Origin: Minisyncoccota bacterium
Lineage (GTDB): Bacteria; Patescibacteriota; Minisyncoccia; JBAYJV01
DNA length: 64,000 nt
Assembly (NCBI GenBank): GCA_041664925.1
Contig: JBAYJV010000002.1
Coordinates: 8,302 to 72,301 of the forward strand
Direction of reading: 5' to 3'
Shown: piece after piece, positions 1-64,000 of the stretch
Numbering within the stretch: position 1 is the first letter of the stretch
How the letters are laid out: each line of letters opens with the position of its first letter
Notes under the pieces: model-generated
What the model saw: only the letters and a program-made list of their open reading frames with translations
Databases searched by the model: none
What the model was told of the DNA's origin: nothing
Translations under genes and position numbers: made by a program

Positions 1-159
1 CTCATTCACAGCAAAGATGACAAAGTTGTTTCGTTTAAAGATTTTGAAAAATACAAAAAAGATCTGCCCATGGCAGAAACTATGATTTTTGAAGATCGAG
101 GCCATTTTGATCAACCCGAATTTCCTGAAGTTGTTGGGAAAATTAAAGAAATAGTTTAA
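1..159 (+). CDS. C-terminal fragment of an alpha/beta-hydrolase-like protein (5' partial, runs off window start)
   Basis: Frame 1 is open from nt 1 to TAA at 157-159 and translates to ...HSKDDKVVSFKDFEKYKKDLPMAETMIFEDRGHFDQPEFPEVVGKIKEIV*. The tail with conserved H is typical of alpha/beta-hydrolase C-termini. Confidence 0.4.
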   Translation, partial: LIHSKDDKVVSFKDFEKYKKDLPMAETMIFEDRGHFDQPEFPEVVGKIKEIV

Positions 160-161
160 AA

Positions 162-785
162 ATGAACATAAAAATCGCTCTTTCAATTCTCTCATCTGTA
201 ATAGGAATTGTAGCTTTCCTTCCGTACATCTCTGATGTAATTAAAAAAAAGACGCGACCACATATATTTACATGGTTGATTTCTTCTATTACTCAAGGAA
301 CGGCAACTGCCGGCATTTGGTATGGAAAAGGAGGAACAGGGGCGATAGCTTTAACGATTGGAACTTTTTTTGTAATATTAGTATTCTTTTTATCTCTTCG
401 TAATGGGAAAAAAGACATAGCTCGCATAGACATCGCCTTTCTTGCTATTGCTCTTGGTGCTATCTTTATTTGGTGGTTATTGGATTTACCAGTATTATCT
501 ATTTTTTTAGTGACTGGCATTAGAATAATTGGATATGTCCCAACATTCAGAAAGTCATATAAAAATCCTTGGATTGAAACGATTTTTGCTTGGGGAACTT
601 GGGCTATTGGCGATATTTTGATAATTCTTGCCTTAGAACAATATAATTTATTGACTCTAGCATTTGTTTCTATGCTTACTATGGTAAATGGAGGAATGTT
701 CATACTTCTTTTAGTAAGAAGAAAAAAAGTTCCGATTAATCAATCCGAATTTCCTGAAATTGTTGAAAAAATTAAGAAAGTTTAA
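162..785 (+). CDS. Polytopic membrane protein (6-7 predicted TM helices), function unknown. Its last 13 aa are encoded by a diverged duplicate of the upstream gene's 3' end.
   Basis: 207-aa ORF, strongly hydrophobic with TM-like segments. The C-terminus SEFPEIVEKIKKV mirrors the upstream EFPEVVGKIKEIV. Confidence 0.55.
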   Translation: MNIKIALSILSSVIGIVAFLPYISDVIKKKTRPHIFTWLISSITQGTATAGIWYGKGGTGAIALTIGTFFVILVFFLSLRNGKKDIARIDIAFLAIALGAIFIWWLLDLPVLSIFLVTGIRIIGYVPTFRKSYKNPWIETIFAWGTWAIGDILIILALEQYNLLTLAFVSMLTMVNGGMFILLLVRRKKVPINQSEFPEIVEKIKKV

Positions 786-791
786 AATTTT

Positions 792-1535
792 ATGGAGAAG
801 ATTTTAATTTTCATAGTCTTAGCGGCACTAACCTTTGTCAATGTTATTATACCGATTTCTGGCTCTGCGACGACTACACCATTGCTTGCTATAATAACTG
901 ATCCGCACAACGCAATTGGCTTGGCATCTTTTTATTTTGTTTTAAGTGGAATTGTAAGGATATTCGTTTTTAGGAAACATATTCAATGGAAATATATAAA
1001 GAGTTTATTGCCGATATCTGTTCTGGGGGCGATTTTCGGAGCACTATCACTAGTTGAAATAAATACGAATGTACTCTTGATAATTATCTTGCTGTTTCTT
1101 GTGTATTTTGTTTATAAAAAAATACGCGAGATTATCAATAAAAATATAAAAGAAAAGAAAATACACAAATTGACATTCTGGATTGTTGGATTATTTTCTG
1201 GCTTTCTTCAAGGATTTGGGCTTGCCGGCTCTGATTTAAGAAATGGATACTTATATTCAGAAAAGCTGACGATTATTGATGTTCAAGGCACGACTGCTTT
1301 TATTGGTACCGCTAACTTTCTTATAGCAACTATCGTTAGGCTATTTACCAATCAGGTGAGGCTAGTAGATTTATCAATATTGATATATTTGTTACCGTTT
1401 ATAATAATCGCAACTTACATTGGGAAGAAAGTATTATTAAAGATTAATAAAAAATATACTAATTATCTGATATTGGTAATTATGATTTTAATGATTGTTT
1501 TGTTGGTACTTAAGATGTTAGGAATAAAAGTATAA
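792..1535 (+). CDS. TSUP/TauE-SafE family (DUF81) membrane transporter-like protein
   Basis: 247 aa with 7-8 hydrophobic helices and an internal charged loop. Gly-rich helix ends (GAIFGAL, GFGLAGS) are typical of 'probable membrane transporter' TSUP proteins. Confidence 0.55.
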
Positions 1536-1581
1536 ATTGATATATTTACGGAAGTCGGACTTCCGTTACATTAAGAAAAAT

Positions 1582-2418
1582 ATGGCAAAAAATAATAAAA
1601 AACAAATAGCGATTTTTGAAGGCAAGAAAATTAGGCGAATTTGGGATGAAAAAAAAGAACTTTGGTATTTTTCGGTAGTGGATATTGTTGATGCGTTAAA
1701 CGCGAGCAAAAACCCAAGAAATTATTGGAAAGTACTCAAAAACCGCTTAAAACATGAAGGAAGTGAGGTGGTTACAAAATGTAACCAACTGAAAATGCAA
1801 GCCGTTGATGGTAAGTTTTATCTGACCGACTCTGCTGATACAGAAACAATGTTTAGAATTATTCAGTCAATTCCATCACCCAAAGCCGAACCATTTAAGC
1901 TTTGGTTAGCACGAGTTGGTTATGAAAGAATCGAAGAAATAAACGATCCGGAAAGGGCGCTTAATCGCAGTCGAAATTATTGGCAAAGAATGGGACGAAG
2001 TCAAAAATGGATTCAGCAAAGAATGATGGGACAAGAAATCAGAAATAAGCTGACGGATTATTGGAAAGACAACGAAGTTAAGAAACAGGACGAATATGCG
2101 ATTTTAACCAATATTATTCACGAGGAATGGAGTGATTTGTCGGTAAAAGAACATAAAAATTTAAAAAGATTAAAGACAGAAAATTTGCGCGATCATATGA
2201 CAGATGCGGAATTGGTATTTACGGCATTGGCGGAACTTTCTACTCGTCAGATTGCGGAAACCATGGAAACTAGGGGACTGGAAGAGAATAAAATACCAGC
2301 TAAGAAGGGTGGTCGCGTTGCCAAAAATGCGCGCTTGGAATTGGAGCAAAAAACTGGCAAAAAAATAGTTTCAGGAGAAAATTTTAAATTTCCAATTTCA
2401 AGAAAGCGATTACGATAA
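1582..2418 (+). CDS. DinD-like DNA-damage-inducible protein (Bro-N domain family)
   Basis: From [14 protein letters not shown]... The protein resembles E. coli DinD: N-terminal Bro-N-like segment ([37 protein letters not shown]) and C-terminal region (...NIIHEEWS...[20 protein letters not shown]...). The ORF-track start at 1537 overlaps a hairpin, so the internal ATG at 1582 is preferred. Confidence 0.55.
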
Positions 2419-2489
2419 TAAAGAAATCGGAGGCTAAGCCTCAGATTTTACATAACTGGCGTGAAGATTTTAAGGAAAATAAAAGAATT

Positions 2490-2921
2490 ATGAAAATATT
2501 ATTTGTTTGTAGAGGAAATGTTGGAAGAAGCCAAATAGCGGAAGCGCTTTTTAATAAAGAAACTAATGGCGAAATTGAAGCTATTTCTGCGGGAACAAAA
2601 CTTAGCGGACCAGAACAGCCAATCGGAAAAATTACAGCAGATGTTAAAAATGTGTTTGAGGTAATGAAAGAAGATGGTTTGGATATTTCAAAGAATATTC
2701 GCAAACAACTGACAAAAGAAATGGCCGATAGCGCAGATAAAATAATTTTTACTGTGGACGAAAGAGATCCGATTCCTGATTATTTAATTGGAAATCCGAA
2801 AGTTATAAAATGGCATGTTATAGATCCAAAGGGCCAATCTCTTGAATTCACCCGAAAATCAAGAGATCAAATAAAAGAACTTATTAAAGATTTGATTAAG
2901 GATATAAATAGAAATTTATAA
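2490..2921 (+). CDS. Low-molecular-weight protein-tyrosine phosphatase / ArsC-family arsenate reductase
   Basis: N-terminal P-loop MKILFVCRGNVGRSQIAEALF (C-X5-R-S signature). Size is 143 aa. Confidence 0.75.
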   Translation: MKILFVCRGNVGRSQIAEALFNKETNGEIEAISAGTKLSGPEQPIGKITADVKNVFEVMKEDGLDISKNIRKQLTKEMADSADKIIFTVDERDPIPDYLIGNPKVIKWHVIDPKGQSLEFTRKSRDQIKELIKDLIKDINRNL

Positions 2922-2944
2922 TAGAATCTTAGAAAAGGAAAAAA

Positions 2945-4234
2945 ATGTCATCTAACTACAATGCAAAATTAATAGCTGATCTTTATGCAACTAGCGATTG
3001 GAAAAGGGCAATCCGTCTTTCTGATGAAATGGTTGAGATTGGCGATAATATATTCCCAAGACAGATATACGAAGCCTACAAAAAATTCCAGAATACTACG
3101 ATTTCTCATTATTTCGTGTCTGACCTTACAAGCTTTAAAACTAGCGATGCTATCGAAATATTGAAAGAAATAGCGCATAAAACCAGCAGATCAGCCGATA
3201 TTTCTATGATGGTGGACTATTTTATTGATATCGGATATTTTGAGTCAGAGATTGTCGTCAAGGTAAAAAACTTATTTCGTGCAGACATGAACTCAAAAGA
3301 TATTCGAGGATATGACATAGAAACATATTCTGCTTATCTCAAAAAAGCAGACAAAGAGACGAGTAATCTGGAATTATTTTTACGGGAATGTTTTGAGGAT
3401 GAAGAACAAGAAATTGATGCAAGGAAAACAGCGCTCGAAGAACTTTTAAAGTTAAAACCAAAAGAATATATTAATTTTTATTACGATAAATACGATTCTA
3501 TTAAGGGAAAGAAAACGGAAAATATTTTTGTAGAACAAATTTCTACCTGGCACGGAGGAATTGTACCCAAACTTCATCAGAAAATACTCGAAATCGGATC
3601 TGAAAGAGCTAAAGAAATATTACAGAATGAACAATCTAGAATAAAAAAAGAAAAACAATCTGAAGAGATGAAAGAACAAGAGGAAATAAAGAGGCAGTAC
3701 GAAACCGCAGACGTGCTTCACGATATAGGAAAATTAAGATTAAACATAAATAAAACTAGTATTGCTGACGAGAGATTTGGGTTCTCTTTTTTCTCACAAT
3801 CAGAAGAAATTTATCAACAAGTGAAACCGGCAAAGACCAAAAATGAATTCGTTGGTTGTTGTATTGTATTACGATCTTTTCTTAATGATTTTGATAAGCA
3901 AATTACAGAATTAAAAATTTCTGAAGAAAGGGGCAAAGAAATATTGCCCAACATAGAGAAATTTAGTGGAAACATAAACAAATTTCATTTTATGCTTAAA
4001 GAAAAAGGCTTAAATATTGACCAAGATATTTTTGGTCTCAGAAACATAAATTGCATTGTTTCAAAATTCGCTCATCCTGGTAAAAAAACTAATCTTGAAA
4101 TTAATAAGATTCTTAAAAAAGAAGTCTTATTGTTTAAGTATTATAAAGAAAATAACTGGTCAGCGCTGCACAGGGAGGTTTTGTTAAAATACAAAAAAGT
4201 ATTAGAGGAATTAATGAAGGTCATGGCAATGTAA
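2945..4234 (+). CDS. Hypothetical protein (429 aa, Lys/Glu-rich, predicted soluble)
   Basis: Long uninterrupted ORF in the local coding frame. No recognisable motif. Confidence 0.55.
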   Translation: MSSNYNAKLIADLYATSDWKRAIRLSDEMVEIGDNIFPRQIYEAYKKFQNTTISHYFVSDLTSFKTSDAIEILKEIAHKTSRSADISMMVDYFIDIGYFESEIVVKVKNLFRADMNSKDIRGYDIETYSAYLKKADKETSNLELFLRECFEDEEQEIDARKTALEELLKLKPKEYINFYYDKYDSIKGKKTENIFVEQISTWHGGIVPKLHQKILEIGSERAKEILQNEQSRIKKEKQSEEMKEQEEIKRQYETADVLHDIGKLRLNINKTSIADERFGFSFFSQSEEIYQQVKPAKTKNEFVGCCIVLRSFLNDFDKQITELKISEERGKEILPNIEKFSGNINKFHFMLKEKGLNIDQDIFGLRNINCIVSKFAHPGKKTNLEINKILKKEVLLFKYYKENNWSALHREVLLKYKKVLEELMKVMAM

Positions 4235-4271
4235 CTAATAATTTTATGCCATTGTTTTAGGATTCAAGTTT

Positions 4272-4823
4272 ATGACTCTAAAAAACATTATTGAAAAGAG
4301 GAGGAGTGTTAGGAAATTTAAAGCGGATGAGAAAGTTCCGAAAGATTTGATTAATGAATTGATTGATGCTGCTCGGTTGGCACCGTCAGCTTGCAATGCC
4401 CAACCTTCCAGATTTATTTTAATCGAAGACGACAAAACAAAAGAATTACTCAAGGAAAATAACATTTTCAGGCAAGCGTTTGTTTATGAAGCACCGTTAA
4501 TTATTGTTTGTCTTGGCGATGCGAGCGTGTTTCCCAAAGAAAGATTAGAGAAAAATTATGGCAGTTTTGATGAAGAAGTTTTGGGAGATGTGGGGGCAAT
4601 CAGAGATGTGGCTATCGCCACGCAAAATTTGGTTTTAATGGCGACAGAATTGGGATTGGGAACTTGTTATATTGGACTCGTAGATCGAAAGAAAATAAAA
4701 GAAATCTTGGAAATTCCTCAAAACTATGTTTTGCCATTTGTGATTATCACGGGCTATCCGGCCGAAGAACCTAAATCCTCGCCAAGAAAAAGCGTAAAAG
4801 AAGTTATTATTAAAAATTTATGA
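4272..4823 (+). CDS. Nitroreductase-family protein
   Basis: EKRRSVRKF...LIDAARLAPSACNAQP signature of the NADH/flavin nitroreductase fold. Size is 183 aa. Confidence 0.8.
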   Translation: MTLKNIIEKRRSVRKFKADEKVPKDLINELIDAARLAPSACNAQPSRFILIEDDKTKELLKENNIFRQAFVYEAPLIIVCLGDASVFPKERLEKNYGSFDEEVLGDVGAIRDVAIATQNLVLMATELGLGTCYIGLVDRKKIKEILEIPQNYVLPFVIITGYPAEEPKSSPRKSVKEVIIKNL

Positions 4824-5518
4824 AAATATTTATTACCGGCAGTTCCGGTTATATCGGAAGCGAATTAATTAATTATTTAGGCGAGAAGCACGAAATCATT
4901 GAATATGACTTGGCTTTGAGACAAGACATTTTGGATTATGAAAAATTAAAAGAAGCGATGAAAGGTTGCGATATTGTAGTTCATTTGGCTGCTATTCGCG
5001 GACCTGACGAAACCAAAACATTTTCCGATTATTTTAAAGTTAATTGCCAAGGCACTTTTAATGTTGTAAACGCTGCGATTGAAAATAATATAAGAAGAAT
5101 GGTTTATGCCAGCTCAACCGGTTATTATGGACTAGAAAGAGGCGTGCCTTATATAAAGCCGATTAAAGAATCAAATTCTATCATCACTCAACATCTTAAA
5201 GCTGAGGATTTAAATTGCCGAGATTGCGATGTTGCCTATTCAACGAGCAAAGTTATTGCCGAACAAATTCTTGCCAATTATGGGTTAAGAAAGAAAATAG
5301 AAGTGATAATTTTAAGATTAGGTCCGATTGGAGGGAAAAAGGGCGAAAGTTGGGGAATTGATGGAATTAAATTAAAAATGGGGAATGCTTTGCAGGCTCT
5401 TGAAGAAGCGATTACGACCGATAAAAAATTATGGTACGAGGCGTTTACGATTACCGATGAATCAGAAAATGTTGATCTTACTAAAGCTAAAGATATTTTA
5501 GGATACAAGCCAGTTTAA
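4820..5518 (+). CDS. NAD-dependent epimerase/dehydratase (SDR family)
   Basis: MKIFITGSSGYIGSEL Rossmann GxxGxxG start and YxxxK-like active-site region (YSTSK). The ATG overlaps the upstream TGA (ATGA). Confidence 0.75.
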   Translation: MKIFITGSSGYIGSELINYLGEKHEIIEYDLALRQDILDYEKLKEAMKGCDIVVHLAAIRGPDETKTFSDYFKVNCQGTFNVVNAAIENNIRRMVYASSTGYYGLERGVPYIKPIKESNSIITQHLKAEDLNCRDCDVAYSTSKVIAEQILANYGLRKKIEVIILRLGPIGGKKGESWGIDGIKLKMGNALQALEEAITTDKKLWYEAFTITDESENVDLTKAKDILGYKPV

Positions 5519-5715
5519 AAATTTATCGAAGTAAAAATTTATCGAAGTCGGACTTCGATAAATTTGGCTGTTGAGGTCTGACCTCAACACTATAAGAAAA
5601 AGCGTAAAAGAGATTATTATTAAAAATTAATGTGCGGAGGTTCGTTCTTCGCACTTTTTATTTTTATAATATTTTTTTGTGGTAAAATAGAATATTAACT
5701 TGGTAATTTAAAAAT

Positions 5716-6321
5716 ATGTTTTTAACGAATAATAGTTTTTTCCATTTCCTTTTTTTTCTTATAGTTGCAATAGCAATTCTGATTTTGATAGCGCTGAAAT
5801 TATTGGTATTTTTTAAAATATCGAAACGATTTGACAAAACAATTCTTTTTAAAAAGATAGCAATATTTTTCTTTTTATATGAGGCATTATATTTTCTTTT
5901 CGTTTTAATCTATCCAACAGATATAAATTTTATCTTTAATCATTCTTCCGCCACAGTTCTTCTTTCTTCAATACCACTAATCCTTGTGTCATGCTTATTT
6001 TTCTTTTTAATCAATCGCTTTATGAAATTATTCAATCTCAAAAAAGCAATTGCAGTTTTTCTTTTAATGTTTTTTATCGCTACCCCTATTCTTTCTGTGG
6101 TCATTGGAAAAATTGCTACGACAATAAATTTTAAAATAGCAACAGGACATAATTTATCTTTAAGCGATGGGTCGTCTCTTTTTATTTTAGATCCATTGTT
6201 ATACCCTCCTTTCGGATCCTATCAAACTACTGCTCTTATAATTAGAAAAATTGGAGATAGCTTGGGAGAAGGCGCTGTAATTAAGGACATACTAATGGGT
6301 ATTTTTGCTAGTACGGAGTGA
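5716..6321 (+). CDS. Hypothetical integral membrane protein
   Basis: 201 aa, Phe/Leu/Ile-rich with several TM segments. A TTG..TAAAAT-like promoter lies upstream (5672-5700). Confidence 0.45.
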   Translation: MFLTNNSFFHFLFFLIVAIAILILIALKLLVFFKISKRFDKTILFKKIAIFFFLYEALYFLFVLIYPTDINFIFNHSSATVLLSSIPLILVSCLFFFLINRFMKLFNLKKAIAVFLLMFFIATPILSVVIGKIATTINFKIATGHNLSLSDGSSLFILDPLLYPPFGSYQTTALIIRKIGDSLGEGAVIKDILMGIFASTE

Positions 6322-6445
6322 TATCTGAAACAATAGAGGCAGACTTGGGACTTTTTTGTATATTTATACAAAATTTACGGAGGACGGACCTCCGTAAATT
6401 AAAAAAATCTCCCGCAACTTTATGCGGGAGTGATTTTCTATATTT

Positions 6446-7228
6446 CTAAGTACTAGTAAGAGCTTGAGAGAACATTTGAGAAGCTCTAATAACGTAGGTT
6501 TTCGTTGCTTCTATGTCGAGATCATATTCGGCATTGCGAAGGCGTCCCTGAGCATCAATGCTCAACTCAGGGAATTCTTCGACAAGTGGTTGGACAAGAC
6601 CAAGGGAATCAGGTCCTAGTCCGCCAGCGACGCCAAGACCAATATGCCAGTTTTGCCTTTTGATCTCACGAAGGATTTCACGCGCTCGTTCAGTGTCAAA
6701 GGGCTTACCGAGACCGCCACTTGGATCGAGCAAAATATCATTAATGAGATTAGCGTCAATGTAAGGACTAAGCCTTTCTACGATGCCCTGTGGCCCGCCA
6801 GCGGTTTCAATAGCTTTTTGTCCAATCTGCAACACAATTCGTGGAACAAATCCAACGTATTCTCGATACTGTTTCATCATTCGAATATCTGGCCATGCAA
6901 GATTGAGCTGGAAACCACCAAAATTTGATCCGGCAAGTCCTCCAATACCAAGTAAATCAGCGAGAACTGAATCTTCTCGACCTTCTTCGGTGCTGAAATG
7001 AACAAGATTTACTACTCGTTTGTCGGCTAGAAAAATAGGATTCATTACTGGCGGATCTGGCATTTGCTTTGCCCATTGGGGTTTTGTATTAATGCCACGG
7101 ATTGATTTCCATGTAACAAGCACGCCGACCATCAATTTGCGATTACCGTTTTCTGGCAATACGCTCAGCGCAGCCCTCACTTCGCTTGGTTTTGTGATGC
7201 CCGTGATCCCAATGTACGGTTTTCTCAT
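6446..7228 (-). CDS. TIM-barrel-like protein, possibly phosphoribosylanthranilate-isomerase-like; higher-GC cassette gene
   Basis: 260 aa with IGITGI.., LMVGVLV and DPSGGLGKPFD motifs reminiscent of PRAI/TrpF (GGTGxxFDW). Preceded by the conserved leader and SD (7229-7290). Followed by hairpin + T-run terminator (6399-6440). Confidence 0.45.
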   Translation of the reverse strand: MRKPYIGITGITKPSEVRAALSVLPENGNRKLMVGVLVTWKSIRGINTKPQWAKQMPDPPVMNPIFLADKRVVNLVHFSTEEGREDSVLADLLGIGGLAGSNFGGFQLNLAWPDIRMMKQYREYVGFVPRIVLQIGQKAIETAGGPQGIVERLSPYIDANLINDILLDPSGGLGKPFDTERAREILREIKRQNWHIGLGVAGGLGPDSLGLVQPLVEEFPELSIDAQGRLRNAEYDLDIEATKTYVIRASQMFSQALTST

Positions 7229-7290
7229 TTATCCTCCCTTAGAGATTTTTAACGAACTTTAGTGAGTTTAAAAGCTCTTAGGTCCCGGTT
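7229..7290 (-). promoter_or_regulatory. Conserved ~55-nt 5' leader, instance a (serves 6446-7228)
   Basis: mRNA sense: CCTAAGAGCTTTTAAACTCACTAAAGTTCGTTAAAAATCTCTAAGGGAGGATAA-ATG. Confidence 0.5.
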
Positions 7291-7364
7291 TGCCGGGACT
7301 GTATTTTTATTTATTTTTTAAGAACTGTTTTTATCCTAACAAATTATTGCAAAAAGTCAAGGAC

Positions 7365-7393
7365 ATATGTGGGAGGCTCAGCCTCCCACATAT
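7365..7393. repeat. Extended GGAGG-loop-CCTCC palindrome (ATATGTGGGAGGCTCAGCCTCCCACATAT), left flank of small-membrane-gene cassette
   Basis: Counterpart ATATGTTGGAGGTGAGACCTCCAACATAT at 7871-7899 on the right flank. Same family at 20978-21005, 21049-21079, 21130-21158, 6366-6386, 44221-44245 and elsewhere. Confidence 0.5.
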
Positions 7394-7550
7394 TTTTGTT
7401 GACATTTATGATATTGGATGGTAGGATTTAGAAAGGAAGAAGTCCCGATAGGCCCTGCCTACCGGCAGGCAGGCGGGAGAAGATTGGGCTTTGGGGGGAG
7501 CAGGGTCCGCCTTCGCAATGCCTGCCTATCGGCAGACAGGGCTTCGGCGG

Positions 7551-7610
7551 GACTTAAGATTTCTTAAGTCTCATCGAGTTCGACAAAGAAATCTAAAGGA
7601 GGATGATAGA
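7551..7610 (+). promoter_or_regulatory. Conserved leader instance c (serves 7611-7859)
   Basis: GACTTAAGATTTCTTAAGTCTCATCGAGTTCGACAAAGAAATCTAAAGGAGGATGATAGA-ATG. Confidence 0.45.
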
Positions 7611-7859
7611 ATGTTCGAGATGGTTTTTGTCATGTGGCTACAGTTAGCACTTGGTCTTTATGTATTGGGATGGATGTTTTATGTTATCTTAAGATTGGTT
7701 GGCGCTATTGCGCCTTGTCCTAGCCTTGGAATAGTGAATGACCTCGTATTGTTTTCTGCGTTGTCACTTTCAATTCTCTTAGTAGTTCTTTCTTTAATTT
7801 GGTGCAGAATCATAGAGCCCATAATTGAATGGCGCGATAGAAAAAAGCATCAATACTAA
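7611..7859 (+). CDS. Small membrane protein (82 aa, 2 TM)
   Basis: An internal ATG 6 nt after AAGGAGG is preferred over the 7491 start, which overlaps a repeat hairpin. The conserved leader lies upstream. Confidence 0.5.
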   Translation: MFEMVFVMWLQLALGLYVLGWMFYVILRLVGAIAPCPSLGIVNDLVLFSALSLSILLVVLSLIWCRIIEPIIEWRDRKKHQY

Positions 7860-7974
7860 GCCTAGTCAATATATGTTGGAGGTGAGACCTCCAACATATT
7901 TTATTCTATTCTTGACTTTTTTTGGAAAAATAGTAGGATAAGGGAAGGAGGAAGTCCTTCGACTTTGCTCAGGA

Positions 7975-8029
7975 CCTAAGAGCTTTTAAGCTCACAAAAG
8001 TTCGCTAAAAATCTCTAAGGGAGGGCTGT
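7975..8029 (+). promoter_or_regulatory. Conserved leader instance b (serves 8030-8449); near-identical to instance a
   Basis: CCTAAGAGCTTTTAAGCTCACAAAAGTTCGCTAAAAATCTCTAAGGGAGGGCTGT-ATG. Confidence 0.5.
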
Positions 8030-8449
8030 ATGGCGCGAGGAGTGAAGTGGTTCGGATTGACTCAGTTCGACGAAGTCATTGAGAAAAAAGATTTGGGAAA
8101 ACTTAGCATTGTTGCTTTAGCTGAAGGAAGAAAGATATTAGGAAGAAGCATACAAGGTTCTAATGTGTTTGGTATCCCAGTTGATAAGGATAACGTCATA
8201 TTTAGGTACATGAAGGGTGAAAAATTCGATGTTGTTATTCGGTACAGACGAGTTATTCGACAAGTTAGGTTAGTGGCACATGATCGTCTTAGTCTCTTTA
8301 GCGTTAGAAGCATGGCTCTAAAAGCACTTGGCAAGTCTTCTGAAATACTGGTTTTAGTCTTAGAAGATGATCAAGGAAGACGCATTTACATCAATTCTAA
8401 GTTTGCTATGTTATTTAGGCCATTACCTTCCGAAAAGAAAGCGAAATAG
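8030..8449 (+). CDS. Hypothetical protein (139 aa)
   Basis: ORF with the conserved leader CCTAAGAGCTTTTAAGCTCAC...TCTCTAAGGGAGG 6 nt upstream. A stem-loop + T-run terminator follows at 8466-8498. Confidence 0.5.
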   Translation: MARGVKWFGLTQFDEVIEKKDLGKLSIVALAEGRKILGRSIQGSNVFGIPVDKDNVIFRYMKGEKFDVVIRYRRVIRQVRLVAHDRLSLFSVRSMALKALGKSSEILVLVLEDDQGRRIYINSKFAMLFRPLPSEKKAK

Positions 8450-8597
8450 TTTTCAAGCAAATCAAGACTCGGCACAGACGCCGGGTCTTTTTTTTTATTG
8501 TTAATGTAATCCTCCTACGCTCCAACTAGCCGGAGCTTCGGAAGGATGTAAAACTTTCTAAAACTCAATCAATTCGTTAAGAAAGTTTAACAAACAC

Positions 8598-8626
8598 TTG
8601 ATTTTTGGATTGGAATGTGGTATAAT
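8598..8626 (+). promoter_or_regulatory. Sigma-70-like promoter TTGATT-N17-TATAAT
   Basis: CACTTGATTTTTGGATTGGAATGTGGTATAATGG, upstream of the 8688 gene. Confidence 0.45.
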
Positions 8627-8687
8627 GGATAGTGAAAGAGAGAGTTAGGGTTTTCATTCAAAAGTACTCAACCAACAAGGAGGAAAC

Positions 8688-9434
8688 GTGAGGAGGAAAA
8701 AAAGAACGGCGAAGTATTCAGGAAGTTGCGTCTATGTGGCGCCCGGCTTCGTTGTGAGGCTGAGCGGCACATTTGGGATAGCAGATCATGAGCCTTTCAA
8801 GGTTCTTGAAGTCGTCCGTCGGTATGGTGCCGTCGACAAGGGGAAGACGCGCCAGCGGCCAGTACTTCGCCTTCGCGGTCTCGAGACTGGCAAGCTTGAA
8901 TCTTGCGACAACGGATTCGTTGTCGAAGTGCTTGAGCGCCAGACGCTTCCCGTCGGACTTCCGGAGAACTATTTCCGGAATCTGGGCTACGAATGGGACA
9001 CATTCTACGAGAAGAAAGGAAGAGGTGTTTGGACCGGCAACCTGGGCTATATGATCGCTGTGGTCATGGCGACGCTTCCCATGCATCTTCCGCGACCGAC
9101 TTGCGACATCGAGCGCCTCTGTGATCTCTACATGAAGCAAAAGGCGGGATTCATCGAAGTCCCCGACTTTGGGGATTTGGAAGATCTCTTGGATGATCCG
9201 CGCGTGACGGTTCACGCGAAACCGTTCCGTGAGTGGGTCAGGAAGAACGCTTCCCGATTCATGGTGACGGTGGCGGAGCTGGAAGAAAGGGCGACGAAGA
9301 GAGAAACCGAGAGCAAAACAAGATTCCAAGAGGATTATTGGAATGGCCTCGAGGCAGACGAGAGGCTGATCGAAGAGAAGTTTCCTGAGGAGGGAAACGA
9401 AGCAGTGATTCCGAGCTGTCCGATAGGAGGATAG
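8688..9434 (+). CDS. Hypothetical protein, strongly GC-elevated (~55% vs ~34% background)
   Basis: GTG start 6 nt after AAGGAGG. A TTGATT-N17-TATAAT promoter is at 8598-8626. A stem-loop terminator CCCCGGCAGAACAGTCTGTCGGGG + T-run is at 9437-9478. Confidence 0.55.
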   Translation: MRRKKRTAKYSGSCVYVAPGFVVRLSGTFGIADHEPFKVLEVVRRYGAVDKGKTRQRPVLRLRGLETGKLESCDNGFVVEVLERQTLPVGLPENYFRNLGYEWDTFYEKKGRGVWTGNLGYMIAVVMATLPMHLPRPTCDIERLCDLYMKQKAGFIEVPDFGDLEDLLDDPRVTVHAKPFREWVRKNASRFMVTVAELEERATKRETESKTRFQEDYWNGLEADERLIEEKFPEEGNEAVIPSCPIGG

Positions 9435-9479
9435 CTTGGATCGCCCCGGCAGAACAGTCTGTCGGGGTCTTTTTTTATA

Positions 9480-9730
9480 TTATAATTCTATGGCTCACAC
9501 TCGGAATTTAGAAGCTAGAAGTTGGAATTATGAAAAATCTCAAATAACAAATTTCAAATATCAAATCAAATCCAAATGATTTAATGATAAATAGGAATTA
9601 AGGACAATTTCAAACGAATTCGATGGCCATCCTACGTTAAAACTTCGGAATGGCAAGCTCACATCTTATGGCTCACGCTATGGCTCATTTCTTCCATTTG
9701 AGCCATAGACTCTATGGCTCATTTCGGCTT
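9480..9730. repeat. Iteron-like cluster of TATGGCTCA repeats (5 direct + 1 inverted copy) in a 360-bp intergenic region
   Basis: TCTATGGCTCACACTCGG (9487); CTTATGGCTCACGCTATGGCTCATTTCTTCCATTTGAGCCATAGACTCTATGGCTCATTTCGG (9664-9727). Confidence 0.5.
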
Positions 9731-9802
9731 ATCGTCAGGCGGGCCGGCTTGAAATATAGGCAGAATTTTGCGGATATTTATAGAAAATGATAAAATGGCA
9801 AC

Positions 9803-10324
9803 ATGCAAAAGAAATTAAACAATTACGCTTTTATTGATAGTCAAAATCTCAATCTTGGCATCAGGAAGTTGAAATGGAGGCTGGATTTTAGGAAGTTTAG
9901 GGTATATTTAAAAGAAAAATATGGCGTAACGAAGGCATATCTTTTTATTGGCTATATGCCAGAGAATAAGGATATGTACAGCTCTCTTAAGGATGACGGG
10001 TATGCGCTGATTTTTAAGCCAATATTAAAAAATAAAGAAGGTGTTGTAAAAGGAAATATTGATGCCGATTTGGTTTTGCAGGCGATGGTTGATTATAAAA
10101 AATATGATAAAGCAGTTATTATAACAAGCGATGGCGATTTTTACTGTTTGGTAAAATATTTATACAATAACAAAAAATTGGAAAGCGTAATAAGTCCGGC
10201 TCGAAGAAATTGCTCGGTGTTGCTCACAAAAGAAGCAAAAGAAAAAATTGCTTTTATGGATAATTTGCAGAAGAAATTGGCGTATGGAAAAACAAAAAGA
10301 CACCGCAGAAGGACGGAACCTTAA
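9803..10324 (+). CDS. NYN-domain (LabA/DUF88-like, PIN-fold) protein
   Basis: AFIDSQNL..., IDADLVLQAMVD, VIITSDGDFYCLV match the NYN/LabA acidic-residue pattern. Confidence 0.6.
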   Translation: MQKKLNNYAFIDSQNLNLGIRKLKWRLDFRKFRVYLKEKYGVTKAYLFIGYMPENKDMYSSLKDDGYALIFKPILKNKEGVVKGNIDADLVLQAMVDYKKYDKAVIITSDGDFYCLVKYLYNNKKLESVISPARRNCSVLLTKEAKEKIAFMDNLQKKLAYGKTKRHRRRTEP

Positions 10325-10447
10325 GAGGTGTCTTTTTATCGTGATTCTGTCTTAAGTATAGCAAACTGCATTATTTTGTCAATAACCCTATCAATTGTTC
10401 GTAAGATGTGATACAATAGAACATATTAATTTACATAATTTAAAAAT

Positions 10448-11101
10448 ATGAGAAAAGATACTAAGAAAACTTTTGATAATGATTCTTTTGGAATGCATCA
10501 GGCGGTTTGCGCTGATTGCGGCAAGAAATGCGAAATTCCTTTTAAGCCGTCGAGCGATAGACCAGTTTATTGCGATGATTGTTTCAGAAGCAAGAGAGAG
10601 AGCAGAAACTCTGGCGGTGGTGGATCAAGCTTTGGGCGCGGGGGATCAGGTTCTTCTTATGGTGGCGGAGGAAGGGGCGATTTCAGAAGAAGTGACAGAG
10701 ACAAACGAATGTATTCGGCGACTTGCTCTGGTTGCGGAGCGAGATGCGAAGTCCCATTCCAGCCAACAAGCGGAAAACCAGTTTATTGCAATGATTGCTT
10801 TAAGAGAGATGGCAGTGGAAGGAATGATCGAGGCGGCGGTGGTGGGCAAGGACAAATTACTAATCAGCTGGCAGCCTTGAACAGCAAATTAGACAGAATT
10901 TTAAAGATTTTATCTCCGAGCGAACCGGTAAAAGTTGTTGAGGTAGTTGAAAAGAAGAAAATCATGAAGGAAGTGAATAAACCAGAACTCAAAAATGCCA
11001 TTAAAAATGCGCAGGAAGATGTAATACCAGAAACACCAAAGAAAGAAAAAGAAAAGAAGGTCGCGAAAAAATCTGCCAAAAAAGCAAAAGCGAAAAAGTA
11101 A
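10448..11101 (+). CDS. Tandem zinc-ribbon (CxxC...CxxC x2) protein with Gly/Arg-rich linkers and Lys-rich C-terminal tail; probable nucleic-acid-binding protein
   Basis: Two copies of C-x-DCG-x-x-CE-x-PF-x-P-x5-PVYC-x-DCF. Linkers are GGGGSSFGRGGSGSSYGGGGRG and GGGGGQGQ. The tail is KKEKEKKVAKKSAKKAKAKK. Confidence 0.6.
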   Translation: MRKDTKKTFDNDSFGMHQAVCADCGKKCEIPFKPSSDRPVYCDDCFRSKRESRNSGGGGSSFGRGGSGSSYGGGGRGDFRRSDRDKRMYSATCSGCGARCEVPFQPTSGKPVYCNDCFKRDGSGRNDRGGGGGQGQITNQLAALNSKLDRILKILSPSEPVKVVEVVEKKKIMKEVNKPELKNAIKNAQEDVIPETPKKEKEKKVAKKSAKKAKAKK

Positions 11102-11161
11102 AAATGAATTAGCGCAGGAGTCCAACTTCTGCGCTGTTTGTTTAGTTGATAAATTATATAT

Positions 11162-11665
11162 ATGAAAAAAGTTTCTGTTTCTGAAGCGTTTGATATGTTT
11201 AAGCCTGAAAAATGCGTTTTTGTTATATCTATTGATGAAAAAGGAAAACCATCGGGAATGATATGTGGTCATGCTATGAAATGTTCAAAAAAATCTGAAT
11301 TGTACGCAGTGGCTTTGTGGGAAGAAGGATACACCCAAGAACTTATTAGGAGTAGCAAGGAATTTGTAGTTGCAGTTTCGAATAAATCATTAGAAAAAGA
11401 AGTAATATTGTTTGGCTCTGTCTCGGGCAGAGATGTAGATAAATTCAAAGAAAGCAAAATCGCAACAGAAAAGGCGCAATTTATCAAATCGCCTTTATTG
11501 AAAGATGCAACAATAAATTTTGAGTGCAAATTACAAGAAGAAGTTAGAGTAGGCGATCACATTATGTTTATTGGAAAAATTCTTGCTGCATATGTCAATG
11601 AAGATAAAAAAGTATTACTTAATATGGGAAAAATTAACGGAGAAAGAATTTATAAAGAATTTTAA
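11162..11665 (+). CDS. Flavin-reductase-like (FMN-binding split-barrel) domain protein
   Basis: 167 aa with the typical layout and length of flavin reductase-like domain proteins. Weak motif support only. Confidence 0.5.
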   Translation: MKKVSVSEAFDMFKPEKCVFVISIDEKGKPSGMICGHAMKCSKKSELYAVALWEEGYTQELIRSSKEFVVAVSNKSLEKEVILFGSVSGRDVDKFKESKIATEKAQFIKSPLLKDATINFECKLQEEVRVGDHIMFIGKILAAYVNEDKKVLLNMGKINGERIYKEF

Positions 11666-11692
11666 TAAAACACAACTAACTAATTTAAAAAA

Positions 11693-12754
11693 GTGGATCA
11701 AGAACGATTAAATCCAAATAACGATTCAAGAGAATCAACTATTTCAAAGGTTGTTGGAGTTGATGCAACGACAGAACAAGAACTTTTAGATTATTTCAAA
11801 AGAAAATTTGAAGCTGAGGAAAAAAGCTTCAAAGAAAAAGAACACTCACAGGAATTAGATGATCTAATATCGAGATTAAATGCGCAAATGAAAGAATTCT
11901 TAGGGCGGTATGGAGTGAGCGCAATTGAAGTTCCGGCAAAAAATATTCACATTCCCGATCAATCAGCAATGAATTCCGAACAACTTGCAATATTCGGCGA
12001 AAAGTTTAAGGGTATTGCCGCTCAATATTTTTTAACAAAACAAAGAATCATAGTAGTGGAAGATTACAGGAAGGGAAATAAGCTAAATTTTCTTCAAGGT
12101 CTTTCACACGAAATGTTCCATTTAAATTCTTTTCATTCTGTTCAAAGAACGGATAGGCAGGATGTGGTAGATTTTCAGCTTGTCGCAAAATCGGAAGATG
12201 GAGAGACAGAAAATATATCTTTAATAGGAAGACGAGCGGGTTTTTCAATTGTTTCAAGAGATGCCGACGCAGCTTATTTTAGGGACATTGATGAAGCGAT
12301 TATGACTGAACTGGAAATGAGGTTTGACCAAGAATATCTTTCGAAAATTCCCGAGTTAGAAGAAGAATATCAGGCAAGAGAAGAAGCGATAACTGCGCTG
12401 GGCGCTCGTACTGGAGAAGACATTGAGTCATTGAGGAAAACTGTTGCCGCGCTAAGCGAAATACCGCAAGAAGATGGCGGGGCAAATGTTCGAATAATGG
12501 AGTATTCTTATAAAAATGAAAGAAAACAACTAAACGAATTAATAGATAATTTATATGAAAAAAATCAGAGTGAATTTTCTTCAAGGGAAGATGTTTTTAA
12601 ATTATTCGTAGAGGCGGCTATGAGTGGCAGGTTATTGCCAATTGCGCGTTTAATAGAAAAAACTTGCGGGAAGGGCAGTTTTCGAGAACTTGGAGAAATG
12701 ACAGCGAAAAGAGCGGAGGACACTAAACCGAAAAATAACGATTTAAATAATTAA
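11693..12754 (+). CDS. Hypothetical protein with HExxH motif (SHEMFHL); possible zincin-like metallopeptidase
   Basis: 353-aa ORF. Only the single HEMFH motif is recognisable. Confidence 0.45.
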   Translation: MDQERLNPNNDSRESTISKVVGVDATTEQELLDYFKRKFEAEEKSFKEKEHSQELDDLISRLNAQMKEFLGRYGVSAIEVPAKNIHIPDQSAMNSEQLAIFGEKFKGIAAQYFLTKQRIIVVEDYRKGNKLNFLQGLSHEMFHLNSFHSVQRTDRQDVVDFQLVAKSEDGETENISLIGRRAGFSIVSRDADAAYFRDIDEAIMTELEMRFDQEYLSKIPELEEEYQAREEAITALGARTGEDIESLRKTVAALSEIPQEDGGANVRIMEYSYKNERKQLNELIDNLYEKNQSEFSSREDVFKLFVEAAMSGRLLPIARLIEKTCGKGSFRELGEMTAKRAEDTKPKNNDLNN

Positions 12755-12769
12755 ATTAAAATTAAAAAT

Positions 12770-13285
12770 ATGATTCTTAAAAACATTCCTTTTGGAAAAA
12801 TTGATGAGTTTAATGTGCTTGTTGAAATTTCCAAAAACAATCAGAACAAATATGAATATAATGAGGAATTTGGGGCGATGGAACTCGATTGGGTTTTTAC
12901 GGGTGGTTTTTGCTTTCCATTTAATTATGGCTTGATCCCTCAAACTTTGGGCGGCGATGGCGATCACGCCGATGCTTTTGTTTTAACTGATCATCCGATT
13001 GAACCGGGAATAGTTGTTAAATGCCGAGCCATTGGAATTATAGAACTTTTAGACAGAGGCGAAGAAGATAATAAAATTCTTGCGGTTGCCTTGGCGGATC
13101 AGAAATATAAAAAATATCAAGATTTGGAAGATTTGCCGTTTGATTACAAAACCATTTTTGAGAATTTCTTTAAAGAACTGGGCATTCAAAAAAGCAAAAC
13201 TCTTGAAATCAAAGGTTTTTATGGAAAAGACAGGGCAATTCAAGAAATCAATAAATATTTAGAAAATTTTAAAGGAAAAGCCTAG
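12770..13285 (+). CDS. ppa: Inorganic pyrophosphatase
   Basis: VLVEISKNNQNKYEY..., FPFNYGLIPQTL..DGDHADAFVL match the family I PPase acidic-cluster signature (DGDPxDVLV). Confidence 0.7.
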   Translation: MILKNIPFGKIDEFNVLVEISKNNQNKYEYNEEFGAMELDWVFTGGFCFPFNYGLIPQTLGGDGDHADAFVLTDHPIEPGIVVKCRAIGIIELLDRGEEDNKILAVALADQKYKKYQDLEDLPFDYKTIFENFFKELGIQKSKTLEIKGFYGKDRAIQEINKYLENFKGKA

Positions 13286-13334
13286 ATTTATTACATAAAA
13301 AAATCCACGCACTTTCTTATGCGTGGGTTTTGTT

Positions 13335-13655
13335 TTATTTTCTTTTAGGAGTTATCACGAGAATGATAAATTTCATAAGGGAAAGGAAAGCAAATCCTCC
13401 TTGGACGATAATCTCTCCTAACAGACTTAATGTCCTGTCAGGATATGGGAACCAGATAGAGACAGCGGGAGATTTATACTGAGTCCACAAGGTAATCGTA
13501 TTGAATCCCAATAGCAGAGTTACGATAATCCAAAAGATTCGTGATTTTTCTAATGGTCTGATGAAAAAAAACACCAAACCAATTCCCAAAAGACCGATTA
13601 TTCCAGCAATAGTGCTCCACATTACAAGAGTATCCCAAGCAACTTGGCTTTCCAT
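13335..13655 (-). CDS. Small integral membrane protein (106 aa, ~4 TM)
   Basis: Hydrophobic ORF downstream (minus sense) of the 75-bp repeat that carries TTGACA-N17-TAGACT. Confidence 0.45.
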   Translation of the reverse strand: MESQVAWDTLVMWSTIAGIIGLLGIGLVFFFIRPLEKSRIFWIIVTLLLGFNTITLWTQYKSPAVSIWFPYPDRTLSLLGEIIVQGGFAFLSLMKFIILVITPKRK

Positions 13656-13671
13656 ATTTTTCTCCTTTATT

Positions 13672-13751
13672 TTGTTTTAAGAACTGATATGAGTCTATCA
13701 TATACACATAATTTGTCAAGAAAATCTTACGAAGTCGGACTTCGTAAGATT
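13672..13751. repeat. 75-80-bp direct repeat copy 1 (promoter module TTGACA-N17-TAGACT on minus strand + CGAAGTCGGACTTCG hairpin)
   Basis: Near-identical to 14193-14272. Each copy precedes a minus-strand gene. Each is also paired with a copy of terminator AAAAAAATCCACGCACTTTCTTATGCGTGGGTTTT (13286-13325 and 13763-13800). Confidence 0.6.
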
Positions 13752-13849
13752 GTTTGTAAGATAAAAAAATCCACGCACTTTCTTATGCGTGGGTTTTTGA
13801 TTTCTTTTATTTCTCTTATTTCTCTTTAGAGGATTGATTCATGTTTCGA

Positions 13850-14179
13850 TTATCGAATTTCCACTAAGTGATGGAAGATTCTACGCACTTTGCCATCTTT
13901 AACTCCAAGTTTTGCAAGACCAGAAAGTATACGCGATTTGTGTTTCATAGACCAAAAACCACGAGTATTTTCGTGAAGATCTCTTTGAAGTAAAAAGGTG
14001 TTTACTGTCAAGATTAGGAAATCACCACTTTGTAAGCGAGCCAATGGACCACGTTCCGCAACTTTCATTTTTAAAGGATCAGATTGAGTAATTTCTGCAA
14101 TGTATAATTCTGTCATGCCCACGATGTTAATAACCACTAAGTCGCCAACTTGCATTGAGCACGGAAAAAAACTTTCCAT
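13850..14179 (-). CDS. Hypothetical protein (109 aa)
   Basis: The internal ATG (MESFFPCSMQVGD...) is preceded by AAGGAGG. The longer track ORF runs through the upstream repeat and promoter. The same 75-bp promoter-bearing repeat as the previous gene lies upstream. Confidence 0.45.
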   Translation of the reverse strand: MESFFPCSMQVGDLVVINIVGMTELYIAEITQSDPLKMKVAERGPLARLQSGDFLILTVNTFLLQRDLHENTRGFWSMKHKSRILSGLAKLGVKDGKVRRIFHHLVEIR

Positions 14180-14192
14180 CCCTTCCTCCTTA

Positions 14193-14272
14193 TATTTTAA
14201 GAACTGATATGAGTCTATCATATACACATAATTTGTCAAGAAAATCTTACGAAGTCCGACTTCGTAAGATTT
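14193..14272. repeat. 75-80-bp direct repeat copy 2
   Basis: TTAAGAACTGATATGAGTCTATCATATACACATAATTTGTCAAGAAAATCTTACGAAGTCCGACTTCGTAAGATT. One substitution relative to copy 1. Confidence 0.6.
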
Positions 14273-14338
14273 TTTAAATAAACAATTGACATTAAAATTA
14301 AGTTTTGTTAGAATATTGTCAGTACCAAAGGAGGCGTT

Positions 14339-14614
14339 ATGGCGAAGAAAAAGGTGACGAGACAAGTCGAGGTTACTGAGTGCGATTTTTGTGGAGTAGA
14401 GGACAAGAATTGTTCTCGGTGCGTTCTTTGCGGGAAGTATGCTTGCACTAAGCGTGGAGGGTCGGAGCACATCGCTTTTAGTGTTAGTGTTTTTGATTAT
14501 GCAACAAATGAAAGGACAGAAACAGCTCATATTTGCAAAGAATGTACTGGGACTAAACCAGATTTAACCGTTGGGCAGTTGCTTAAAAAGATTCTTCATT
14601 GGGTACCTATGTAG
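14339..14614 (+). CDS. Small Cys-rich (zinc-binding-like) protein
   Basis: CDFCG..x9..CSRCVLCGKYAC and CKEC motifs. TTGACA-N17-TAGAAT promoter at 14286-14314. SD AAAGGAGG. Terminator at 14621-14650. Confidence 0.5.
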   Translation: MAKKKVTRQVEVTECDFCGVEDKNCSRCVLCGKYACTKRGGSEHIAFSVSVFDYATNERTETAHICKECTGTKPDLTVGQLLKKILHWVPM

Positions 14615-14693
14615 AAATTCGCTCCGAGATAGTGCCTCGGAGCTTTTTTTATCTCAAAGATTCTGATAGAATAGAAAGATAAAAAACAACAAT

Positions 14694-15665
14694 ATGTTTA
14701 TTGATGATGTAACAATTAAAATAAAAGCCGGTGACGGCGGACGAGGAGTAGTTGCTTTCAATAGGACAAAAATGAGCCTAGGTCCGACTGGGGGCAACGG
14801 TGGCAATGGCGGCAACATTTACTTAGAAGGCGTATCTGATATCAGCGCGCTCGCCCAATTTCGTTACAAAAAAGAATTAGTCGCAAAAAATGGCGAAAAT
14901 GGAAAATCAAGCTTGAATGACGGTGAAACCGGAGAAGATTTAATCTTAAAAGTGCCAATCGGTACTGTCGTCCATAATCTTTCAACAAAAGAAGATTCAG
15001 AAATTATTTCCATTGGCCAGCGCTTATTAGTCGCTAAGGGTGGTTTAGGCGGTTATGGCAATTTTGTTTTTCGTTCGTCAACTAACACAACACCAAGACA
15101 AGCGACAGACGGAAGCGAAGGCGAAGAACGAATCTTAAGGCTTGAAATAAAACTGATCGCTGATGTCGGTTTTATAGGATTACCCAACGTTGGAAAATCT
15201 AGTCTTTTAAACGAACTTACCAACGCCCAAAGCAAAGTTGCTAATTACCCCTTTACTACGCTCACTCCAAATCTGGGCACTTATTATGAATTGATTTTAG
15301 CGGATATTCCCGGGCTAATCGAAGGCGCGTCTGATGGCAAGGGATTGGGCATAAAATTTTTGCGCCACGTTGAACGCACCAAAACTCTTTTTCATTTCAT
15401 ATCTTCAGAATCGACAGATCTTCTCAAAGATTATCAGGTTATTAGAAATGAACTCGGTGTCTATAATAAACAGCTTTTAGAAAAACCGGAATACATATTC
15501 TTGACAAAAACTGATTTATTTGAAAAAAAAGAAATTACCAAAAAAATTAATCAATTAAAGAAAATTAATAAAGAAATTATTCCTATTTCCATAATAGACG
15601 ACGAAAGTGTTAAAAAAGTCGAAATAATCTTGCGTAAAGTTATTAAAGAAAAATATTCACAGTAA
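14694..15665 (+). CDS. obg: GTPase Obg/CgtA
   Basis: N-terminal Obg fold with Gly-rich GGNGGNGGNIY, then a G domain (GLPNVGKSS, DIPGLIEGAS, NKTD-like LTKTD). Confidence 0.85.
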   Translation: MFIDDVTIKIKAGDGGRGVVAFNRTKMSLGPTGGNGGNGGNIYLEGVSDISALAQFRYKKELVAKNGENGKSSLNDGETGEDLILKVPIGTVVHNLSTKEDSEIISIGQRLLVAKGGLGGYGNFVFRSSTNTTPRQATDGSEGEERILRLEIKLIADVGFIGLPNVGKSSLLNELTNAQSKVANYPFTTLTPNLGTYYELILADIPGLIEGASDGKGLGIKFLRHVERTKTLFHFISSESTDLLKDYQVIRNELGVYNKQLLEKPEYIFLTKTDLFEKKEITKKINQLKKINKEIIPISIIDDESVKKVEIILRKVIKEKYSQ

Positions 15666-15746
15666 GTCTTCAAAATGTTAGACACCGAGTGTCTAACATT
15701 TTGAATTATAAGCATTGCTAAGTTACGGACTTTCCAGTAAAATGTA

Positions 15747-16541
15747 ATGACTATGATTCAGGTTTCAAATTTAACTAAAAAATTCGATAAATTTACGGCC
15801 GTTGACGACATATCATTCTCCGTCAAAAAGGGAGAAATTTTTGCTTTTCTAGGACCCAATGGCGCCGGTAAAACCACGACAATAAAAATTCTTACCACTC
15901 TTCTTCATCCAACAACTGGAAAAATCAGCTTGAACGGTTTTGATCCGATCAGAGAAAAATATGAAGTCAGAGCATCTTTCGGAATTGTTTTTCAGGATCC
16001 GAGTTTGGATGATGAATTAACTGCCTACGAAAATATGGAATTTCATGGCGTTCTTTATCGAGTTCCCAAGAAGATTCGTCGTGAGCGCATTGAGCATCTC
16101 TTAAAGTTCGTTGAACTTTGGGATCGCAGAAACGATCTTGTTAAGAAATTTTCCGGAGGTATGAAGCGAAGGCTTGAAGTAGCGCGAGGATTAATCCATC
16201 ATCCCAAAATTCTCTTTTTGGACGAACCGACATTGGGACTAGATCCGCAAACCCGCAATCACATTTGGAATTATATAAAAGAATTAAGCAAAAGCGAGCA
16301 AATGACAATTTTCTTCACAACACATTACATGGAAGAAGCGGAAAGGGTAGCGCAAAAAATTGCTATTATTGATCATGGCAAAATTATTGCCGAGGGAACA
16401 TCGAAAGAACTAAAAGAAAAAACCAAAACATCATCGCTTGAAGATGCTTTCTTAGCATTGACAGGTAGTACTATCCGCGATGAAGAAGCAGGATTTATGG
16501 ATAATTTAAGGGCAATGAGGGCAATGCACCGAAGCCGTTAA
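15747..16541 (+). CDS. ABC transporter ATP-binding protein
   Basis: Walker A GPNGAGKTT, signature FSGGMKRRLEVA, Walker B ILFLDEPT. Confidence 0.85.
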   Translation: MTMIQVSNLTKKFDKFTAVDDISFSVKKGEIFAFLGPNGAGKTTTIKILTTLLHPTTGKISLNGFDPIREKYEVRASFGIVFQDPSLDDELTAYENMEFHGVLYRVPKKIRRERIEHLLKFVELWDRRNDLVKKFSGGMKRRLEVARGLIHHPKILFLDEPTLGLDPQTRNHIWNYIKELSKSEQMTIFFTTHYMEEAERVAQKIAIIDHGKIIAEGTSKELKEKTKTSSLEDAFLALTGSTIRDEEAGFMDNLRAMRAMHRSR

Positions 16542-16550
16542 TAAAACACC

Positions 16551-17297
16551 ATGAACACGATTTATATTCTCTGGCTTAGACAATTAAAAAGATATTTCCG
16601 ATCCAAGGCGCGAATCATTGGATCTTTAGGACAGCCAATTCTTTTTTTGGTAGCGCTTGGTTTTGGCATGAATCAAATGTACGAGAAAGCCGGCGGAGGT
16701 AATTATATTCAATTTCTCGCTCCGGGAGTGATTGCGATGGGCATTATTTTTACTGCGCTTTTTTCTGGCATCGAAATCATCTGGGATCGGCAATTCGGAT
16801 TTTTGAAAGAAACTCTCGTTGCTCCAACATCGCGTCTTAAAATCATGATCGGACGCACATTAGGCGGAGCAACTGTCGCTCTTCTTCAAGGTCTTATTAT
16901 CCTCTTTCTTGCTTTCTTGATTGGATTTAGGCCGCAAAATTTGCTTCTTCTTCCATTGGCAATCGTTTTCACATTTTTAATCGCTCTTCTTTTTACCGCG
17001 ATCGGCACGGCAATCGCTTCAATCCTAAAAGATATGCAAGGTTTCCAACTCATTATGAATTTTCTCGTCATGCCCCTCTTTTTCCTTTCAGGCGCGCTTT
17101 TCCCTCTTCAAGGAGCGCCAAAAGCGTTGGAAATAATTGCTAAAATTGATCCTTTGACTTACGGTGTTGATGGATTACGCGGTACTCTTATCGGCGTTTC
17201 ACAATTCGGCTTAGCTACTGACTTTCTCGTCTTAAGCATTCTTACAGGATTGATTCTTGTTTTGGGTGCTTATCTTTTCTCAAAGATCGAAGTATAA
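16551..17297 (+). CDS. ABC-2 type transporter permease
   Basis: 6 TM helices in ABC-2 layout. Lies directly downstream of the ATPase gene. Confidence 0.7.
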   Translation: MNTIYILWLRQLKRYFRSKARIIGSLGQPILFLVALGFGMNQMYEKAGGGNYIQFLAPGVIAMGIIFTALFSGIEIIWDRQFGFLKETLVAPTSRLKIMIGRTLGGATVALLQGLIILFLAFLIGFRPQNLLLLPLAIVFTFLIALLFTAIGTAIASILKDMQGFQLIMNFLVMPLFFLSGALFPLQGAPKALEIIAKIDPLTYGVDGLRGTLIGVSQFGLATDFLVLSILTGLILVLGAYLFSKIEV

Positions 17298-17383
17298 TTT
17301 ACGAACTTATAACACAAAACTCTTTGCGGCCACTAGGTCGTTTTTTTTGCGCCAATTATACTCAAGACAAATGACCAATCATT

Positions 17384-18559
17384 TTGTATAATATAATTAT
17401 GACTCAACGAGAAACAATAAAAAAAGCTTACGAACTAGCAGTTCAAAGCCTTCGCAAACTTTATACTGGCGAAGGGATTATAACTGGCAGAAATCATTTT
17501 ATTGATTATTGGGCGAGAGACAATGTTTTTGCTTGTTTTGGGGCGCTAGAAATCGGCGACGATGAAATTGTCAAAAAAACTCTTGAACATTACCTTAGCT
17601 ATCAAAAATCCAACGGGCTTTTACCTTTCCGCATTGGCGATTCAAGATTGTTTTTAGCAATCCGCGCTCTTGGTTTTAACGTCTTAGGTAAAAGCAAGCC
17701 CCATTATAAAGAAGATAAAAGATTTGACAAAAGTCCCACCGACCAAAATTCTTTAATCGTTATTTTATTCAGAGAATATTTGCGCAAAACTAGAAAAATC
17801 AGCTTCTTAAGAGAAAACATTGAAAAGTTGGAAAAAAGCATTCGTTGGTATATGACCCAAAACGCCGACACCGACCCGCTCATCGAAGAGGATTATTACT
17901 CAACTTGGGCTGACAATATAAAAAAAAGCGGCAAAGTTCTCTACACCAACATTTGCTATTGCCATGCCCTTAAATGCCTTTCCGAAATGTTTCTTCTTCT
18001 GGGAAATTACAAAAAAAGCAGTTATTACGAAAAAAAAGCTGACAATCTAAAAAAATATATTCTCAAGCTTTTCTGGAATTCTCACTATTTCATTGATTGG
18101 ATAAGCAAAAAACGCTACAATCATTTTTCAACCGATGGCAATGTCTTGGCAATTATTTGGGGTATTGCCAATCCGGAACAATCAAGACAAATAGAAATCA
18201 CTCTTGAAAATTTTGGCATCAATCGCTATGTTCCCAGCCTGACCAATGTTCCTAACTATCCTAAAAGAGTTGCCTCATCAATTTTATTGCGATTATTTGG
18301 CATGTCAGATTATCATAATGGCTTATGCTGGCTCTGGTTGGGAGCGGCAGATGCGATTGCAAAAAATAAAGTTGGCATGAGAGAAGAAGCGATTGAAAAT
18401 CTAGCAACAATTGCAAAAATCGCTTTGGGTTATGGCAGTTTTTGCGAGATTTACGATAAAAGAGGCAGGCCCATTCAGCGGCTTTTTTACAAATCTGAAA
18501 GAGATTTCGCTTGGAGCATTGGTGCATTTATTTGGGCATATCATCAAATTTACAAATAG
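17384..18559 (+). CDS. Six-hairpin glycoside-hydrolase-like protein (glycogen-debranching / amylo-alpha-1,6-glucosidase-like)
   Basis: 391 aa with alpha/alpha-toroid-like Trp/Tyr-rich segments (DYWARDN, GLCWLWLGAAD). Tentative. Confidence 0.4.
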   Translation: MYNIIMTQRETIKKAYELAVQSLRKLYTGEGIITGRNHFIDYWARDNVFACFGALEIGDDEIVKKTLEHYLSYQKSNGLLPFRIGDSRLFLAIRALGFNVLGKSKPHYKEDKRFDKSPTDQNSLIVILFREYLRKTRKISFLRENIEKLEKSIRWYMTQNADTDPLIEEDYYSTWADNIKKSGKVLYTNICYCHALKCLSEMFLLLGNYKKSSYYEKKADNLKKYILKLFWNSHYFIDWISKKRYNHFSTDGNVLAIIWGIANPEQSRQIEITLENFGINRYVPSLTNVPNYPKRVASSILLRLFGMSDYHNGLCWLWLGAADAIAKNKVGMREEAIENLATIAKIALGYGSFCEIYDKRGRPIQRLFYKSERDFAWSIGAFIWAYHQIYK

Positions 18560-18706
18560 GACATTTTCTGTCAACTTTTTTCACAAAATCATGAAAACAG
18601 TTGATTTTTTATGTTAAATATGCTATAATAGATAGTAGAGAGAGGTTGGGATTTAAATAAAGAAAACTAAATGAAGCCCCGCACCAGAGCATAGCACGGT
18701 GCGGGG

Positions 18707-18757
18707 TGTAAGAGCTTCTAGTCTTACTACGTTCGACAAGAATCTCTAACAGGGGGT
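18707..18757 (+). promoter_or_regulatory. Conserved leader instance d (serves 18758-19102)
   Basis: GTAAGAGCTTCTAGTCTTACTACGTTCGACAAGAATCTCTAACAGGGGGTATG-ATG. Confidence 0.45.
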
Positions 18758-19102
18758 ATGATGAGAAAGAGAGCTTTGTTTAAGCCACGCAATCCGAATC
18801 TCACAGAACGAGAATTCGTTCAGGAGTGGAATGATGTTCTGAGAGAGCGACATTCCAGTTTCCATCTTCAGTACGGTGGGTGGAATCCCAGACAGGGAAA
18901 GGAAATGCGCTGGTGCGATATTTGGAACTTCCCAAACGGGTGGTTCATCGGCTCAAGACTCAGAGGCGATCTTCTGTTGGTGATTGACGAGGATTACACA
19001 CAGGATGTCATCGATGCTCTCGTTGAGGGCAATCTGGCGGAGCGGCTCGATCCAGTCACCGGCGAACCCTTGGTTGAAAAAGTTCGAGAGGCGGCGAAGT
19101 AG
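18758..19102 (+). CDS. Hypothetical protein (114 aa), GC-elevated cassette gene
   Basis: Conserved leader GTAAGAGCTTCTAG...GTTCGACAAGAATCTCTAACAGGGGG upstream, preceded by the CCCCGCACC...GGTGCGGGG hairpin. Terminator GAGGCGGCGAAGTAGCGCGCCTC + T9 at 19083-19124. Confidence 0.5.
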   Translation: MMRKRALFKPRNPNLTEREFVQEWNDVLRERHSSFHLQYGGWNPRQGKEMRWCDIWNFPNGWFIGSRLRGDLLLVIDEDYTQDVIDALVEGNLAERLDPVTGEPLVEKVREAAK

Positions 19103-19142
19103 CGCGCCTCTCTTTTTTTTGTTAGAATAAGATTATATAAAT

Positions 19143-20165
19143 ATGAAAAAACTTGAAGAAATTTTAAATAGCCAGCCAAAGTATCGTTTAACGCAATGTT
19201 ATAAAGTGATTTTTTCTGATTTAATTTCTAATTGGCAGGAAGCAACTGCTTTGCCAGCATCACTTCGTGAAAAATTGGCAAAAGAATTTCCGCTTGAAAT
19301 CAAATCGGAATTTTTTGACTCGGTTGATGAAAAAACCACCAAAGCGCTTATTTCTCTTGAAGATGATTTAAAAATCGAAACTGTCTTGATGCGCCATCGA
19401 GATAATCGCCGAACTGTTTGTGTTTCTTGTCAGGTTGGTTGTCCCTTAAATTGCGAGTTTTGCGCGACGGGTCAAATGGGTTTTAAAAGGAATCTTTCTT
19501 CTTGGGAAATTGTCATGCAAGTTTTGACTTTTGCAAGATTTTTAGAAAAAACTGGAGATGGAAACAGAATTAGCAATATTGTTTTTATGGGAATGGGCGA
19601 ACCCTTTTTAAATTACGATAACGTCATGGAAGCGATCAGGCTTTTAAATAGTGAGGATGTTTTCAATATTGGCGCTAGGCACATTTCTGTTTCAACGGCT
19701 GGGATTACCGAAGGGATAGAAAAATTTTCTGGAGAAAACCTTCAAGTTAATTTAGCAATTTCTCTTCATGCGCCCAATGACGAATTAAGAAATAGCTTGA
19801 TGCCGATTAATAAAAAATATCCGCTCCAAAATATTTTCGAAGCGGTTGATAGATATATTGAAAAAACATCGAGAAAAGTTATGTTTGAATATTTGTTAAT
19901 TGACGGCGTAAACGATAGCGATGACTTGGCTTATGATTTAGCCAAGCTTATGCGTAAGCCACTTTATATGGTTAATTTGATTCCCTGCAATTCTGTGGGA
20001 ATCTTTAAGCCATCGCCAAGTGAAAGAGTAATGAGGTTTAGGGAAATTTTGGAAAGAGAAGGCGTCAATGTTACTCAGCGTTTTCGTTTTGGCCGCGACA
20101 TCAAAGGCGCTTGCGGACAATTAGCAGGGAGTAAAATTAAATTGGGGTTGAAATCCAACACTTAA
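19143..20165 (+). CDS. rlmN: 23S rRNA/tRNA (adenine-C2)-methyltransferase RlmN (radical SAM)
   Basis: CVSCQVGCPLNCEFCATG radical-SAM cluster, GMGEPFLNYDNV, conserved C-terminal Cys. Confidence 0.85.
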   Translation: MKKLEEILNSQPKYRLTQCYKVIFSDLISNWQEATALPASLREKLAKEFPLEIKSEFFDSVDEKTTKALISLEDDLKIETVLMRHRDNRRTVCVSCQVGCPLNCEFCATGQMGFKRNLSSWEIVMQVLTFARFLEKTGDGNRISNIVFMGMGEPFLNYDNVMEAIRLLNSEDVFNIGARHISVSTAGITEGIEKFSGENLQVNLAISLHAPNDELRNSLMPINKKYPLQNIFEAVDRYIEKTSRKVMFEYLLIDGVNDSDDLAYDLAKLMRKPLYMVNLIPCNSVGIFKPSPSERVMRFREILEREGVNVTQRFRFGRDIKGACGQLAGSKIKLGLKSNT

Positions 20166-20171
20166 ATTCCA

Positions 20172-20820
20172 ATGTATATTTATCTTGACGAATCATTCAA
20201 CCTGAGAAAGGGAGAGAAAAACCAATTTTTGATTATTGCGGGATTTGCCACTAAAAATCCAAAAGAAATTGCGAATATTTATAAGCGGATCAAAAAAACA
20301 CACGCTTCCGAAAAAGTTTATCAATCAGGAAATAAAAAGCACAAATCCTTTAGGGAATCGTGCGTTGAAACCAAAATTATTTTTAGAACTGAAAAAAACC
20401 GATATTCAGATTTATGCGATTTACCAACTTAAAAACCAATTGTCCAAAGATTATTTTCATAAAGAGAAGCTTTTATACGATAAGCTTTATTTAGATCTTT
20501 TAAACTATCTTTTGTTGAATGAGTGGAATTATTTTGATGATAAAATTGTTATTGTAACGATGGATTCTTTTAGGCCAGGAAAGATAAAAAAGGGAGAAAT
20601 CATCAATACATTAAAAAAGGGATTGGAAGATAAGTATTCCGGAAAGAAATTTTCCATATCTTTTGAAGATTCTGAAAAATTCCTGACGCTTCAATTGGCC
20701 GATCAATTTTGCGGTGTATTTTATCAGTTACTTCAGGAAAATCAAACTTGGTTTAAGATGATTGAGCCAAAATTAAAAAAGATAGTGAGCAATCCACTAT
20801 CCCCTTATAAAAAAAAGTAG
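20172..20820 (+). pseudogene. DUF3800-family gene interrupted by a frameshift (two overlapping ORFs, 20172-20432 and 20236-20820)
   Basis: N-terminal MYIYLDESFN (DUF3800 Y-x-DES start) in one frame. The C-terminal part, including LQLADQFCG, is in the +1 frame. An A7 run at 20294-20300 or an A5 run near 20330 are candidate slip sites. Confidence 0.5.
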
Positions 20821-20977
20821 CCCAACTGCTCGTGCTCTAATCTTCAACGGTTCGATTACTCGATACCTCAGAATAGCGTCAGTTGGGACTTACTACTTCT
20901 ATTATCATTATACTTTAATAAAATCATTTGTCAATAAGGTACTTATACACAATAAAAGAAAATAAATAAATTTTTAC

Positions 20978-21158
20978 AAAAATCGGAGGCTCAGCCTCCG
21001 ATTTTCTACAACTGGCAATGGTTTAAACAATTCAATAAAAAAAACGAGATATGTGGGAGGCTCAGCCTCCCACACATATGTTAGTTTTCTGCGAAGTATT
21101 CAATAATCAAGTCGAAAGATTGAATAGATAAATATTTGGAAGTCTCACTTCCAAATAT
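20978..21158. repeat. Three consecutive GGAGG/GGAAG-loop-CCTCC/CTTCC palindromes in one intergenic region
   Basis: AAAATCGGAGGCTCAGCCTCCGATTTT; ATATGTGGGAGGCTCAGCCTCCCACACATAT; AATATTTGGAAGTCTCACTTCCAAATATT. Confidence 0.5.
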
Positions 21159-21286
21159 TTTCAATTACCTTAATTTATTGACATTGGTGTTTTAATGTGA
21201 TAGATATAGACATAGTACCGTAAAAACAAAAATTTGTCTTTTGGCGGCTTGTTGCCAAAGTTCATAAGAAATCCAAAGGAGGAAGA

Positions 21287-21733
21287 ATGGCAGAGATTTT
21301 GGTTGTTACCGGGGAAGCGTTTTATTTAAAGACCTTATTGGAAGTTTTGGAAGAACAGGAAGGATTAAGAACAAGAACAGCGCGCTCAGGCGTAGAGGCA
21401 TTAGAACATCTAAAAAGTGGAAGGGCCGAGGAGAAAATGGTTTGCACTGATTTATCGTTTAACATTGGTGATGTTTCCCTTGTTCATGAAGACGAGAAAC
21501 ACCTTGTACGTAATGGATTTGCGGCAGGAGTAGTCCTGCTTCGAAGAATCAAGGAATGGCGTTCTGATTTTCCCGTGGTCCTTCTTACGAGTTGGCGAGA
21601 AGGTTCTCCTCCGAGAGTCTTAGCGGAGCCAGAAAAGTTCGACGGAGCTGTACTCTTCCGAGGGGAATTATATGATATGGTTGCTGAGATTAAAGCTTTG
21701 TGGGATAAATTGGTTTTAAAAAACCATAAATAG
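21287..21733 (+). CDS. Degenerate CheY-like receiver (pseudo-receiver) domain protein; first gene of a 2-gene GC-elevated cassette
   Basis: ILVVTGE (in place of DD/DE), PVVLLTS, and length fit the REC fold without the canonical phospho-Asp pair. Leader hairpin and AAAGGAGG upstream. Confidence 0.45.
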   Translation: MAEILVVTGEAFYLKTLLEVLEEQEGLRTRTARSGVEALEHLKSGRAEEKMVCTDLSFNIGDVSLVHEDEKHLVRNGFAAGVVLLRRIKEWRSDFPVVLLTSWREGSPPRVLAEPEKFDGAVLFRGELYDMVAEIKALWDKLVLKNHK

Positions 21734-21750
21734 AGGAGGCGGAACGATTT

Positions 21751-22230
21751 ATGGACAAAAGACGCATGGAGAGGCGAAAATTGGCTGGAATTCTTTTGGG
21801 TCTTTTGAAGCGACACAGGGGAAAAATCATCGCTATCGTTAAACAGGATCATCGATTTACCAATAAAGATGCCAAGAATCGCATATTGACTGCTAGTTTT
21901 CCGTTTGCAGGGATTAATAGTGATGTAAGCCAATTAGTGGTAGATATTTTTATCGGGTACCTTGAGATTCAGGGAGTGAAAGTTCCTAAAAGCGTAGGCG
22001 ATGTAAAGTACATAGAAAGTTTCACAGAAGAAGATGCTATCATTGAAATTGCTAGACGATTGAGAGAGACAGCGCCTATGTTTGGGTGTATGAATGTTGG
22101 AAATGTGCTGGGGAAAAGTCCTGTTAAGAAGCTGATTAATGCTCTTGTTCCTCCTGTTGTTTCAAGGGGATATCGCCATTACGATTCATCTTCAGATGAT
22201 GGAATAGGTTTAAGACCTGCTGTCGTATAG
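21751..22230 (+). CDS. Hypothetical protein (159 aa), co-transcribed with the pseudo-receiver
   Basis: RBS GAGGAGG 8 nt upstream. Terminator GGGGTCGCCTAGGGCGACCC + T-run at 22244-22272. Confidence 0.45.
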   Translation: MDKRRMERRKLAGILLGLLKRHRGKIIAIVKQDHRFTNKDAKNRILTASFPFAGINSDVSQLVVDIFIGYLEIQGVKVPKSVGDVKYIESFTEEDAIIEIARRLRETAPMFGCMNVGNVLGKSPVKKLINALVPPVVSRGYRHYDSSSDDGIGLRPAVV

Positions 22231-22300
22231 ATTAATAGAAAACGGGGTCGCCTAGGGCGACCCTTTTTGTTTTACCAAGACTTTGATAAAATCTAATTAT

Positions 22301-23068
22301 ATGAAATACTTTAAAATTTATTCTTGGAATGTGAATGGGATCAGGGCGGCAGTCAGGAACGGTTTTATGGATTGGTTTTCAAAAGAAAAGCCGGATATTT
22401 TGTGTTTGCAAGAAACTAAAGCTCATGACGACGATTTTCCGCCTGAAATAAAAAATATTTCTGGTTATTATTTATATCACTCGCAAGCTCAAAAAAAGGG
22501 GTATGCGGGCGTGGCAATTTTAACGAAAATAAAACCGCTTAAAGTTATAGACAAAATTGGTATTGATAAATTTGATAGTGAAGGAAGATTTTTAGTCTTG
22601 GAATGTGAAGATTTTTATCTTTCAAATACTTACTTTCCTCACACTCAACGAGAATTGGCGCGCCTTGATTTCAAGCAAGAATTCAACGAAGCCTATCTAA
22701 AATTTATAAAACAATTTAAAGACAAACCAATCATTTTAACGGGCGATTTCAATGTTGCGCACAAGGAGATTGATTTAAAAAATCCCAAAGAAAACGAAAG
22801 AAATGCCGGTTTTACAATTGAGGAAAGAAGTTTTGTTGATGAGCTGACTAAGGAGGGCTTTATTGATACTTTTCGCCATTTTCATCCCAAGGATATAAAA
22901 TATACTTGGTGGACTTACAGATTTGGCGCTAGAGACAGGGGGATTGGTTGGCGCATTGATTATTTCTTCGTTCAAAAATCATTCTTAAAAAATGTAAAAG
23001 TTGCCGATGTTTTGGATAATATTTACGGTTCTGATCATTGTCCTATATTATTAGAGGTTGACTTGTAA
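22301..23068 (+). CDS. xth: Exodeoxyribonuclease III (AP endonuclease, Xth family)
   Basis: MKYFKIYSWNVNGIRA start, ..LCLQETK.., GDFNVAH, SDHCPI EEP-fold motifs. Confidence 0.85.
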   Translation: MKYFKIYSWNVNGIRAAVRNGFMDWFSKEKPDILCLQETKAHDDDFPPEIKNISGYYLYHSQAQKKGYAGVAILTKIKPLKVIDKIGIDKFDSEGRFLVLECEDFYLSNTYFPHTQRELARLDFKQEFNEAYLKFIKQFKDKPIILTGDFNVAHKEIDLKNPKENERNAGFTIEERSFVDELTKEGFIDTFRHFHPKDIKYTWWTYRFGARDRGIGWRIDYFFVQKSFLKNVKVADVLDNIYGSDHCPILLEVDL

Positions 23069-23316
23069 TTCTATCCATATTTTTCGTTATTTGAGGCATT
23101 ATGCCCCTTTTTTTATGTTGTGGACATTTATCTATTGACTCTACCTGAAATAAGAGTATAATTGTCATACATTGTTTTTTGTGTTGTAAAACATGAAAAA
23201 CAGATGTCGTGCTCTCTGAACCCCTCTGCTAAAGCTTTTTCCCGTAAAAGGGACAACTTAGTTAAGGTTATCTGAGAGTAGGTCGATAAATTTAACTAAC
23301 ACAAGTTTCAATTACA

Positions 23317-23595
23317 ATGAACAAAAAGCTTTATGTAGGAAATCTTTCCTACAACACTACAGACAAGAGTTTGGAAGAGCATTTCTCACAAGCTGGTACC
23401 GTTGAATCTGCTGCTGTGATCATGGATCGCATGTCAGGCAGATCAAAGGGATTCGGTTTTGTTGAAATGGCATCAGACGAGGAAGCAAAGAAAGCCATCG
23501 AAATGCTTAATGGCAAAGAATTAGACGGTCGCGCCTTAAAGATTGATGAAGCAAGGCCTCCAAAAGAGAGACCAGCTTTCAAAAGAGAATTCTAA
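23317..23595 (+). CDS. RRM-type RNA-binding protein
   Basis: RNP2 LYVGNL and RNP1 KGFGFVEM. Size is 92 aa. TTGACT-N17-TATAAT promoter at 23145-23173 implies a ~140-nt 5'UTR with no SD. Confidence 0.8.
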   Translation: MNKKLYVGNLSYNTTDKSLEEHFSQAGTVESAAVIMDRMSGRSKGFGFVEMASDEEAKKAIEMLNGKELDGRALKIDEARPPKERPAFKREF

Positions 23596-23729
23596 AAATT
23601 AATTAGAATTGTACCTTACAAAACAAAAGACCTCGCAAGAGGTCCTTTTGTTTTTGTGGTAAAATGACACAAAAGATTGACTTTTTAGAATTTTAGTAGT
23701 ATAATAGGAGTAGGAATAAAGGAGGAGCT

Positions 23730-23891
23730 ATGATTGGGTGGAGTGTCGTATTTTTCTTATCTGCTTTAGCGGCGTTTTTCTTGGGTATTAGCGAAGCATG
23801 GGAAGGTAGTAAGGATTCTTCTGCAAAACTGCTCTTCAAGATGGCCGCTGTTGAGACTGTTGTTGGAATAGGTTTAATATTTATTCCTTAG
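23730..23891 (+). CDS. DUF1328/UPF0391-family small membrane protein (53 aa)
   Basis: MIGWSVVFFLSALAAFFLGISEAW... matches the family pattern (MLxWALxFFVIALIAxxLGFGG...). AAAGGAGG lies 6 nt upstream. Below the ORF-track size cutoff. Confidence 0.5.
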   Translation: MIGWSVVFFLSALAAFFLGISEAWEGSKDSSAKLLFKMAAVETVVGIGLIFIP

Positions 23892-23992
23892 TCTCAATCA
23901 TGATTTTCAAGAGGCGAAAGGAATAAATAGATCCGAAAAGTCCAGGGGTCGAAAAAGAATCTTCGACCCTCTTTTGTTTTATTTGTGCGAAT

Positions 23993-24154
23993 GTCATTCT
24001 GAGTGGTTGGTTCTATTTTTTCGGAGTAAACTTATAACAAGAGTCATTCTGAGTGGTTCGACGAGCTCACCATAAATTCCACGAAGAATCTCGTGTTTAA
24101 GAGCGATAATTCGGGATCCTTCCCCTATGCCTTACGGTACGGGGTCAGGATGAC
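23993..24154. mobile_element. MITE-like element(s) with GTCATTCTGAGTGG ... TCAGGATGAC terminal inverted repeats (two nested left ends)
   Basis: Left TIRs at 23993 and 24044; right TIR 24145-24154. The interior carries the family words (AAGAATCTCG..GGGATCCTTC). Confidence 0.4.
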
Positions 24155-24453
24155 TCATTTTTTTTTGTTTCGTTGCTTGCCCGTTCGAAGCCTAAAGGCG
24201 AAGGAGGGTAGGGTTGTAATGTTGTCTGTCTCCTGCCTGACGGCAGTCAGGGCAGGCAGGAACCATTGACATTTACCACAATTATTATAGAATGGTGAGT
24301 AGTTCTTGGAAAAATCAAAATAATGTAATCCGCCTACGTCTTTCGATAGATTCATTTCATTTCCATAAATGGACTCAAGACTACGGCGAGATGTAAGTTT
24401 TTCTATTTTTCGTCTATGACTCAAAAAGAAAGAACTAACAAAGGAGGGACAAA

Positions 24454-25074
24454 ATGAGTCCATGGTTGGGAGCAATTCTTGTGGGAGTTGGTATTTGTGT
24501 GATTTCTTGGCTGATTATTAATTGGGCAGTGGGTAAGTCTCAACATTTCGGCGATAGCTTTGGAAAGATATTTTCATCTGTAATCATAGGTGTTATAGGA
24601 ACCCTAATCTTTTTCTTGGCTTCGACAGTTTATATTTCTGGACCGGTAGTTGATACTCGGAATAATCTTATCACTCACTACGGAACAAACACGCATATTT
24701 TGAGATGGTCTGAGGAAGCCAAGGCTTATGAAAGTGGATTTTTGAAATCCATTCCTATTTACTCGCAAACATTCAGAGTCATTATTGACCCAGCGATTGC
24801 TAAGCTACATCTTGAGATTACGGTTGTTCCGGGAGAAGACGACGAATCAATCATGGCGCAATATGAGAGAATTATTTCTCATGGGGACACTCTTGAGGCG
24901 TATATCAGGCGACTGACTTTCTTGTACGAAACAAGAGGGCTTTCCCAGAATCTTGATAACTTCCCAAATGACTACATCAAATTTCTTGAGCCTTTGTTAA
25001 AAGCATCGGGAGTGAAGGGACTTAGAATCTTTATAAATGGAAACGCAGTTCCCATCGTTACGCAAATTGAGTAA
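24454..25074 (+). CDS. Hypothetical N-terminally membrane-anchored protein (2 TM then soluble domain)
   Basis: AAAGGAGGG RBS. Promoter TTGACA..TATAGAAT at 24268-24297. Confidence 0.5.
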   Translation: MSPWLGAILVGVGICVISWLIINWAVGKSQHFGDSFGKIFSSVIIGVIGTLIFFLASTVYISGPVVDTRNNLITHYGTNTHILRWSEEAKAYESGFLKSIPIYSQTFRVIIDPAIAKLHLEITVVPGEDDESIMAQYERIISHGDTLEAYIRRLTFLYETRGLSQNLDNFPNDYIKFLEPLLKASGVKGLRIFINGNAVPIVTQIE

Positions 25075-25236
25075 CAATCAGCGAACCCTGTATTCAGCGT
25101 GGTACAGGGTGTTTTTAATTGAGTGCGTTTCTGAGTGTAACGAAGACTACGCAATCAATAACCCGTCCGTAGCTTTAGCGAAGGAGGGTTTTTTGTTTTC
25201 CCCAGTTTTGATTGCGACAGGATATAAAATTTGGTA

Positions 25237-25386
25237 AAATTGTAAATTAGTCATGATAACTCAAAGCTCAAATCTTAAAACTCAAAACAAAAACTTAAAA
25301 CCATTAAACTATTTAGCTTTGAATTTTGAGCTTTGAACTCTAAGCTATGGCTTTGACCTTTAACATTTAAGCTTTAAGTTATTTTC
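25237..25386. repeat. Low-complexity AAAACTCAAAGC-word tract; inverted partner at 26990-27120 flanking pduL-ackA
   Basis: AACCATTAAACTATTTAGCTTTGAATTTTGAG (25290-25325) versus CTCAAAATTCAAAGCTAAATAGTTTAATAGTTTTAAG (27041-27078). Similar tracts at 38500-38660, 49440-49530 and 57780-58010. Confidence 0.45.
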
Positions 25387-25950
25387 ATGTTAATTAAAAT
25401 TGAAGTTTCGGCTCGCCACATTCATTTCACCAGACAAGACATTAATGTTTTATTTGGAGAAAATTATCAGCTTAGGCAGCGAAATAAGCTTTCTCAAGCC
25501 GATGATTTTGCTTCCCAAGAAACTGTCAGCGTTAAAACAGAAAAAGGTGAACTTGAGCTGCGCATTATTGGTCCTGAAAGAGCCTATTCTCAGGTAGAAC
25601 TTTCTATAACGGATACTATTAAACTTGGCATTGACACATCTCTTAAGTTATCCGGCGATATCAAGTCTGTACCCAGAGTCAATGTTCTTGGACCCAATGG
25701 CGCCATTCAAACACCTGTCATTATTGCCAAAAGGCACTTGCATCTATCAAAGGAACAGGCAAGTGAACTGGGTATTGAGGATGGCAAGATTTGTAAAATA
25801 AAAATAGAAGGCGAGAGGGGATTGGTTTTTGATAATGTTATTGCTCGGGTTGGCGAAGGTTTTGACTTAGTTTTTCATATTGATACCGACGAAGCTAATG
25901 CTTGCGGGCTTGGTAAAACTTGTGAAGAAGAAGGAGAAATAATTCTGTGA
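25387..25950 (+). CDS. pduL: Phosphate propanoyl/acetyl-transferase PduL-type
   Basis: Two PduL half-repeats with the RHIHF / RHLHLS His motifs. Directly upstream of, and overlapping, ackA. Confidence 0.7.
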   Translation: MLIKIEVSARHIHFTRQDINVLFGENYQLRQRNKLSQADDFASQETVSVKTEKGELELRIIGPERAYSQVELSITDTIKLGIDTSLKLSGDIKSVPRVNVLGPNGAIQTPVIIAKRHLHLSKEQASELGIEDGKICKIKIEGERGLVFDNVIARVGEGFDLVFHIDTDEANACGLGKTCEEEGEIIL

Positions 25951-26984
25951 AAATTTTAGTTTTAAATATCGGATCATTCACTTTCAAATGGGAGTTATTT
26001 GATGAAGATTTAGTGTCGCTTAAAAAAGGAAACAATGATTTGCTCGATATCAGCATTGAAGAGAAATTGAAATTAGCGCTTGAACAAATTGGCGATACTA
26101 GTGAAATAAAATCTATTGGTCATCGAGTTGTTCATGGTGGCAGGGAATTTGTCCAGACAACGGAGATTAAAAACGAAAATATTTTAAATCTTGAAAAATA
26201 TAATCCTCTTGCGCCGCTTCATAACCCCTATAATGTTCAGGGAATAAAAGCGAGTCTTAAATTATTGACAGGAATTCCTAATTTTGCCGTTTTTGATACG
26301 GCTTTTTACAAAGACTTGCCGGAAGTTGCCAAAACCTACGCGCTTCCCCTGAAGTATTATAATGATGGCATCCAAAAATATGGTTTTCATGGTATTTCCC
26401 ACCAATATGTCGCCGAGGAAGCGGCACAACACACGGGAAAGGCCATAGAAGAATGCAATTTAATTACTATTCATTTGGGAGGCGGGAGTTCAATTACTGC
26501 CATAAAGAATGGCAAAGCGATTGATACTTCAATGGGCTTTACTCCGCTTGAGGGATTAGTTATGGGAACGAGATGTGGCGATATTGATGCGGGAATAATT
26601 TTAAAATTAATAAGAGAAGACGGGTTATCTATTGATCGGTTGGATGATCTTTTAAATAAGGAATCTGGTGTTAAGGCACTATCTGGGTTTGTTGATTTCA
26701 GGGATGTTTTAAAGGCACGAGAAGGAGGCGACCGGAAAGCGAAACTAGCTTTTGATGTTTTTGTTTATCATATTAAAAAATATATTGGTGCTTATTTTGC
26801 GATTCTCGGAAATATCGATGCGATTGTTTTTACAGGAAGCATTGGATCAGGAATAGAAACAACGCGCAATGAAATTGTCAATGGATTGGAGATTCTTAAA
26901 GGTGTTCCTGTTTTTGCAATTCCAAGCGGAGAAAATATTGCTATTGCCAAAGAAGCGAAAAGATGTCTTGCAAATCGCAATTAA
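25947..26984 (+). CDS. ackA: Acetate kinase
   Basis: MKILVLNIGSFTFKWELF N-terminal ASKHA motif, HLGGGSS, TGSIGSGIE C-terminal motifs. Confidence 0.85.
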   Translation: MKILVLNIGSFTFKWELFDEDLVSLKKGNNDLLDISIEEKLKLALEQIGDTSEIKSIGHRVVHGGREFVQTTEIKNENILNLEKYNPLAPLHNPYNVQGIKASLKLLTGIPNFAVFDTAFYKDLPEVAKTYALPLKYYNDGIQKYGFHGISHQYVAEEAAQHTGKAIEECNLITIHLGGGSSITAIKNGKAIDTSMGFTPLEGLVMGTRCGDIDAGIILKLIREDGLSIDRLDDLLNKESGVKALSGFVDFRDVLKAREGGDRKAKLAFDVFVYHIKKYIGAYFAILGNIDAIVFTGSIGSGIETTRNEIVNGLEILKGVPVFAIPSGENIAIAKEAKRCLANRN

Positions 26985-27111
26985 TAATTCTTTATAAACT
27001 CAAAGCGCAAAGTTCAAAACTCAAAACTACAACTCAAAATTCAAAGCTAAATAGTTTAATAGTTTTAAGTTTTCCTGCCTGTCGGCAGACAGGTGTTTTG
27101 AGTTCTAAGAT

Positions 27112-28896
27112 TTGAGTTTTGAGTTTAAACACATGAGGTATTCTTGGAAAATTGGCGGACCAGCAGGATATGGCATAAAAAGTGCCGGTGAAATTTTTGC
27201 AAAAGCTTTTCTTAAAAAAGGTCTTTATGTTTTTTGTTATTCTGAATATCCTTCTTTAATTCGCGGTGGTCACAATACTGTCCAAGTTGATATTTCTGAT
27301 CAGCCCGTCAGATCTGCTTCAGACAAAGTAAGTTTTTTGGTGGCGCTTGATGAAGAAACAATAAAAGTAGATCACGAACATCTTCGCGAAAGAGGCATGA
27401 TGATTTATGATGCGTCCACAGTTACCAATAAAAGAAAAATCCCTAGAAAACACACTTTTAATGTGCCTTTTAGCGATCTTGCCAAAGAAGCAGGCAACCT
27501 GCTTTTAAGAAATACTGTCGCCTTGGGAGCAAGCTTGGCGTTTTTTGGAACAGACGCAAAAGAACTGAAAGAAATTGTCAAAGAGTCTTTTTCGGGAAAA
27601 GAAGAAGAGATGATCAGGCAAAATATAAGAGCAGTTGATTTGGGTTTTCATTATGTTATCAATCATTATAAAGTCACGCCCAATGAATTTTTTGATAAAG
27701 ATGTTATTGACAAAAAACATGTTTTAATTACTGGTAATACGACCATGGCGATGGGCGCTGTTGTCGGCGGTTGCAAGTTTTTTGCTTCCTATCCAATGAC
27801 CCCATCAACGGGACTTTTTCAATACTTAATTGCCCATGAACGAGATTATGATATGGTTGTTCATCAAGGCGAAGATGAAATCGGCGTAATTCACGAAGCT
27901 CTTGGCGCTTCTTTTGCGGGCGCAAGATCAATGATTACGACTTCTGGTGGGGGATTTGCTTTAATGAATGAAGCGATTTCTTTGTCGGGCATGACAGAAA
28001 TACCGATTGTAATCGCAGAAGTTATGAGACCAGCGCCGGCGACTGGACTACCCACTTGGACAGATCAGGGAGATTTAAGTTTTGTTTTAAATGCTGGACA
28101 CGGAGATTTTCCAAAAGTCGTGCTGGCGGCAGGAGATCCCGAAGAAGCTTATGAATTGGCTTGGAGGGCGCTCAATTTTTCAGAAAAGTTTCAGATTCCT
28201 GTCATTGTCTTAAGTGATAAATTTTTAGGAGAAAGCCAATACACGGTTTCTTCAAAAAAACTTAGTGAAATAAAAATGGCAATTGAAAGGGGAAAGATTT
28301 TAGAGAAAATTGGTGAAAACTATAAACGCTACGAAAATACCAAAGATGGCATTTCTTCCAGGGTTTTTCCTGGCGCAGAAAAAGGGGAGCACATTGCCAA
28401 TAGCGATGAACATAACGAATTTAGTTTTTCCGTTGAGGCCTATGGCGATGATAGAATTGTGCAAATGGATAAGCGCGCTAAAAAAATCAATGGCATAAAA
28501 AAAGAAATAAGACTGCCCATTATGTTTGGCAAAAAAGATGCCGATATTACGATTGTCAGCTGGGGATCAAATAAAGGGCCGATTCTTGATGCGCTCGACT
28601 CAATCAATTACTCCTCGCCTATCACAAAAAAATCAATCAATTATCTTCATTTCACCGACATCTATCCTTTCCCTCAAGGAGCAGAGAAAATATTAAGGAA
28701 ATCGAAAAAATTGATTTTGATAGAATGCAATCAGTCGGGGCAATTTGGCAAATTGATTCGCCAAGAAACGGGCATTGGTATTCAAGATAAGCTTTTGAAA
28801 TATGATGGTCGTCCTTTCTGGCCTGAAGAAATTGTTGCTTATCTAAAAAAATTACCCCTAGCAAACATAAAAAAAATCTTATGGAAGAAAAATTAA
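27112..28896 (+). CDS. 2-oxoacid(pyruvate):ferredoxin oxidoreductase, fused gamma-alpha subunit
   Basis: N-terminal gamma-like domain (GGPAGYGIKSAGEIFAKA), then alpha (GNTTMAMGAVVGGCKFFASYPMTPSTG). Confidence 0.8.
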   Translation: MSFEFKHMRYSWKIGGPAGYGIKSAGEIFAKAFLKKGLYVFCYSEYPSLIRGGHNTVQVDISDQPVRSASDKVSFLVALDEETIKVDHEHLRERGMMIYDASTVTNKRKIPRKHTFNVPFSDLAKEAGNLLLRNTVALGASLAFFGTDAKELKEIVKESFSGKEEEMIRQNIRAVDLGFHYVINHYKVTPNEFFDKDVIDKKHVLITGNTTMAMGAVVGGCKFFASYPMTPSTGLFQYLIAHERDYDMVVHQGEDEIGVIHEALGASFAGARSMITTSGGGFALMNEAISLSGMTEIPIVIAEVMRPAPATGLPTWTDQGDLSFVLNAGHGDFPKVVLAAGDPEEAYELAWRALNFSEKFQIPVIVLSDKFLGESQYTVSSKKLSEIKMAIERGKILEKIGENYKRYENTKDGISSRVFPGAEKGEHIANSDEHNEFSFSVEAYGDDRIVQMDKRAKKINGIKKEIRLPIMFGKKDADITIVSWGSNKGPILDALDSINYSSPITKKSINYLHFTDIYPFPQGAEKILRKSKKLILIECNQSGQFGKLIRQETGIGIQDKLLKYDGRPFWPEEIVAYLKKLPLANIKKILWKKN

Positions 28897-29738
28897 AACC
28901 GGAAAATTATAATACTACCCGTCAACCGACATGGTGTCCCGGTTGTGGTGATTTTGTTATTTGGCAGGCAGTCAAAATGGCTTTAGCCGAATTGGAAATT
29001 CCCTCTCATAAAATTATTATTACTTATGGCATTGGTTGCGCAGGAAATATGGTCAATAATATCAAGGCTTATGCTTTTCATTCTCTTCATGGAAGAAGTT
29101 TGCCAATCGCTTTGGGCGCAAAATTAGCCAATCATGGACTGACGGTTTTGGCAATTACGGGCGATGGCGACGCTTATGGCGAAGGCACTAATCATTTGAT
29201 TCACACGGCTCGATCAAATATTAATATTACCCATATTGTTTGTAATAATCATTCCTATTCTTTAACGACTGGCCAATCTTCTCCGACTTCAGAAAAAGGC
29301 TATGAAACAAAAACGACTCCTTGGGGAGAAGTAAAAAAACCGCTCAACCCAATTAGTTTAGCGATTTCTTCGGGCGCAAGTTTTGTGGCTCGAGGTTTTG
29401 CCGGCGACCTTGAGCATCTAAAAGAAACCATAAAAAAAGCCATCAAGCACAAAGGTTTTTCTCATGTTGACGTTTTGCAGCAATGCGTTACTTTCAATAA
29501 GGTTCAAACGCTGGATTATTTCAGAAAACGAGTTTATAAGCTTGAAGAAGAAAAAGACTATGACGCCAAAGATAAAATAAAAGCTTTTGAAAAAGCAGAA
29601 GAAACCAAAAAGATCCCCATCGGTGTTTTTTATGATATTACTTGTCCAACTTACGAATCAACCTTTTCTCAAATAGAAAAAGAAACTTTAGTTTCCAAAA
29701 AAGTTGGCGAGGTAAAATTTAAAGATTTAAAATATTAA
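28881..29738 (+). CDS. 2-oxoacid:ferredoxin oxidoreductase beta subunit (TPP-binding)
   Basis: TWCPGCGDFVI and GIGCAG..., GDGDAYGEG TPP motif. Confidence 0.8.
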   Translation: MEEKLKPENYNTTRQPTWCPGCGDFVIWQAVKMALAELEIPSHKIIITYGIGCAGNMVNNIKAYAFHSLHGRSLPIALGAKLANHGLTVLAITGDGDAYGEGTNHLIHTARSNINITHIVCNNHSYSLTTGQSSPTSEKGYETKTTPWGEVKKPLNPISLAISSGASFVARGFAGDLEHLKETIKKAIKHKGFSHVDVLQQCVTFNKVQTLDYFRKRVYKLEEEKDYDAKDKIKAFEKAEETKKIPIGVFYDITCPTYESTFSQIEKETLVSKKVGEVKFKDLKY

Positions 29739-29796
29739 AATCTTGCTTGCCCGTCCGGAGTCTTGACTGTCGTCAGGCAGGCTTGGCGTAGGAGGG

Positions 29797-29850
29797 TCAT
29801 TCTGAGTATTAGCGAAGAATCTCGGGATCCTTCATTTCATTCAGGATGAC
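29797..29850. mobile_element. 54-bp MITE-like element (TIR GTCATTCTGAG / TTCAGGATGAC)
   Basis: GTCATTCTGAGTATTAGCGAAGAATCTCGGGATCCTTCATTTCATTCAGGATGAC. Confidence 0.4.
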
Positions 29851-29903
29851 TCATTTTTTTATCGCGATTAAAAAAGCGGAGACCTTGTCTCCGCTAGTAT
29901 TTT

Positions 29904-30041
29904 TTACTTACTTTTTTCTAGCTTTCTAAGTTCTCTATATCTCTCAAAATGTAGTTTTGCAGCTACGCTGGCGCAAACGACTACAACAAGCAATGCCGCG
30001 ATTTCAAATATCTTTAGTCCGAAGATCACTCTTTCAATCAT
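29904..30041 (-). CDS. Candidate small membrane protein (~44 aa) not in ORF track
   Basis: Minus-strand AGGAGGGAAAG-ATG-ATTGAAAGA... encodes MIERVIFGLKIFEIAALLVVVCASVAAKLHFERYRELRKLEKSK. It ends at a bidirectional terminator (29868-29905). Confidence 0.3.
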   Translation of the reverse strand: MIERVIFGLKIFEIAALLVVVVCASVAAKLHFERYRELRKLEKSK

Positions 30042-30128
30042 CTTTCCCTCCTATTGATTTTCCGATTGACATATTACTATACTATCACAACAAAAATAAA
30101 TATCAATAAAAAACTCCTGAACCTATGT

Positions 30129-31028
30129 TCAGGAGCATGTTGCTGCTTCCAGCTGTCCCAGTAAACGGCTGTACTTTGGATGAGCTTCAAGCCACATTCT
30201 AATCTTTTCAAGCGATTCTTTTTCAATCTGACGAGCTCTTTCGCCAGAAATCCCATGCTGTCTGCCTATTTCCTCGAATCCTTGTTCTTCTCTTGAAGGA
30301 TTCATTCCGTAACGCGCCCTTAGGACGGCTGCTTCCCTTTGAGAAAGACCCAAGACCATCGCTTCAGAAATAAGCCTTCTTATAGAACTGTTTCTGATCT
30401 CTTCTCCGACAACTTTTTCTGGAGAAAAAGTTTCATCAATAATACCATTAACTTCAGCGGTCTCATCAGGGTCACTTTTAATGGGCGTGTCTAAAGACAG
30501 CACATCAAAAACTCCAAGAGCGGCGATTAAAGTTTTGGGATTAATCTTATTCTTTCTAGCAAAATCTACTATCGCTATTTCGGTATTACTATTGAGTCTT
30601 GCGTCGGGATGTTCTCTTGCGAATTTGACGATTGACCACTTAATATTTTGAGGCAATCTAATAGGAGAGGATATATCGTGAAGTTTTCTCCCAATCGTAT
30701 CGTCAATCCACCAAACTGCGTAAGTTGATGGTTTGCTGCCTTTTGTTGAGTCGAATTTTGCCGATGAATCGTAAAAAACACGAAGCAAAACTAAATAACA
30801 GTCATGAAGTAAATCAGCAATAGTTTCTTCGTCATTAAAGGTTTGGATCTTTACGAAAATTCTCTTAAGGATTAGCTTGGTCATGCTTAAAACTAAGCGT
30901 GCACAAGCTTCTTTATCGCCATTTCTGGCCTTTTTGGCTAGTTCTAATTGTTCTTCTTTTCTTTGAATTTCTGTGAACAAGCTTTTTTCTGGCATCTGGA
31001 CATGACTCTCAATCGTCGCTAGTGGCAT
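30129..31028 (-). CDS. Sigma-70 family RNA polymerase sigma factor (divergent paralog 1)
   Basis: Region 2 (STYAVWWIDDTIGR) and region 4 HTH (LSQREAAVLRARYGM...EEIGRQHGISGERARQIEKESLEKIR). Confidence 0.75.
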   Translation of the reverse strand: MPLATIESHVQMPEKSLFTEIQRKEEQLELAKKARNGDKEACARLVLSMTKLILKRIFVKIQTFNDEETIADLLHDCYLVLLRVFYDSSAKFDSTKGSKPSTYAVWWIDDTIGRKLHDISSPIRLPQNIKWSIVKFAREHPDARLNSNTEIAIVDFARKNKINPKTLIAALGVFDVLSLDTPIKSDPDETAEVNGIIDETFSPEKVVGEEIRNSSIRRLISEAMVLGLSQREAAVLRARYGMNPSREEQGFEEIGRQHGISGERARQIEKESLEKIRMWLEAHPKYSRLLGQLEAATCS

Positions 31029-31267
31029 TGAACATCCTCCTTTAGAATTTCCTTCTGAATGTAATGAAGAGTAGAAATTCTTAAGCCCTTCCGTAGCTTC
31101 GGCTTGCCCTGCCTACCCTGCCTACCGGCAGGCAGGCGGAGCGTAGAAGGGTAATAATTTTTTAACACTAGACTGTATTTTCATTATTAAAGAACAATAC
31201 TTGCCAACAATACTAACATATTTTTATAAAAAAGCAACCCTCCTACGCACCAGTATAAAAACAATTA

Positions 31268-31385
31268 TCCCTGAAACCCCGCACCAGTATCCTGCAGCAG
31301 AATAAATTCGCTTCAGGACAAGTAAATACGGTGCGGGGTTGTGATTGCGTATTCCTTCATAAATTCAGGAACGCACTCAATAACA
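31268..31385 (-). repeat. ~115-bp composite element copy 1 (minus orientation): TTATTGAGTGCG..CGCAATCA hairpin + long ACCCCGCACC(N~45)GGTGCGGGGT hairpin
   Basis: The reverse complement matches 35041-35156 almost base for base. Confidence 0.5.
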
Positions 31386-31478
31386 AAAAGGAGAGGGAAG
31401 CTTTCTTCCCTCTCTGGTCCCGCTTGCCATGTAGCGAGACGCCCCGAGCACTCCGCAAAGGAGGTTCGACAACGGTGC
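31385..31478 (-). ncRNA. Candidate small RNA D (promoter + intrinsic terminator unit)
   Basis: Minus-sense TTGACA (31507-31512), 16-nt spacer, TACAAT (31485-31490), then ~90 nt ending in GGAGAGGGAAGAAAGCTTCCCTCTCC + T-run (31390-31416). A DnaA-box-like TTATCCACA abuts the -35. Confidence 0.3.
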
Positions 31479-31533
31479 TTCTTTATTGTACCAAACACCT
31501 AGCCTCTGTCAAGAGATATTGTGGATAAGTTAA

Positions 31534-31896
31534 TCAAAGCGTCTTTAGAAAAGAACGAAACTTAAACTTAAAAAAGTATCTTGCGAAGAAAACGCTGATT
31601 GCGACGGGAATTGCTAGGCCGAGAAATGGCGAAACAAGGACAACTGTTCCTCCAAGAATCGTTTTATTGGTGTAGTTTTCCTTCGTAAGTAAATAGATAG
31701 CAAGATCGAATGTAATGTACATCGCAGCGGCTAGATTTAACAGAAGACCGAAGCCGATTGTCGTAATCATTTTCCCTGAAAAACCTGTAAATTGAAGTAT
31801 GATAACCAAAAGAACCGTTTCTATAATCAATGACGGAAAAAGAACTTTATAAATAAACTCTCGCAAAAACTGATCATTCTTATCCTGCGTCTTCAT
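31534..31896 (-). CDS. Small integral membrane protein (120 aa, 3-4 TM); leader-class cassette gene
   Basis: Conserved leader on minus strand (31897-31960) with SD AGAGAGGTG. Preceded further upstream by a CCTGCCTACCGGCAGG hairpin. Confidence 0.5.
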   Translation of the reverse strand: MKTQDKNDQFLREFIYKVLFPSLIIETVLLVIILQFTGFSGKMITTIGFGLLLNLAAAMYITFDLAIYLLTKENYTNKTILGGTVVLVSPFLGLAIPVAISVFFARYFFKFKFRSFLKTL

Positions 31897-31960
31897 GTTT
31901 TCACCTCTCTTAGAGATTCTTGCTGAATGACAGTGAAATTAGAAGCTCTTTACCCTGAGC
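31897..31960 (-). promoter_or_regulatory. Conserved leader instance e (serves 31534-31896)
   Basis: TAAAGAGCTTCTAATTTCACTGTCATTCAGCAAGAATCTCTAAGAGAGGTGAAAAC-ATG. Confidence 0.45.
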
Positions 31961-32266
31961 TTGTCGAAGGGTTAGACCCCGGCTTGCCCTGCCTACCGGC
32001 AGGCAGGCGGGACTACACTTGCAACTCTTTCATTATAAAACAAAAAGAAGGAAAGTCAAATGTAAACCTGTTAACCGTTAAGCGTAAACCGTGAACCGCA
32101 AACCTCGCATTTCGCGATTAACGAATAACGACTAATTTTCTTGCCCTTCCGAAGCCCTGCCTACCGGCAGGCAGGCTTGTGCGTAGGAGGGTTGCATTTT
32201 AATCAAAATGTGCTAGTATCGTTGGCAGTTATCATGGTTCTTTAATATTAACAAAGGAGGGGGGGG

Positions 32267-33256
32267 ATGATTGGACAACTAGAAGTTCTCTATGCTTATT
32301 TCAGAGAAATTAGCAGAACTCCTCTTTTAACCAAAGAAGAAGAAATTGAATTGGCTAAAAAAATTGCTCAAGGAGACAAAGAGGCAAAAGAAAAATTTAT
32401 TAGAGCTAATCTGGGATTAGTTGCTTCAATTGTACAAAGATATAGAGTAAGAGATTCTCATTTAAGTTATTTTGACTTGATCCAAGAAGGAACATTGGGC
32501 TTAATTAGGGCGGTTGAAAAATTTAATCCTTGTAAAGAATGTAGATTTGCTAATTATGCCGCTTGGTGGATTAGACAATCGGTCTTGGTGGCAGTAGCAA
32601 AACATAGTAACAATATTAGATTGCCATGGGATGCAAGACGGTTGGTTTCCAAATTTACAAGAGAGAGTTCTGACGTAGGACTTAGTATGACTAACGGCGC
32701 GATGGCAGATTTTTGCAGAAAACACGCTGGAACCAATCGTAAGATACTAATCGCTGCTCTCGGGGCTTATAATAATATTGTGTGCTTGAATTTATCTATT
32801 GGCTGCGATGACAGTGATGCTATTGAAAGACAAAGCCTAAGAGAGATTCCTATTGAAGAGGATGGATTTGGAGATACCAATACCATAAAAATTGTTCTTG
32901 TTTCTCAAGAAGCAATTTCCTTGATGACCATAATTGGCGATGATGGAGATGCTCCCGAAGAGTATGTTTTAGGCGAGCAAAATCCTCAAGAAGATGAGCT
33001 CAGAAAATTGCGCAAAAAAGAAATCTTAGAAAAGGCGATGAATGCTGTTCTTAATTCTAGAGAAATAGATGTTCTCACCTTGCGATTTGGATTGGGAGAC
33101 ATAAAAGAACTAACTCTTCAAGAAGTAGCAGAGCAATATCATCTTTCTCGAGAAAGAATCAGACAGATTGAAAAAAATGCTCTTGAAAAAATTAAATGTT
33201 ATCTCAGAGCAGAATATGGAGAACGTATTCATGAATTAGCAAGATACCTTGTGTAA
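32267..33256 (+). CDS. Sigma-70 family RNA polymerase sigma factor (divergent paralog 2, with ~100-aa insertion between regions 2/3 and 4)
   Basis: Region 1.2/2 (LTKEEEIELAKKIAQGDKEAKEKFIRANLGLV...IQEGTLGLIRAVEKF...YAAWWIRQ) and region 4 (LTLRFGL...TLQEVAEQYHLSRERIRQIEKNALEKIK). Confidence 0.8.
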   Translation: MIGQLEVLYAYFREISRTPLLTKEEEIELAKKIAQGDKEAKEKFIRANLGLVASIVQRYRVRDSHLSYFDLIQEGTLGLIRAVEKFNPCKECRFANYAAWWIRQSVLVAVAKHSNNIRLPWDARRLVSKFTRESSDVGLSMTNGAMADFCRKHAGTNRKILIAALGAYNNIVCLNLSIGCDDSDAIERQSLREIPIEEDGFGDTNTIKIVLVSQEAISLMTIIGDDGDAPEEYVLGEQNPQEDELRKLRKKEILEKAMNAVLNSREIDVLTLRFGLGDIKELTLQEVAEQYHLSRERIRQIEKNALEKIKCYLRAEYGERIHELARYLV

Positions 33257-33465
33257 AATGGTAAGCGGTCACTAAAGAATAGTGACCGCATTTATAATCC
33301 TTGCTTTTTCTTATAAATGTGTTAATATGGGGACCTAGAATAGTTCTTTAACTTAATGTAGTCCTACGGTCACGAATAAAGTCCTCCTTCACTAAAGTTA
33401 CGGCGGGACGTAAGAATCTTCATTTCTCGTAAACTCGAAAGAATCTTCTAACGGAGGTGGGAAAA

Positions 33466-34320
33466 ATGTTTGAATGGCAAAAAGGAATTAGAAGCTATCT
33501 TAAAGAAATTGGCAAAATTCCTCTTTTAACTAGAGAACAAGAATTTGCTTTAGCTGAAAGAGTTGCCAACGGAGACAAAAAGGCAACAGAAGAATTTGCT
33601 CTAGCGAATTTGCGATTAGTCGTTTCAGTCGCAAGAAACATTCATTATTATTCTCCCACGCTCAGCATGCTCGATCTGATTCAAGAAGGCAATATTGGTT
33701 TAATGAAAGCTATCGAGAAATTCGATCGCCATAAAGGCTATAAATTCTCCACATACGCGAAATGGTGGATTTGGCAAGCGATTTTGAGAGCAATATCGGA
33801 TCATGGTAGAGACATAAGACTACCGTCTCATATACTTGAATCAATTCGCAAGGCTCAAAGGAAAATTTCTCAAGAGAAAGATAGAGAAGAGGATCCAAGA
33901 GATTTAGGAGAAATTCTTGAAGAAGACGGATTGAGCGATGCGAGTATTGTTGGGATTATCTCTGCTACTCGCGGAAGACTTTCTTTGGATGTTGAACTTG
34001 GAGAAGACGGAGAAACTTTTGAAGAATATGCTGATGGCAAGCAACCTTCTCAAGAAGATGAATTTAATGCATTGAGAAAAAGAGAAATCATAAAAGAGGC
34101 GATAAATGAGACTCTTGATGATAGAGAGAAGGATATTATTAACTTGCGATTTGGGATGGATGGGACAAAAGCATTAACTCTTAAAGAAATATCAGCTCTG
34201 CATGATATTAGTCGAGAAAGAATTAGGCAAATTCAAATAAAAGCTCTTAGAAAGATCGGACACTATATTGAAACAAAATATAGGGAGCAAATGACGGACA
34301 TAGAAAAAGCGTTTTTATAG
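33466..34320 (+). CDS. Sigma-70 family RNA polymerase sigma factor (divergent paralog 3)
   Basis: LLTREQEFALAERVANGDKKA...ANLRLVVSVAR...IQEGNIGLMKAIEKFD...YAKWWIWQAI and region 4 (INLRFGM...TLKEISALHDISRERIRQIQIKALRKI). ATG is 5 nt after GGAGGTGG. The ORF track used the GTG at 33457. Confidence 0.8.
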   Translation: MFEWQKGIRSYLKEIGKIPLLTREQEFALAERVANGDKKATEEFALANLRLVVSVARNIHYYSPTLSMLDLIQEGNIGLMKAIEKFDRHKGYKFSTYAKWWIWQAILRAISDHGRDIRLPSHILESIRKAQRKISQEKDREEDPRDLGEILEEDGLSDASIVGIISATRGRLSLDVELGEDGETFEEYADGKQPSQEDEFNALRKREIIKEAINETLDDREKDIINLRFGMDGTKALTLKEISALHDISRERIRQIQIKALRKIGHYIETKYREQMTDIEKAFL

Positions 34321-34377
34321 CAGTTGCTAAGGATTGGTTAAAACTTGACAATGGGTAAAATTCTGTTAGTATAGTAA

Positions 34378-34486
34378 ACAGGAGCGCAGAGGTGATTCTC
34401 GGCGTTCTCTTGACTCCATAACGCTCCATTGGGGAGTATCTTGGTGATTCACACGGAAGGGGAAGATGGCTTTCCCTTCCTTTTTG
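34378..34486 (+). ncRNA. Candidate small RNA A
   Basis: TTGACA (34345-34350), 16-nt spacer, TAGTAT. Then ~105 nt ending in GGAAGGGGAAGATGGCTTTCCCTTCC + T5. Shares the GCG(T)TCTCTTGACTC core with sRNA B. Confidence 0.3.
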
Positions 34487-34532
34487 TTATCTGCGTTTCT
34501 GAGTTAAGCGAAGATTACGCAAATAACAATCC

Positions 34533-34650
34533 TGAGCGAAGCTTGCCCTGAACTTAGTTGAAGGGTCGAAGAATTTATCCTGAGCGAAGTTTGCCCTGAA
34601 CTTAGTTGAAGGGTCGAAGAATTTATCCTGAGCGAAGTCGAAGGATCCTC
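34533..34650. repeat. Tandem repeat, ~54-bp unit x 2.2
   Basis: AATCCTGAGCGAAGCTTGCCCTGAACTTAGTTGAAGGGTCGAAGAATTT / ATCCTGAGCGAAGTTTGCCCTGAACTTAGTTGAAGGGTCGAAGAATTT / ATCCTGAGCGAAGTCGAAGG. Confidence 0.6.
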
Positions 34651-34684
34651 TTGACATAAAATAAAATTCTGTTAGTATTATATA

Positions 34685-34792
34685 CGAGAAACAAGAAAAA
34701 TGCTGGGTTGATACCCAGCGCTCTCTTGACTCACGTTCCATAGTGGAACGTTCCAATGGTTCGGAGAGGGAAGATGGCTTCCCTCTCTTTTT
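34685..34792 (+). ncRNA. Candidate small RNA B
   Basis: TTGACA (34651-34656), 16-nt spacer, TAGTAT (34673-34678). Terminator GAGAGGGAAGATGGCTTCCCTCTC + T5 (34764-34792). Confidence 0.3.
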
Positions 34793-34912
34793 ATTGACTC
34801 TGTTTTTGAATGAAATGAAAATTACAGAGTTAACAACCCCGCACCGTATTTACTTGTCCTGAAGCGAATTTATTCTGCTGCAGGATACTGGTGCGGGGTA
34901 TTTATCCTCTTG
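34793..34912 (+). repeat. Composite element copy 2
   Basis: TTATTGACTCTGTTTTTGAATGAAATGAAAATTACAGAGTTAACAACCCCGCACCGTATTTACTTGTCCTGAAGCGAATTTATTCTGCTGCAGGATACTGGTGCGGGGT. Confidence 0.5.
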
Positions 34913-34941
34913 ACATAGAATAAAGTTTTGATAACATAAAT

Positions 34942-35047
34942 ATTGAGGAAGGTAGCTCCTCACTCCCGGTGTCCTGGCGTCCTCCTGGTGGACGTCCTGC
35001 CACCCGCCGTGCGCTGGAGAGGGAAATAGTTTCCCTCTCCTTTTTTT
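34942..35047 (+). ncRNA. Candidate small RNA C (GC-rich)
   Basis: TTGACA (34909-34914) with a weak -10 (TAACAT). GC-rich body ...GGTGTCCTGGCGTCCTCCTGGTGGACGTCCTGCCACCCGCCGTGCGCTGG. Terminator GGAGAGGGAAATAGTTTCCCTCTCC + T8 (35015-35047). Confidence 0.3.
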
Positions 35048-35156
35048 ATTGAGTGCGTTCCTGAATTTATGAAGGAATACGCAATCAATAACCCCGCACC
35101 GTATTTACTTGTCCTGAAGCGAATTTATTCTGCAGCAGGATACTGGTGCGGGGTTT
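35041..35156 (+). repeat. Composite element copy 3
   Basis: TTATTGAGTGCGTTCCTGAATTTATGAAGGAATACGCAATCAATAACCCCGCACCGTATTTACTTGTCCTGAAGCGAATTTATTCTGCAGCAGGATACTGGTGCGGGGT. Confidence 0.5.
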
Positions 35157-35204
35157 ATTATTGTACTTCGGGGTTTACGCTCTGGTGCTGGTTTTTTTTA
35201 CAAT

Positions 35205-35435
35205 TAAATATCCACCCATATCCATAAATATCATCCGCTCGGGGCGGATAAATATCCATTAATGTCTATGAATTTTAAGAATTATAATTTAAATATTGTT
35301 TCGTATTTCGGATTTTGATATTCGGATTTTATTATATATATAATATTGTAGCTCTGTTTGAGTTATCCACAGAATCTTAGAAAAGTTATCCACAGATTAT
35401 AGGCGCTTTTTCAGGTTTATCACTATCCATGCATT
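35205..35435. promoter_or_regulatory. DnaA-box cluster with adjacent AT-rich tract (oriC-like or DnaA-regulated region)
   Basis: Perfect TTATCCACA at 35363-35371 and 35386-35394 (direct, 23 bp apart). 7/9 or 6/9 matches near 35209, 35221, 35263, 35417 and 35424. AT-rich 35281-35350 (...TTTCGTATTTCGGATTTTGATATTCGGATTTTATTATATATATAATATTG). Confidence 0.35.
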
Positions 35436-35772
35436 CTTTGACAATGATCTAGTTTTTTTGGTAGGATTGGTTATAAAGAAAGAGGAGAAATATATTTCAT
35501 CGCTAACAAAAATTTGTTAGAAACAACAAAATGCATTGTTTGTCTTTGTTTGTAGGGGGGACAAACGGCTCATTTAAAAACCAACACGAGAGAGGATTGG
35601 TTTTTTTTGTTTAAAATCGTTGTGTAGATGTCCGACATCTACAGCCAAGCGAGAAGGAACAGAACCTTAAAAACGGAAAAATTATTTACACTAGTGTTGA
35701 TAATTGATTATTGAAAGTTGAAAATTAATTCGCAAGCTTAGCTAAAAATGTGTGACAACATTAAAGCTTCGC

Positions 35773-35895
35773 GTCATCCTGAGTGTTTCCTGTCATTCCG
35801 CACTTGATGCGGAATCCAGGAAATAAAACAGATTCCTGCTCGCCTTGCTGTCGAAGCAGGCCTATGCAGGAATGACAGGATTATATCAGGATGAC
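35773..35895. mobile_element. 123-bp MITE-like element with nested inverted repeats
   Basis: GTCATCCTGAGTG...CCTGTCATTCC...GGAATGACAGG...ATCAGGATGAC. Inner hairpins TTCCGCACTTGATGCGGAA and CCTGCTCGCCTTGCTGTCGAAGCAGG. Confidence 0.4.
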
Positions 35896-36110
35896 AAACA
35901 TAAAATGGTCGACCACACATCTAAGCTTATTATTGAAAGGTTAATTAACCTTTTCTCTGATTTTCAACGTATCGTAGGGCGTAGTACGAAATACGCAATA
36001 CGAAATACGATTTGAAAAATCGAGAACTTAAATTGATCTTAGTTATGAAAAAAGAATGAAGAAACCAAAGGAGGCTTCTGCATTTCAAAATCATAACTTA
36101 AATTAAAAAA

Positions 36111-37208
36111 ATGAAAAAAGTAATAGCAATTTACACTATCTTAGCAACTATTTGCTGGATAGTAAGCCCAGCATTCGTTGGCGCTATTGATACTGGACTA
36201 ACGAAGGATTCGGGCAGTGGAGCAAACCCAATTGTTAAAGCAAGTTGGGAAATGTATCCATCCGCGACACAAGGACTTAATGGTCGTGATGACTCGACAG
36301 ATCCAGCTTCACAATTTAAGGCATCAGGAATTTATGATTCAGATAAAACCATTCAAGTTTGTTCCATTGTAACAGATACTGATGGCATGACTGACATTAA
36401 TAATGTTTATGCTGATATTTATTATCCAACAGGAATATCGGGAAAACCAGTTCATCCAACTTGGGGATGTGGCAATCCTCATGGTAATGAATTTCTTTTG
36501 AGCCAGCTTCTTAAGGCTGATGGCATAACACTTGTTTGCAACGAATTGCAAAATAGTACTACTAATTCCAACTTAATTACTTGGGAAACAGGTTATAGCT
36601 ATACCGAAGTCTGTAATCCTGACGGAGAGCTAATGAAGGGCACTGCTTATGTGTATTGTGGATCAGCAGTACTTGATTACGAAGACCCATCAGGTGATTA
36701 TCGAACATTAGTCTTAGCTCAAGATAAGAGTGGTAAAAATGGAACCAACGGAACATCAGGACATCCTTTCACTTATCTTGCTACAACTGCTTACGAAGTT
36801 GATTTCAACAAAATCTCTTATGGTGCAGTTAAGTTGGGTACTACCAAAACCATCAATGGTAATTTAGCTTGGGATAGCGTTGGAACCAATAACGCTACTG
36901 TAAGAAATGTAGGAAATACACGATTAGCCATGACGGTACAACAGAACGATATGGGTCTTGGTATGACTGGCTCAGACTATAATGTGTCTTATGGTGCAAG
37001 ATTAGGCAATGATGCCGCATTTGCTCCATACGCTCCAAATGCTGCAGCGAAACAATTATTAGCTGAATTGGATCTTTCATCATCGAATGAAATGGATTTC
37101 ACAATTAATGTGAGTAAATTCCCAGTTACTGGATCAGACACATTCACTGGTACGATGACTCTCGGTGCTGTTTATGTAGATCATCTACTTTCACCTTGCG
37201 AAAACTGA
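36111..37208 (+). CDS. Secreted protein (signal peptide; Thr/Gly/Asn-rich), unknown function
   Basis: N-terminal MKKVIAIYTILATICWIVSPAFVGA signal. First gene of the surface locus. Confidence 0.55.
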   Translation: MKKVIAIYTILATICWIVSPAFVGAIDTGLTKDSGSGANPIVKASWEMYPSATQGLNGRDDSTDPASQFKASGIYDSDKTIQVCSIVTDTDGMTDINNVYADIYYPTGISGKPVHPTWGCGNPHGNEFLLSQLLKADGITLVCNELQNSTTNSNLITWETGYSYTEVCNPDGELMKGTAYVYCGSAVLDYEDPSGDYRTLVLAQDKSGKNGTNGTSGHPFTYLATTAYEVDFNKISYGAVKLGTTKTINGNLAWDSVGTNNATVRNVGNTRLAMTVQQNDMGLGMTGSDYNVSYGARLGNDAAFAPYAPNAAAKQLLAELDLSSSNEMDFTINVSKFPVTGSDTFTGTMTLGAVYVDHLLSPCEN

Positions 37209-37445
37209 ACAGATAATGATATAGGCGGGGGATTTCCAGCGCCTTGATAGGCACGGAAAAATTCCTTCGTGAAGGGGGAGGCTCTCACTGTCTCAATGAG
37301 ACATGAGCGCCTTCTCCGGAGAGGCTTGTGGCTGACCGTAGCCGTTAACCGCGAATCCTCCTTCGTTTCGGTTTAACCGGGACTACGGACGGACGCAGTC
37401 GTTAATCGTGAATCGTCGGCGACAAACTTCTCTGAACATATAATC
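37205..37445 (+). promoter_or_regulatory. GC-rich (~52%) structured intergenic leader between two AT-rich secreted-protein genes; candidate cis-regulatory RNA
   Basis: Multiple stems: TGTCTCAATGAGACA; GCCTTCTCCGGAGAGGC; CCGTAGCCGTTAACCG...CGGTTTAACCGGGACTACGG. Confidence 0.25.
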
Positions 37446-37501
37446 AATATTTAGGAAGTGCGGACTTCCAAAGGAAGACCGACTTCCACTTTAATAAAAC
37501 T

Positions 37502-38455
37502 ATGAAAAAGATTTATTTAGCCATTACATTACTATTAGCTTCAATTTTTGTCTTGCCTCAATTTGCCGGTGCAATTGGACAAGTAACTCAACCAATTGTC
37601 TTAAAGGATGTTTTAAGGGGACAGACAGTCCAAGCAGATTTAATATTGCTTAATTCGGACACAAAAGTTATTACCTATGAATTATCAGCCGAAGGAGCAA
37701 TTGCTAAATGGGCGAAGTTTTACAAGAAAGATGACTCAATTAATCCAATTACGACAATTCAAGTTCCAGCTACAAGCACAATAGGTTGTGTTATAAAATT
37801 AACTATTCCTCAAGATACGCCCAACGGTGAATATAAAGGACAAGCAATGATTACAACCATAGAAACAGAAGGCGAAACAGCAGGAGAATCAAACGCCTCT
37901 ATTAGATTGAGGATTGGAAGAGATATTTCCATTACTATTACAGACCAAGAAATTCTTAAATTCACAGCATTAGTAACCCCCATGAAGTATGTAATTGCAA
38001 GCAACGAATTACTAAAAACGAGAATTATTTACAGCAACCAGGGCAATATTTTAATTAAACCAACGGTTGATTTTAAAATTTTGAAAGATAATCAGGTTAT
38101 TTTTAACGCGATTTATCCTTATCCAGAAGGAGATGAAGGAGTTATTCCTTTTACCCAAAAAATCATCCCTCTAATTGAATGGCCTACTAGTGGACACGAA
38201 AATGGTATGTATCAAGCACAGATTAAAACACTATTAAATGGCGTAGTACAAGGTGAGTATAAATTTGCATTTGAAGTTGGTCGTGATCTCTCTTGGTATT
38301 TGGCAGCGCTTGCTTCAATCGGTCCAGGAAAAGTTGGTTTGATTTTGATTGCGATTGGAATTGTGCTGATTGGGATATTTGCGGTAAGGACATTCGTCTT
38401 TAAAAAAAAAGATTGGGAACTAGCCGCAGGGTTTTTTAGAAACCTATTCTCGTAA
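37502..38455 (+). CDS. Secreted protein with C-terminal TM anchor
   Basis: Signal peptide MKKIYLAITLLLASIFVLPQFAGA. C-terminal LILIAIGIVLIGIFAV followed by a basic tail. Confidence 0.55.
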   Translation: MKKIYLAITLLLASIFVLPQFAGAIGQVTQPIVLKDVLRGQTVQADLILLNSDTKVITYELSAEGAIAKWAKFYKKDDSINPITTIQVPATSTIGCVIKLTIPQDTPNGEYKGQAMITTIETEGETAGESNASIRLRIGRDISITITDQEILKFTALVTPMKYVIASNELLKTRIIYSNQGNILIKPTVDFKILKDNQVIFNAIYPYPEGDEGVIPFTQKIIPLIEWPTSGHENGMYQAQIKTLLNGVVQGEYKFAFEVGRDLSWYLAALASIGPGKVGLILIAIGIVLIGIFAVRTFVFKKKDWELAAGFFRNLFS

Positions 38456-38675
38456 GAGTAAGTTTAAAACTCCTGCCTACCGGCAGGCAGGCAAAAGTCA
38501 AAAGTTAAAGCCACAGTTCAAAAATCAAAACTTTAGTAGCTCATAAGTTTTAAGTTATGGTTTTGCACTTTAAGCTTTGCGCTTTGAATTAAATACAATG
38601 AAATTAAGATTTAAACATTGTTTCGAGTTTCGGATTTAGAAATTCGAATTTAAGCAAGAGATTTTTAAAAGTATA

Positions 38676-41600
38676 ATGATTAAAAAACGATACAACAAAA
38701 TATTATTAAGCAGCTTAACGATCTTAATGCTCGTTTTGCAGACTTGTAGTTTTGGAACAACGAATGTTTTGAATACTTTTAAGGTGGAAAAATCTCTTGC
38801 CAATGATATGTGTTCTGTTGACACGGATACGATTTTAATTATGGACAGGTCTGGTAGTATGGCGGATGGAGCAGCTCAAAGCAAATGCGAATGGTGGAGA
38901 ATGGAATGGGTAGTTAATACTTTTCAATGGGTTTTTCATACGGATTACAATGTAACACAAGAATGGTGTAGTGCAAAAAATCTTCCAAATCCAAGAAATT
39001 CAGTATTTTATCCTGCAGTTAAAAGTAAGATTCAGAATGCCAAAGATGCAGCGGATACATTTTTGGATAATTTTAAATCAAATGATCAAAGCGCCTTGGT
39101 GTCTTACGCGACCACTGCAACTCTTGACAAAACTCTTTCAAATAATCATGCCTCCACACTTACGGCCGTCAACGCTTTAACGCCTTCAGGCGCAACAAAT
39201 ATCGGCGATGCCATCAAATTAGGCATCCAGGAATTATCGTCTGTGAGAGCCCGAGCGCAGGCGACAAAAGCGATGGTGCTTTTAACGGATGGCTTGGCAA
39301 ACAAACCCAACGGCGATGGACAAAATGAAAATCCCTTGGATGTCGCTTATGCTGAATCTCAGGCAACAATCGCTGCTGGTCTTGGTTATAAAATCTTTAC
39401 CGTCGGATTGGGTGACGATGGACAAATTGACCAAACAATGTTACAAAATATTGCGACGATTACGGGTGCGACTTATCACCATGTGCCCAATGGCAGTGAT
39501 TTATCGCCAATTTATGATGAAATAGCTTATCAAGTTTGTCAATACGGTTCAATCTCGGGTTGCAAATACGAAGACAAAAATAATAACAGCGCTCTTGACA
39601 ATGGCGAAGAAGGATTGTCTGGCTGGGAAATGGTTTTATCCACCGGCACCTCGACGACTTTATATCAAGACACCGATCAAAACGGTTGTTATCAATTCGC
39701 TGGACTGACCGATGGCAGCTATGCTATCTTCGAAGGTCCTAATTTGGACAAAGGCGACTTCACGCTTACCAGTCCGAGCGTCAACCTCTACGACAATTTA
39801 ATTATTTCAAATCATAACAATATCGCTGATATTGACTTTTTGAATTATTTACCTTCTTGCGGAAACAGCATTACTGATAGTAGCGAACAATGCGATGATG
39901 GTAATTTAATTGATGGCGACGGCTGTTCAGTGACTTGTACGACCGAACAAATTGATTGCGATCAAATCGGTTCAACAGAAATTTCCCGCGAATGCTCTTC
40001 TGACGGCGAAGCTAGCGTTACTTATGCTTGGAATAACGATCAATGCGGTCAAAACTACACTCAAGATGAAACAGATTCTTTGTGCGCTTGTCAAGCGTCA
40101 GATACCGGAGTACAAGGCGAGTGCGTTTCTAATGGCGAGAGACAGCATTACTATACATACAATTACGAATACTGCGGCGCGGATTACGAAGAACCTCAAG
40201 CCGATGCAACTTGCAATTGCGTTGCTTCAGAATCAGGTAGAGAATGTGTCGGCGATAATTCCGCAGAAGTTACCTATTCATACAATTACGATTTTTGTGA
40301 AGCGGATTATACCGAGACTAAAGAAGATTTATCTTGCGGGTCTGAATATCAATGCGGCGATTGGCAAGACGAAGAATGTGTTGATAATGCCTTGAGACAG
40401 CAAACCCGAACTTGCGAGGATCAATATGGAACTTCTTATCCAGAATCGCGATCAGTCAGTGATGATACTTGCGGCTGCCAATCTTCAGAAACAGATCGAA
40501 CTTGCGCAGGCGATGGTTACGCCGATGTCAGCTTCACTTACAATTTTGGATATTGCGGAACGGATTATCAGTCCCAAGAAACTGATAGCTCTTGCGGCTG
40601 TCAGTCATCAGACACTAATCAAGAAGGTGAATGTGTGGGAGATGGCTTGAGGCAACATTATTTTACATACAATTACGGTTACTGCGGCTCAGATTTTGAA
40701 AATCCCCAATCCGATCCGACTTGCGCTTGTGTCGCCTCTGAATTATCAAGAGAATGTAAAAATTCTTCTGAAGCGGACGTAACCTATTCTTATAATTTTG
40801 AATATTGCGGAGCAAATTATACTCAAACCGAAGAAGATTTATCCTGCAATTCGGATTATGAATGTAGCGCTTGGGAAGATGGCGATTGTTCAGGTGATGG
40901 AACAAGAGAACAATCAAGAACTTGCGAAGATCAATACGGAAGCTCTTATCCAGATTCGCGATCAACCAATGATGCTGCTTGCGGATGTGTTGAGACGGAA
41001 GTTTCAGGATCTTGCACGGACACAACTTACAGAGAATTTACTTTCACTTACAATTTTTCATACTGTACTCAAAAACCAGCTGAACAAAGAGATGACTCAA
41101 GCTGTGGCGGTGGAGGCGGCGAGACCTGTGAATATTCTACTTGGCAAGACGGTGAATGTTATGCCGATGGAATGAGACAACAAACGAGAACTCAAACAAA
41201 CACTCTTGACGGTTGCACCGATTTAACACAGAATATTTCAGACACTTCTTGTGATTGTGTTGAGACGGAAGTGCAAGGATCTTGCACAGACACAACTCAC
41301 AGAGAATTTACTTTCACTTATAATTTTTCATATTGCACCCAAAAACCAGCTGAACAAAGAGTTGACTCAAGTTGCGGCGGTGGTGGGGGAGGCGGTGATA
41401 GTCTCGGTTCTATTTCTGGTTGTAAATATTTAGATGCAAATTATAATTATAATATTTTAGACGATACCGTGACACTTTCCGGTTGGGACATATTATTATC
41501 GGGTTCGGCTAGCACAACCACGGCGACTGATGTTAATGGTTGTTATATTTTCAGAGATTTATCGGCAGGAACTTATCAAGTAAAGGAAGGTGTTAATTTT

Positions 41601-42881
41601 AGCAAGATGCCGTTTATCCAAACTTATCCGACAAGCACGCCGACATATAATTTTACTCTTGGAGAAAGCGAGGATAAATTAAATATAAACTTTGGCAATT
41701 ATTTGCCCGTCTGCGGAAATGGAGTTTTGGATAATAATTATAATGAAAAATGCGATGACGGCAATTTAACCGATGGCGATGGCTGTTCAAAAACTTGCCA
41801 AGTAACTTATCAATGTAATGACGGTGTTGATAATGATGACAACGGCAAGATTGATTATCCCGAGGATTCAGGGTGTTCAAGCTCAACTGATAATACTGAA
41901 AAAACCGAATCTTCAGGTGGCGGTGGCGGCGGATCGGTGATTCTTCCACCTGTGGCAGAACTTAATATATTTAATGAAGGCGAAAGCGTCGGCGGCGATA
42001 TTGCCCATTTCATATGGGAAACCAATCTTAATTCCAACAGCACAATTATTTATTCAGCTGAGGACGAAGGCCATGTTTTAAATAAAAATAATCCAGGGCT
42101 TTACGGCTATGCCCATTCCTATAAAAATCCCAGCGATGACTTAGGTGTGATTTTGCACAGTGTAGATATTCCATGGCTTAGAGTTTGCACAACTTATTAT
42201 TATAGAGCAGTTTCAATGACTGGATCCGTCGGCACAGCTTTTGGCAACGAAAGATCATTTAAGACTCTTTGCCCAGCGACGATTGTTGAGCCGATACCTT
42301 CCGGGGTGGGTGGTCCGACAGGGGAGTTGGGCGAAGTTAAAGTCGTAACTCCTGTAGTAGAACAAACTGAACCGGAAGTTACCCATTCGACAAGCTCAGG
42401 GCAAGCAACTCCAGAAGAAATTGCTCAAACAAATGGCGGATTTTTGGCAAGTCTCGCGAATCTTCTTAATGGTTTTGGCGGAACGTGTTTTGCTGGTTTT
42501 CCTTGGTGGCTGATCTTCGTCTTCGCTCTCTATCCTGCTTTTAAAATTTACGAAGCTTACAGACAGAAAAATAAAAGACATTCGCTTTTCTCTTGGGTTG
42601 CCTTATTTATTGTCCATATCGCATTGGCGCTTGCTTTCTACTTTGCGAATGTGTTGATTATTTTTATCTGGGTTTTCCTTGCGCTTGGATTTGCCAACTT
42701 TTTCACTAACTATTTTGTATCATTTAGAAAAGAAGAAGATAAAAATATATTTCTTGTTGAACTTCTGACGATTTTAATTTTAGAAATTCTTACTCTAATT
42801 CTTAGTTGTCTTTATCTCTGGCTGGTCTTATTTATTCTTTTGATCTGTTTGGCGATTACCCTTTCATTTAAGAAAAAATAA
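38676..42881 (+). CDS. Giant surface protein (1401 aa). Domain order: signal peptide, vWA (MIDAS) domain, SdrD-B/Cna-B-like domains, ~10 Cys-rich repeats, two Myxococcus-type Cys-rich (DUF4215-like) repeats, poly-Gly linkers, C-terminal polytopic membrane anchor.
   Basis: vWA: ILIMDRSGSMAD ... TNIGDAIKLG ... MVLLTDGLAN. DUF4215-like: CGNSITDSSEQCDDGNLIDGDGCSVTC and CGNGVLDNNYNEKCDDGNLTDGDGCSKTC. SdrD-B-like: ISGCKYEDKNNNSALDNGEEGLSGWEMVL...DQNGCYQF. Repeated ...C..D...R...TYNY.YCG.DY....D..C modules. C-terminal ~150 aa form multiple TM helices. Confidence 0.75.
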   Translation: MIKKRYNKILLSSLTILMLVLQTCSFGTTNVLNTFKVEKSLANDMCSVDTDTILIMDRSGSMADGAAQSKCEWWRMEWVVNTFQWVFHTDYNVTQEWCSAKNLPNPRNSVFYPAVKSKIQNAKDAADTFLDNFKSNDQSALVSYATTATLDKTLSNNHASTLTAVNALTPSGATNIGDAIKLGIQELSSVRARAQATKAMVLLTDGLANKPNGDGQNENPLDVAYAESQATIAAGLGYKIFTVGLGDDGQIDQTMLQNIATITGATYHHVPNGSDLSPIYDEIAYQVCQYGSISGCKYEDKNNNSALDNGEEGLSGWEMVLSTGTSTTLYQDTDQNGCYQFAGLTDGSYAIFEGPNLDKGDFTLTSPSVNLYDNLIISNHNNIADIDFLNYLPSCGNSITDSSEQCDDGNLIDGDGCSVTCTTEQIDCDQIGSTEISRECSSDGEASVTYAWNNDQCGQNYTQDETDSLCACQASDTGVQGECVSNGERQHYYTYNYEYCGADYEEPQADATCNCVASESGRECVGDNSAEVTYSYNYDFCEADYTETKEDLSCGSEYQCGDWQDEECVDNALRQQTRTCEDQYGTSYPESRSVSDDTCGCQSSETDRTCAGDGYADVSFTYNFGYCGTDYQSQETDSSCGCQSSDTNQEGECVGDGLRQHYFTYNYGYCGSDFENPQSDPTCACVASELSRECKNSSEADVTYSYNFEYCGANYTQTEEDLSCNSDYECSAWEDGDCSGDGTREQSRTCEDQYGSSYPDSRSTNDAACGCVETEVSGSCTDTTYREFTFTYNFSYCTQKPAEQRDDSSCGGGGGETCEYSTWQDGECYADGMRQQTRTQTNTLDGCTDLTQNISDTSCDCVETEVQGSCTDTTHREFTFTYNFSYCTQKPAEQRVDSSCGGGGGGGDSLGSISGCKYLDANYNYNILDDTVTLSGWDILLSGSASTTTATDVNGCYIFRDLSAGTYQVKEGVNFSKMPFIQTYPTSTPTYNFTLGESEDKLNINFGNYLPVCGNGVLDNNYNEKCDDGNLTDGDGCSKTCQVTYQCNDGVDNDDNGKIDYPEDSGCSSSTDNTEKTESSGGGGGGSVILPPVAELNIFNEGESVGGDIAHFIWETNLNSNSTIIYSAEDEGHVLNKNNPGLYGYAHSYKNPSDDLGVILHSVDIPWLRVCTTYYYRAVSMTGSVGTAFGNERSFKTLCPATIVEPIPSGVGGPTGELGEVKVVTPVVEQTEPEVTHSTSSGQATPEEIAQTNGGFLASLANLLNGFGGTCFAGFPWWLIFVFALYPAFKIYEAYRQKNKRHSLFSWVALFIVHIALALAFYFANVLIIFIWVFLALGFANFFTNYFVSFRKEEDKNIFLVELLTILILEILTLILSCLYLWLVLFILLICLAITLSFKKK

Positions 42882-42969
42882 ATTTTTCCCACTTCAATTC
42901 ACTAATGTACGAGATTCGACCTCGTACATTTTATATCTTGACAAAAAGAACGGTTTTGATAATATAGAT

Positions 42970-43072
42970 AGTGGCAATCCTGCAACCCACGGATGCTGGA
43001 TGCCAGGGGTAATTGGTACCCCACCGTACCCTCCCGCGCAGAGAGGGAGGACGAGCCTCCCTCTCCCTTTTC
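42970..43072 (+). ncRNA. Candidate small RNA E (same promoter/terminator architecture; shares TCCTGC(A/C)ACCC(A/G)C..GCTGG motif with sRNA C)
   Basis: TTGACA (42938-42943), 16-nt spacer, TAATAT. Terminator GAGAGGGAGGACGAGCCTCCCTCTCC + T-run (43041-43071). The overlapping 72-aa minus ORF is judged spurious. Confidence 0.3.
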
Positions 43073-43152
43073 TTCGATTCATAGGAATTGAAAAAAACAA
43101 ATCCCGCATCACACGATACGGGGTTTTTTGATTGCGTTTCTGAATTATTATT

Positions 43153-43482
43153 TCAGCTTCCTCTTACTTTCCACAAAAAATAATTAAAATAATTCTGCCA
43201 CTGTTTGTTGTTTGAATGATACTCGTTGTCGTAAATAAAATAATCCACTAATGCTTCGCGTGTTTTTGTAATCTCTCTAAGTCGCGATTGATTTTTTACA
43301 TCGCTAATCGTTAAATCTATAAGTTCAAGTCCTCTGAAAAATGCTTGGCGAGAGTAATCAGGATTATTTTTATTTTTCCATGAAATTGTTCTTTCGATTT
43401 CACTTCCGACATTTGCCATCTGTTCAAAAAAAGAAAGCTTAACCCATCCACCATCCGCCAACTGTTTATGTTGAAAAGCCAT
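43153..43482 (-). CDS. Hypothetical protein (109 aa; helical, possibly HEPN-like)
   Basis: ORF only. Lies next to the TA pair. Confidence 0.4.
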   Translation of the reverse strand: MAFQHKQLADGGWVKLSFFEQMANVGSEIERTISWKNKNNPDYSRQAFFRGLELIDLTISDVKNQSRLREITKTREALVDYFIYDNEYHSNNKQWQNYFNYFLWKVRGS

Positions 43483-43683
43483 AATTTGATTAAATTATTG
43501 ACCGATTTGTGTCTTCCTTCTAATCCTATCAAAAATTCAGTCGATTGACAACTAACAAAACAAAACCCACAACGATACAATTTTACATTAAACAACATTA
43601 AAACACGACAGTTGTGGATAAATAATATTGATTAATTAATACAGTTGTATTACAATAGAATTATATCAACTAACTACAATTAT

Positions 43684-43917
43684 ATGCGCCAAGTAATAAG
43701 TTTATCTTTTGCAGAAAATGTCGCCAAAGAGGTTAAAACCCTTTCTAGAAAAAGAGGATATTTTTCTGTTAGTAAATATATTCAAGGATTAGTAGAGATG
43801 GACAAGGAAATCATTTCTGAACAGGAGTTGTTAAGTTCAATTAAACAGTCAAGACAGGAATACAAAAAGGGCAAAGCGATTACTGCTAAATCAATGGCAG
43901 AACTATATGATAATTAA
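43684..43917 (+). CDS. Putative antitoxin of RelE/ParE-type TA pair
   Basis: Small ORF (MRQVISLSF...) overlapping the toxin gene start by 11 nt. Start chosen at the internal ATG. Confidence 0.45.
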   Translation: MRQVISLSFAENVAKEVKTLSRKRGYFSVSKYIQGLVEMDKEIISEQELLSSIKQSRQEYKKGKAITAKSMAELYDN

Positions 43918-44179
43918 GGCTATTTATTATTCTAAAAAATTTCAGCAAGAATTAAAGAAACTGCCAAAAGAAATTGTTAATTTAGCAATTAAAAAAGAAT
44001 CGTTGTTCAGAAAGAACCCACTACACACTTCTTTGCGCCTTCACGAATTACATGTAAAGTTTCAAGGCATTTGGTCTATATCTATAACGGGAAATTATAG
44101 AATCATCTTTGAGAGGATGACTAATGGCGATATCCTGTTCATCTCTATCGGCAAGCACGATATTTATAGATATTTATAA
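43907..44179 (+). CDS. RelE/ParE-family type II toxin
   Basis: 90 aa with ...LHELHVKFQGIWSISITGNYRIIFERMTNGDILFISIGKHDIY, the characteristic RelE/ParE C-terminal pattern. Confidence 0.7.
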   Translation: MIIKAIYYSKKFQQELKKLPKEIVNLAIKKESLFRKNPLHTSLRLHELHVKFQGIWSISITGNYRIIFERMTNGDILFISIGKHDIYRYL

Positions 44180-44249
44180 AAAAAGTTTACTTGCGCAAAC
44201 TTCTTTTGACGGAAGAATGATTTACGGAGGTCCGTCCTCCGTAAATTTT

Positions 44250-45143
44250 TTATTCCCTTTCCCTTCTTTTTTGCCAAAGAAGAATTAAAAGAAGAATAAG
44301 AAGTAAGATAAAGAAAAGGAGAATAAGAAAAAACCTTGTTTCGTTACTATTGTCGACGAGATCCTTCATTTCATTCAGGATGACAGGTGGCAAGATAGAA
44401 AATAAATTGGACTGAAGGGGAAGGGGAGACAAGGAATGCAGAGGAGATATGGGATATATAGGAATAGTGGAAGATGAGGACGAGGGATAATACAAAGGAG
44501 ACAGAGAAGATGTGGGAGATAAGGGGGATACAGGAATAATACTTTCTGTCTGTATTATATTTTCCGGTTGAGAACTTGTAGAGTTCTCATTTTTTGTATT
44601 ATTTTCTGGTGAATTCATTGGCGAATCTTCTTTATTTGGCGAACTATTATAAATTCCTGGCAAAACAACAGATCCGAAAGTTTCATGACTGTCGCCAATC
44701 TGAGTGACATTAATTTTAAAATCAGCCCCAAGAGATCCTGCTTGAAATTCATTTCCAGAGTTTTGGAGAAAAACTATTTCAAGGGAAATGTTTTTACTTG
44801 AGTTTCGCGGAATATTGGCAACAAAAATACCTTCTTTAAATAATTCTGAAAGCGAAATCGGTTTGTCTTTATCAAAAGACAAGAGAAGAACTGAAGCGAG
44901 ATTCTTTTTTTCAGAAATTTTATTGGCTCCCAAATAGACACTAATATCAAAATTTTCGTGGTTATCAATGGTAATTTCTTTAGTTTCGCTTTTCCCCGGG
45001 ATTAAATTATTTAGATTAAAAGGCAGGCTGCCAAAATCAATAAAAATCTGCTTATCGCCAAATTGTTCTGTTTTGGCAAAAAACAAAGACGGAATTAAGA
45101 GGAAAGCAATGATTAAATATTTTAGCAATTTAATTTTGGTCAT
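44250..45143 (-). CDS. Secreted protein with Pro/Ser-rich linker and C-terminal TM anchor; part of TasA/SipW locus
   Basis: N-terminal signal. C-terminal ILLFFILLLILLLILLWQKRRERE. The linker is SPLSPTSSLSPLYYPSSSSS... Confidence 0.5.
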   Translation of the reverse strand: MTKIKLLKYLIIAFLLIPSLFFAKTEQFGDKQIFIDFGSLPFNLNNLIPGKSETKEITIDNHENFDISVYLGANKISEKKNLASVLLLSFDKDKPISLSELFKEGIFVANIPRNSSKNISLEIVFLQNSGNEFQAGSLGADFKINVTQIGDSHETFGSVVLPGIYNSSPNKEDSPMNSPENNTKNENSTSSQPENIIQTESIIPVSPLSPTSSLSPLYYPSSSSSTIPIYPISPLHSLSPLPLQSNLFSILPPVILNEMKDLVDNSNETRFFLILLFFILLLILLLILLWQKRRERE

Positions 45144-46182
45144 TATTTAATTTATTAACGCTTCCCATCGTGGGGGCGGGATCGTACCAAGCGCCAGTTC
45201 CATCAGGAATTCGGGCATACGATTTATTTTCTGGCACCGCAAGAACAGTATTACATGTCGAGGAAGTTGTCAGGGAATTGGTTTGTTGAGGAGTGGGGGA
45301 TAGTTCACAATTTGTGCCGTGGTAACTATAAGAATCAATTAAGGTATTGGCATTATCGTATAAATAAACAATGTCGGCAGGAGTGCTGCTGCCAGAAGTA
45401 TTGTTTAAAACAGAATGATTTAAATAAACAACCAACCAATCTTTGGCGCCAACAATTGTTGTAGCGGGCAAAGTATTGGTTGCGGTGATAGCGATAGCAT
45501 GATCGGTTTCGTCGTTGATGTGCCAGCCAGCAACATCAATTGGCTGGTCACTAGTATTATAAAGCTCAACCCATTCCCCCTCGGGCATAACGAGAGAGTC
45601 GGATCCGATGGGATTGGGCAGGAATTCATTAAGAAAAACGCCGGATCTCCAAGTTCCCGAAGAAAGCGTTAACTCTAGCTCTCTATTTTTATAGAAGCCC
45701 TGAGAATTGTTTTCTAAGTTTAATTGCCAAGCCTCAAACAATAATTTAAAGCTGCAAGATTTTTGAAAAAGGGATTCGTCTTGGGAAGCAAGAGAAAATT
45801 CAAAAGACCAGTCTTTAAAAGTTTGAGTACTGGAAGCTTGATAGGAAAAACCAGAAAGCAAATCTTGTTCTTTAAAGTCGCCACCAAGATTCGCCTTGAT
45901 ATTTAAATAATCACAAAGTTCTCCTGATAAATCAGAAGTTTTTATTTGATATTGAAAATCTAAACTGCCCTCTTTTTCAACAACTAAATCAAGGTGTCCT
46001 GATTGCGAGGGCGTGATGCTGGATAGCGAAGAAGTGGCGATTTGGTCTAAAGAAAAATCCAAGGTTCCCACCTCAAAACCATTCGCTTGCTTTGTTTCTT
46101 CATCGGTAAAAAAGGCAAAAGAAAAGTTAGTAAAAAATATAACAACTATCAATATTAAAAGGTAACTGAAATATTTAGACAT
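45130..46182 (-). CDS. SipW-cognate-signal protein with Lamin-Tail Domain (LTD)
   Basis: N-terminal ...FAFFTDEETKQANGFEVGTLDFSL (SipW-cognate class signal). LTD signature LNEFLPNPIGSDSLVMPEGEWVELYNTSDQPIDVAGWHI. Confidence 0.6.
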   Translation of the reverse strand: MSKYFSYLLILIVVIFFTNFSFAFFTDEETKQANGFEVGTLDFSLDQIATSSLSSITPSQSGHLDLVVEKEGSLDFQYQIKTSDLSGELCDYLNIKANLGGDFKEQDLLSGFSYQASSTQTFKDWSFEFSLASQDESLFQKSCSFKLLFEAWQLNLENNSQGFYKNRELELTLSSGTWRSGVFLNEFLPNPIGSDSLVMPEGEWVELYNTSDQPIDVAGWHINDETDHAIAITATNTLPATTIVGAKDWLVVYLNHSVLNNTSGSSTPADIVYLYDNANTLIDSYSYHGTNCELSPTPQQTNSLTTSSTCNTVLAVPENKSYARIPDGTGAWYDPAPTMGSVNKLNNDQN

Positions 46183-46194
46183 ACTTATATCATC

Positions 46195-46383
46195 GTCATC
46201 CTAAGAACATAGTCATCTTGAGGTCGCCTAAGGCGACCGAAGAGTCTCGGGATTCTTCACGGAGTTTATCCTGAGAAACTCGAAGGGTTCAGAATGACAG
46301 ACGCACACGGGATTCTTCGTGGAATTTATAGTGAGCTTGCCTGTGGTGAGCTTATCGAATCCATCGAACTACTCAGAATGACA
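46195..46383. mobile_element. MITE-like elements (one complete at 46195-46298, one truncated to 46383) between LTD-protein and SipW genes
   Basis: GTCATCCTAAG...TTCAGAATGAC, then ...CTCAGAATGACAC. Interiors share GATTCTTCACGGAGTTTATCCTGAGAAACTCGAAGG with the 47571 copy. Confidence 0.4.
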
Positions 46384-46839
46384 CTTTATTTTTCTAACCT
46401 CACTAAAAATTACTACCAAGCAGGGAATTGACAAGAGAATAATAATTCCAATCGGAGTTCTCGTCAGATTAAAAATATAACCGAGATAAGGGACTGCCAA
46501 AACAACTTTTCCCAAGATTTGATCTTGCCTGATTTTTTTTAAATCAGAACTAGGATTAGCATCGCCTCTGGTGGTATATAAATTTTCATCTTTGTTAAAG
46601 ATGCGATGAGTGATTTTTCTTTGGTGATTTTCCTTTTCAAAAAATGTTATAACATCTCCTATTTTGTATTCTGCCATTCTCAAAATAACAATAATACCTC
46701 CTTGTCTGATAGCGGGCGCCATTGATCCAGAAGTGACCATAAGTATTTTATGAGGAGCGCTGGGTAAAAGCGAAGTCAATAAAAACAAAACCAGCGCTCC
46801 CAAAAACCAATAAAAATACTTTGTCGTTAGTCTTTTCAA
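46369..46839 (-). CDS. sipW: Signal peptidase I, SipW/archaeal-ER type (S26B)
   Basis: TSGSMAPAI (catalytic Ser), RIFNKDENLYTTRGDANPSSD (TKGDNNxxxD signature), VPYLGYI. Confidence 0.75.
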   Translation of the reverse strand: MKRLTTKYFYWFLGALVLFLLTSLLPSAPHKILMVTSGSMAPAIRQGGIIVILRMAEYKIGDVITFFEKENHQRKITHRIFNKDENLYTTRGDANPSSDLKKIRQDQILGKVVLAVPYLGYIFNLTRTPIGIIILLSIPCLVVIFSEVRKIKCHSE

Positions 46840-46851
46840 GATATTTCTAGA

Positions 46852-47472
46852 TTACTTCTGTTTGAAGTCAAAAGTAATCGAGAAACCAGTACTATCGCTT
46901 TGAAAAATATTGCCGCCCAAATGAGCAGGATCAGCTTCCCATTTAACTTTAATATCGGCTGTTTGATCGGCAGAAAGACTGACTTCAGATGACGGTTGAG
47001 AAATTACCCCATTAAGCAAAATTAAACTTTGACTAGAAGAAACAAAGTAAGTTTCTGTTCCATCCAAAACACCATTGCCATCTGTGTCTATCCAAACAGT
47101 CAATTTCAAATAATCATCAAGTTCGCCTTCGCCAGTACCGGGATTTCCGCAAGTTGTGTCTATAAGCGCTTCAGGGGAATTGCAATTGTTTTCTTTATCG
47201 TCAGTTTTATTAATTGTGGCAGCAATAATATCTCCCGTAATTGTCCCAGCGTTTTTTAATCTAATAACGCCGGAATCAAAGTCACCGGGCTTGATATTAG
47301 TAACTTGAATAGGCAAGGTTGTGTTTGGTCCATCTGTTGTCAAATCCAAAGTACCGGCAGCGAAAACATTTGTCGGAGAAGTTTCGGTATCGGTAAAGTA
47401 AGCGCCAGTTGCGCCTAAAACGACGCCAACAATAATAGCGATGAAAGAAAAGGCATTAATAATTTTTTTCAT
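46852..47472 (-). CDS. TasA/camelysin (M73)-like fiber protein with SipW-cognate signal peptide
   Basis: ...GATGAYFTDTETSPTNVFAAGTLDL closely matches the TasA/CalY N-terminus (AAFNDIKSKDATFASGTLDL). Size is 206 aa. Confidence 0.7.
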   Translation of the reverse strand: MKKIINAFSFIAIIVGVVLGATGAYFTDTETSPTNVFAAGTLDLTTDGPNTTLPIQVTNIKPGDFDSGVIRLKNAGTITGDIIAATINKTDDKENNCNSPEALIDTTCGNPGTGEGELDDYLKLTVWIDTDGNGVLDGTETYFVSSSQSLILLNGVISQPSSEVSLSADQTADIKVKWEADPAHLGGNIFQSDSTGFSITFDFKQK

Positions 47473-47484
47473 GGTTTTTATACT

Positions 47485-47648
47485 GTCATCCTGAATATGG
47501 TGAAGGATCCGTGTTTAACAGTTTTTTTCGAGATTCTTCACTTCGTTCAGAATGACACCTTAATTTTATTGTCATCCTGAATGAATGAATGATCCCCGGG
47601 ACTCTTCACGGAGTTTATCCTGAGAAACTTCGAAAGACTCAGAGTGAC
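47485..47648. mobile_element. Two tandem MITE-like elements (47485-47556 and 47571-47648)
   Basis: GTCATCCTGAA...TTCAGAATGAC and GTCATCCTGAATGAATGAATGATCCCCGGGACTCTTCACGGAGTTTATCCTGAGAAACTTCGAAAGACTCAGAGTGAC. Confidence 0.4.
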
Positions 47649-48246
47649 ATACTTTTGTTTAATATTTTATGACAGGAAAACAGATCACTCGACCTTTAAA
47701 ACAAAAAAAGCTCACAAAAAAATGAGAGCTGTTAAACTAATCTATTTCCCCTCCTATCATGATGAAATGTTTCGATGAAATACTTAAGAGAATATTTTAT
47801 CAAATCCTGAAGGTATTTTTCAATGTGGATAACTCATTATTATGTTTCCGAGGTAACGAGGAATTACATAATAATGACCCCGGCACGCCGGGGTTATTGA
47901 TTGCGTAGTTTCTCATTTTATTCGAAAACGCGACACCCTCCTTCACTAAAGTTACGGACGGGTTATTGACTCTGTAATCTTTCGCATAGACTTAAGAATA
48001 GAGTCAATAAAATGAGGGCCTGTTTTTCTTACAGACCCTCGCAATGCATTAGCCCACTATAGAGGTTATTGTGACTCCACTCTTATGATTATACTAAAAA
48101 ATTAATCGTTTGCAATATCTTGGAATTATCCGCCTTAACTAAAGTTACGGCGAGATTATTAACTGTGTAATCTTCGCCTTGCTCAGAAACGCAGTCAATA
48201 AAAAGAGAGCCCGCGCACTTTGCACGGGCTCCTACTTTGAAACTCT

Positions 48247-49287
48247 CTACTGAACGGTTACTTCGTACCGTCCAGTCACCTCCTCTCCGTTAAGAGAGGC
48301 GGTAACCGTCCATGTTCCGGAGTGGAAGAACTTGACCTTGATGTATTGGCCAAAATCTCCCCACACCTTCACGATCTCGAAGTCATCGCCGAGAACCGGC
48401 GACGAATCGCCGCAGCACCAAGCGAAGTCCCAAGAGATCTTCGTCTTGTTGCAGCCACAGCCACAATCTGGCTCCGATGGGCAAGGGACGATACCTTGAA
48501 TTCCGACGCTCTGTTCATCGAAGACATTTCTGCACTGGTCGCATTCATCGAAACACGGCCAGTCGTTGAAGAGAACTGCGATCTCGAATTCATCGTATGC
48601 CGAGACGCATCCTCTCTCCGGTTCCAGACGGTCCAATACGATCGAATCGCATGGGTCATCGCACGGATCGTCGGGACAAGGCGGCGTTGGGTCGCAGCAC
48701 TCCTCAACCTTTAGGGTTGCGGTCTTATATGCGACCGTTCCCGCATCGTCCCGTACCGTCAGGTAAATGGTCTTCGTTCCGGCCGATCCGAATGTGAAAG
48801 TCGTGGACGAGTCGGAACTCACGTGGCCATCACTTGAGGACCATTCATAGGTAATCGGGCGACTGTGTTCGATAACCGCCGATACCCGCGTCGGGATGTT
48901 CTTGCAGACAGGATTGAGGTCGATGTTGATAGACGTAATCCTGACGAACGGCTTCTCTCCGACGGTGATGGTAATCGAGTCGCTTGCCGTCTCGGTGCCA
49001 CACATCCCGCTGTTGGTCACCGTAACCGTTGCAGTGTAGGTGCCAACGTTTTGGTAGACGTGGATTGGGTTCTCTTCGGAACTTGTTCCACCGTCTCCGA
49101 ATGACCATGCGCGCGTCTTATCTGCACAAGTAGTTACGGCACTGAACGCGACCGTCAAGGGCGCGTAGCCGCTGGTTCGATCAGCCGAGACTTCGACTGT
49201 GGGCGGAACTGTCATACATCCGCCCAGACCGAGCGCCAGTACTACGACCAGCGCGCCAAGCAGTACAAACATCCGTCCTCGCTTCAT
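48247..49287 (-). CDS. Lipoprotein with PKD domains and Cys-rich C-terminal domain (GC-rich island)
   Basis: Lipobox LALGLGGC. PKD: GYAPLTVAFSA...WSFGDGGTSSEENPIHVY..GTYTATVTVTN. C-terminal EECCDPTPPCPDDPCDDPCD...CGCGCN...WCCGD. Confidence 0.7.
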   Translation of the reverse strand: MKRGRMFVLLGALVVVLALGLGGCMTVPPTVEVSADRTSGYAPLTVAFSAVTTCADKTRAWSFGDGGTSSEENPIHVYQNVGTYTATVTVTNSGMCGTETASDSITITVGEKPFVRITSINIDLNPVCKNIPTRVSAVIEHSRPITYEWSSSDGHVSSDSSTTFTFGSAGTKTIYLTVRDDAGTVAYKTATLKVEECCDPTPPCPDDPCDDPCDSIVLDRLEPERGCVSAYDEFEIAVLFNDWPCFDECDQCRNVFDEQSVGIQGIVPCPSEPDCGCGCNKTKISWDFAWCCGDSSPVLGDDFEIVKVWGDFGQYIKVKFFHSGTWTVTASLNGEEVTGRYEVTVQ

Positions 49288-49561
49288 TCTGAACCTCCTT
49301 AGGTTCGTATTTGTTTTTTTTGTTTGTGTACATAGGGAATCTTAACTTCCCTTTCTACTATCCATTATAGCATATTAGAACACTAAAGTCAAGGATTTTG
49401 GTGAAATATTTATATTTGTGAACTTAATATGTAAAAAGAAACAATAAATAATATAACTTAAAATTCAAAACTCAAAGCGCAAAACAACAATTTAAAACTT
49501 AAAACTATTTAATTTTTATTAACTATGCAAACAAAAACCCCGTATTGTTTGATACGGGGAA

Positions 49562-50488
49562 TTAGTGATCATTAGTGATTACCCAAAGAACTTTTGGTAA
49601 AACGCTAATCTTGATTGTATTCGTTGGCAATTCAATCGGTTCGCCGTCAACTTGAGCGGAAAGGATGTCATCGTCTTCGTCTTCATCTTCTATAATAATC
49701 TTTATTTCTTTTCCTTCAAATGTGTGTAAACGCGGCAATCTGTCAAGTTTTCCCGTTGTCATTTGAATGACATATTTGAGTCTTTCTTGAAGCGATGGCA
49801 GATCCTCAATTACAAGCAGATTCAAGATGCCATCGGAAATACTGCCCTGAAGATTGATTGGAAAATAAGAACCTTCGCGCTTGCCGTTGTGAACGCCGAC
49901 AAAAAAGGTTTCACCTTCAAAAGCAACTCTACCGTCAATCTCAATTCGCACCTGTCTAATATTGGGATTTTGCAATTCATTAATCATTGGCAGGCCATAG
50001 CGAAGTTCTTTGAAAGGCAATCTTCGAAAGATTGGATGTTTGTGAGCCAAATGATCAATATCTGCATCAATGCCGATACTAAAGACATTCAGGAAGATAA
50101 GCTTATCAACTAGCCCGACATCAGCTTGAATTCTTGCGCCAGACATAAGCGCCTCAAGAGCTTTCTTGGGATTTTGGGGCATTCCAAGAGAAGCAATCGC
50201 AAAATCATTGGATGTGCCAAGCGGCAGAACTCCGAGAGCGACATCTGTACCCATAAGTTCTCGGCCAATGAGATTGACAGTGCCATCGCCGCCACAAGCG
50301 ACAATGATTTTTTCACCTTTTAAAATTGCTTCCTGACAAGCTTTTTGCGCTTCTTCTTGATTATTCGTAATCCTGAAATCAAAGGCGATGCCGCTCTTTT
50401 TAAGCAACGGCAAGATTCTTTTCAAAAATATTTGACAACCAATACTTTGAGATGCGTTTCTATTAATTATAAAGAACATTGAGAACAC
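49562..50488 (-). CDS. Diacylglycerol/lipid kinase catalytic-domain protein (YegS/DgkA-like)
   Basis: ...KIIVACGGDGTVN..., GVLPLGTSNDFA. Conserved leader upstream on minus strand (50489-50556). Confidence 0.65.
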   Translation of the reverse strand: MFSMFFIINRNASQSIGCQIFLKRILPLLKKSGIAFDFRITNNQEEAQKACQEAILKGEKIIVACGGDGTVNLIGRELMGTDVALGVLPLGTSNDFAIASLGMPQNPKKALEALMSGARIQADVGLVDKLIFLNVFSIGIDADIDHLAHKHPIFRRLPFKELRYGLPMINELQNPNIRQVRIEIDGRVAFEGETFFVGVHNGKREGSYFPINLQGSISDGILNLLVIEDLPSLQERLKYVIQMTTGKLDRLPRLHTFEGKEIKIIIEDEDEDDDILSAQVDGEPIELPTNTIKISVLPKVLWVITNDH

Positions 50489-50556
50489 CTCCTTTAGAGT
50501 TTCTTGACGAACGAAGTGAGTACTAGAAAATCTTAAGTCCCGCCGTAGTTCCGGTA
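50489..50556 (-). promoter_or_regulatory. Conserved leader instance f (serves 49562-50488)
   Basis: CTTAAGATTTTCTAGTACTCACTTCGTTCGTCAAGAAACTCTAAAGGAGGTGTTCTCA-ATG, preceded by a GTTCCGGTTTACCGGAAC hairpin. Confidence 0.45.
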
Positions 50557-51174
50557 AACCGGAACAGAGGAGGACAACTTCATTAGCTTATTTAGTCTTG
50601 ACGAGGGCGGACTTTATTTACGACCGTAGGACTACCATCATCTCCACTCATATCTTACTCTTTTGGAGTTTGGTTGCAATGGATAAAACAATTACCCGTC
50701 TACGCTGTCTCCTACGCTAAACCTGCCTGCCCTGACTGCCGTCAGGCAGGCGTCAGGCAGGGCTATGGATGACCGAGGAAAGCTTCGGCAGGGTTATTGA
50801 ATCTGTAAATCTTTCATTATGCTCAAGAACAGAGTCAACCCTGACACCAGAGCAAAGCTCGGTGCAGGGTTTGATTTTCGTTTCCCTTCATAAATTCAGG
50901 GACGAAAATCAATTAAAAAAAGGGACAGAATGAGATTCCTAGGTAAATCTCACCTGTCCCTTGCGCTAGCTAGGCTGCGAAGTTGGCATCACTCTTGCGC
51001 GAGAGCAACGCTTTCCTCGTAGGTTTTGACTGCGGCTCTCTGGAATGAAAGCGCAATCGGACTGAAAGAACTGTGCCATCTCCATACGAGGGAGTTGGCG
51101 GTACTCTACTTTTTCCTGTGCTCTATACGATGGAGCGACAGGGCGACAAACTTACTTGGTTAGACTACCAGATT

Positions 51175-52107
51175 TTACTCCGGGAGGTTGTTGGTTCCGC
51201 GGAAATCAATGAGGTAGCCGACGCTGGTGTGCTGTGGCAACGACGGCCAGTAAGCACCGGTACCAGCCCCAGACTGCAGGTTCAGGGGAACCGTATCAAC
51301 ATAGTTCACGTTATTAGCGAACGTTACCTGATGGGTAATTGATCCGACGACATTATCGGCATCAACTTCCTGATTGTGAGTCGTGTCGGTCGTACCCTTT
51401 GCATTGAAATCCATACCAACCGGGTTGTTCGTGCCTGCTCCGATGTAAGAAGAACCAGAACCGGAAGCGGCGACATCACCCATAAGGGTATTGGAGAGGT
51501 ACTGACAGTAAGACGTCGGCTTAACCATCGTCACAATACCAGCGTCATTCGTTGCCAGAGCGACCTGAGCGGTATGCGTGATGGTCGAACCGGACTGGTT
51601 GAAGAGCACATTCGCGACACCGCCGCCACCAGGGATAATGATCGTAGCATCAAGAGCGCTTTCAACATCGAAGGTGTCGTTCTTGGTGCGGATCGAGACA
51701 TCGTAGTTACCAGCCACGCTGGTGTCGACAAGGAATCCGTTGGTGGGGTTCAATCCGTGCACATCATCGTTCGCGTTGTGTCGGAATCGAATCGCCTGCG
51801 CCTGATTATACCCAGCCGCATCCAGGGTCTGATTATCCAGGTTAAACGTCCCGTAGTAGGGGTTAACCGGAGTAGTCTTTACCTGACTCGTCAGAGTTCC
51901 CTGAGAAATACCGTCAACATTGACGGTCGTCGTTACGGGATTGATGGAGCCAGGGAAGTTGGACGGGCCGACATTTGTGGTAGCGTCGATCTGCATGCTT
52001 CCGCTGTCCATGTACCAAGAATTGGTCACGGTTGCATCCGCAAACGTCGCAACACCCACACCCAACGCCATCACGAGAGCCAGAACACAGATCATTACTC
52101 GCTTCAT
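51175..52107 (-). CDS. Secreted Thr/Asn/Gly-rich protein, unknown function (GC-rich island)
   Basis: Signal peptide MKRVMICVLALVMALGVGVATFA. The 'both strands open' pattern is typical of high-GC coding DNA. Minus strand chosen by signal peptide and SD. Confidence 0.5.
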   Translation of the reverse strand: MKRVMICVLALVMALGVGVATFADATVTNSWYMDSGSMQIDATTNVGPSNFPGSINPVTTTVNVDGISQGTLTSQVKTTPVNPYYGTFNLDNQTLDAAGYNQAQAIRFRHNANDDVHGLNPTNGFLVDTSVAGNYDVSIRTKNDTFDVESALDATIIIPGGGGVANVLFNQSGSTITHTAQVALATNDAGIVTMVKPTSYCQYLSNTLMGDVAASGSGSSYIGAGTNNPVGMDFNAKGTTDTTHNQEVDADNVVGSITHQVTFANNVNYVDTVPLNLQSGAGTGAYWPSLPQHTSVGYLIDFRGTNNLPE

Positions 52108-52305
52108 CGCTTACTCCTTTTGTGATCCGACCTTTTGCCGGATCGGCTTTTTGGTTGGTTTGTTCTTTGCTTCTTTGCTGCTCGCATCTCTACTCAGTCG
52201 ATTTTAAATGGGTCTAATCACCTTGTCTCCTTTCTTCTTGTATGAAGAGAACTTTATCGTCTGAGCATTCTAATCTATTTTTCTTTCTCTGTCAAGAGTT
52301 GTAGA

Positions 52306-53268
52306 TTAGATATTGACGTTGGTTAAGAAAGGAATGTAGGCGACCGCGTAAACACCGTTACCGAACATTCCGCCAACATCAATAATGAAGCCGACGAAGT
52401 CATGATCCGGGTCTTGGTCAGTATTTCCAAACCACCAGTAATTCCAGCGTGCCTGAAAAACTTTAACGGCATCGTCCGGAATTGGCGGTAAGGAGAATCT
52501 GATCGTCGTCGTTTCTCCGGGCTTGAGGGTAATTCTGCCAAGACTATTGCTGTCCTGCCAGAACCATGTTCCCTTATTCCAGTCATCTTTGATATCGGGA
52601 TCATTATAGAAACGACCTTCTGGAACCCAATCGGCCCAGTAAGACAGTCCAGCTGTAACGGTTGCAGGCCCCTTGATCACCTGATTGCCGGTATTCTTGA
52701 GGGTTACGACCAGCTCCATATTCTCAATTTTCCACTCCAGAACCTTCATAGATTTTCTTGGAGATGGATTACTGTCGCGCTCATTAAGCGAAAATCTACC
52801 ATTAAGGTAGAGCCAAACGCTTCCTGAGCAAGGATCAACGCCGCCAATATAAATTGCTTCATCAATATTTCCAGTTCCACTGAAAGACGAACTTAGCGAG
52901 ATCGAGGAAGTCAAAGTAGAATTATTCATAATTCCAAGTTCAATATCAAGCTGTCTTTCAAGGGTCACAGAATCGGATCCAAGAGTTAATTGCTGGCGAA
53001 GATCAAGAGAATAGAGACTAGTAGCTAGAATATTGTCAGTTAAGAGATTATTGGGCGGACATCCGCAATCATTCACATTAGTGAAAATACCTGCGGTTCC
53101 GGTTCCAAAGATTCTCAGGTCAATGAAACCTTGATTTTCGATGCCGAAACTTAACCAAGTTTCTTCGGTGAAAAGATCTGTCGTGTGACTAGCAAAAGCA
53201 GCCACAGAAGAAATCAACACAACCCCCAACAACCCAACCAACAACATCTTCGACGCTCTGTTTCGCAT
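52306..53268 (-). CDS. Secreted protein, unknown function (GC-rich island)
   Basis: Signal peptide ...LLVGLLGVVLISSVAAFA. SD GGAGAGGG upstream. Confidence 0.5.
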   Translation of the reverse strand: MRNRASKMLLVGLLGVVLISSVAAFASHTTDLFTEETWLSFGIENQGFIDLRIFGTGTAGIFTNVNDCGCPPNNLLTDNILATSLYSLDLRQQLTLGSDSVTLERQLDIELGIMNNSTLTSSISLSSSFSGTGNIDEAIYIGGVDPCSGSVWLYLNGRFSLNERDSNPSPRKSMKVLEWKIENMELVVTLKNTGNQVIKGPATVTAGLSYWADWVPEGRFYNDPDIKDDWNKGTWFWQDSNSLGRITLKPGETTTIRFSLPPIPDDAVKVFQARWNYWWFGNTDQDPDHDFVGFIIDVGGMFGNGVYAVAYIPFLTNVNI

Positions 53269-53545
53269 ATCCCTCTCCTTTTTTCTTTTTATGAATGCGT
53301 TTGTAAAAGAACTTTAACATCCTAGCATACAAAAATATAATTGTCAATAGCTGATGATAATTTGATGCGATTAACCCTGAAGTACAATAAATTGACTTCA
53401 GGATTATTGACTGCGTAATCTTCGCTGTTAATGTATTATCCTCCTTCGCCAAGGCTTCGGAAGGATTTTAATTTTGTTTCTCTTTATAAATTCAGAGACG
53501 AAATTAAAAAATAGCCAGTATGCTTTTCATACTGGCTAAACGAGA

Positions 53546-54592
53546 TTACTCAGAAATAGTGTACGTTTTTGTTTCGTAGTTCGTTGCGCCATTGCAGGTG
53601 AGATAAGCCTGAACCGTCAAACTTCCCGTCTGCTCGGGGGTGTAGTATACACAATTGCCGTATTCAATGGTTTCACAACCATCAAGTTCGAAGTGCCATT
53701 CCCAGTCACCGTCGCGGCATCCATTGCAACCACCACACGAATTCTCACAGTCGCATGGCTCAGGATCGCCACAATAATTCTTGGGATCGATGTTGAGTGA
53801 TTTGGCGGCAAGGGCAGCGGCAAGATCCTGACAGCCGTTATGACCGTGGTTGTCAGGTACGCCGCAGAACTCCATCGCGCAGTCAACCTTGTAACAACCG
53901 GAAGCATCAATCGAGATCTCCGGAACACAAGGCCTACAACACTCCTCGATAGTGATTTTCCCTTCAAAGGTATTCGATACGCCTTCGTTATCAGTCAAGG
54001 TGACTCGCACGGTGTAAACGCCAGGGAGGTTATAGTTATAAACAACAGGATTACCCGAAACAGGTTGGCTATCATCGCCAAAGTCCCAGTCGTAGCTTAC
54101 AATGTAATTGCCATCAACCGGATGTGTTGGATCAACCACGAAGAATTCGATCTGATCTTTTGAGGCGCAATAAGGCGGCACTCCATCACAGTCAGAACAT
54201 CCGCCATTGACCTTTCGGTAACTAATCCCCTTAGAGTCCGGTCCAGGATTGGTTGCCTCAATTGACTGGCTGAATGTGTCCACTGATCCATACTTGTCGG
54301 TGATAGTGAGATAGACGACGAAATTGCCGACAGTTGTAAAGGTATGACTGGGTGCTCGCTCATGGCTGGTAATGCCATCGCCAAACTCCCAGTAATACTC
54401 CAGTTCTGCAATCTCGCCATCGTCGGTCACATTCGGCGTGAACTTGACTGTAAGAGGCACTTTGCCTGTCAGGTGATCAACCGTGATTCCGACAATGTTG
54501 GGCTTCTGATTAAAAAGATTGCATCCAGCAATCACCAGAAGCGACAACACTAACACTCCGACTCCGGCTCCTAACCACAATCTCTTTTTCAC
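53546..54592 (-). CDS. Lipoprotein with two PKD domains and Cys-rich C-terminal domain (paralog of 48247-49287)
   Basis: Lipobox LLVIAGC. PKD: VPLTVKFTP...WEFGDG..HTF..GNFVVYLTITD and YDWDFGDD...GVYTVRVTLTDNEG. Shares the EECC and Cys-cluster tail. Confidence 0.7.
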   Translation of the reverse strand: MKKRLWLGAGVGVLVLSLLVIAGCNLFNQKPNIVGITVDHLTGKVPLTVKFTPNVTDDGEIAELEYYWEFGDGITSHERAPSHTFTTVGNFVVYLTITDKYGSVDTFSQSIEATNPGPDSKGISYRKVNGGCSDCDGVPPYCASKDQIEFFVVDPTHPVDGNYIVSYDWDFGDDSQPVSGNPVVYNYNLPGVYTVRVTLTDNEGVSNTFEGKITIEECCRPCVPEISIDASGCYKVDCAMEFCGVPDNHGHNGCQDLAAALAAKSLNIDPKNYCGDPEPCDCENSCGGCNGCRDGDWEWHFELDGCETIEYGNCVYYTPEQTGSLTVQAYLTCNGATNYETKTYTISE

Positions 54593-54604
54593 TTTGTACC
54601 TCCT

Positions 54605-54787
54605 TTAGGTACCTTCTGTTTTTGTTGCTTCTTCTTCTGGAATATACCATTCTATACCAGAAAGATCCATTACGTTAAGAAAAGCACAGATAAATTCTCT
54701 TAAAAGAGAACGAATCTTCAAAATTAAACCAACAAGAACTGTAAAGAAGAGTATCAACAACCACCCCCACCAAGGCATATTTTTCAC
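54605..54787 (-). CDS. Small membrane protein (60 aa)
   Basis: MKNMPWWGWLLILFFTVLVGLIL... with SD and conserved leader (54788-54850). Confidence 0.4.
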   Translation of the reverse strand: MKNMPWWGWLLILFFTVLVGLILKIRSLLREFICAFLNVMDLSGIEWYIPEEEATKTEGT

Positions 54788-54850
54788 CTCTCTTAGAGTT
54801 TTTTCTTGAGTATAACGAAAGTAAAAAACTCTTATATCCTGAGCGAAGTC
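54788..54850 (-). promoter_or_regulatory. Conserved leader instance g (serves 54605-54787)
   Basis: TATAAGAGTTTTTTACTTTCGTTATACTCAAGAAAAAACTCTAAGAGAGGTGAAAAAT-ATG, preceded by GTCCTTCGACTTCGCTCAGGA (as upstream of instance b). Confidence 0.4.
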
Positions 54851-55020
54851 GAAGGACTTATCCTGAGTTTATCGAAGGATTAATTTTTTCAAGTACTACC
54901 TCCCTTGTATCATAATATAAGTGCTGTGTCAAGAGATTTAGCCTTTAATAACAGATTTTAAGGCAAAATCAATTAAAAATGGCACTACTTCTTTGTAGTG
55001 CCAAAAGAACTGAGGAACTT

Positions 55021-55551
55021 TTATTCAGTGATTGCAAACCCAATCATGGTTGGAGAATATATCTTTCCATAAGAAGCCCTAATAACAATGTAAACAATGT
55101 AACTACCTATGTCCAGACTAGTCACATCCATAGAGAGTTGATATTCTTGGTGAGGCGCGTAGAAAGAGAACGGCAGGTATTCATAACCATAGATAGGGGC
55201 AACAGCTTCATTTTCGCCATTATATCTGAAAATGGCAGCATATGGCTCATTGACGGGGCATTCCCCAGTAGCCAAATCAATTACTTTGAAGTTGATGATG
55301 ATAATTTGTTTGGCGCTAGCTGTGTGTCTTACAGCTGGTAACCCGACCTTTGAACCGAGTCTTGCTCCGCCAGAATAGTCATATTGATTGTTGAATTGGA
55401 CTCCAAAAAAAGGTATGCTAATAAACTGACTGCTGGCTGTTGTCGCTGTTCCTGTCGTAGTCCCTGAAAATTCTTTTGCAAATACACTTGGAACGACGGC
55501 AAAACCGATTGTTAACATTAACACCAAGACCGAAACGACCAATCTTTTCAT
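55021..55551 (-). CDS. Secreted protein (176 aa), unknown function
   Basis: Signal peptide MKRLVVSVLVLMLTIGFAVVPSVFA. GGAGGAG SD. Confidence 0.5.
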   Translation of the reverse strand: MKRLVVSVLVLMLTIGFAVVPSVFAKEFSGTTTGTATTASSQFISIPFFGVQFNNQYDYSGGARLGSKVGLPAVRHTASAKQIIIINFKVIDLATGECPVNEPYAAIFRYNGENEAVAPIYGYEYLPFSFYAPHQEYQLSMDVTSLDIGSYIVYIVIRASYGKIYSPTMIGFAITE

Positions 55552-55783
55552 TTCTCCTCCTTCTGGAGACGAACTTGAAACGAAGCCTCAAGCGCTTCAT
55601 TAATCAGAAATTTTGTTCTTTTTGCGGCGATCACCTCCTCTTATATATTTTAAAAGAACTAAACCATAATTTGATTATAACTCGCCACAAAATCTTTTCA
55701 ATGAAGTTACGATCAATTAAAAAAAATCCCCGTACCATACGATACGGGGTTGTTAGAGGTTTTCCTTTCTCTAACCAAACTGC

Positions 55784-55870
55784 TTAGCAACAGCCGCCTC
55801 CGAAGAGAAACACAATCGCTGCGATCGCTGCTAATACTCCAAGAACGAGACTCCAGTTGATGCAGCACAT
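55784..55870 (-). CDS. Candidate 28-aa hydrophobic peptide MCCINWSLVLGVLAAIAAIVFLFGGGCC
   Basis: ATG 8 nt after GAGGAGGTG, and 22 nt downstream of the stop of the preceding Cys-rich secreted protein. Below ORF-track cutoff. CC at both ends. Confidence 0.3.
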   Translation of the reverse strand: MCCINWSLVLGVLAAIAAIVFLFGGGCC

Positions 55871-55892
55871 AGTTCTGCTCACCTCCTCAGAC

Positions 55893-56426
55893 TTAAGGAT
55901 TACAGCAACAGAAACAGCATCGCTGGCAACAATCCTTAGAGAAAAGAGAGAACGACTCAATGGCTACAAACCCGCAACGGGGGTAACCAAGGAAGTTCCA
56001 AGAACCGAGAGTCTCATATTGTCCAGCAATTCCGAAGAGTCGCGTTGTCGACAGAATCAGGGTGACCGTCTGGTACCCCAGATGGAATGTTCCCTGCCCA
56101 TCATTGTATCTTGACGGGACAGGAATAAGGAAGTCGCCGTTTCTTTGGATCTGCCTCCAAGAAATCAGCTGATTTCCATCAAGAATGATATACCAATATG
56201 CCTGTTCGCAGAGACCGAGTCCTCTTACGGTGAGAGTGAAGGTGCCTGTCTCGCAAGGACCTTTCGTGATCGTTGCGTCAAGGCAACTTCTCCAACATCC
56301 CTGATTGGCTTGATCCTGAAGAGTAAAGTCTCCGATCTGGACCGAGCCAGCCCAAGTCACTGCTGTCAGTACGAGTACCAAAGCGAGTGACACCACCAAA
56401 CCTCTTCGCAGTCTTTTCATATGCAT
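55893..56426 (-). CDS. Secreted Cys-rich protein (177 aa) ending ...DCCQRCCFCCCNP
   Basis: Signal peptide MHMKRLRRGLVVSLALVLVLTAVTWA. SD AAGGAGGG. Confidence 0.5.
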   Translation of the reverse strand: MHMKRLRRGLVVSLALVLVLTAVTWAGSVQIGDFTLQDQANQGCWRSCLDATITKGPCETGTFTLTVRGLGLCEQAYWYIILDGNQLISWRQIQRNGDFLIPVPSRYNDGQGTFHLGYQTVTLILSTTRLFGIAGQYETLGSWNFLGYPRCGFVAIESFSLFSKDCCQRCCFCCCNP

Positions 56427-56594
56427 CCCTCCTTAGGATGACCTAACTACCTAAATCCTACCAGATTGTATTGATGATGTCAATATTTTTACCATTTTTC
56501 TTGACAAAAGTAAAAAACAGGAGTATGATGTTGGTAGTTCTATAAAAAGATAGGTCTTGTTTCACTCGGCAAAAAAGCTAACAAAGGAGGAAGC

Positions 56595-57401
56595 ATGAAG
56601 AAAGCGTTAGTAGCTGGACTTGGTTTGTGTATGGTGCTGTTTGCTGTCGCTTGCGTAGGATTTACAGCAGATGGCGCTACTCAAATTGGCGCATCTCTGT
56701 GGTCTGGGCTTGAGGTCGAGAATGCGGGTAATATTGGCGGATATATTGGGGGTCAAGCCAATGTTGTCGTCGCCAATCATTTGGCTTTTGACGCTCAAGT
56801 TGAAGAAACATTCTACAGCACTACTGATCTGTCTGCGATTTTCGGACTAAGAGGCGTTTTTGCCGATTGGTCAATGGGTGTTGGAGGAGGATTTAATGCC
56901 TATGACCTAGAAGGCAATAGTCCATATTGTTTAGGAAAAGCGGATATCTGGGCATCTACTTATGCGCCCGGTTTCTTTGCTAAGCTCTATATTGACGGGA
57001 TTCCGCGTACTGAGTATGGCAAGGTCAGTATTGCTTTAGACTGGCGAAATAAGCCAGTTGGGTTTGCTGGATCATACTTTTTCAGCAATAACCCTGGCGG
57101 AATCTATAATGAAACAAGAGGCGACCTGTCAGCTTCACTCTTCTATCCGTGCAGTATTTGTATAAAGAGCGAATACGACTGTGATTTTCGCCTTTTTGCA
57201 GGAGCGCGCTACGCGAATTTCGATAACCTCAATATTGGCAATCCATATTGGAGTCATACCTACGGGTGGTTGGCAGGATTGCGCTTGATTGCCTTTAATA
57301 TCACGCTTAAAGCTGAATTACAAGGCAATTACAAAACCGATCCTTGGGTGAATAATAACTTTGCGCTCAAGTTTGTCTTGAACAGCAGTATTTCTTTCTA
57401 G
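56595..57401 (+). CDS. Secreted beta-strand-rich protein with C-terminal Phe (outer-membrane-beta-barrel-like)
   Basis: Signal/lipobox-like MKKALVAGLGLCMVLFAVAC. Alternating hydrophobic pattern. Terminal ...NSSISF. AAAGGAGGAAGC SD. Confidence 0.45.
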   Translation: MKKALVAGLGLCMVLFAVACVGFTADGATQIGASLWSGLEVENAGNIGGYIGGQANVVVANHLAFDAQVEETFYSTTDLSAIFGLRGVFADWSMGVGGGFNAYDLEGNSPYCLGKADIWASTYAPGFFAKLYIDGIPRTEYGKVSIALDWRNKPVGFAGSYFFSNNPGGIYNETRGDLSASLFYPCSICIKSEYDCDFRLFAGARYANFDNLNIGNPYWSHTYGWLAGLRLIAFNITLKAELQGNYKTDPWVNNNFALKFVLNSSISF

Positions 57402-57573
57402 AAACACAAAGCGGCTCTCAGTGAGCCGCTCTTTTTTAATTGATTTTCGTCCCTGAAATTATGAAGGGAAACGAAAATCAAACCCTGAGGTCAATTTATT
57501 GTACTTCGGGGTTGATTGTGTTCCTGAGTTTGCCGAGCGGGGTTACTTACCTATTTTTACTATTTTCAAAATC

Positions 57574-57795
57574 TTATATTTTAATTTCTAAATATTTTTC
57601 TTTCTTTGTTTCGCCTGATTTAATTGTGATAGCGGATTTGGAAATATGAAAATAATCAGCCAAAAATTCTATGAGTTTTTTGTTGGCTTTTCCTTTTTCA
57701 GGATTTGCGGCAATTTTAACACGCATAAAATTAGCCGTATGCTCAACGATTTCATTTTTTGCTGAATTGGGAGTAACTTTGACTTTAAAAAGCAT
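57574..57795 (-). CDS. DUF167/YggU (UPF0235) family protein
   Basis: MLFKVKVTPNSAKNEIVEH...RVKIAANPEKGKANKKLIEFLADYFHISKSAITIKSGETKKEKYLEI matches the DUF167 consensus. Confidence 0.6.
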   Translation of the reverse strand: MLFKVKVTPNSAKNEIVEHTANFMRVKIAANPEKGKANKKLIEFLADYFHISKSAITIKSGETKKEKYLEIKI

Positions 57796-58009
57796 GGACT
57801 TAGCTCAAAGCTTAAAGCTTAAAGCGCAAAAACACAGTTCAAAACTAAAAATTAAATAACCCTTGAATCTTAGATTTTTGTTTTAACACTTGAGTCTTGA
57901 GCTTAAATTAAATTACATTACATTACAATAAAAACCTAAAACTGAAACAGTTTTAAGTTTTGAACTGCAACTTTTAACTTTTAATTTTAAACTTTTAATT
58001 TATCTGAGA

Positions 58010-58351
58010 TCAGATATAATACTGTTTCAAATGTTCTTTTGTTTTTTGAATCGTTGTCGCTCTTGTTGTTGTCCAGCGCAAAGTTCTTGAAAGTTTTTTA
58101 TCACCCAAGACAAGATTTATCCACCTAGCAAAATCATTTTTCTTTGAATTAACATGGCTTCTAAAGGTCAAGTCATCCATAGTTTCAAGCGCTTTTATAA
58201 AATCTCTGATGTTATATAATTTTCTTTTGTCAGAAGTCCAGAAAACTTTTCCTTCAGGAGAATTGGCTAAAATTTTCTTTATATTTAATTTTGCTCGTTT
58301 TGTTTTTAACATATTTTTAATAACATCTATTACATTTATAGATTTTATCAA
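58010..58351 (-). CDS. Hypothetical protein (113 aa)
   Basis: ORF only. Low-GC native-like composition. Confidence 0.4.
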   Translation of the reverse strand: MIKSINVIDVIKNMLKTKRAKLNIKKILANSPEGKVFWTSDKRKLYNIRDFIKALETMDDLTFRSHVNSKKNDFARWINLVLGDKKLSRTLRWTTTRATTIQKTKEHLKQYYI

Positions 58352-58398
58352 AAAGTGGAGGTAGTAGCAATCTAATTATCCACACGCAATAGAAATAA

Positions 58399-58701
58399 TT
58401 ATTTAATGGCAGAAAATCTTTCTTTTATTCTCTGTTCTTCTTCCTTAAGCCAGTCATTTTCGTTGCTATATTCGCCAGAATGGGCAGTATTTCCTCCGTA
58501 AGATGGCGCCTTCACATCGAGATGGATAGTAATGAAATTATTATCTTTTTCAAAATAAACGTGAAATTTAGGATAATCAGCGCCTGATAAACGGCGGGAA
58601 AAACTCAAAATGCCTAATTTTCTTTGCCTGTCGGGATGATAACCCAATTCTCTGAAAAGAAGCGTAAAGTTTGAAGGACGATTATTGAAGAATATTCTCA
58701 T
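58399..58701 (-). CDS. Hypothetical protein (100 aa)
   Basis: ORF only. Abuts the downstream gene. Confidence 0.4.
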   Translation of the reverse strand: MRIFFNNRPSNFTLLFRELGYHPDRQRKLGILSFSRRLSGADYPKFHVYFEKDNNFITIHLDVKAPSYGGNTAHSGEYSNENDWLKEEEQRIKERFSAIK

Positions 58702-59859
58702 TTATGTAATCAGACTAACTAAGTAATATCCGCCTAAAATAAGAAGAATTATGCCTTCGATCAGAGTAATCATTTTTGTCGCTTTTCCAGACGACAGCCA
58801 AAGCTTCATTGTAAAGAAAGCAATCAAAAAGACAATAATTTCGTCTAGCAGATACATCACTAAATAAATAGCGATATAAAGGAAGTATTGAAAACCGCCG
58901 ATATTCGCTTGCGCAAGGACACCAGAGAATACCAGAGGGACTGCAGCAGAGCAGGGGAATTCAATGACCGTAACAAGTCCAGCAAAGATAAGGACGCTGC
59001 CAGCAACAAGTAGAATATTTCTAGTATTATTAAAGGTATTTCCTAATTTCTGGGTAAGTTTATTGATAGTCTTATTTTCGTTAGCTTCGCACAAAACTCC
59101 TTGCTTTCTAAATTTAATAAATTGCTTAAAGAAATACCAGGCGCCGACAAAAGAAATTACCACGACTATAATCTGCATCAAAAACATATAAGAAGAAAGC
59201 AACGAAAATAGCTGATACCAAACACCCATCAATGCTCCATAAACAAGAGCTGTCGTTAAAAGAAAAATACTGCCAAAAATCAGCGTTTTTTTGCGTGAAC
59301 GAAAAGCTAAAACCAATCCTAAAATAAAAACCAAGGCTCCCAAAGAACAAACATTGAAACCGTCAAGGAATCCCAAAACAACTGCTAATGCTGGTATGGA
59401 ATATTTTGACGTATCTATGTTGCCTAAAATAGGAAGATTAATTTTATCTTTGTTTATTGGAGGAGTGGTAGTTGCATCATTTAAAATAGCATTTTTTATA
59501 GCTGATTCGATTTTGCTCCCCATGCCTTGATCATTATCAAAGCCGAGAAAAAATTCATCTTGAACAAAAGTTAAAGGCACGAGCCCCAAATATCTTTCTG
59601 CGCTAATTTTATCGAGAAGCGACTTGAGTAATTCTTGTTTTGATTGATCGGTATTTAGATAACGCAAAATTTCAAGGTCTGGGTATTTCACCTCCATTTT
59701 ATCTAAAAACTTCTCTTCGGCAGCGCAATGAGGACAAGTTTTTGAGTAAAAAAAGAAAAGCTGAGTCTTTTCTTTGACCTCTTGAGCCAAAATTGGCTTA
59801 GAAAAAACAAAGCCTAATCCAATAATTAAGAACAGTAAAAAAAATACAATCTTTTTCAT
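58702..59859 (-). CDS. Thioredoxin-fold / CcdA-DsbD-like transmembrane thiol:disulfide oxidoreductase fusion
   Basis: N-terminal signal + thioredoxin CPHC motif (FFFYSKTCPHCAAEEKFL). C-terminal 6-TM domain with the two conserved Cys (FNVCSLGAL, EFPCSAAVP) as in CcdA/DsbD. Confidence 0.7.
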   Translation of the reverse strand: MKKIVFFLLFLIIGLGFVFSKPILAQEVKEKTQLFFFYSKTCPHCAAEEKFLDKMEVKYPDLEILRYLNTDQSKQELLKSLLDKISAERYLGLVPLTFVQDEFFLGFDNDQGMGSKIESAIKNAILNDATTTPPINKDKINLPILGNIDTSKYSIPALAVVLGFLDGFNVCSLGALVFILGLVLAFRSRKKTLIFGSIFLLTTALVYGALMGVWYQLFSLLSSYMFLMQIIVVVISFVGAWYFFKQFIKFRKQGVLCEANENKTINKLTQKLGNTFNNTRNILLVAGSVLIFAGLVTVIEFPCSAAVPLVFSGVLAQANIGGFQYFLYIAIYLVMYLLDEIIVFLIAFFTMKLWLSSGKATKMITLIEGIILLILGGYYLVSLIT

Positions 59860-59945
59860 AAATTTATACTAAAAATTGTAGCAAAACAATGCCTATTTTG
59901 CAATACAAAAGACGGAATTTTTTTATTCCATCTTTAATGGGGGGA

Positions 59946-60581
59946 TTATTCAATTATTTCTTTTGGTTCTAAGATTTTCGTTGTTTGCGAATAAAGAATG
60001 TATTTTGAACTTCCGTCATCGGAAACAACAGTTATAGAAGCATCATCTTTTTGAGTGATTTTTCCAAAAATTGTTTCCATTTGACCAGATAGTCTTTGAC
60101 GACCCTGATCTCTTGCTGTTCTCATTTTTTCTAACTCTTCTGGTGAGAGATCTTGAAAACCTTGAGGAGGATTTCCTCTGAACCTGTTTTCTTGCTTAGT
60201 AGTATTTCCATCGGGCGAGCTGGCAGTATTTGGATTTTGACCAGGTTCTCCTCCCATAAATTGACCTGGTTGGTTCTTAAAATCTTCTTGAGTCATACCA
60301 AGCACAATTCTTTCAGATGAAATTACACCATTACTATCTTTTAAACCAAACACCATCACAGATTCTCCTACAATTAAATCATTCGGAGTTGTTGTTGAAA
60401 AATTTTCATCAAATCCTGACTGTATATTGCTTTGAACTTGAGTAAGCCTTGCCTCAGATTGATTTTCTACGGTGTCATTTTTTTTAGATAGGACAAAGAT
60501 AAGAATAATGACAGATATTATAATAAAAACGATAATAATAAGAATCGGTAATGGATTTTTTGAAAGAAGATTATTTTTCAT
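59946..60581 (-). CDS. Membrane-anchored Gly/Gln/Pro-rich protein, unknown; first gene downstream of efflux operon
   Basis: N-terminal TM PLPILIIIVFIIISVIILIFVL. Confidence 0.45.
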   Translation of the reverse strand: MKNNLLSKNPLPILIIIVFIIISVIILIFVLSKKNDTVENQSEARLTQVQSNIQSGFDENFSTTTPNDLIVGESVMVFGLKDSNGVISSERIVLGMTQEDFKNQPGQFMGGEPGQNPNTASSPDGNTTKQENRFRGNPPQGFQDLSPEELEKMRTARDQGRQRLSGQMETIFGKITQKDDASITVVSDDGSSKYILYSQTTKILEPKEIIE

Positions 60582-60598
60582 TTTACTTTTTACAATTA

Positions 60599-61825
60599 TT
60601 ATTCGTATCTCAAAGCTTCGATGGGATTAAGTTTGGCGGCTCGTCTGGCTGGATAATAACCAAACACAATACCAATAAGACCGGACACACCAGCAGCCAA
60701 CAAAATAGAAAATAACGAAACTTGAGTAGCAAGAGATCCTAGTTTTGTAATTAAGAAAGCGGTGAGACAACCAATAATTATACCGACAATACCACCCAAT
60801 GAAGTCAGAACAGTTGCTTCGGTTAAGAATTGAGTGCTAATGTCTTTATTTTTTGCTCCTAAGGATTTTCGTAAGCCGATTTCTCTGGTTCTTTCTGTAA
60901 CCGTTGTCAACATCATATTCATAATGCCGATTCCGCCAACGACCAGAGAAATGCCCGCGATTGCACCTAAAAGCAAAGTGAGTGTTCCTGAAACTGACGA
61001 CATTGTGCCTAAAATATCTGCTTGATTCATAATCGAAAAATCAGCACTTGCGGCATCGGAAATATTATGCCTTTTTAATAATAAATCAGAAATTTCCTGT
61101 TGCACTTGGTCCATCAATTTTTCTTGAGTTACTTCAATATTTATCATACTCACCGATTCACTTCCCGTAATATATCTTTGAGCAGTTGTAAGAGGAATAT
61201 AGATCAAATCATCTGAATTATTCATACCGCTTCCTCCTTTTGTCACCGTTACGCCAATAACGGTAAATTCCTGGCTATTAATACGAATTTTTTGTCCAAT
61301 TGGATCTGAATTTTCTCCAAACAAATCATCGCGAGTAGTCGGTCCAATAACTGCCACTTTCGATAAATTATTAATATTTAAATCAGTTAAAAGTTCTCCT
61401 AACTCAGCTGTTATATTCTTTACGGAGAAATAATTTGGCATAACGCCGTATATGCTTGTATTTGTGTTCGTGCCATTCTTGCTGGTTACCTGTTTTCTTG
61501 ACGAAACAACGGGAGCGATAGTTTTGATTGAATCAATTTCTTGTTCAATTGCCTCTGAATCATCAATTGTCAACGAAGTCGCTGACCCCATACCGCCTCT
61601 TACTTGTGAACCAACGCCCTTTGATGATCCTGGCATAACAATTAATAAATTTGATCCTAAGGCCTGAATATTTGATTGAATATTGCTCGTTGCTCCTTGT
61701 CCAATAGAAATCATAGCTATTACTGATGCAATACCAATAACAATACCCAGAATTGTCAATCCTGATCTGGATTTATTGGATATTAAAGCTGAGTATGTTT
61801 CTTGGAGTAAATCTGATGTTCTCAT
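60599..61825 (-). CDS. ABC transporter permease, MacB/FtsX-like
   Basis: N-terminal TM, large periplasmic domain, C-terminal FtsX 3-TM bundle (...RTREIGLRKSLGA...). Confidence 0.8.
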   Translation of the reverse strand: MRTSDLLQETYSALISNKSRSGLTILGIVIGIASVIAMISIGQGATSNIQSNIQALGSNLLIVMPGSSKGVGSQVRGGMGSATSLTIDDSEAIEQEIDSIKTIAPVVSSRKQVTSKNGTNTNTSIYGVMPNYFSVKNITAELGELLTDLNINNLSKVAVIGPTTRDDLFGENSDPIGQKIRINSQEFTVIGVTVTKGGSGMNNSDDLIYIPLTTAQRYITGSESVSMINIEVTQEKLMDQVQQEISDLLLKRHNISDAASADFSIMNQADILGTMSSVSGTLTLLLGAIAGISLVVGGIGIMNMMLTTVTERTREIGLRKSLGAKNKDISTQFLTEATVLTSLGGIVGIIIGCLTAFLITKLGSLATQVSLFSILLAAGVSGLIGIVFGYYPARRAAKLNPIEALRYE

Positions 61826-62541
61826 GATAATTTATCAATAGCGCTGACAATTTTTCTTTTGTTTTTTTCATCTGAAACGATTTTGCCGTCTCTTATTTCA
61901 ATAATTCTGTCTGCGTGTTCAGCAACATAGCGTTCGTGAGTGATAAGAATAATGGTATGACCTTGATTATCATTTAGATTTTGAAATGTTGCCAAAACCA
62001 CCTCTCCTGTTTTACTGTCTAAATTTCCAGTTGGCTCGTCCGCTAAAATTAGATCTGGTTCATTAACAAGCGCTCTTGCAATAGCAACGCGTTGCATCTG
62101 ACCTCCAGATAATTGATTTGAAAGATGATGCCACCTTTCCTTATTCAACCCTGCAGCAATTAAGGCTTGCTTTGCTCTATCTTCTCTTTCTTCAGGCGCA
62201 GTTTTTCTATCATAAATTAATGGCAGAATAACGTTTCTGATGACGCTAGTGCGGGGCAATAAATTGAATGATTGAAAAACAAATCCAATATCATGAGCTC
62301 TAATTTCAGCCAAGTCATTATTAGAAAGATTTAGCATATCTTTCCCGTTCAAGTAATATGTCCCGCTCGAAGGTCGATCAAGCGCTCCTAAGATATGCAT
62401 TAAAGTTGATTTTCCTGAGCCGGATGGTCCCATGATAGCCACGAACTCGCCTTTTTCTATTTTAAAGGAAGCGTCATTTAGCGCGTAAGTTTCTGTATCG
62501 CCAGTTTTATAAATTTTAGTTAAATGTTCACACTTAATCAT
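61822..62541 (-). CDS. ABC transporter ATP-binding protein (MacB/LolD-like)
   Basis: GPSGSGKSTL Walker A, LSGGQMQRVAIARAL, ILADEPTGNLD. Confidence 0.85.
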   Translation of the reverse strand: MIKCEHLTKIYKTGDTETYALNDASFKIEKGEFVAIMGPSGSGKSTLMHILGALDRPSSGTYYLNGKDMLNLSNNDLAEIRAHDIGFVFQSFNLLPRTSVIRNVILPLIYDRKTAPEEREDRAKQALIAAGLNKERWHHLSNQLSGGQMQRVAIARALVNEPDLILADEPTGNLDSKTGEVVLATFQNLNDNQGHTIILITHERYVAEHADRIIEIRDGKIVSDEKNKRKIVSAIDKLS

Positions 62542-62542
62542 T

Positions 62543-64000
62543 TTAAAAAATTCTCATTAGTTCACCTGCTCCACCAGGTCCGCCCCTGTCAGTGTTATTA
62601 TTTTTACTTGAAGAGGAGTTTGATGAAGATGAAGATGTGTTACTATTGCTGGTCGAAGCTGAGGTTTTTATTACTACCTTATCATTTTCGCTAATACCGC
62701 TAATTATTTCTGTTTGAGTATCATTACTTATACCAATTTCAACTGTTTTGCGAGTTGGGGCTGTTTGATCTTTTTCCATAATTTCAACATAATAACTACT
62801 TCCTTGGGTCTTAACCGCTGAATTGGAAACCAATAAAACATTTGATTTGTTTTCTGTGATAATACTTACACTTGTACTCATACCCGGTCGGATGTTCTCG
62901 TTGTTCACATCAAGAATAATTTGAACATCATAACTAACAACTCCTTGATTTACCGTTCCAGAGGCATCTATATTTGTGACACTACCCGTAATTGATAAAT
63001 CACTAAGCGCATCAAAAGTAAGGATAGCTTTTTGATTAACCTTAACTTTTGTCACATCAACTTCATTAAGGGTAATAACGGCGATTTTTTGATCAGTCAT
63101 TAGTGTAGCAATAGTTGCTCCTGAGCTTACTTCTTCTCCGAGAGTTGGAACAATATCGGTTATTGTGCCGTCAAATGGCGCGTAAACATAATAATCGGCT
63201 AATTTATCCTTGGCGTTCTGCAGAGCAACTTGTTTTTGTTCCAAAGAAAGCTTTTGTGATCTAATGTCTAATTCATCTGCGCCTGCCTTCAAATCAGCCA
63301 GAGATTCGGTTTTCTCTTCGATAGTTCTTTCGTAATTAATAATTTGTTGTTTCGCGGAAATAATATTATTTTGATTAGAAATCAAAGATGATACATATCC
63401 GCCTACTTTTGAAGAATAAGATGATAAGTCGCTGCGATAAGCGGTAACTGTCGCAAACACAGACATTTCTTTATCAGTGCGATAATCCATCCAATAATCA
63501 AGAGTGTTAATTAAATCCTTAATAGCTTCGGACATTTTTTTAACAGTTTCTACGGTTTTATCCAGTAATACTTGAATTTTTTCATTGTCGGAATAACGAT
63601 TAAGAGCTGTATAATCTACCAAGTTCTGATCATAGCTTTCTCTAATTGTTTTATAACTGTTTTCGGCTCTGGTCACTAAGTTTTCAATCGTAGTACGATC
63701 CTCTGGATTGATAGTATCTATATAGACCGAGTTGTTTTGTTTGGAATCAATAACAGTCAATTCTGCTTGACCAATATCATATCCGTGTAAAACATTATCA
63801 AGTTTTGTTATGACAGAAGGAAGAACCAGAAACGAATCAGAAATATTACCAAAAGTATCCTCGTAAGATTTCTCCAGATTAGTTTCTGAAGTAACCTTAT
63901 TCTCCTTAGCTTGTTCCAAAGAATTTTCTGCCTGTAAAATCGTTAAGTCGTCTGCAGGCGCTATTAATTTATCATAAGAAATTTTGGCGTTTTCTAAGCT
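62543..64000 (-). CDS. HlyD/MacA-family periplasmic adaptor (membrane-fusion) protein, 5' partial (frame stays open to window end)
   Basis: Coiled-coil segment, then beta-barrel/lipoyl-like motifs (YVYAPFDGTITDI). Ser/Asn-rich C-terminal tail. Confidence 0.65.
   Translation of the reverse strand, partial: SLENAKISYDKLIAPADDLTILQAENSLEQAKENKVTSETNLEKSYEDTFGNISDSFLVLPSVITKLDNVLHGYDIGQAELTVIDSKQNNSVYIDTINPEDRTTIENLVTRAENSYKTIRESYDQNLVDYTALNRYSDNEKIQVLLDKTVETVKKMSEAIKDLINTLDYWMDYRTDKEMSVFATVTAYRSDLSSYSSKVGGYVSSLISNQNNIISAKQQIINYERTIEEKTESLADLKAGADELDIRSQKLSLEQKQVALQNAKDKLADYYVYAPFDGTITDIVPTLGEEVSSGATIATLMTDQKIAVITLNEVDVTKVKVNQKAILTFDALSDLSITGSVTNIDASGTVNQGVVSYDVQIILDVNNENIRPGMSTSVSIITENKSNVLLVSNSAVKTQGSSYYVEIMEKDQTAPTRKTVEIGISNDTQTEIISGISENDKVVIKTSASTSNSNTSSSSSNSSSSKNNNTDRGGPGGAGELMRIF

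Follow-up and report, generated by a model that had tools for sequence, protein, structure and literature searches.

About ten unrelated genes in a 64 kb stretch of DNA (the window), from a groundwater bacterium that has not been cultivated, carry the same folded mRNA start. The window is part of a cellular genome, probably Roizmanbacteria-like, and a covariance model, which replaced a sequence-only nhmmer model, locates 11 copies of this leader in it (39–69 bits). The leader may well be a propagating, structured translation-initiation and stability element acting in cis, a reading held with about half confidence. Its fold consists of two adjacent hairpins, P1, which is GC-rich with a variable interior, and P2, which is AU-rich and lies directly 5′ of the SD.

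Copies of the leader in the window

The leader was originally predicted before seven genes, and at all seven it is present far beyond chance. A 19-mer from it, allowing up to 3 mismatches, gives 5 matches against 0.01 expected, nhmmer returns leader copies with E-values of 1e-12 to 1e-16, and the covariance model scores the seven at 46–69 bits. The GC hairpins named in that prediction are also present, directly 5′ of the leader. Leaders a, b and c form a cluster, with the following features:

6409–6430 (−), terminator of gene a
6446–7228 (−), gene a, downstream of leader a; product of 260 aa without a Pfam match
7229–7289 (−), leader a, the P2 hairpin and SD (CCUAAGAGCUUUU...AAAAUCUCUAAGGGAGG), 64.4 bits and fold
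7282–7299 (−), P1 of leader a, GC hairpin GUCCCGGCAAACCGGGAC, adjoining P2
7333–7360 (−), sigma-70-like promoter for gene a (TTGACT-N16-TAGGAT), with 43 nt between it and the modelled leader downstream
7365–7393 (no strand), 13 bp palindrome with T-runs, flanked by the promoters of a and b, which diverge
7399–7427 (+), promoter of gene b, TTGACA-N17-TAGGAT, with a TG extension
7440–7555 (+), P1 of leader b, outer stem AAGUCCCG/CGGGACUU around nested GC-rich palindromes (CCTGCCTACCGGCAGG family)
7546–7606 (+), leader b, P2 and SD, outer helix AGAUUUCUU/AAGAAAUCU, 67.7 bits
7611–7859 (+), gene b, 82 aa membrane protein, terminator at 7871–7899
7912–7939 (+), promoter of gene c, TTGACT-N16-TAGGAT
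7954–7975 (+), P1 of leader c, GUCCU-UCGACUUUGCUC-AGGAC
7968–8028 (+), leader c, P2 and SD, 60.3 bits and fold
8030–8449 (+), gene c, 139 aa, terminator at 8464–8489
8540–8594 (+), full P1 and P2 copy lacking an SD or ORF, 43.5 bits

The TAGGAT −10 box is common to a, b and c. The palindrome between the divergent promoters looks like a bidirectional terminator or insulator, and has relatives at 7871–7899 and 21049–21077. The SD-less copy lies between the gene c terminator and the promoter (8598–8626) of 8688–9434. A protein resembling that of gene c (by eye, unscored) is encoded at another locus, L036, and its gene is also leader-bearing. The CCTGCCTACCGGCAGG palindromes form a separate family, with 8 copies in the window. 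The remaining leaders are:

18700–18759 (+), leader d, before 18758–19102; promoter 18601–18629, P1 CCCCGCACC..GGUGCGGGG
24385–24448 (+), leader k (new), before ORF 24454–25074 (+), 38.8 bits; promoter 24266–24293
31032–31092 (−), leader i (new), before the sigma-70-family gene (Pfam) 30129–31028 (−), 67.4 bits
31900–31960 (−), leader e, before 31534–31896 (−), 46.3 bits; promoter 32032–32059 (−)
33402–33461 (+), leader j (new), before the sigma-70-family gene (Pfam) 33457–34320 (+), ATG at 33466, 61.7 bits
50484–50544 (−), leader f, before the DAG-kinase/YegS-like gene (Pfam) 49562–50488 (−), 69.2 bits
54783–54843 (−), leader g, before the small ORF 54605–54787 (−), 65.5 bits

Leaders i, j and k and the SD-less copy are thus additional to the seven, while a supposed weaker variant at 21255–21286 shares only the SD context and escapes the model even with a cut-off of E < 10 and the filters disabled. 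The first two listed copies had been described as about 90% identical, a figure that comes close for the first and third (a and c, 87%) and fails for the first and second (a and b, 70%); the remaining pairs in the window share 48–78%. No leader was found in the ~16 kb flanking the window.

The leader is not simply the local SD context of most genes. SDs are weak or absent in most window genes and strong ones are otherwise uncommon, the SD match averaging 3.9 nt in the window against 7.1 nt for leader genes, and the 5′UTRs of the other strong-SD genes are unrelated to the leader. The leader finding therefore survives, and the idea of one expression signal common to these genes is borne out.

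Fold and covariation of the leader

The originally described 55 nt leader is best read as the 3′ half of a structured, transcribed 5′UTR module of ~70–190 nt. The 5′ start of the module is short, often purine-rich, and lies between a sigma-70-type promoter and P1. The interior of P1 ranges from a 12 nt loop to a conserved 70 nt four-helix domain, or nested GC palindromes, and a linker of 0–1 nt joins it to P2, an irregular hairpin of ~17–21 bp with conserved internal loops. From the foot up, P2 comprises a 3 bp foot (C-Y-U/A-R-G), an invariant A.A mismatch, a 9 bp helix, an A-rich bulge, a 3–4 bp helix, a near-invariant 2×2 UC/UC internal loop and a variable cap. The SD core, GAGG(UGA), begins at the 3′ foot of P2, and the start codon follows 4–12 nt beyond. 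In the SD region only the first G of GGAGG, with the flank 5′ to it, takes part in pairing; the consensus and most of the single-sequence folds leave GAGG(UGA) and the AUG single-stranded. The same architecture appears in most single-sequence minimum-free-energy folds, with P1 adjoining P2 in 42 of 46.

In the model alignment, 94.3% of the P2 cells are paired, compensatory changes occur in 16 of 17 pairs, and the covariation score is 0.539 against 0.154. The outer helix was also recovered by RNAalifold on a structure-blind MAFFT alignment, in which the score is 0.357; shuffling the columns lowers it to 0.117, and sliding the partners to no more than 0.121. Among the 17 copies free of search-pattern selection, the foot pair varies between U-A, A-U, C-G and G-C. 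The long P1 domain covaries at 16 of its 20 pairs (score 0.596 against 0.202). Such base-pair covariation indicates that the block is a folded strand and not a promoter. At 37 °C the stability of P2 is no more than marginal, and its z-scores are weak (−0.15 to −3.4), so the structural case rests on covariation, and a pure stabiliser or insulator role is one that we infer. An intrinsic terminator or attenuator was rejected, since the GC-rich stem has no U-tract in the sense direction, where YUAAGA follows P1, the SD follows P2, and neither is followed by a U-run.

The unpaired bases (the A.A mismatch, A21, A92 and the UC/UC loop) are near-invariant, the sequence invariance of the metagenome set being partly imposed by the search pattern used. 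This exceeds the needs of a passive hairpin and points to a specific partner. A trans-acting factor (an RNA-binding protein, small ligand or sRNA) could read the A.A mismatch, A bulge and UC/UC loop, opening or locking the 3 bp foot by the SD, and so join the genes in one post-transcriptional regulon responding, for example, to growth rate, cold or stress. That reading is less likely than the cis-acting one. Unpaired bases conserved as much as, or more than, paired ones, a UC/UC-type loop in P1 and P2 alike, and a marginal P2 stability that fits a switchable helix all speak for it, as do the repeated service of HU, YbaB and DUF5320 (each in three divergent genomes) and of two of the three sigma factors in the window. 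However, the conserved fold leaves the SD core free, there is no riboswitch-like conserved core matching Rfam, and the gene set is heterogeneous and varies by genome, RRM and Adk being leader-bearing elsewhere and not here, and HU variable. Nor was a candidate partner identified; a scan nearby for CsrA/Hfq/Csp motifs gave only the RRM protein 23317–23595, whose own gene has no leader.

A more far-reaching proposal, and an unlikely one, is that the leader represents an undescribed, multi-copy class of riboregulator in bacteria of the Candidate Phyla Radiation (CPR). A global protein or metabolite would read the A.A mismatch, A bulge and UC/UC loop of the two-domain RNA and so govern the translation of a regulon made up of nucleoid, ribosome and RNA-binding proteins plus sigma factors. 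The RNA would itself hop between genes, and such a regulon would be rewired by moving an operator, not by evolving new ones.

RNase III processing is known for the irregular hairpins preceding phage T7 genes (R1.1-type sites) and for the lambda N-leader. The geometry of P2, in its length, its conserved internal loops and its position directly 5′ of the SD, would fit a site of this type, and the stacking of P1 on P2 gives a long, nearly continuous duplex; the P2 helix is, however, AU-rich and interrupted. Cleavage in the internal loops would trim the 5′UTR, leaving a mature mRNA whose 5′ end lies shortly before the SD and whose stability or translation is changed. Such processing is improbable as the explanation of the leader.

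Transcription, genes served and spread

A sigma-70-like −35/−10 match occurs 20–120 nt upstream of every SD-bearing copy in the window (weak for f and g), and for this reason the leader is read as 5′UTR; the transcription start sites are predictions from promoter consensus matches only. In one pair of copies from a single contig, identity begins ~15–20 nt after differing −10 boxes and ends at the SD. As judged from its sequence, the leader is a transcribed 5′UTR element ending in an SD, and not a promoter motif. Its proposed role as the target of a sigma paralog conflicts with the sigma-70-like boxes upstream and with the covariation of the block, whereas the alternative offered with it, a translational enhancer, was in the right direction.

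Most of the unique copies (42 of 46) have a called ORF downstream, 30 codons or longer, that starts 4–12 nt after GAGG. Four have no called ORF downstream, and three of these lack an SD (window 8540–8594, L009:1001 and L025:1034). Several genes form monocistronic promoter-leader-gene-terminator units, as predicted, but not every gene has a terminator of its own: 6 of the 10 leader genes do (a, b, c, f, i and k), d and g head operons, and e and j are ambiguous. Gene d is grouped with a radical-SAM gene and a DUF3800 gene, and the small ORF of leader g is followed 12 nt on by a PKD-domain gene (53546–54592 (−)) in a two-gene unit.

Some 33 further copies were found in Roizmanbacteria MAGs and metagenome contigs (~30 metagenome contigs). 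The genes they serve are diverse and often encode abundant small proteins; they include HU, YbaB, an RRM protein, S21, L7/L12, Adk, TatA, sigma factors, DUF5320 and DUF3276. The YbaB proteins of the three genomes in which the leader serves that family are ~50% identical by eye. The distribution of the leader is patchy. At 8 loci (142 kb) of other Roizmanbacteria/Microgenomates it has 0 matches, and HU there is ~90% identical with a short, different 5′UTR; HU is leader-bearing in some Roizmanbacteria and lacks the leader in others. The RRM gene of the window has its own, leader-free 5′UTR, and an Adk gene just past the window end (flank locus L059, from a near-identical genome) has no leader. 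Matches at L003, L004, L011/17/21/26, L018/44, L028 and L031 were chance pattern matches, discarded by eye and by low model scores.

On contig Ga0209515_10003637, the YbaB and S21 leaders are nearly identical over ~125 nt of 5′UTR. Conversely, orthologous DAG-kinase genes conserve their CDS and promoter and differ in P1 and P2. By these sequence comparisons, copies inside one genome are kept alike, whereas those before orthologous genes are replaced over time.

This rapid replacement between orthologues, together with the patchy lineages and within-genome homogenisation, would also suit a selfish dispersed repeat of the REP/MITE kind, its hairpins kept for transposase recognition as single-stranded DNA and its gene position and SD being by-products of target preference. 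SD-less and inverted copies exist, and the nested GC palindromes of P1 interiors are found elsewhere too, also in tandem arrays. In addition, wobble pairs do not establish the strand, since there are 13 G.U pairs and 8 A.C pairs, no clear excess. Against this stand the 42 of 46 copies that face a called ORF with exact spacing, the recurrence of gene families across divergent genomes, and an SD flank that belongs to a covarying helix. The limits of identity are transcript features (after the −10, to the SD) and not terminal repeats or target duplications, and there is no transposase among the window proteins scanned or annotated. A selfish origin is accordingly held to be improbable, to a similar degree as RNase III processing.

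The original prediction regarded the genes as morons, independently acquired promoter-gene-terminator cassettes whose motif is an alternative-sigma promoter. The monocistronic units, the two GC-elevated leader genes and the shared TAGGAT box agree with this, but it is very improbable. The window carries POR, acetate kinase, PTA-like, Obg, pyrophosphatase, ABC/MacB and sigma factor genes on a 192 kb cellular contig, and of phage-associated domains just one was seen, Bro-N, in a single protein. Relatives have the same leader before core genes (HU, YbaB, S21, L7/L12, Adk and TatA), which argues against independent acquisition, and the motif covaries as a helix with a sigma-70-like match upstream of it. 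One scan of viral contigs gave no convincing copy, just two 70 nt matches (L046/47) that were set aside, uninspected and unscored, solely on a match length equal to that of the chance matches L018/44. Elevated G+C does not track the leader either. Leader genes have 34–51% G+C, and 2 of 10 stand out (6446–7228, 45.6%; 18758–19102, 50.7%), while 8688–9434 (54.5%), 48247–49287 (55.4%) and 51175–52107 (53.2%) are GC-rich without a leader. The background is itself higher than the ~34% first given for the genome, at 38.5% for the window and 37.3% for the median gene.

If the leader is a translation-initiation and stability element acting in cis, the two stacked hairpins would hold a strong SD single-stranded, insulated from the variable upstream sequence and from the coding sequence, and would also guard the 5′ region from RNases. 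Mostly monocistronic genes would thereby gain a portable unit of translation initiation that gives high expression. Within the lineage, copies of the module would recombine or undergo gene conversion with one another, and in this way the module would pass from gene to gene. That unpaired bases are conserved hints that the fold may also be read by a factor.

Almost nothing is known of expression signals in CPR/Patescibacteria, because most cannot be grown. A structured 5′UTR strongly backed by covariation, placed before many unrelated, often highly expressed genes and apparently copied between them, offers a concrete starting point for the study of translation control and of mRNA stability in these bacteria. 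The leader is a candidate for Rfam, could show MAG annotators where small genes really begin, and would be a natural example of a portable RNA-level "expression cassette". Should a factor indeed recognise the fold, the leader would delimit a large post-transcriptional regulon within a minimal genome.

Comparison with known systems

No leader matches Rfam, at the gathering score or at E ≤ 5, a scan for tRNA and tmRNA found none, and a full-text literature search found no description of the element. The sole weak Rfam match nearby is RT-17 at 56490–56584, well below threshold.

Like riboswitches, ribosomal-protein leaders, RNA thermometers and the other cis-regulatory 5′UTR RNAs of Rfam, the leader has a conserved, covarying fold between promoter and start codon, conserved unpaired bases, and a 3′ end touching the SD. 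It differs from them in matching no family, in having many copies per genome and an exposed SD core, and in preceding dozens of unrelated genes rather than those of one pathway. A riboswitch was rejected, as there is no Rfam core and the genes span HU, YbaB, RRM, S21, L7/L12, Adk, TatA, sigma factors, DAG kinase and small membrane proteins. An RNA thermometer of the ROSE or fourU type was also rejected, as neither the SD nor the AUG is masked.

Dispersed palindromic repeats co-transcribed with genes include REP/BIME, ERIC, the Correia elements of Neisseria and the pneumococcal BOX/RUP. REP/BIME elements have no fixed relation to translation starts, are typically 3′ of genes, and have a cognate RAYT transposase. 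Compared with such repeats as commonly known, the leader shares multi-copy intergenic hairpins, nested insertions (in P1), within-genome homogeneity, a patchy phylogeny and possible effects on mRNA stability or processing; P1 and P2 are likewise short imperfect palindromes, numerous and extragenic (11 copies in 64 kb). It differs in its strict orientation and spacing relative to the start codon, in an SD built into a covarying helix, and in showing neither terminal repeats or target duplications at the limits of identity nor a transposase among the window proteins scanned or annotated.

Putative mobile promoters are upstream regions of 50–100 nt, at least 80% identical, before non-homologous genes of one genome (Matus-Garcia et al. 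2012, PMC3488235). The leader resembles them as a near-identical upstream segment before unrelated genes, at least 80% identity being reached by a and c (87%) and by the YbaB and S21 copies (~125 nt), and in its spread within a lineage and to related genera. In contrast to mobile promoters, what is shared is transcribed 5′UTR and SD, with −35/−10 boxes that differ between copies, and most copies fall below 80% (48–78% for the other window pairs), being united not by sequence but by structure, as a family with a covarying two-domain fold.

The 5′ stabilisers and RBS insulators include the aprE and ermC leaders of B. subtilis, the T7 gene-10 leader, RNase III sites and synthetic RiboJ-type elements. 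As in these systems, as generally understood, the leader places a stable structure before a strong, exposed SD in a portable, context-independent unit, and serves abundant proteins. In contrast, its P1 is not at the predicted 5′ end, its fold is far more elaborate and its loops more conserved than a stabiliser requires, and it forms a natural multi-copy family in CPR bacteria.

Copies of the leader and their genomic setting

An nhmmer profile built from the seven leader copies of the original prediction recovered all seven (E 1e-12 to 1e-16) and added copies before ORFs 30129-31028(-) and 33457-34320(+). The 3′ 19-mer of the leader occurs five times at ≤3 mismatches (0.01 expected). Searching the window with a covariance model, all filters disabled, gave 11 matches of 39-69 bits, but none at 21255-21286, so that the 'weak variant' once placed there is not a member of the family. 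Leaders a and c lie in inverted orientation around a complete unit, b.

Leader copies and unit b in the window
7229-7289 (-), leader a, inverted relative to leader c
7399-7427, promoter of unit b
7546-7606 (+), leader of unit b
7611-7859, gene of unit b
7968-8028 (+), leader c, inverted relative to leader a
8540-8594 (+), leader copy without an SD, found by the covariance model
24385-24448 (+), leader copy added by the covariance model

The window is part of a 192-kb metagenome contig from a cellular, low-GC genome (38.5% G+C). Its gene products include pyruvate:ferredoxin oxidoreductase, acetate kinase, a PTA-like enzyme, Obg and pyrophosphatase, along with MacB/FtsX/HlyD, VWA and lamin-tail-domain proteins and three sigma-70 paralogs. 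The leader pattern matched two Candidatus Roizmanbacteria MAGs in a search of species-representative genomes, and 41 metagenome contigs, of which about 33 are genuine. No copy was present in eight loci (142 kb) of other Roizmanbacteria/Microgenomates genomes with HU about 90% identical, and neither Rfam nor the full-text literature searched describes the element. A viral collection gave only two matches, both 70 nt, the length of metagenome matches rejected as chance; with the window being cellular, the phage or moron framing proposed initially is inapplicable.

A covarying fold ending at the Shine-Dalgarno sequence

The leader is a covarying two-hairpin fold on the transcribed side, which ends at an exposed SD, precedes diverse genes and spreads within lineages. 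For the AU-rich 3′ hairpin, P2, RNAalifold on a structure-blind MAFFT alignment of 38 copies gave a 12-bp outer helix with compensatory change at 7 pairs. Paired cells made up 96.3%, and the covariation score was 0.357, compared with 0.117 for shuffled columns and ≤0.121 for slid partners. Most single-sequence minimum-free-energy folds show the same architecture. With 46 distinct real copies aligned to the model, the paired fraction of cells was 94.3%, 16 of 17 pairs showed compensatory change, and the score was 0.539 (0.154 shuffled, ≤0.118 slid). At the foot of P2, C-Y-U directly 5′ of AAGA pairs with A-R-G, which comprises the first G of the SD and the bases flanking the SD on its 5′ side. 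The search pattern placed no constraint on Y and R, which are complementary in every genuine match; among 17 copies found without the pattern, this pair is U-A, A-U, C-G or G-C.

In that unbiased set of 17, the unpaired positions of P2 are near-invariant: the A.A mismatch (17/17), A21 (16/17), A92 (17/17), and the 5′ UC (U 15/17, C 13/17) and 3′ UC (U 17/17, C 15/17) of the internal loop. Because these loops are conserved and the stability of P2 is marginal, two other readings stay alive, namely that the leader is a factor-binding operator, which seems unlikely, or that P2 is an RNase III site, which is considerably less probable.

The upstream hairpin, P1, is a stem rich in G+C, and in 42/46 folds 0-3 nt separate its 3′ strand from P2. 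In window copies its interior is formed by a short loop (UCGACUUUGCUC type) or by nested GC palindromes, and in many metagenome copies by a conserved domain of ~70 nt with four helices (covariation in 16/20 pairs, score 0.596 vs 0.202).

A sigma-70-like promoter match (TTGACW-N16-17-TAGGAT, TATAAT or TAGAAT) lies upstream of every SD-bearing copy, 20-120 nt from the end of the -10 box to the modelled leader; the matches for copies f and g are weak only. On contig Ga0209515_10003637, the leaders of YbaB and S21 are nearly identical across ~125 nt, from ~15-20 nt past their differing -10 regions and ending exactly at the SD. The repeated unit is therefore the 5′UTR, not the promoter.

A called ORF of ≥30 codons follows 42/46 unique copies, with the start codon 4-12 nt past GAGG. 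The usual SD is AARGGAGGUGA. Leader genes match the anti-SD complement over 7.1 nt on average, and other window genes over 3.9 nt. Strong SDs are uncommon among window genes lacking the leader, and the 5′UTRs of those that have one are unrelated to it, which contradicts the leader being mere local SD context. The conserved fold leaves both the AUG and the GGAGG core past its first G unpaired. The leader presumably acts in cis on the mRNA. That it is a folded 5′UTR element under selection is probable; the full reading that we favour, a leader that presents the SD, insulates and stabilises, is about evenly balanced between true and false.

Genes behind the leader and other features of the window

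Leader genes in the window include two sigma-70 paralogs, a DAG-kinase/YegS-like enzyme, a radical-SAM/DUF3800 operon and several small proteins, membrane or of no assigned family. Elsewhere, the leader serves HU, YbaB/EbfC, an RRM protein, S21, L7/L12, adenylate kinase, TatA, DUF5320, DUF3276, DUF378, YtxH-like and SPW proteins; HU, YbaB and DUF5320 are served repeatedly across divergent genomes. The three sigma-70-family paralogs of the window lie inside 4 kb; the outer two (30129-31028(-), 33457-34320(+)) have the leader, and the middle one (32267-33256(+)) has a strong SD and a different 5′UTR.

The cassette features expected of leader genes held in part: 6/10 units have their own terminator, and G+C is elevated in only 2/10. 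The GC-rich genes (49-55% G+C, GC3 up to 64%; median window gene 37%) all lack the leader, and a foreign origin or recent acquisition is likely for them. Two PKD-domain paralogs are among them, the rest having no Pfam match, and 53546-54592 follows leader gene g at a distance of 12 nt.

Other features of the window
8688-9434, 48247-49287, 51175-52107, 53546-54592, 55893-56426, GC-rich genes
7444-7476, 7511-7543, 24230-24262, 31107-31139, 31978-32010, 32146-32178, 38462-38494, 50721-50753, GC-rich palindromes CCTGCCTACCGGCAGGCAGG
34540-34650, P1-type hairpins, tandem or nested
34340-35160 (+), three tandem small-RNA-like units
~31391-31512 (-) and 48014-48115 (-), two more such units
13670-13755 and 14190-14275, repeated 86-nt segment (95% identity, 520 nt apart)
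5534-5564, 6370-6400, 21129-21159, 44220-44247, hairpins of AAAATCTTACGAAGTCGGACTTCGTAAGATT type
25243-25315, 26996-27054, 49454-49512, 57801-57859, A-rich degenerate repeat of CAAAACTCAAAGC units, intergenic or gene-end
56490-56584 (+), weak Rfam RT-17 match in the 5′UTR of gene 56595-57401

The CCTGCCTACCGGCAGGCAGG palindromes (~8 copies; genome GC 38%) are often nested within P1 loops, others standing alone upstream of promoters, and behave like REP-type insertions. The tandem units and their two relatives look like small RNA genes, with no Rfam match. In each, a strong match to a promoter (TTGACA-N16-TAGTAT with TG) precedes a body of ~45-80 nt, unconserved from unit to unit, and then an intrinsic terminator, also strong (GGAGAGGGAAG..CUUCCCUCUCU and a U-run). 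Beyond the terminator lie a long hairpin rich in A+T (TTATTGAYTGCG...CGCARTCAATAA family) and a GC stem of P1 type. Their opposite strand mimics a P1-P2-SD leader, with no ORF after it. The 86-nt repeat contains the palindromic hairpin AAAATCTTACGAAGTCGGACTTCGTAAGATT, of bidirectional-terminator type, which recurs at several gene ends. The CAAAACTCAAAGC repeat is the source of weak, spurious miRNA matches in a permissive Rfam search, and the RT-17 match (27.7 bits, below the gathering score of 40.4; E 0.39) is probably chance.

Spread of the leader

Similarity between copies of one genome can be very high, as for leaders a and c (87% identical). Between the DAG-kinase orthologues of the window and of another genome (L012), the CDS and promoter are kept, P1 measures 22 nt vs ~100 nt, and about one third of P2 positions differ with the fold retained. 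Presence is patchy: the window RRM gene (23317-23595) lacks the leader, as does the Adk gene just past the window end, seen in a flanking locus (L059) of a near-identical genome. The 5′UTR of the RRM gene (~150 nt, 23163-23316) has no recognisable SD, and a similar RRM-domain protein gene in a Roizmanbacteria MAG (L001) carries the leader. Similar copies per genome, turnover at orthologues and patchy presence together indicate that, within lineages, the leader both propagates and becomes homogenised. Were it a purely selfish ssDNA-hairpin repeat, the patchiness would be accounted for, but not the orientation and spacing of the copies or an SD that is part of a covarying helix, and we consider this reading improbable. 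The SD is absent in three copies, one of them inverted and adjoining an apparent tRNA gene.

In leader-free Roizmanbacteria (L050-L057), the HU promoter region, ~60-260 nt upstream of HU, is strongly conserved between genomes (e.g., L050 9740-10000, GTCCC..TTTGATATAGATTGYTACARTAAGATATTT..TTGACAGGAC, -10 box TAAGCT). The short 5′UTR that follows contains a small hairpin, CUUAA-UC-AUAAG-UU-AAG, possibly a relative of P2 in reduced form.

In its behaviour the leader resembles the 'putative mobile promoters' (PMC3488235), but differs from them in that the moving part is the 5′UTR.

Follow-up and report, generated by a model that had tools for sequence, protein, structure and literature searches.

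Candidate small RNA genes of common promoter and terminator design near sigma factor genes in a Paceibacteria lineage

The locus lies within a 64-kb window, the whole stretch of DNA analysed, from the MAG of an uncultured member of the Candidatus Paceibacterota (Paceibacteria; CPR). A public contig, L081, is identical to that of the window and its gene calls were used; the comparison set comprised three related species (sp2, sp3 and sp4), all that were found in the databases, giving four with the source. Three sigma-70 family genes are present (Table 1), and Pfam searches bear out the description of these in an initial annotation as retaining regions 2 and 4, with the region 2 match of sigma1 at 19.9 bits, short of the 24-bit cut-off, and its Sigma70_r4 match at 1e-10. 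Alignment likewise supports the insertions attributed to these paralogues: sigma2 carries 44 aa in region 3, and in sigma1 both region 2 and the stretch ahead of region 4 contain small insertions. Region 1.1 is found in none of the three by alignment. Sigma3, for which an alternative upstream GTG start at 33457 would give a protein of 287 aa, is 45% identical to a Thermotogota RpoD, 40% to sigma2 and 31% to sigma1, and has orthologues of 73-76% identity in sp2-sp4. Orthologues of sigma1 (66-70% identity) are found only in the three related species, the next match being at 31%, and sigma2 is missing from the syntenic loci of sp2-sp4, its matches being confined to contigs of the source species.

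Scans for promoters and terminators recovered the five units, A to E, that had been proposed as small RNA genes, each at the position given for it; four of them, including three in tandem, share a single locus and unit E is 8 kb away. Each consists of a near-consensus, housekeeping-type promoter (cTTGACA, 16-17 nt and a TG-extended TAnnAT), a GC-rich body of ~70-80 nt and a T-run terminator hairpin of the GAGAGGGAAG type, in which the 5' arm is all purine and the 3' arm all pyrimidine. The shared terminator suggested previously stands as a common design but not as the exact sequence quoted, since A, C and E carry compensated variants (arms GAAGGGGAAG/CTTTCCCTTC, GAGAGGGAAA/TTTCCCTCTC and GAGAGGGAGG/CCTCCCTCTC, respectively). 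A strict scan of the window for such promoter and terminator pairs returned six units against 0.1 expected from Markov simulations, and the hairpin pattern gave three matches against 0.02 expected; among the terminators of protein genes observed in the window, this hairpin does not occur. Transcripts of 94-114 nt are predicted, with minimum free energy folds of two or three local hairpins followed by the terminator and with unpaired ends. The GC content of the units (46-62%) exceeds the ~38% of the surrounding part of the window, and their z-scores for folding lie between -2.9 and -7.5.

No terminator intervenes between the stop codon of sigma3 and the promoter of unit A, which begins 24 nt further on. 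The body of this unit holds a GCGUUCUCUUGACUCC core; in unit B, two hairpins lie either side of a GCGCUCUCUUGACUCAC core, ahead of the terminator. The 11-nt core that these two units had been said to share is real (E=0.01 in a BLAST-type comparison), whereas the string reported from both C and E, although present, occupies opposite ends of their bodies and does not reach significance by BLAST. The body of unit C contains CUCCUCACUCCC and GUCCUCCUGG, and its terminator has a 3-nt loop. Unit D has the promoter TTGACA-N16-TACAAT, a ~95-nt predicted transcript with ACCUCCUUU and a terminator of the form GAGAGGGAAG/CTTCCCTCTC, and unit E, downstream of a 1384-aa VWA protein gene, has a CCCUCCC motif. 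Units B, C, D and E are each preceded by a complete terminator and lack any ORF to terminate. Downstream of A the next feature is B, then C, and beyond C no ORF occurs for ~1 kb; past D and E lie palindromes and genes that are either convergent or unrelated.

Table 1. Positions of genes, candidate small RNA units and neighbouring elements in the window
Feature	Position	Strand	Details	Basis
Unit G	20934-20774	minus	promoter and terminator unit; different terminator	scan
Sigma1	30129..31028	minus	divergent sigma-70 family gene, 299 aa	Pfam
Unit D	31384..31512	minus	promoter 31512-31485; hairpin 31414-31391	promoter/terminator scan
Perfect DnaA box, TTATCCACA	31520..31528	minus	7 nt upstream of unit D -35	
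120-aa protein gene	31534..31896	minus	hydrophobic, probably membrane, protein; always precedes unit D	
Sigma2	32267..33256	plus	lineage-specific sigma-70 paralogue, 329 aa	Pfam r1.2, r2, r4
Sigma3	33466..34320	plus	primary-like sigma-70, 284 aa	Pfam r1.2, r2, weak r3, r4
Unit A	34345..34486	plus	promoter 34345-34372; hairpin 34455-34480	promoter/terminator scan
Filler after unit A	34480..34640		post-terminator palindrome; 49-nt unit in 2.4 tandem copies	sequence read
Unit B	34651..34794	plus	promoter 34651-34678; hairpin 34763-34788	promoter/terminator scan
Filler after unit B	34787..34899		post-terminator palindrome and 67-nt element	repeat search
Unit C	34910..35047	plus	promoter 34910-34937; hairpin 35016-35040	promoter/terminator scan
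Conserved non-coding block	35200..35435	plus	ATATCCAY repeats around a hairpin, AT-rich stretch, two perfect DnaA boxes (35363, 35386)	alignment
Unit F	35438..35611	plus	promoter TTGACA-N18-TAGGAT; AT-rich ~140-nt body; different terminator	scan
Element H	35733..35935	plus	~200-nt nested-helix element upstream of 365-aa gene	consensus fold -59.9 kcal/mol
Unit E	42938..43072	plus	promoter 42938-42965; hairpin ~43040-43066	promoter/terminator scan

The absence of any credible ORF from 34321-36110 agrees both with the ORF list, which has only mechanical ORFs of 52-89 aa there, and with the gene calls on L081, which list none; nor was a conserved ORF found in any unit. The Rfam search proposed earlier matched the units to no known family, whether at gathering score over the 64 kb or at permissive E-values over the units. 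A riboswitch or cis-regulatory leader was rejected because no unit occupies the 5' UTR of a regulated ORF further downstream, and a REP or MITE-type repeat because the bodies of the units, which are unique sequences and not copies of the palindromic repeats of the genome, are not repeated elsewhere in the window or in related loci.

Alignment with the relatives, also suggested at the outset, indicates that the locus is kept in synteny in sp2, sp3 and sp4, which together hold, at syntenic positions, six further distinct units with the same promoter and terminator design. Across the 11 units of the four species there is little or no variation in CTTGAC, the TG extension, TAnnAT or the hairpin, and identity between species is 70-86% for promoters and 81-100% for terminators. 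The bodies of positional orthologues are mostly 51-63% identical, against 50±3 for shuffled sequences, a level that unconstrained sequence would give as well; the exception is unit B, the body of which is 83% identical to that of its sp3 orthologue (L092 1643-1502), with compensatory changes in hairpin 2 and the terminator. The terminator stem has compensatory changes at four positions: in an alignment of nine hairpin sequences from the four closely related species, a small sample from which to draw covariation evidence, 94.9% of cells are paired and three pairs are altered on both sides (a covariation score reached in none of 500 shuffles), and a fourth doubly changed pair comes from unit C. 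Some compensatory changes are also seen in the alignments of D and E. With no conserved ORF or Rfam family, this pattern upholds the view of the units as a small RNA gene family.

Counterparts of unit A are found in sp2 (L083 11380-11519) and sp4 (L089 1422-1561), and that of unit E in sp3 (L092 1203-1076) has the same terminator variant. The positional orthologues of unit D adjoin the 120-aa gene in sp2, sp3 and sp4; the body type at this position in sp4 differs from that of the other species, and the sp4 unit there (L090 425-561) is the closest relative of the body of unit C. In all three related species a ~100-aa ORF is followed, with no terminator between, by an A/B unit. The units and sigma genes are linked in each of the four species, such that the physical association first noted is conserved synteny, but it takes in the entire neighbourhood, POR through to the VWA protein, and thus does not evidence functional coupling.

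On balance, and with moderate confidence, A-E are best regarded as an independently transcribed family of sibling sRNAs acting mainly by pairing at Shine-Dalgarno (SD) regions; trans-acting sRNAs, originally a fallback, have become the best-supported reading of the units. They would be five separately transcribed genes for non-coding RNAs of ~95-110 nt, a paralogous family limited to a small Paceibacteria lineage, for which antisense pairing with mRNAs is the most likely mode of action. In the C/D/E-type units, an anti-SD-like CCUCC could cover ribosome-binding sites and so block the initiation of translation. This motif is present in six of the seven C/D/E-type bodies, a result matched by none of 20,000 shuffles (four of 20,000 in a conservative 4-of-4 test); predictions leave it accessible in four RNAs (P unpaired 0.5-0.75), but occluded in the window's unit D and in sp3-D (P unpaired 0.06-0.21). 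Searches for targets within the window gave no significant match (best z -2 to -3.2 over 320 tests), and in such predictions any CCUCC pairs with any SD. In the A/B-type units, the conserved core GCGYUYUCYYGACUC may act as a different seed. These units may also double as the terminator of the upstream ORF, in which case the RNA could arise from its own promoter or as a 3'-UTR fragment; the earlier idea of processed transcript ends holds in part for the A/B type, where no terminator separates ORF and unit. The family may have diversified through tandem duplication, fast divergence of bodies and their exchange between loci across conserved flanks. A-E most likely regulate translation, not sigma factors. 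The sequences establish the design of the units, how far it is conserved, the covariation in their structures and the lack of a conserved ORF or known family; we infer their transcription, action in trans, SD targeting and any sigma-factor link, as we do everything beyond the sequence design itself.

In base-pairing sRNAs the seed is usually better conserved than the terminator. That the terminator is the best-conserved part of these units hints at another or additional function, and it is conceivable, if unlikely, that they are protein-binding RNAs, the invariant 3' hairpin and U-tail being a handle for a dedicated RNA-binding protein (a chaperone, or one that is sequestered), with tandem copies raising the dose and bodies mattering less. 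The hairpin is conserved in sequence and not just structure, is exclusive to units of the A-E type, and a gene for an RRM_1 protein at 23317-23595 is syntenic in sp2. This is, however, the sole RNA-binding domain that Pfam detects among the ~56 window ORFs scanned, in which Hfq, ProQ and CsrA were not detected; four positions of the hairpin accept compensated transitions, as would be so for an ordinary terminator, and the enrichment of CCUCC shows the bodies to be under selection too. Protein binding is compatible with, rather than exclusive of, base-pairing at SD regions. A broader, speculative and rather unlikely version is a CPR-specific modular system, in which a fixed promoter and 3' hairpin surround cassette-like, rapidly diversifying and exchanged bodies, the hairpin being the handle for a dedicated partner; it would form a hub with the sigma genes and DnaA-box-controlled promoters, so that, in a minimal genome, post-transcriptional control would be tied to the status of replication. 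It also seems improbable that the units are cis-acting 3' elements, either terminator or insulator modules or the 3'-UTR ends of sigma3 or ORF100 transcripts, with fortuitous or weak promoter hexamers and no function in trans: the lack of a terminator ahead of unit A and of the A/B units in sp2-sp4 would fit, but B-E follow complete terminators, the promoter motifs are invariant in 11 units, and insulation does not need three strong terminators in series.

Non-functional or selfish repeats, whereby a promoter-terminator module spreads by duplication and recombination as the intervening sequence drifts, would account for the near-random identity of bodies between species, the differing body type at the D position of sp4, and intergenic DNA rich in REP-like palindromes with 99-100% identical 67-nt elements beside the units. 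Such an origin is nevertheless quite doubtful, as promoters and terminators remain intact although between species the DNA of sigma3 is conserved at only 70-83% identity, the units are GC-rich and strongly folded within a region of ~38% GC, CCUCC is enriched, helices have compensatory changes, and unit positions are syntenic rather than scattered. 6S RNA is ~150-200 nt long, with paired 5' and 3' ends and a long rod around a central bubble resembling an open promoter. The initial suggestion of 6S-like or sigma-titrating RNAs, binding the RNAP holoenzyme or a neighbouring sigma paralogue, is very improbable: the units are linked to sigma genes in the four species and the A/B core of the source species includes a TTGAC-like string, but this is TCGAC in sp2 and CTGAC in sp3, the transcripts fall short of ~180 nt and fold without paired ends or a rod enclosing a central bubble, and no 6S covariance model matches the units even at E<=10. 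There is equally little reason to expect very small proteins or leader peptides. Unit A and its sp2 counterpart carry SD-like AGGAG/GAGAGG followed by GUG/AUG, but the frames are unconserved (encoding 9 aa in A, 3 aa in both B and sp3-B, and in sp2-A running on through the terminator), the C/D/E types are without an SD and start codon, and substitutions in unit B obey base-pairing rather than codon logic.

In Listeria monocytogenes, four copies of the LhrC gene are in tandem and one is elsewhere. This five-copy sRNA (LhrC1-5) binds the SD region through CU-rich UCCC motifs (PMC4132741). A-E resemble it in copy number, size, the promoter and Rho-independent terminator of each unit, a low-GC host, and C/U-rich SD-complementary motifs (UCCC/CUCCC in LhrC, CCUCC in A-E). 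Homology was rejected, however, as there is no sequence or Rfam match and the likeness is limited to architecture and proposed mechanism. Furthermore, LhrC copies are nearly identical whereas the bodies of A-E are almost wholly different, with promoter and terminator alone in common; one LhrC motif is in the terminator loop, which in A-E is a variable tetraloop, the C/U-rich tract forming the paired 3' arm; and LhrC is experimentally supported, A-E being predicted from sequence. RsaE is also named RoxS. Along with RNAIII, SprD and FsrA, it is among the UCCC or C-rich anti-SD sRNAs of Firmicutes (PMC4132741), with which A-E would share the blocking of translation initiation by a C-rich motif on the SD. 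Those are single-copy and well conserved, with conserved seeds, whereas sequence flanking the motif in A-E evolves very fast and predicted motif accessibility is mixed. DapZ and MicL are sRNAs derived from 3' UTRs with an internal promoter; the A/B-type units are similar in lying directly past a stop codon, with the terminator of the mRNA in common and a promoter of their own, but units B-E of the window are free-standing after complete terminators.

CPR bacteria generally have genomes of the ~1-Mb class and an episymbiont lifestyle. Their regulatory RNAs appear to be little studied, a full-text literature search having found nothing relevant. If expressed, A-E would be a multi-copy sRNA family in this lineage, with an unusual evolutionary pattern in which expression signals outlast bodies; the loci are concrete, checkable entries for metatranscriptome mining, and allow a test of whether anti-SD riboregulation of the Firmicutes type works in CPR. 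Their reach is for now narrow because the clade is very small, with four species in 5.8 billion proteins searched.

The DnaA box beside unit D is at a matching position in all four species, and the module of unit D and the 120-aa gene, the product of which has no Pfam domain, is inverted between species; it lies between inverted-repeat sigma promoters (31197-31253 and 32176-32232). The post-terminator palindromes are excluded from the sRNA design because they are genome-wide elements, that after unit A belonging to family D8, which is found after protein genes too. These palindromes and the 67-nt element, with three copies at 99-100% identity (31276-31342, 34833-34899 and 35090-35156), do fit REP or MITE-type repetition. 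The conserved non-coding block has no GC-skew switch and is ~90-100% identical to L083 11650-11900, and unit F, which does not belong to the A-E family, is nearly identical to L083 11902-12071. Element H is repeat-derived, as its palindromic units are massively repeated in sp2 (L083 19100-19800).

Three genes of the sigma-70 family, each recognised by Pfam, lie close to the predicted small RNA (sRNA) units, and the stretch downstream of sigma3 (34321-36110) contains just mechanical ORFs of 52-89 aa, with no gene called there on the public contig of identical sequence; the sigma genes, the ORF-free region and the promoter-terminator units of the initial annotation are thus all confirmed. In a consensus scan, units A to D each carry TTGACA and a TG-extended -10 box separated by 16 nt, and end in a G+C-rich hairpin of 10-11 bp followed by a T-run; a fifth unit, E, lies some distance away. 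Under a strict promoter-and-terminator scan the window yields six units, whereas 30 first-order Markov simulations averaged 0.1, and the terminator hairpin pattern is matched three times against 0.02 expected by chance. The shared terminator is not copied exactly in every unit: the hairpins of units A, C and E depart from GAGAGGGAAG/CTTCCCTCTC by compensated changes. The G+C content of the units is 46-62%, that of the window ranges from approximately 33 to 49%, and near the locus it is about 38%. The best-supported reading of these sequence features is that the units constitute a family of sibling sRNAs, each transcribed independently.

Features of the sigma gene locus and its surroundings (window coordinates unless a contig is named)
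Feature	Position	Strand	Description
sigma1	30129-31028	-	Pfam region 4, sub-threshold region 2
sigma2	32267-33256	+	Pfam regions 1.2, 2 and 4
sigma3	33466-34320	+	Pfam regions 1.2, 2 and 4; weak region 3
120-aa gene	31534-31896	-	hydrophobic protein, precedes unit D
Unit A	34345-34486	+	promoter at 34345, hairpin at 34455
Unit B	34651-34794	+	promoter at 34651, hairpin at 34763
Unit C	34910-35047	+	promoter at 34910, hairpin at 35016
Unit D	31384-31512	-	promoter at 31512, hairpin at 31414
Unit E	42938-43072	+	fifth unit
Unit F	35438-35611 (L083 11902-12071)	+	TTGACA-N18-TAGGAT, AT-rich body of ~140 nt, own terminator
Unit G	20774-20934	-	promoter and terminator, body of ~105 nt
Element H	35733-35935	+	nested helices, ~200 nt
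Conserved non-coding block	35200-35435		90-100% identical to sp2
DnaA box, D position	31520-31528; L083 ~9549-9557; L092 ~3666-3674; L090 ~408-416	- (window)	perfect box
~100-aa ORF	L083 11037-11372; L089 1112-1414; L092 1647-1949	- (L092)	between sigma3 and the A/B-type unit
57-nt inverted repeat	31197-31253; 32176-32232		sigma1 and sigma2 promoters/leaders
67-nt palindrome	31276-31342; 34833-34899; 35090-35156		downstream of D, B and C, respectively
DUF3800 gene	20236-20820		start at 20236
PKD-protein gene	48247-49287		start at 49287
Toxin gene	43907-44179		ParE/YafQ/RelE-like

The protein encoded by sigma3 is identical to MFA6437108.1 and MFA6896591.1 at NCBI, both from 'Candidatus Paceibacterota bacterium' MAGs with contigs as long as 361 kb, which makes the window part of a CPR (Patescibacteria) genome. 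Among 5.8 billion proteins, its relatives in three other species-level groups (sp2, contigs L083-85; sp3, L086-88 and L092; sp4, L089 and L090) are 73-76% identical, followed by generic sigma factors at 46%; sigma1 has relatives in the same three species at 66-70%, the next match being at 31%. Synteny between the contigs of these species and the window extends from the pyruvate:ferredoxin oxidoreductase genes as far as the gene for the VWA-domain protein, and DNA identity in the sigma3 gene region is 70-83% among species. No match to sigma3 above 50% identity was found on GTDB-representative contigs, the best being from other phyla and useless for synteny. A metagenome scan with the exact terminator recovered a single related contig, L092, the other three hits being unrelated terminators, and the seven matches in viral contigs were all ordinary terminators unlike the units, five repeating the phage gene end found on L093 and L094.

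Comparative alignment of the syntenic loci identifies six further distinct units of the same design. All three relatives have a unit at the D position, directly behind the gene for the 120-aa hydrophobic protein, and an A/B-type unit directly behind an ORF of approximately 100 aa downstream of sigma3, the sp4 copy of the latter being nearly the same as that of sp2; in sp3, an E-type unit adjoins the B unit. An alignment of 11 units shows little or no variation in CTTGAC, the TG extension, TAnnAT and the hairpin, while bodies of different types cannot be aligned with one another. Between positional orthologs, promoters are 70-86% and terminators 81-100% identical, as against 51-63% for all bodies except that of B (83% to its sp3 counterpart) and 50±3% for shuffled bodies. 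Furthermore, the body at the D position of sp4 shares CTCCTCACT with unit C of the window, not with unit D, and the promoter region survives in the sp2 unit at the E position, whose AT-rich body and whose terminator are unrelated. From these switches, bodies appear to have been exchanged over conserved flanks. BLAST against the window and the related loci detected no second copy of any body, and none of the bodies duplicates a palindromic repeat of the genome. The family is narrowly distributed, and the conservation of expression signals over bodies represents an unusual evolutionary pattern.

Predicted folds of the units consist of the terminator and two or three other hairpins, and their z-scores relative to shuffles are -2.9 to -7.5. 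In nine distinct sequences the terminator stem is 94.9% paired, with three pairs changed on both sides and a covariation score reached by none of 500 shuffles; a fourth compensated pair is contributed by unit C, in which A-U replaces G-C where the loop closes, and all changes keep purines in the 5' arm and pyrimidines in the 3' arm. Unit B differs from its sp3 ortholog by compensated pairs in hairpin 2 (U-A to C-G) and in the terminator, and the D and E alignments also contain a few. This covariation suggests conserved structure, being supportive rather than statistically decisive with so few sequences. Units A and B and their counterparts in sp2 and sp3 have no apparent coding potential: the candidate start frames extend for nine codons in A and three in both B units, and that of sp2-A reads past the terminator. 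Scanning of the whole 64-kb window gave no Rfam match at the gathering score and no tRNA or tmRNA; at permissive E-values, the regions 20.7-21.0, 31.0-36.2, 34.3-35.1 and 42.9-43.1 kb gave only sub-threshold noise.

The C/D/E-type bodies share a C/U-rich motif, CCUCC, which is present in six of seven, a number reached by none of 20,000 composition-preserving shuffles (four of 20,000 for a conservative set of four bodies); the seventh has CUCCUC, and ACCUCC is invariant in the D orthologs, the sequence of window unit D there being ACCUCCUUU. The motif resembles the 3' end of 16S rRNA and is complementary to the strong ribosome-binding sites (GGAGG) of this genome. Its predicted accessibility is mixed, ranging from 0.06 to 0.75. 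A/B-type bodies have instead the core GCGYUYUCYYGACUC, within which TTGAC varies to TCGAC in sp2 and CTGAC in sp3. The likeliest mode of action predicted from these motifs is that the C/U-rich motif would pair antisense with mRNAs and occlude their ribosome-binding sites. Listeria LhrC1-5, an sRNA that is present in five copies and carries CU-rich UCCC motifs, is an established example of such occlusion, as are RsaE, RNAIII, SprD and FsrA (PMC4132741). The units have no homology to any of these sRNAs, and differ in what is common to the copies: the expression signals, not the bodies.

No outlier among predicted targets in the window, searched by exact-complement k-mers and windowed duplexes, survives correction for multiple testing (~320 tests); full-length duplex predictions were dropped, as they gave artefactual long-loop duplexes. 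The non-significant leads are the pairing of window unit D, through CCUCCUUUG, with the sigma2 ribosome-binding site CAAAGGAGG, its pairing with AAGGAGGUUC of the PKD-protein gene, and that of the 5' end of unit E (42969-42990) with the start region of the DUF3800 gene (20234-20255). This last pairs 18 of 19 positions around a single bulge, at -26.6 kcal/mol and z = -3.2 in a set of 64 translation-initiation regions, and is not retained in the E unit of sp3.

The initial annotation had offered, as one speculative reading, a 6S-like or sigma-titrating role for the units. Its interpretation is supported in part: an sRNA family is supported, but this role fails on length, fold and covariance-model match. 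In each of the four species, sRNA units flank the sigma genes, as do all other genes of the syntenic block; apart from proximity and the non-significant complementarity between unit D and the sigma2 ribosome-binding site, nothing ties these RNAs to sigma function. As no separate terminator intervenes, the A/B-type units would also end the transcript of the upstream ORF, in which case they may be 3'-UTR-derived as well as independently transcribed. The hairpin sequence is conserved to an unusual degree, which would allow for a protein-binding role, and a single RNA-binding candidate, an RRM_1 protein, is present among the approximately 56 window ORFs scanned by Pfam. A literature search on sRNAs of CPR/Patescibacteria yielded nothing relevant.

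In the alignment, sigma3, which lacks region 1.1, is 45% identical to a Thermotogota RpoD; sigma2 shares 40% identity with sigma3 and has a 44-aa insertion within region 3, and sigma1 has 31% identity and short insertions. Among the four species, sigma2 is found solely in that of the window. The ORF of approximately 100 aa is conserved in the other three, with its own TTGACT-N17-TACAAT promoter and without a Pfam domain, and has left no trace in the window. This distribution implies that the window's species acquired a sigma paralog, dropped an ORF and enlarged its sRNA array to A, B and C. The possibility that the ORF encodes an anti-sigma factor was rejected, given its absence from the window and the lack of a Pfam domain. 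A TTGC[AT]T-N17-TA[GA]TAT promoter is common to all three sigma genes, and sigma1 and sigma3 are preceded by the leader motif GTTCTTTAA. An inverted repeat (84%), made up of the sigma1 and sigma2 promoters and leaders, brackets a module of the 120-aa gene, whose product matched only itself in a homolog search, and unit D. The orientation of this module is reversed in sp2 and sp4, which suggests inversion via recombination between the repeats.

A perfect DnaA box, TTATCCACA, lies 7-8 nt upstream of the D-position -35 box in all four species, and the window contains six perfect boxes against approximately 0.8 expected from base composition by our own estimate. This suggests that DnaA may act as a transcription factor at D-position promoters. 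Two perfect boxes, 23 nt apart, occur in the conserved block at 35200-35435, together with ATATCCAY repeats around a GC hairpin and an AT-rich stretch; an origin of replication was rejected as the main reading of this block, there being no change in the sign of GC skew and no exceptional density of degenerate boxes. Where alignable, 35200-36110 is approximately 90% identical to sp2, more conserved than the sRNA units. It includes unit F, outside the A-E family, which hardly differs between two species with 72% identity in their sigma proteins; its body has a single indel of 3 nt, and a 20-codon frame starts with ATG in sp2 and ATA in the window. Element H, upstream of a 365-aa gene, was rejected as a new structured RNA because its helices derive from palindromic units (GTCATTCCGCACTTGATGCGGAATCC and CCTGC..GCAGGAATGAC) that are massively repeated elsewhere in sp2, in an array of approximately 700 nt after the VWA gene (L083 19100-19800).

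Palindromes of the form TTATTGA..GCGTT..AACGC..TCAATAA lie behind the terminators, and are a genome-wide intergenic element outside the unit, since they also follow protein genes (e.g. at 25112). An imperfect 67-nt palindrome occurs in three copies that are 99-100% identical, and have either spread recently or been homogenised. Unit G has a body closed by the long-range stem GUAAGUCCCAACUG...CAGUUGGGCUAC, is convergent with the DUF3800 gene, overlapping its 3' end, and has no match in Rfam, including the DUF3800 motifs.

The locus is followed downstream (36111-57401) by a series of genes whose products are probably secreted or at the surface, with VWA/SdrD_B, PKD (two genes), lamin-tail and camelysin M73 (two genes) domains. 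Gene orientation flips from plus to minus near 43 kb, and cumulative GC skew reaches its maximum near 46-47 kb. A perfect DnaA box at 43613 is situated just upstream of the region (43645-44179) containing the toxin gene, and an overlapping 90-aa ORF upstream of this gene is likely to encode the antitoxin.

Follow-up and report, generated by a model that had tools for sequence, protein, structure and literature searches.

A probable mosaic of extragenic hairpin repeats at terminator tails in a Candidatus Paceibacterota genome

REP/BIME (REPIN) sequences, together with RAYT transposases, have been described in Enterobacteria and Pseudomonas (PMC2817692, PMC3116915, PMC3733652), and the usual length of a REP is 20-40 bp (PMC3733652). 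Small interspersed repeats are also known in the pneumococcus, where they comprise the BOX (boxA-boxB-boxC), RUP and SPRITE elements (PMC3049150). Furthermore, group IIC introns lie immediately behind the stem-loops of terminators and share the direction of transcription (PMC1702495).

The window analysed here, a stretch of 64,000 nucleotides, derives from a Candidatus Paceibacterota genome; the lineage is also named Paceibacteria (CPR). A first-pass annotation of the window had described three copies of a ~115-bp composite element (31268-31385(-), 34793-34912(+) and 35041-35156(+)), each consisting of two adjoining hairpins and about 90% identical to the others. All three exist at these positions with the sequence described, and folding returned two adjoining hairpins in every copy, a TTATTGA hairpin (H1) followed by a 64-nt GC-stem hairpin (H2-long), at -44.9 to -47.5 kcal/mol (z-scores relative to shuffles, -4.9 to -7.5). 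The figure of ~90% is correct as an average only, because the H2 part is nearly invariant (99-100% identity among the three window copies) and the H1 part has diverged (71-93%). Pairwise, 31276-31342 is complementary to 34833-34899 at 100% over 67 nt, the match of 31274-31340 with 35090-35156 reaches 99% over 67 nt and that of 31335-31388 with 35041-35094 is 93% over 54 nt; the direct pair 34785-34899 and 35040-35154 shows 83% identity. In the alignment, the basal stem of H2-long has 13 pairs (a 10-bp stem, a bulge and 3 further pairs) and is accompanied by a structured inner hairpin. H2-long is itself nested, with an outer stem common to its short-loop relatives and an inner hairpin in the loop. 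The motif CCCCGCACC occurs 8 times in the window compared to 0.10 occurrences expected by chance, and the shorter relative of H2 noted previously is present as well. Each composite is preceded by a terminator-like hairpin and has its start within the T-run of that hairpin, and an H1 covariance model recovered 11 strong window copies (3 + 8) plus several halves, consistent with the earlier count of about ten other TTATTGA sites (Table 1).

Table 1 Hairpin repeats of the window and their surroundings.
Feature	Position	Strand	Remarks
H1 copy B	34791..34836	+	Starts in T-run of sRNA-unit B terminator (34763-34788); covariance model R1, 58.3 bits; fold
H2-long copy B	34836..34899	+	Nested: ACCCCGCACC...GGTGCGGGGT outer, TCCTG..CAGGA inner hairpin
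H1 copy C	35046..35091	+	After sRNA unit C terminator (35016-35040); R1, 66.9 bits
H2-long copy C	35091..35154	+	One substitution in inner stem; directly 3' (35155-35195), right half of H2b hairpin and CTCTGGTGCTGG remnant
H1 copy D	31339..31383	-	After sRNA unit D terminator (31414-31391); R1, 58.1 bits
H2-long copy D	31276..31339	-	~25 nt upstream of promoter of sigma-factor gene 30129-31028(-)
H1 after sRNA unit A	34484..34529	+	R1, 58 bits; slot 2 (34529-34638) is occupied by a 48-nt nested hairpin of TCCTGAGCGAAG type, 2.3 copies in tandem, and not by H2-long
H1 (25116-25161), other slot-2 hairpin CCCGTCCGTAGCTTTAGCGAAGGAGGG, T-run	25116..25188	+	R1, 62.3 bits; 3' of terminator of protein gene 24454-25074
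H1 (48156-48201), slot-2 hairpin ATCTCGCCG..GGCGGAT	48130..48201	-	After terminator of PKD-domain gene 48247-49287(-)
Array: terminator, H1 (47963-48010), slot-2 hairpin, degenerate H1, CCCCGGCGTGCCGGGG	47870..48010	-	After short promoter-to-terminator unit 'F' (48130-48014)
Array: terminator, H1 (50870-50915), short-loop H2 relative, second H1 (50794-50841)	50794..50915	-	Short-loop H2 relative: ACCCTGCACC..GGTGTCAGGGT, ~50839-50869
H1 (53466-53510), ATCCTTCCG..GGAGGAT, right-half H1 (53401-53426), H2b hairpin (53374-53404)	53374..53510	-	H1 3' of terminator of gene 53546-54592(-)
H1 (57437-57482), H2b hairpin ACCCTGAGGTCAATTTATTGTACTTCGGGGT	57437..57512	+	After terminator of + strand gene 56595-57401; surroundings otherwise - strand
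Short-loop relative of H2 stem (CCCCGCACC-12 nt-GGTGCGGGG)	18677..18706	+	Inside 5' leader

Like REP/BIME, these repeats are short extragenic imperfect palindromes found predominantly downstream of coding regions (15 of 17 directly 3' of a terminator) and in mosaic clusters; several families share a genome, the hairpins are kept by compensatory change, the repeats are non-autonomous, and palindromes flank the Y1 transposase genes of the clade. H1 (46 nt) and H2-long (64 nt) exceed the usual REP length, both folding as imperfect hairpins. REPs often number more than 100 per genome; 11 H1 and 3 H2-long copies were counted in ~81 kb, in a clustered distribution. A further difference is the fusion of H1 to the terminator T-run. 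The unpaired GTAG or CGTC tag at one end of a REP is absent from the ends of H1 (TTATTGA...TCAATAA) and H2-long (ACCCC...GGGGT), and the arrays, which run H1-H2-H1-H2 in one orientation from unrelated families, differ from BIME, where REPs of one superfamily alternate in orientation at regular spacing. With BOX, RUP and SPRITE the repeats share a modular build, extensive secondary structure, a narrow clade and slow turnover, and a further likeness is that such elements are judged parasitic yet able to affect co-transcribed genes. There is, however, no sequence relationship, BOX is not terminator-anchored, and RUP and SPRITE differ from H1 and H2 in having IS-like terminal inverted repeats. IS200/IS605 elements move as single-strand hairpins and insert beside a short specific sequence without target duplication. 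Any likeness to them or to group IIC introns would concern the targeting logic only. The locus contains neither the ribozyme or reverse transcriptase of the latter nor, in contrast to IS200/IS605 and their miniature derivatives, an element with two ends whose left and right hairpins differ. With moderate confidence, we interpret the repeats as a lineage-specific, non-autonomous REP/BIME/BOX-like mosaic of extragenic palindromes in which H1 is anchored on terminator tails.

The position directly 3' of H1 (slot 2) is taken by a variable GC hairpin, and H2-long is one of several occupants. The H2-long block itself is invariant, starting exactly between AA and CCCC and ending at GGGGT, with flanks that are unrelated between copies and neighbouring H1s of different subtypes. 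On the related contig L003, H2-long is identical at 67/67 positions, lies behind a protein-gene terminator and adjoins an H1 most like window 48156-48201; on a contig of uncertain species, this identity is not readable as horizontal spread. In the sister genome L014, H1 is kept behind sRNA D and a B-type sRNA, and next to it come an H2b hairpin and, as a remnant of H2-long, its right arm (A)TACTGGTGCGGRGT. In L013 only the left half of H1 is present behind sRNA D, and an A/B-type sRNA has H1 and then a TCCTGAGC-type hairpin. L014 additionally contains a diverged H1+H2-long with no terminator upstream. Slot 2 turns over at orthologous sites, and H1 and H2 are independent of each other. In our reading the ~115-bp composite is a chance juxtaposition of two non-coding hairpin repeats that do not depend on each other, and H2-long has probably been multiplied or homogenised recently. 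Half H1s occur at 43123, 54981, 55728 and 53401, and some hairpins are nested in the loops of others, decay and nesting of a kind typical of repeat DNA; the block edges are sharp.

A census of H1 that spanned ~81 kb here and, in each of the sister genomes, 21 kb gave 17 strong copies, namely 16 matches at E <= 1e-5 and L014 16161-16206 at 26 bits. Fifteen of them begin no more than a few nt from the T-run of a terminator and are co-oriented with it, 7 behind sRNA-like units and 7 or 8 behind protein genes (L003 and the related contig L021 counted as one orthologous site); the remaining two are a copy inside an array and the L014 copy, which has no preceding terminator. All copies are intergenic. 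They are clustered, with none in window 1-25,000 or in either flank, and each is oriented like the transcription unit at its site, irrespective of the direction of replication: copy D lies on the - strand amid + strand genes, and 57437 on the + strand amid - strand genes.

The first-pass annotation had assigned the element to the sRNA units, either as part of a co-mobilised cassette or as a 3' processing or stability signal. Its idea of a duplicative or mobile repeat holds. In the window all three H2-long copies do come after sRNA-like units, 5 of the 6 sRNA-like units carry H1, and 8 compensatory pairs mark the A/B sRNA family as a genuine structured RNA, but the association with sRNAs was not upheld in what is a small sample, H1 being found behind protein-gene terminators about as often as behind sRNA-like units. 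Copies without such an association were what the annotation had itself named as evidence against its reading. The H2-long copies of L003 and L021 sit behind a protein-gene terminator and the diverged L014 H1+H2-long behind none, and the D and A/B-type orthologues in the two sister species, which keep H1 or half of it, have other hairpins in the H2 place. Furthermore, sRNA and element are separated by a canonical terminator, and transcripts would reach the elements only by read-through. In copies C and D terminator, H1 and H2 are 95% identical, but the similarity goes no further than the terminator, and the bodies of the sRNAs, which are unrelated, were not co-duplicated. As the repeats at terminators stand behind protein genes and sRNAs alike, they are not an accessory of sRNAs, and we regard either form of the earlier assignment to the sRNA units as very unlikely.

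Both hairpin structures are maintained, and the fold and covariation check found compensatory substitutions in each. In H1, 89.7% of cells are paired, 8 of 13 pairs show compensatory changes, none of 500 shuffles reached the observed score and 15 of 16 copies retain the apical YCU-GA-loop-GA-AGR motif. H2-long has 24 pairs, 2 of them compensatory, and keeps the 15-nt loop sequence GCGAATTTATTCTGC between diverged copies. It is possible, if rather doubtful, that the hairpins are selected 3' RNA modules, transcribed on read-through, which would block 3'-exonucleases or form a fail-safe terminator or insulator that is in part bidirectional, and so protect a very close next promoter or unit, the copies stemming from duplication or conversion of whole 3' ends. 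Both hairpins are indeed kept by compensatory changes and every one-sided change in H2-long (3/3) gives G.U on the sense strand, but G.T and A.C pairs in H1 number 5 and 5, with no G.T excess. Every module occupies the gap between a terminator and the unit that follows (H2-long copy B, for instance, ends 10 nt short of the -35 box of sRNA unit C), in strict co-orientation with transcription, yet ~2/3 of terminator-like sites lack H1 and the L014 composite lacks an upstream terminator. Among the slot-2 hairpins are clear terminators, for example 25162-25188 with TTTTTTG behind it, whereas a real U-tract is absent from most. H1 is kept behind orthologous sRNAs in three species; slot 2, however, is swapped at orthologous sites, leaving a broken half hairpin. 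The 95% identity of copies C and D over terminator, H1 and H2 would fit conversion of whole 3' ends, but four H2-long copies are identical through the 44-nt loop beside H1s that differ, which points to recent copying and not to conservation.

As in tandem or fail-safe terminators, GC-rich hairpins are stacked here after a first terminator, with a full T-run in at least one slot-2 hairpin (25162-25188). In contrast to such terminators, H1 is AT-rich with no U-tract after it, and H2-long has a 44-nt structured loop and a T-rich tail but no T-run; the near-identical copies are likewise not accounted for by terminator function. We rejected intrinsic terminators as the identity of the repeats: a terminator scan picked out the hairpins that precede H1 but passed over H1 itself and H2-long, the tails of H2-long reading TATTTAT, TTTATTATT and TTTCAGG.

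The constancy of the TTATTGA/TCAATAA termini and of the tandem G.A apical motif across H1 subtypes, and of the GCGAATTTATTCTGC loop, would suit double- or single-stranded DNA sites whose hairpin shape is recognised by a host protein (a nucleoid, topoisomerase or replication-associated factor), as for some REP/BIME, and two DnaA-type boxes (TTATCCACA) lie in a region next to copy C. We regard this as very unlikely, since no candidate protein came to light, the repeats are clustered and differently distributed in the sister species, and orientation tracks transcription units.

In the repeat mosaic that we favour, H1 is a 46-nt hairpin whose 5' arm (TTATTGA) extends the T-run of an intrinsic terminator, always in the direction of the terminated unit, be it protein gene or sRNA, with an exchangeable GC-rich hairpin directly 3' of it. 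We hypothesise that the repeats spread at the DNA level as single-strand hairpins, through either a trans-acting HUH/Y1-type transposase or gene conversion, and that the TTATTGA tail of terminators is the preferred H1 target. Copies may then persist at terminator tails because the position is harmless, at most helping to stop or buffer read-through into a close next promoter; secondarily, they may act as a barrier to read-through. A selected function would be equally compatible with the strict co-orientation with terminators, with the persistence of H1 behind the terminators of orthologous sRNAs in three species and with the conserved apical motif.

No gene for a transposase, integrase or reverse transcriptase is present in the window. 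Genes for Y1_Tnp proteins (Pfam E = 1e-10) lie on contigs L003 and L021, which are of uncertain species and in which the repeat families of the window also occur. Unlike in REP/BIME, these Y1/RAYT-type transposases are flanked by another, third palindrome family (ATATGTTGGAGGCTTAGCCTCCAACATAT-type, neither H1 nor H2), 94-97% identical to window 7362-7393 and 21041-21077, and a cognate RAYT gene flanked by H1 or H2 was not found in ~24 kb of the L003/L021 genome; no transposase is therefore tied to H1/H2. No insertion polymorphism was seen because all assemblies of this organism are identical. Neither a clean pair of empty and filled sites nor a target-site duplication was found, the single orthologous comparison (window 25086-25200 and L014 8338-9110) being confounded by an extra gene. 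An IS-derived MITE was rejected, as the four H2-long flanks have no duplicated target, the window contains no IS and the rve-family IS in L014 lacks similar ends; so was an integron attC site, given that the H1 termini are off consensus (RYYYAAC...GTTRRRY, R''/L''-L'/R') and that the window has no tyrosine recombinase. No Rfam family reached its gathering threshold over the window (best sub-threshold match on the element 21 bits, E = 2.7), and the repeats had no match in Rfam or in plasmid, phage and viral contigs. The short-loop relative of the H2 stem has a conserved counterpart at 5032-5061 of L013, in the orthologous position, and is met again in L014 (17252-17282).

Inspection of the sequence confirmed three copies of the ~115-bp composite reported by the first-pass annotation, and folding bore out its claim of hairpins, with two adjacent hairpins in each copy that are far more stable than shuffled controls. 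The first is a 46-nt hairpin of the TTATTGA family (H1) and the second a 64-nt hairpin with a GC-rich stem (H2-long). Every copy begins at the T-run of a terminator-like hairpin closing a ~110-nt unit with a near-consensus promoter (TTGACA-16-TAnnAT), and we name the copies B, C and D after these sRNA-like units. H2-long is 100% and 99% identical between the window copies over 67 nt, the H1s of C and D are 93% identical and the whole composites of B and C 83%; the window contains 8 occurrences of CCCCGCACC, where chance predicts 0.1. Aligned together, all the distinct H2-long sequences give a consensus fold of 24 pairs; it includes a 13-pair basal stem, broken by a single bulge, as well as an asymmetric internal loop and an inner hairpin. 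Two of the pairs are compensatory, three one-sided changes all lead to U.G, and the 3 G.T against 1 A.C pairs are too few to bear an interpretation. When the three window copies and a copy from the related contig L003 were aligned with their flanks, the invariant block started exactly at the junction of AA and CCCC and ended in GGGGT, with unrelated sequence downstream and H1s of different subtypes upstream. By these boundaries, H2-long is a unit separate from H1.

Across 16 copies of H1, 89.7% of cells are paired and 8 of 13 pairs carry compensatory changes, a score matched by none of 500 shuffles, and slid registers are only 30-45% paired. The apex in 15 of the 16 consists of a short stem, tandem G.A/A.G and a 6-8-nt loop; this apical stem also covaries, and the strand-specific wobble test returned 5 G.T against 5 A.C pairs. 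The data show that the H1 and H2-long hairpins are under selection, which is compatible with either folded RNA or single-stranded DNA. A covariance model built from H1 found 11 strong copies in the window, three in the sister-species locus L014 and one each in L003, its near relative L021 and a second sister-species locus, L013, small numbers drawn from ~81 kb of host genome and ~21 kb per sister genome. H1 was absent from the 8.3-kb and 8.5-kb window flanks under the same model, and from ~35 kb of relatives with 63-65% AckA identity; as 33 kb of host genome lacks H1 too, its absence from these relatives is weak evidence for a taxonomic limit.

In the larger intergenic regions inspected, the recurring layout is an intrinsic terminator with its T-run, H1, AA and a GC-rich CCC...GGG hairpin in a position we call slot 2. 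In 15 of the 17 H1 copies the hairpin starts no more than a few bases from a terminator T-run and is co-oriented with the unit that ends there; of the remaining two, one lies inside an array and the other, in L014, lacks an upstream terminator. Of the H1-bearing terminators, seven close sRNA-like units (A, B, C, D and F in the window, and orthologues of D and of the B/A type in L014 and L013) and seven or eight close protein genes, among them the upstream gene in L003 and in L021. Orientation tracks the local transcription unit and not the direction of replication, copy D being on the - strand amid + strand genes and the H1 at 57437 on the + strand amid - strand genes. Such position and orientation, together with the compensatory changes, fit the main rival explanation, namely that selection maintains the modules as barriers to read-through, or as insulators, at the RNA level. 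Against it, many terminators have no H1: in a terminator scan about one-third of terminator-like sites bear one, and several others carry just TTATTGA or the left half of H1.

The occupant of slot 2 differs from site to site (Table), and hairpins nested within the loops of others are common. Most slot-2 hairpins are not followed by a U-tract, which speaks against RNA barriers, as do identical 44-nt loops beside diverged H1s. The sole metagenome-scan match, in L003, holds a 67/67-identical H2-long after H1 and behind a protein-gene terminator, an identity that is not necessarily one across species. L021, 92-98% identical to L003, has the orthologous H2-long with 3 substitutions, 2 of them C-to-T changes that keep G.U pairs. 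The sister-species loci, syntenic and reached through acetate-kinase homologues (88% protein identity for L013, 85% for L014), allowed orthologous sites to be compared. In L014, H1 with a different compensated stem follows both the sRNA D orthologue and the orthologue of the B-type sRNA; after it come H2b (another GC hairpin) and then a stranded H2-long right arm, (A)TACTGGTGCGGRGT. Elsewhere L014 contains a diverged H1 and H2-long without an upstream terminator (~79% match to the L021 composite, with a 15-nt loop sequence conserved). In L013, just the left half of H1 lies behind sRNA D, and behind the A/B-type sRNA are H1 and a TCCTGAGC-type hairpin; H2-long was not found in this locus. Comparison of these sRNA sites therefore indicates that H1 tends to persist at orthologous terminators and that slot 2 turns over; the broken half hairpins at orthologous sites again weigh against the barrier explanation. 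The 50.9-kb array has a single close contig, L024, which breaks off within the terminator immediately ahead of H1.

Two proposals of the first-pass annotation did not survive this comparison. H2-long is not tied to sRNAs, since the L003 copy lies behind a protein gene and the L014 copy has no terminator, and sRNA and element were not copied as a unit, since the similarity of C and D, which includes terminator and H1 (95% over 142 nt), ends at the terminator and the sRNA bodies differ. The shorter H2-stem relative that it placed near a 5' leader does exist, as a short-loop form at 18677 inside the leader; it is conserved in the orthologous L013 leader and recurs 5' of a sigma-factor gene in L014.

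Positions of repeats and structured features
Feature	Sequence or type	Position (strand)	Remark
Composite copies		31268-31385(-), 34793-34912(+), 35041-35156(+)	H1 + H2-long
Protein genes with H1 at their terminator, window		24454-25074, 48247-49287, 53546-54592, 56595-57401	also unit ending at 50916
Slot 2	H2-long	copies B, C, D	
Slot 2	TCCTGAGCGAAG type	unit A	48-nt tandem nested hairpin
Slot 2	CCCGTCCGTAGC...GGAGGG	25162, 47960, 48130	hairpins
H2b after H1	ACCCTGAAGTCAATTTATTGTACTTCAGGGT	57482, 53374	
Slot 2	H2-stem relative	50839	short loop
sRNA-like units	promoter to terminator	34345-34486, 34651-34794, 34910-35047 (+); 31512-31385 (-); 42925-43075 (+); 48130-48014 (-)	six, ~75-130 nt
Third palindrome family, window	ATATGTGGGAGGCTCAGCCTCCCACATAT, REP-like	7362-7393, 7871-7904, 20984-21000, 21041-21077	up to 97% identity
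Third palindrome family, L003		1754-1791, 2527-2564	flank Y1_Tnp
Third palindrome family, L021		9919-9954, 10690-10727, 14857-14908, 15611-15650	flank Y1_Tnp
5'-leader hairpin	TAAGAGnTTyT...loop...AgAAtCTCTAAGrGAGG	7228-7285(-), 7972-8024(+), 18707-18750(+), 31030-31082(-), 31898-31950(-), 33410-33455(+), 50482-50534(-), 54781-54833(-)	
GC-rich palindromes	CCTGCCTACCGGCAGGCAGG	7444-7476, 24223-24260, 27074-27093, 31107-31139, 31978-32010, 32146-32178, 38462-38494, 50721-50753	
Degenerate 7-nt repeat blocks	AACTCAA / AAGCTTA	25243-25330, 26996-27073, 38546-38597, 49454-49512, 57795-58000	AT-rich
Sigma-70 paralogues		30129-31028(-), 32267-33256(+), 33457-34320(+)	adjacent
Shared sigma-70 promoter region	TTGCaT..TGnTAGTAT	31197-31253, 32176-32232	84%
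36-nt tandem array		L003 720-1310; L021 13167-13471	
Gene-free region		35200-36100; L013 17650-18650	~900 bp
DnaA-type boxes	TTATCCACA	35357, 35382	in gene-free region
Unit in gene-free region	promoter to terminator	35438-35610	
GC-rich stretch		50966-51175 (-)	210 nt
Hairpin-dense stretch		37210-37400	~190 nt, GC-rich

The simplest account is that the composite consists of two non-autonomous hairpin-repeat families standing side by side within a mosaic comparable to REP/BIME (PMC2817692, PMC3733652) and to pneumococcal BOX elements (PMC3049150). Two features set the composite apart: H1 is fused to the terminator tail in a fixed orientation, and the second position is exchangeable. H1 and H2 may have spread through a hairpin-specific HUH enzyme or gene conversion, and a parasitic repeat may be tolerated at terminators precisely because it does no harm there or brings a slight benefit. 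The mobile-repeat account and an RNA-barrier function are compatible and not mutually exclusive. Group IIC introns, which insert close to terminators and co-oriented with them (PMC1702495), are a precedent for the targeting of terminator stem-loops; no intron occurs in the H1/H2 loci. A bolder reading, which we think unlikely, is a two-tier, oriented, hairpin-directed insertion system in which H1 would be a new terminator-targeting single-hairpin mobile element that provides a GC-hairpin slot and is perhaps co-opted by the host. The 5' arm of H1 would then derive from the terminator's own TTATTGA tail, to which the element's 3' end, TCAATAA, would pair; a placed H1 would create a docking slot where GC hairpins, H2-long among them, insert or exchange, and a streamlined host may have co-opted the modules as ready-made 3' insulators.

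No transposase, integrase or reverse transcriptase was identified in the window by Pfam annotation (scans and precomputed lists). Y1 (IS200/RAYT-type) transposases are encoded by L003 and L021 (in L021 at 10001-10693 and 14868-15551), with a GGAGGCTYAGCCTCC-type palindrome on either side of each, and the window contains palindromes of this third family without a Y1_Tnp gene. These related contigs therefore have a REP/RAYT-style system that looks active, with palindromes other than H1 and H2. Rfam (the window at gathering thresholds; 29.5-36.5 kb at E-value thresholds) and ARAGORN on the window returned nothing relevant, a genome-contig collection contained no match to an H2-long 23-mer or to an H1 subfamily pattern, and pattern scans and BLAST of viral contigs, plasmids and phages gave no true match; a match in contig L025 was rejected as a chance 17-mer inside coding sequence. 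Among candidate identities, a retron msr/msd was excluded (no reverse transcriptase), as were an integron attC site (no integrase, wrong core sequences) and coding potential (no open reading frame), and the CUGA...GA motif was rejected as a kink-turn or C/D box, being a simple stem that contains tandem G.A pairs and lacks the 3-nt bulge.

The window is identical to part of the 192-kb ENA metagenome contig ERZ27249449:k141_1677569, and JGI/NCBI and Logan contigs of the same organism also match it; these assemblies are 99.9-100% identical over their overlap, with no scorable presence/absence variant. The source metagenomes are ERZ27249449, JGI 3300037810, SRR6484324 and SRR18595301. The host is a CPR member (NCBI name: MAG of 'Candidatus Paceibacterota bacterium'; G+C ~38%), and its intergenic DNA consists largely of modular hairpins that keep constant positions with respect to promoters, Shine-Dalgarno sites and terminators. 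Our literature search found no paper linking CPR/Patescibacteria genomes to REP- or MITE-type repeats. These genomes are small. The repeats have practical consequences: they break short-read assemblies (Logan contigs from two independent assemblies end at 31134, inside a CCTGCCTACCGGCAGGCAGG palindrome), they mimic or lengthen predicted sRNAs and terminators, and they could act as strain markers. If terminator anchoring reflects target choice, H1 would be a miniature, protein-less addition to the few terminator-homing elements known; if it is functional, it would illustrate how closely spaced transcription units are kept insulated in a reduced genome.

A common promoter (CTCTTGACA..TGnTAnnAT) and a common terminator stem (GAGAGGGA(A/G)G) frame differing bodies in five of the six sRNA-like units, and four cluster around the three sigma-70 paralogue genes. 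None matches Rfam. The A/B-type unit is a real structured RNA of three hairpins with 8 compensatory pairs (two paralogues, two orthologues), and its unpaired CUCUUGACUC is conserved across the host species, L013 and L014. Two of the three sigma-70 paralogues have a paralogous promoter region in common (Table), and the middle paralogue is only 38% identical to its nearest database relative outside the host organism.

Several other repeats were observed. The 5'-leader hairpin ends in a Shine-Dalgarno sequence before the start codon of at least 8 unrelated genes, often with another GC hairpin upstream; the CCTGCCTACCGGCAGGCAGG palindromes often sit within the loop of a CCCTTCC..GGAGGG hairpin, and the 7-nt repeat blocks, partly inverted pairs, lie upstream of several genes. 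The L003 array comprises ~16 tandem 36-nt units, in which aGGCAAyAA alternates with aGGCGAGCCAA across spacers of 8-9 variable bases; it is preceded by a consensus TTGACA/TATAAT promoter and followed by a terminator; L021 has a similar array. Many units contain TAA, so the array is probably non-coding and possibly a repeat-rich RNA serving as a protein sponge. The gene-free region conserved in the sister species, with its DnaA-type boxes, AT-rich tract and ATATCCA repeats, may serve as a replication origin or in regulation; neither dnaA nor dnaN was recognised in the window. A structured leader is one possibility for the hairpin-dense stretch upstream of gene 37502-38455, which matched no Rfam family at gathering thresholds. 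The 210-nt stretch that separates the terminator of gene 51175-52107 from its stop codon is ~80% identical to L024 over the aligned region, with long invariant runs (protein 85% identical), and is a candidate for a conserved 3' UTR or for a structured RNA in its own right.
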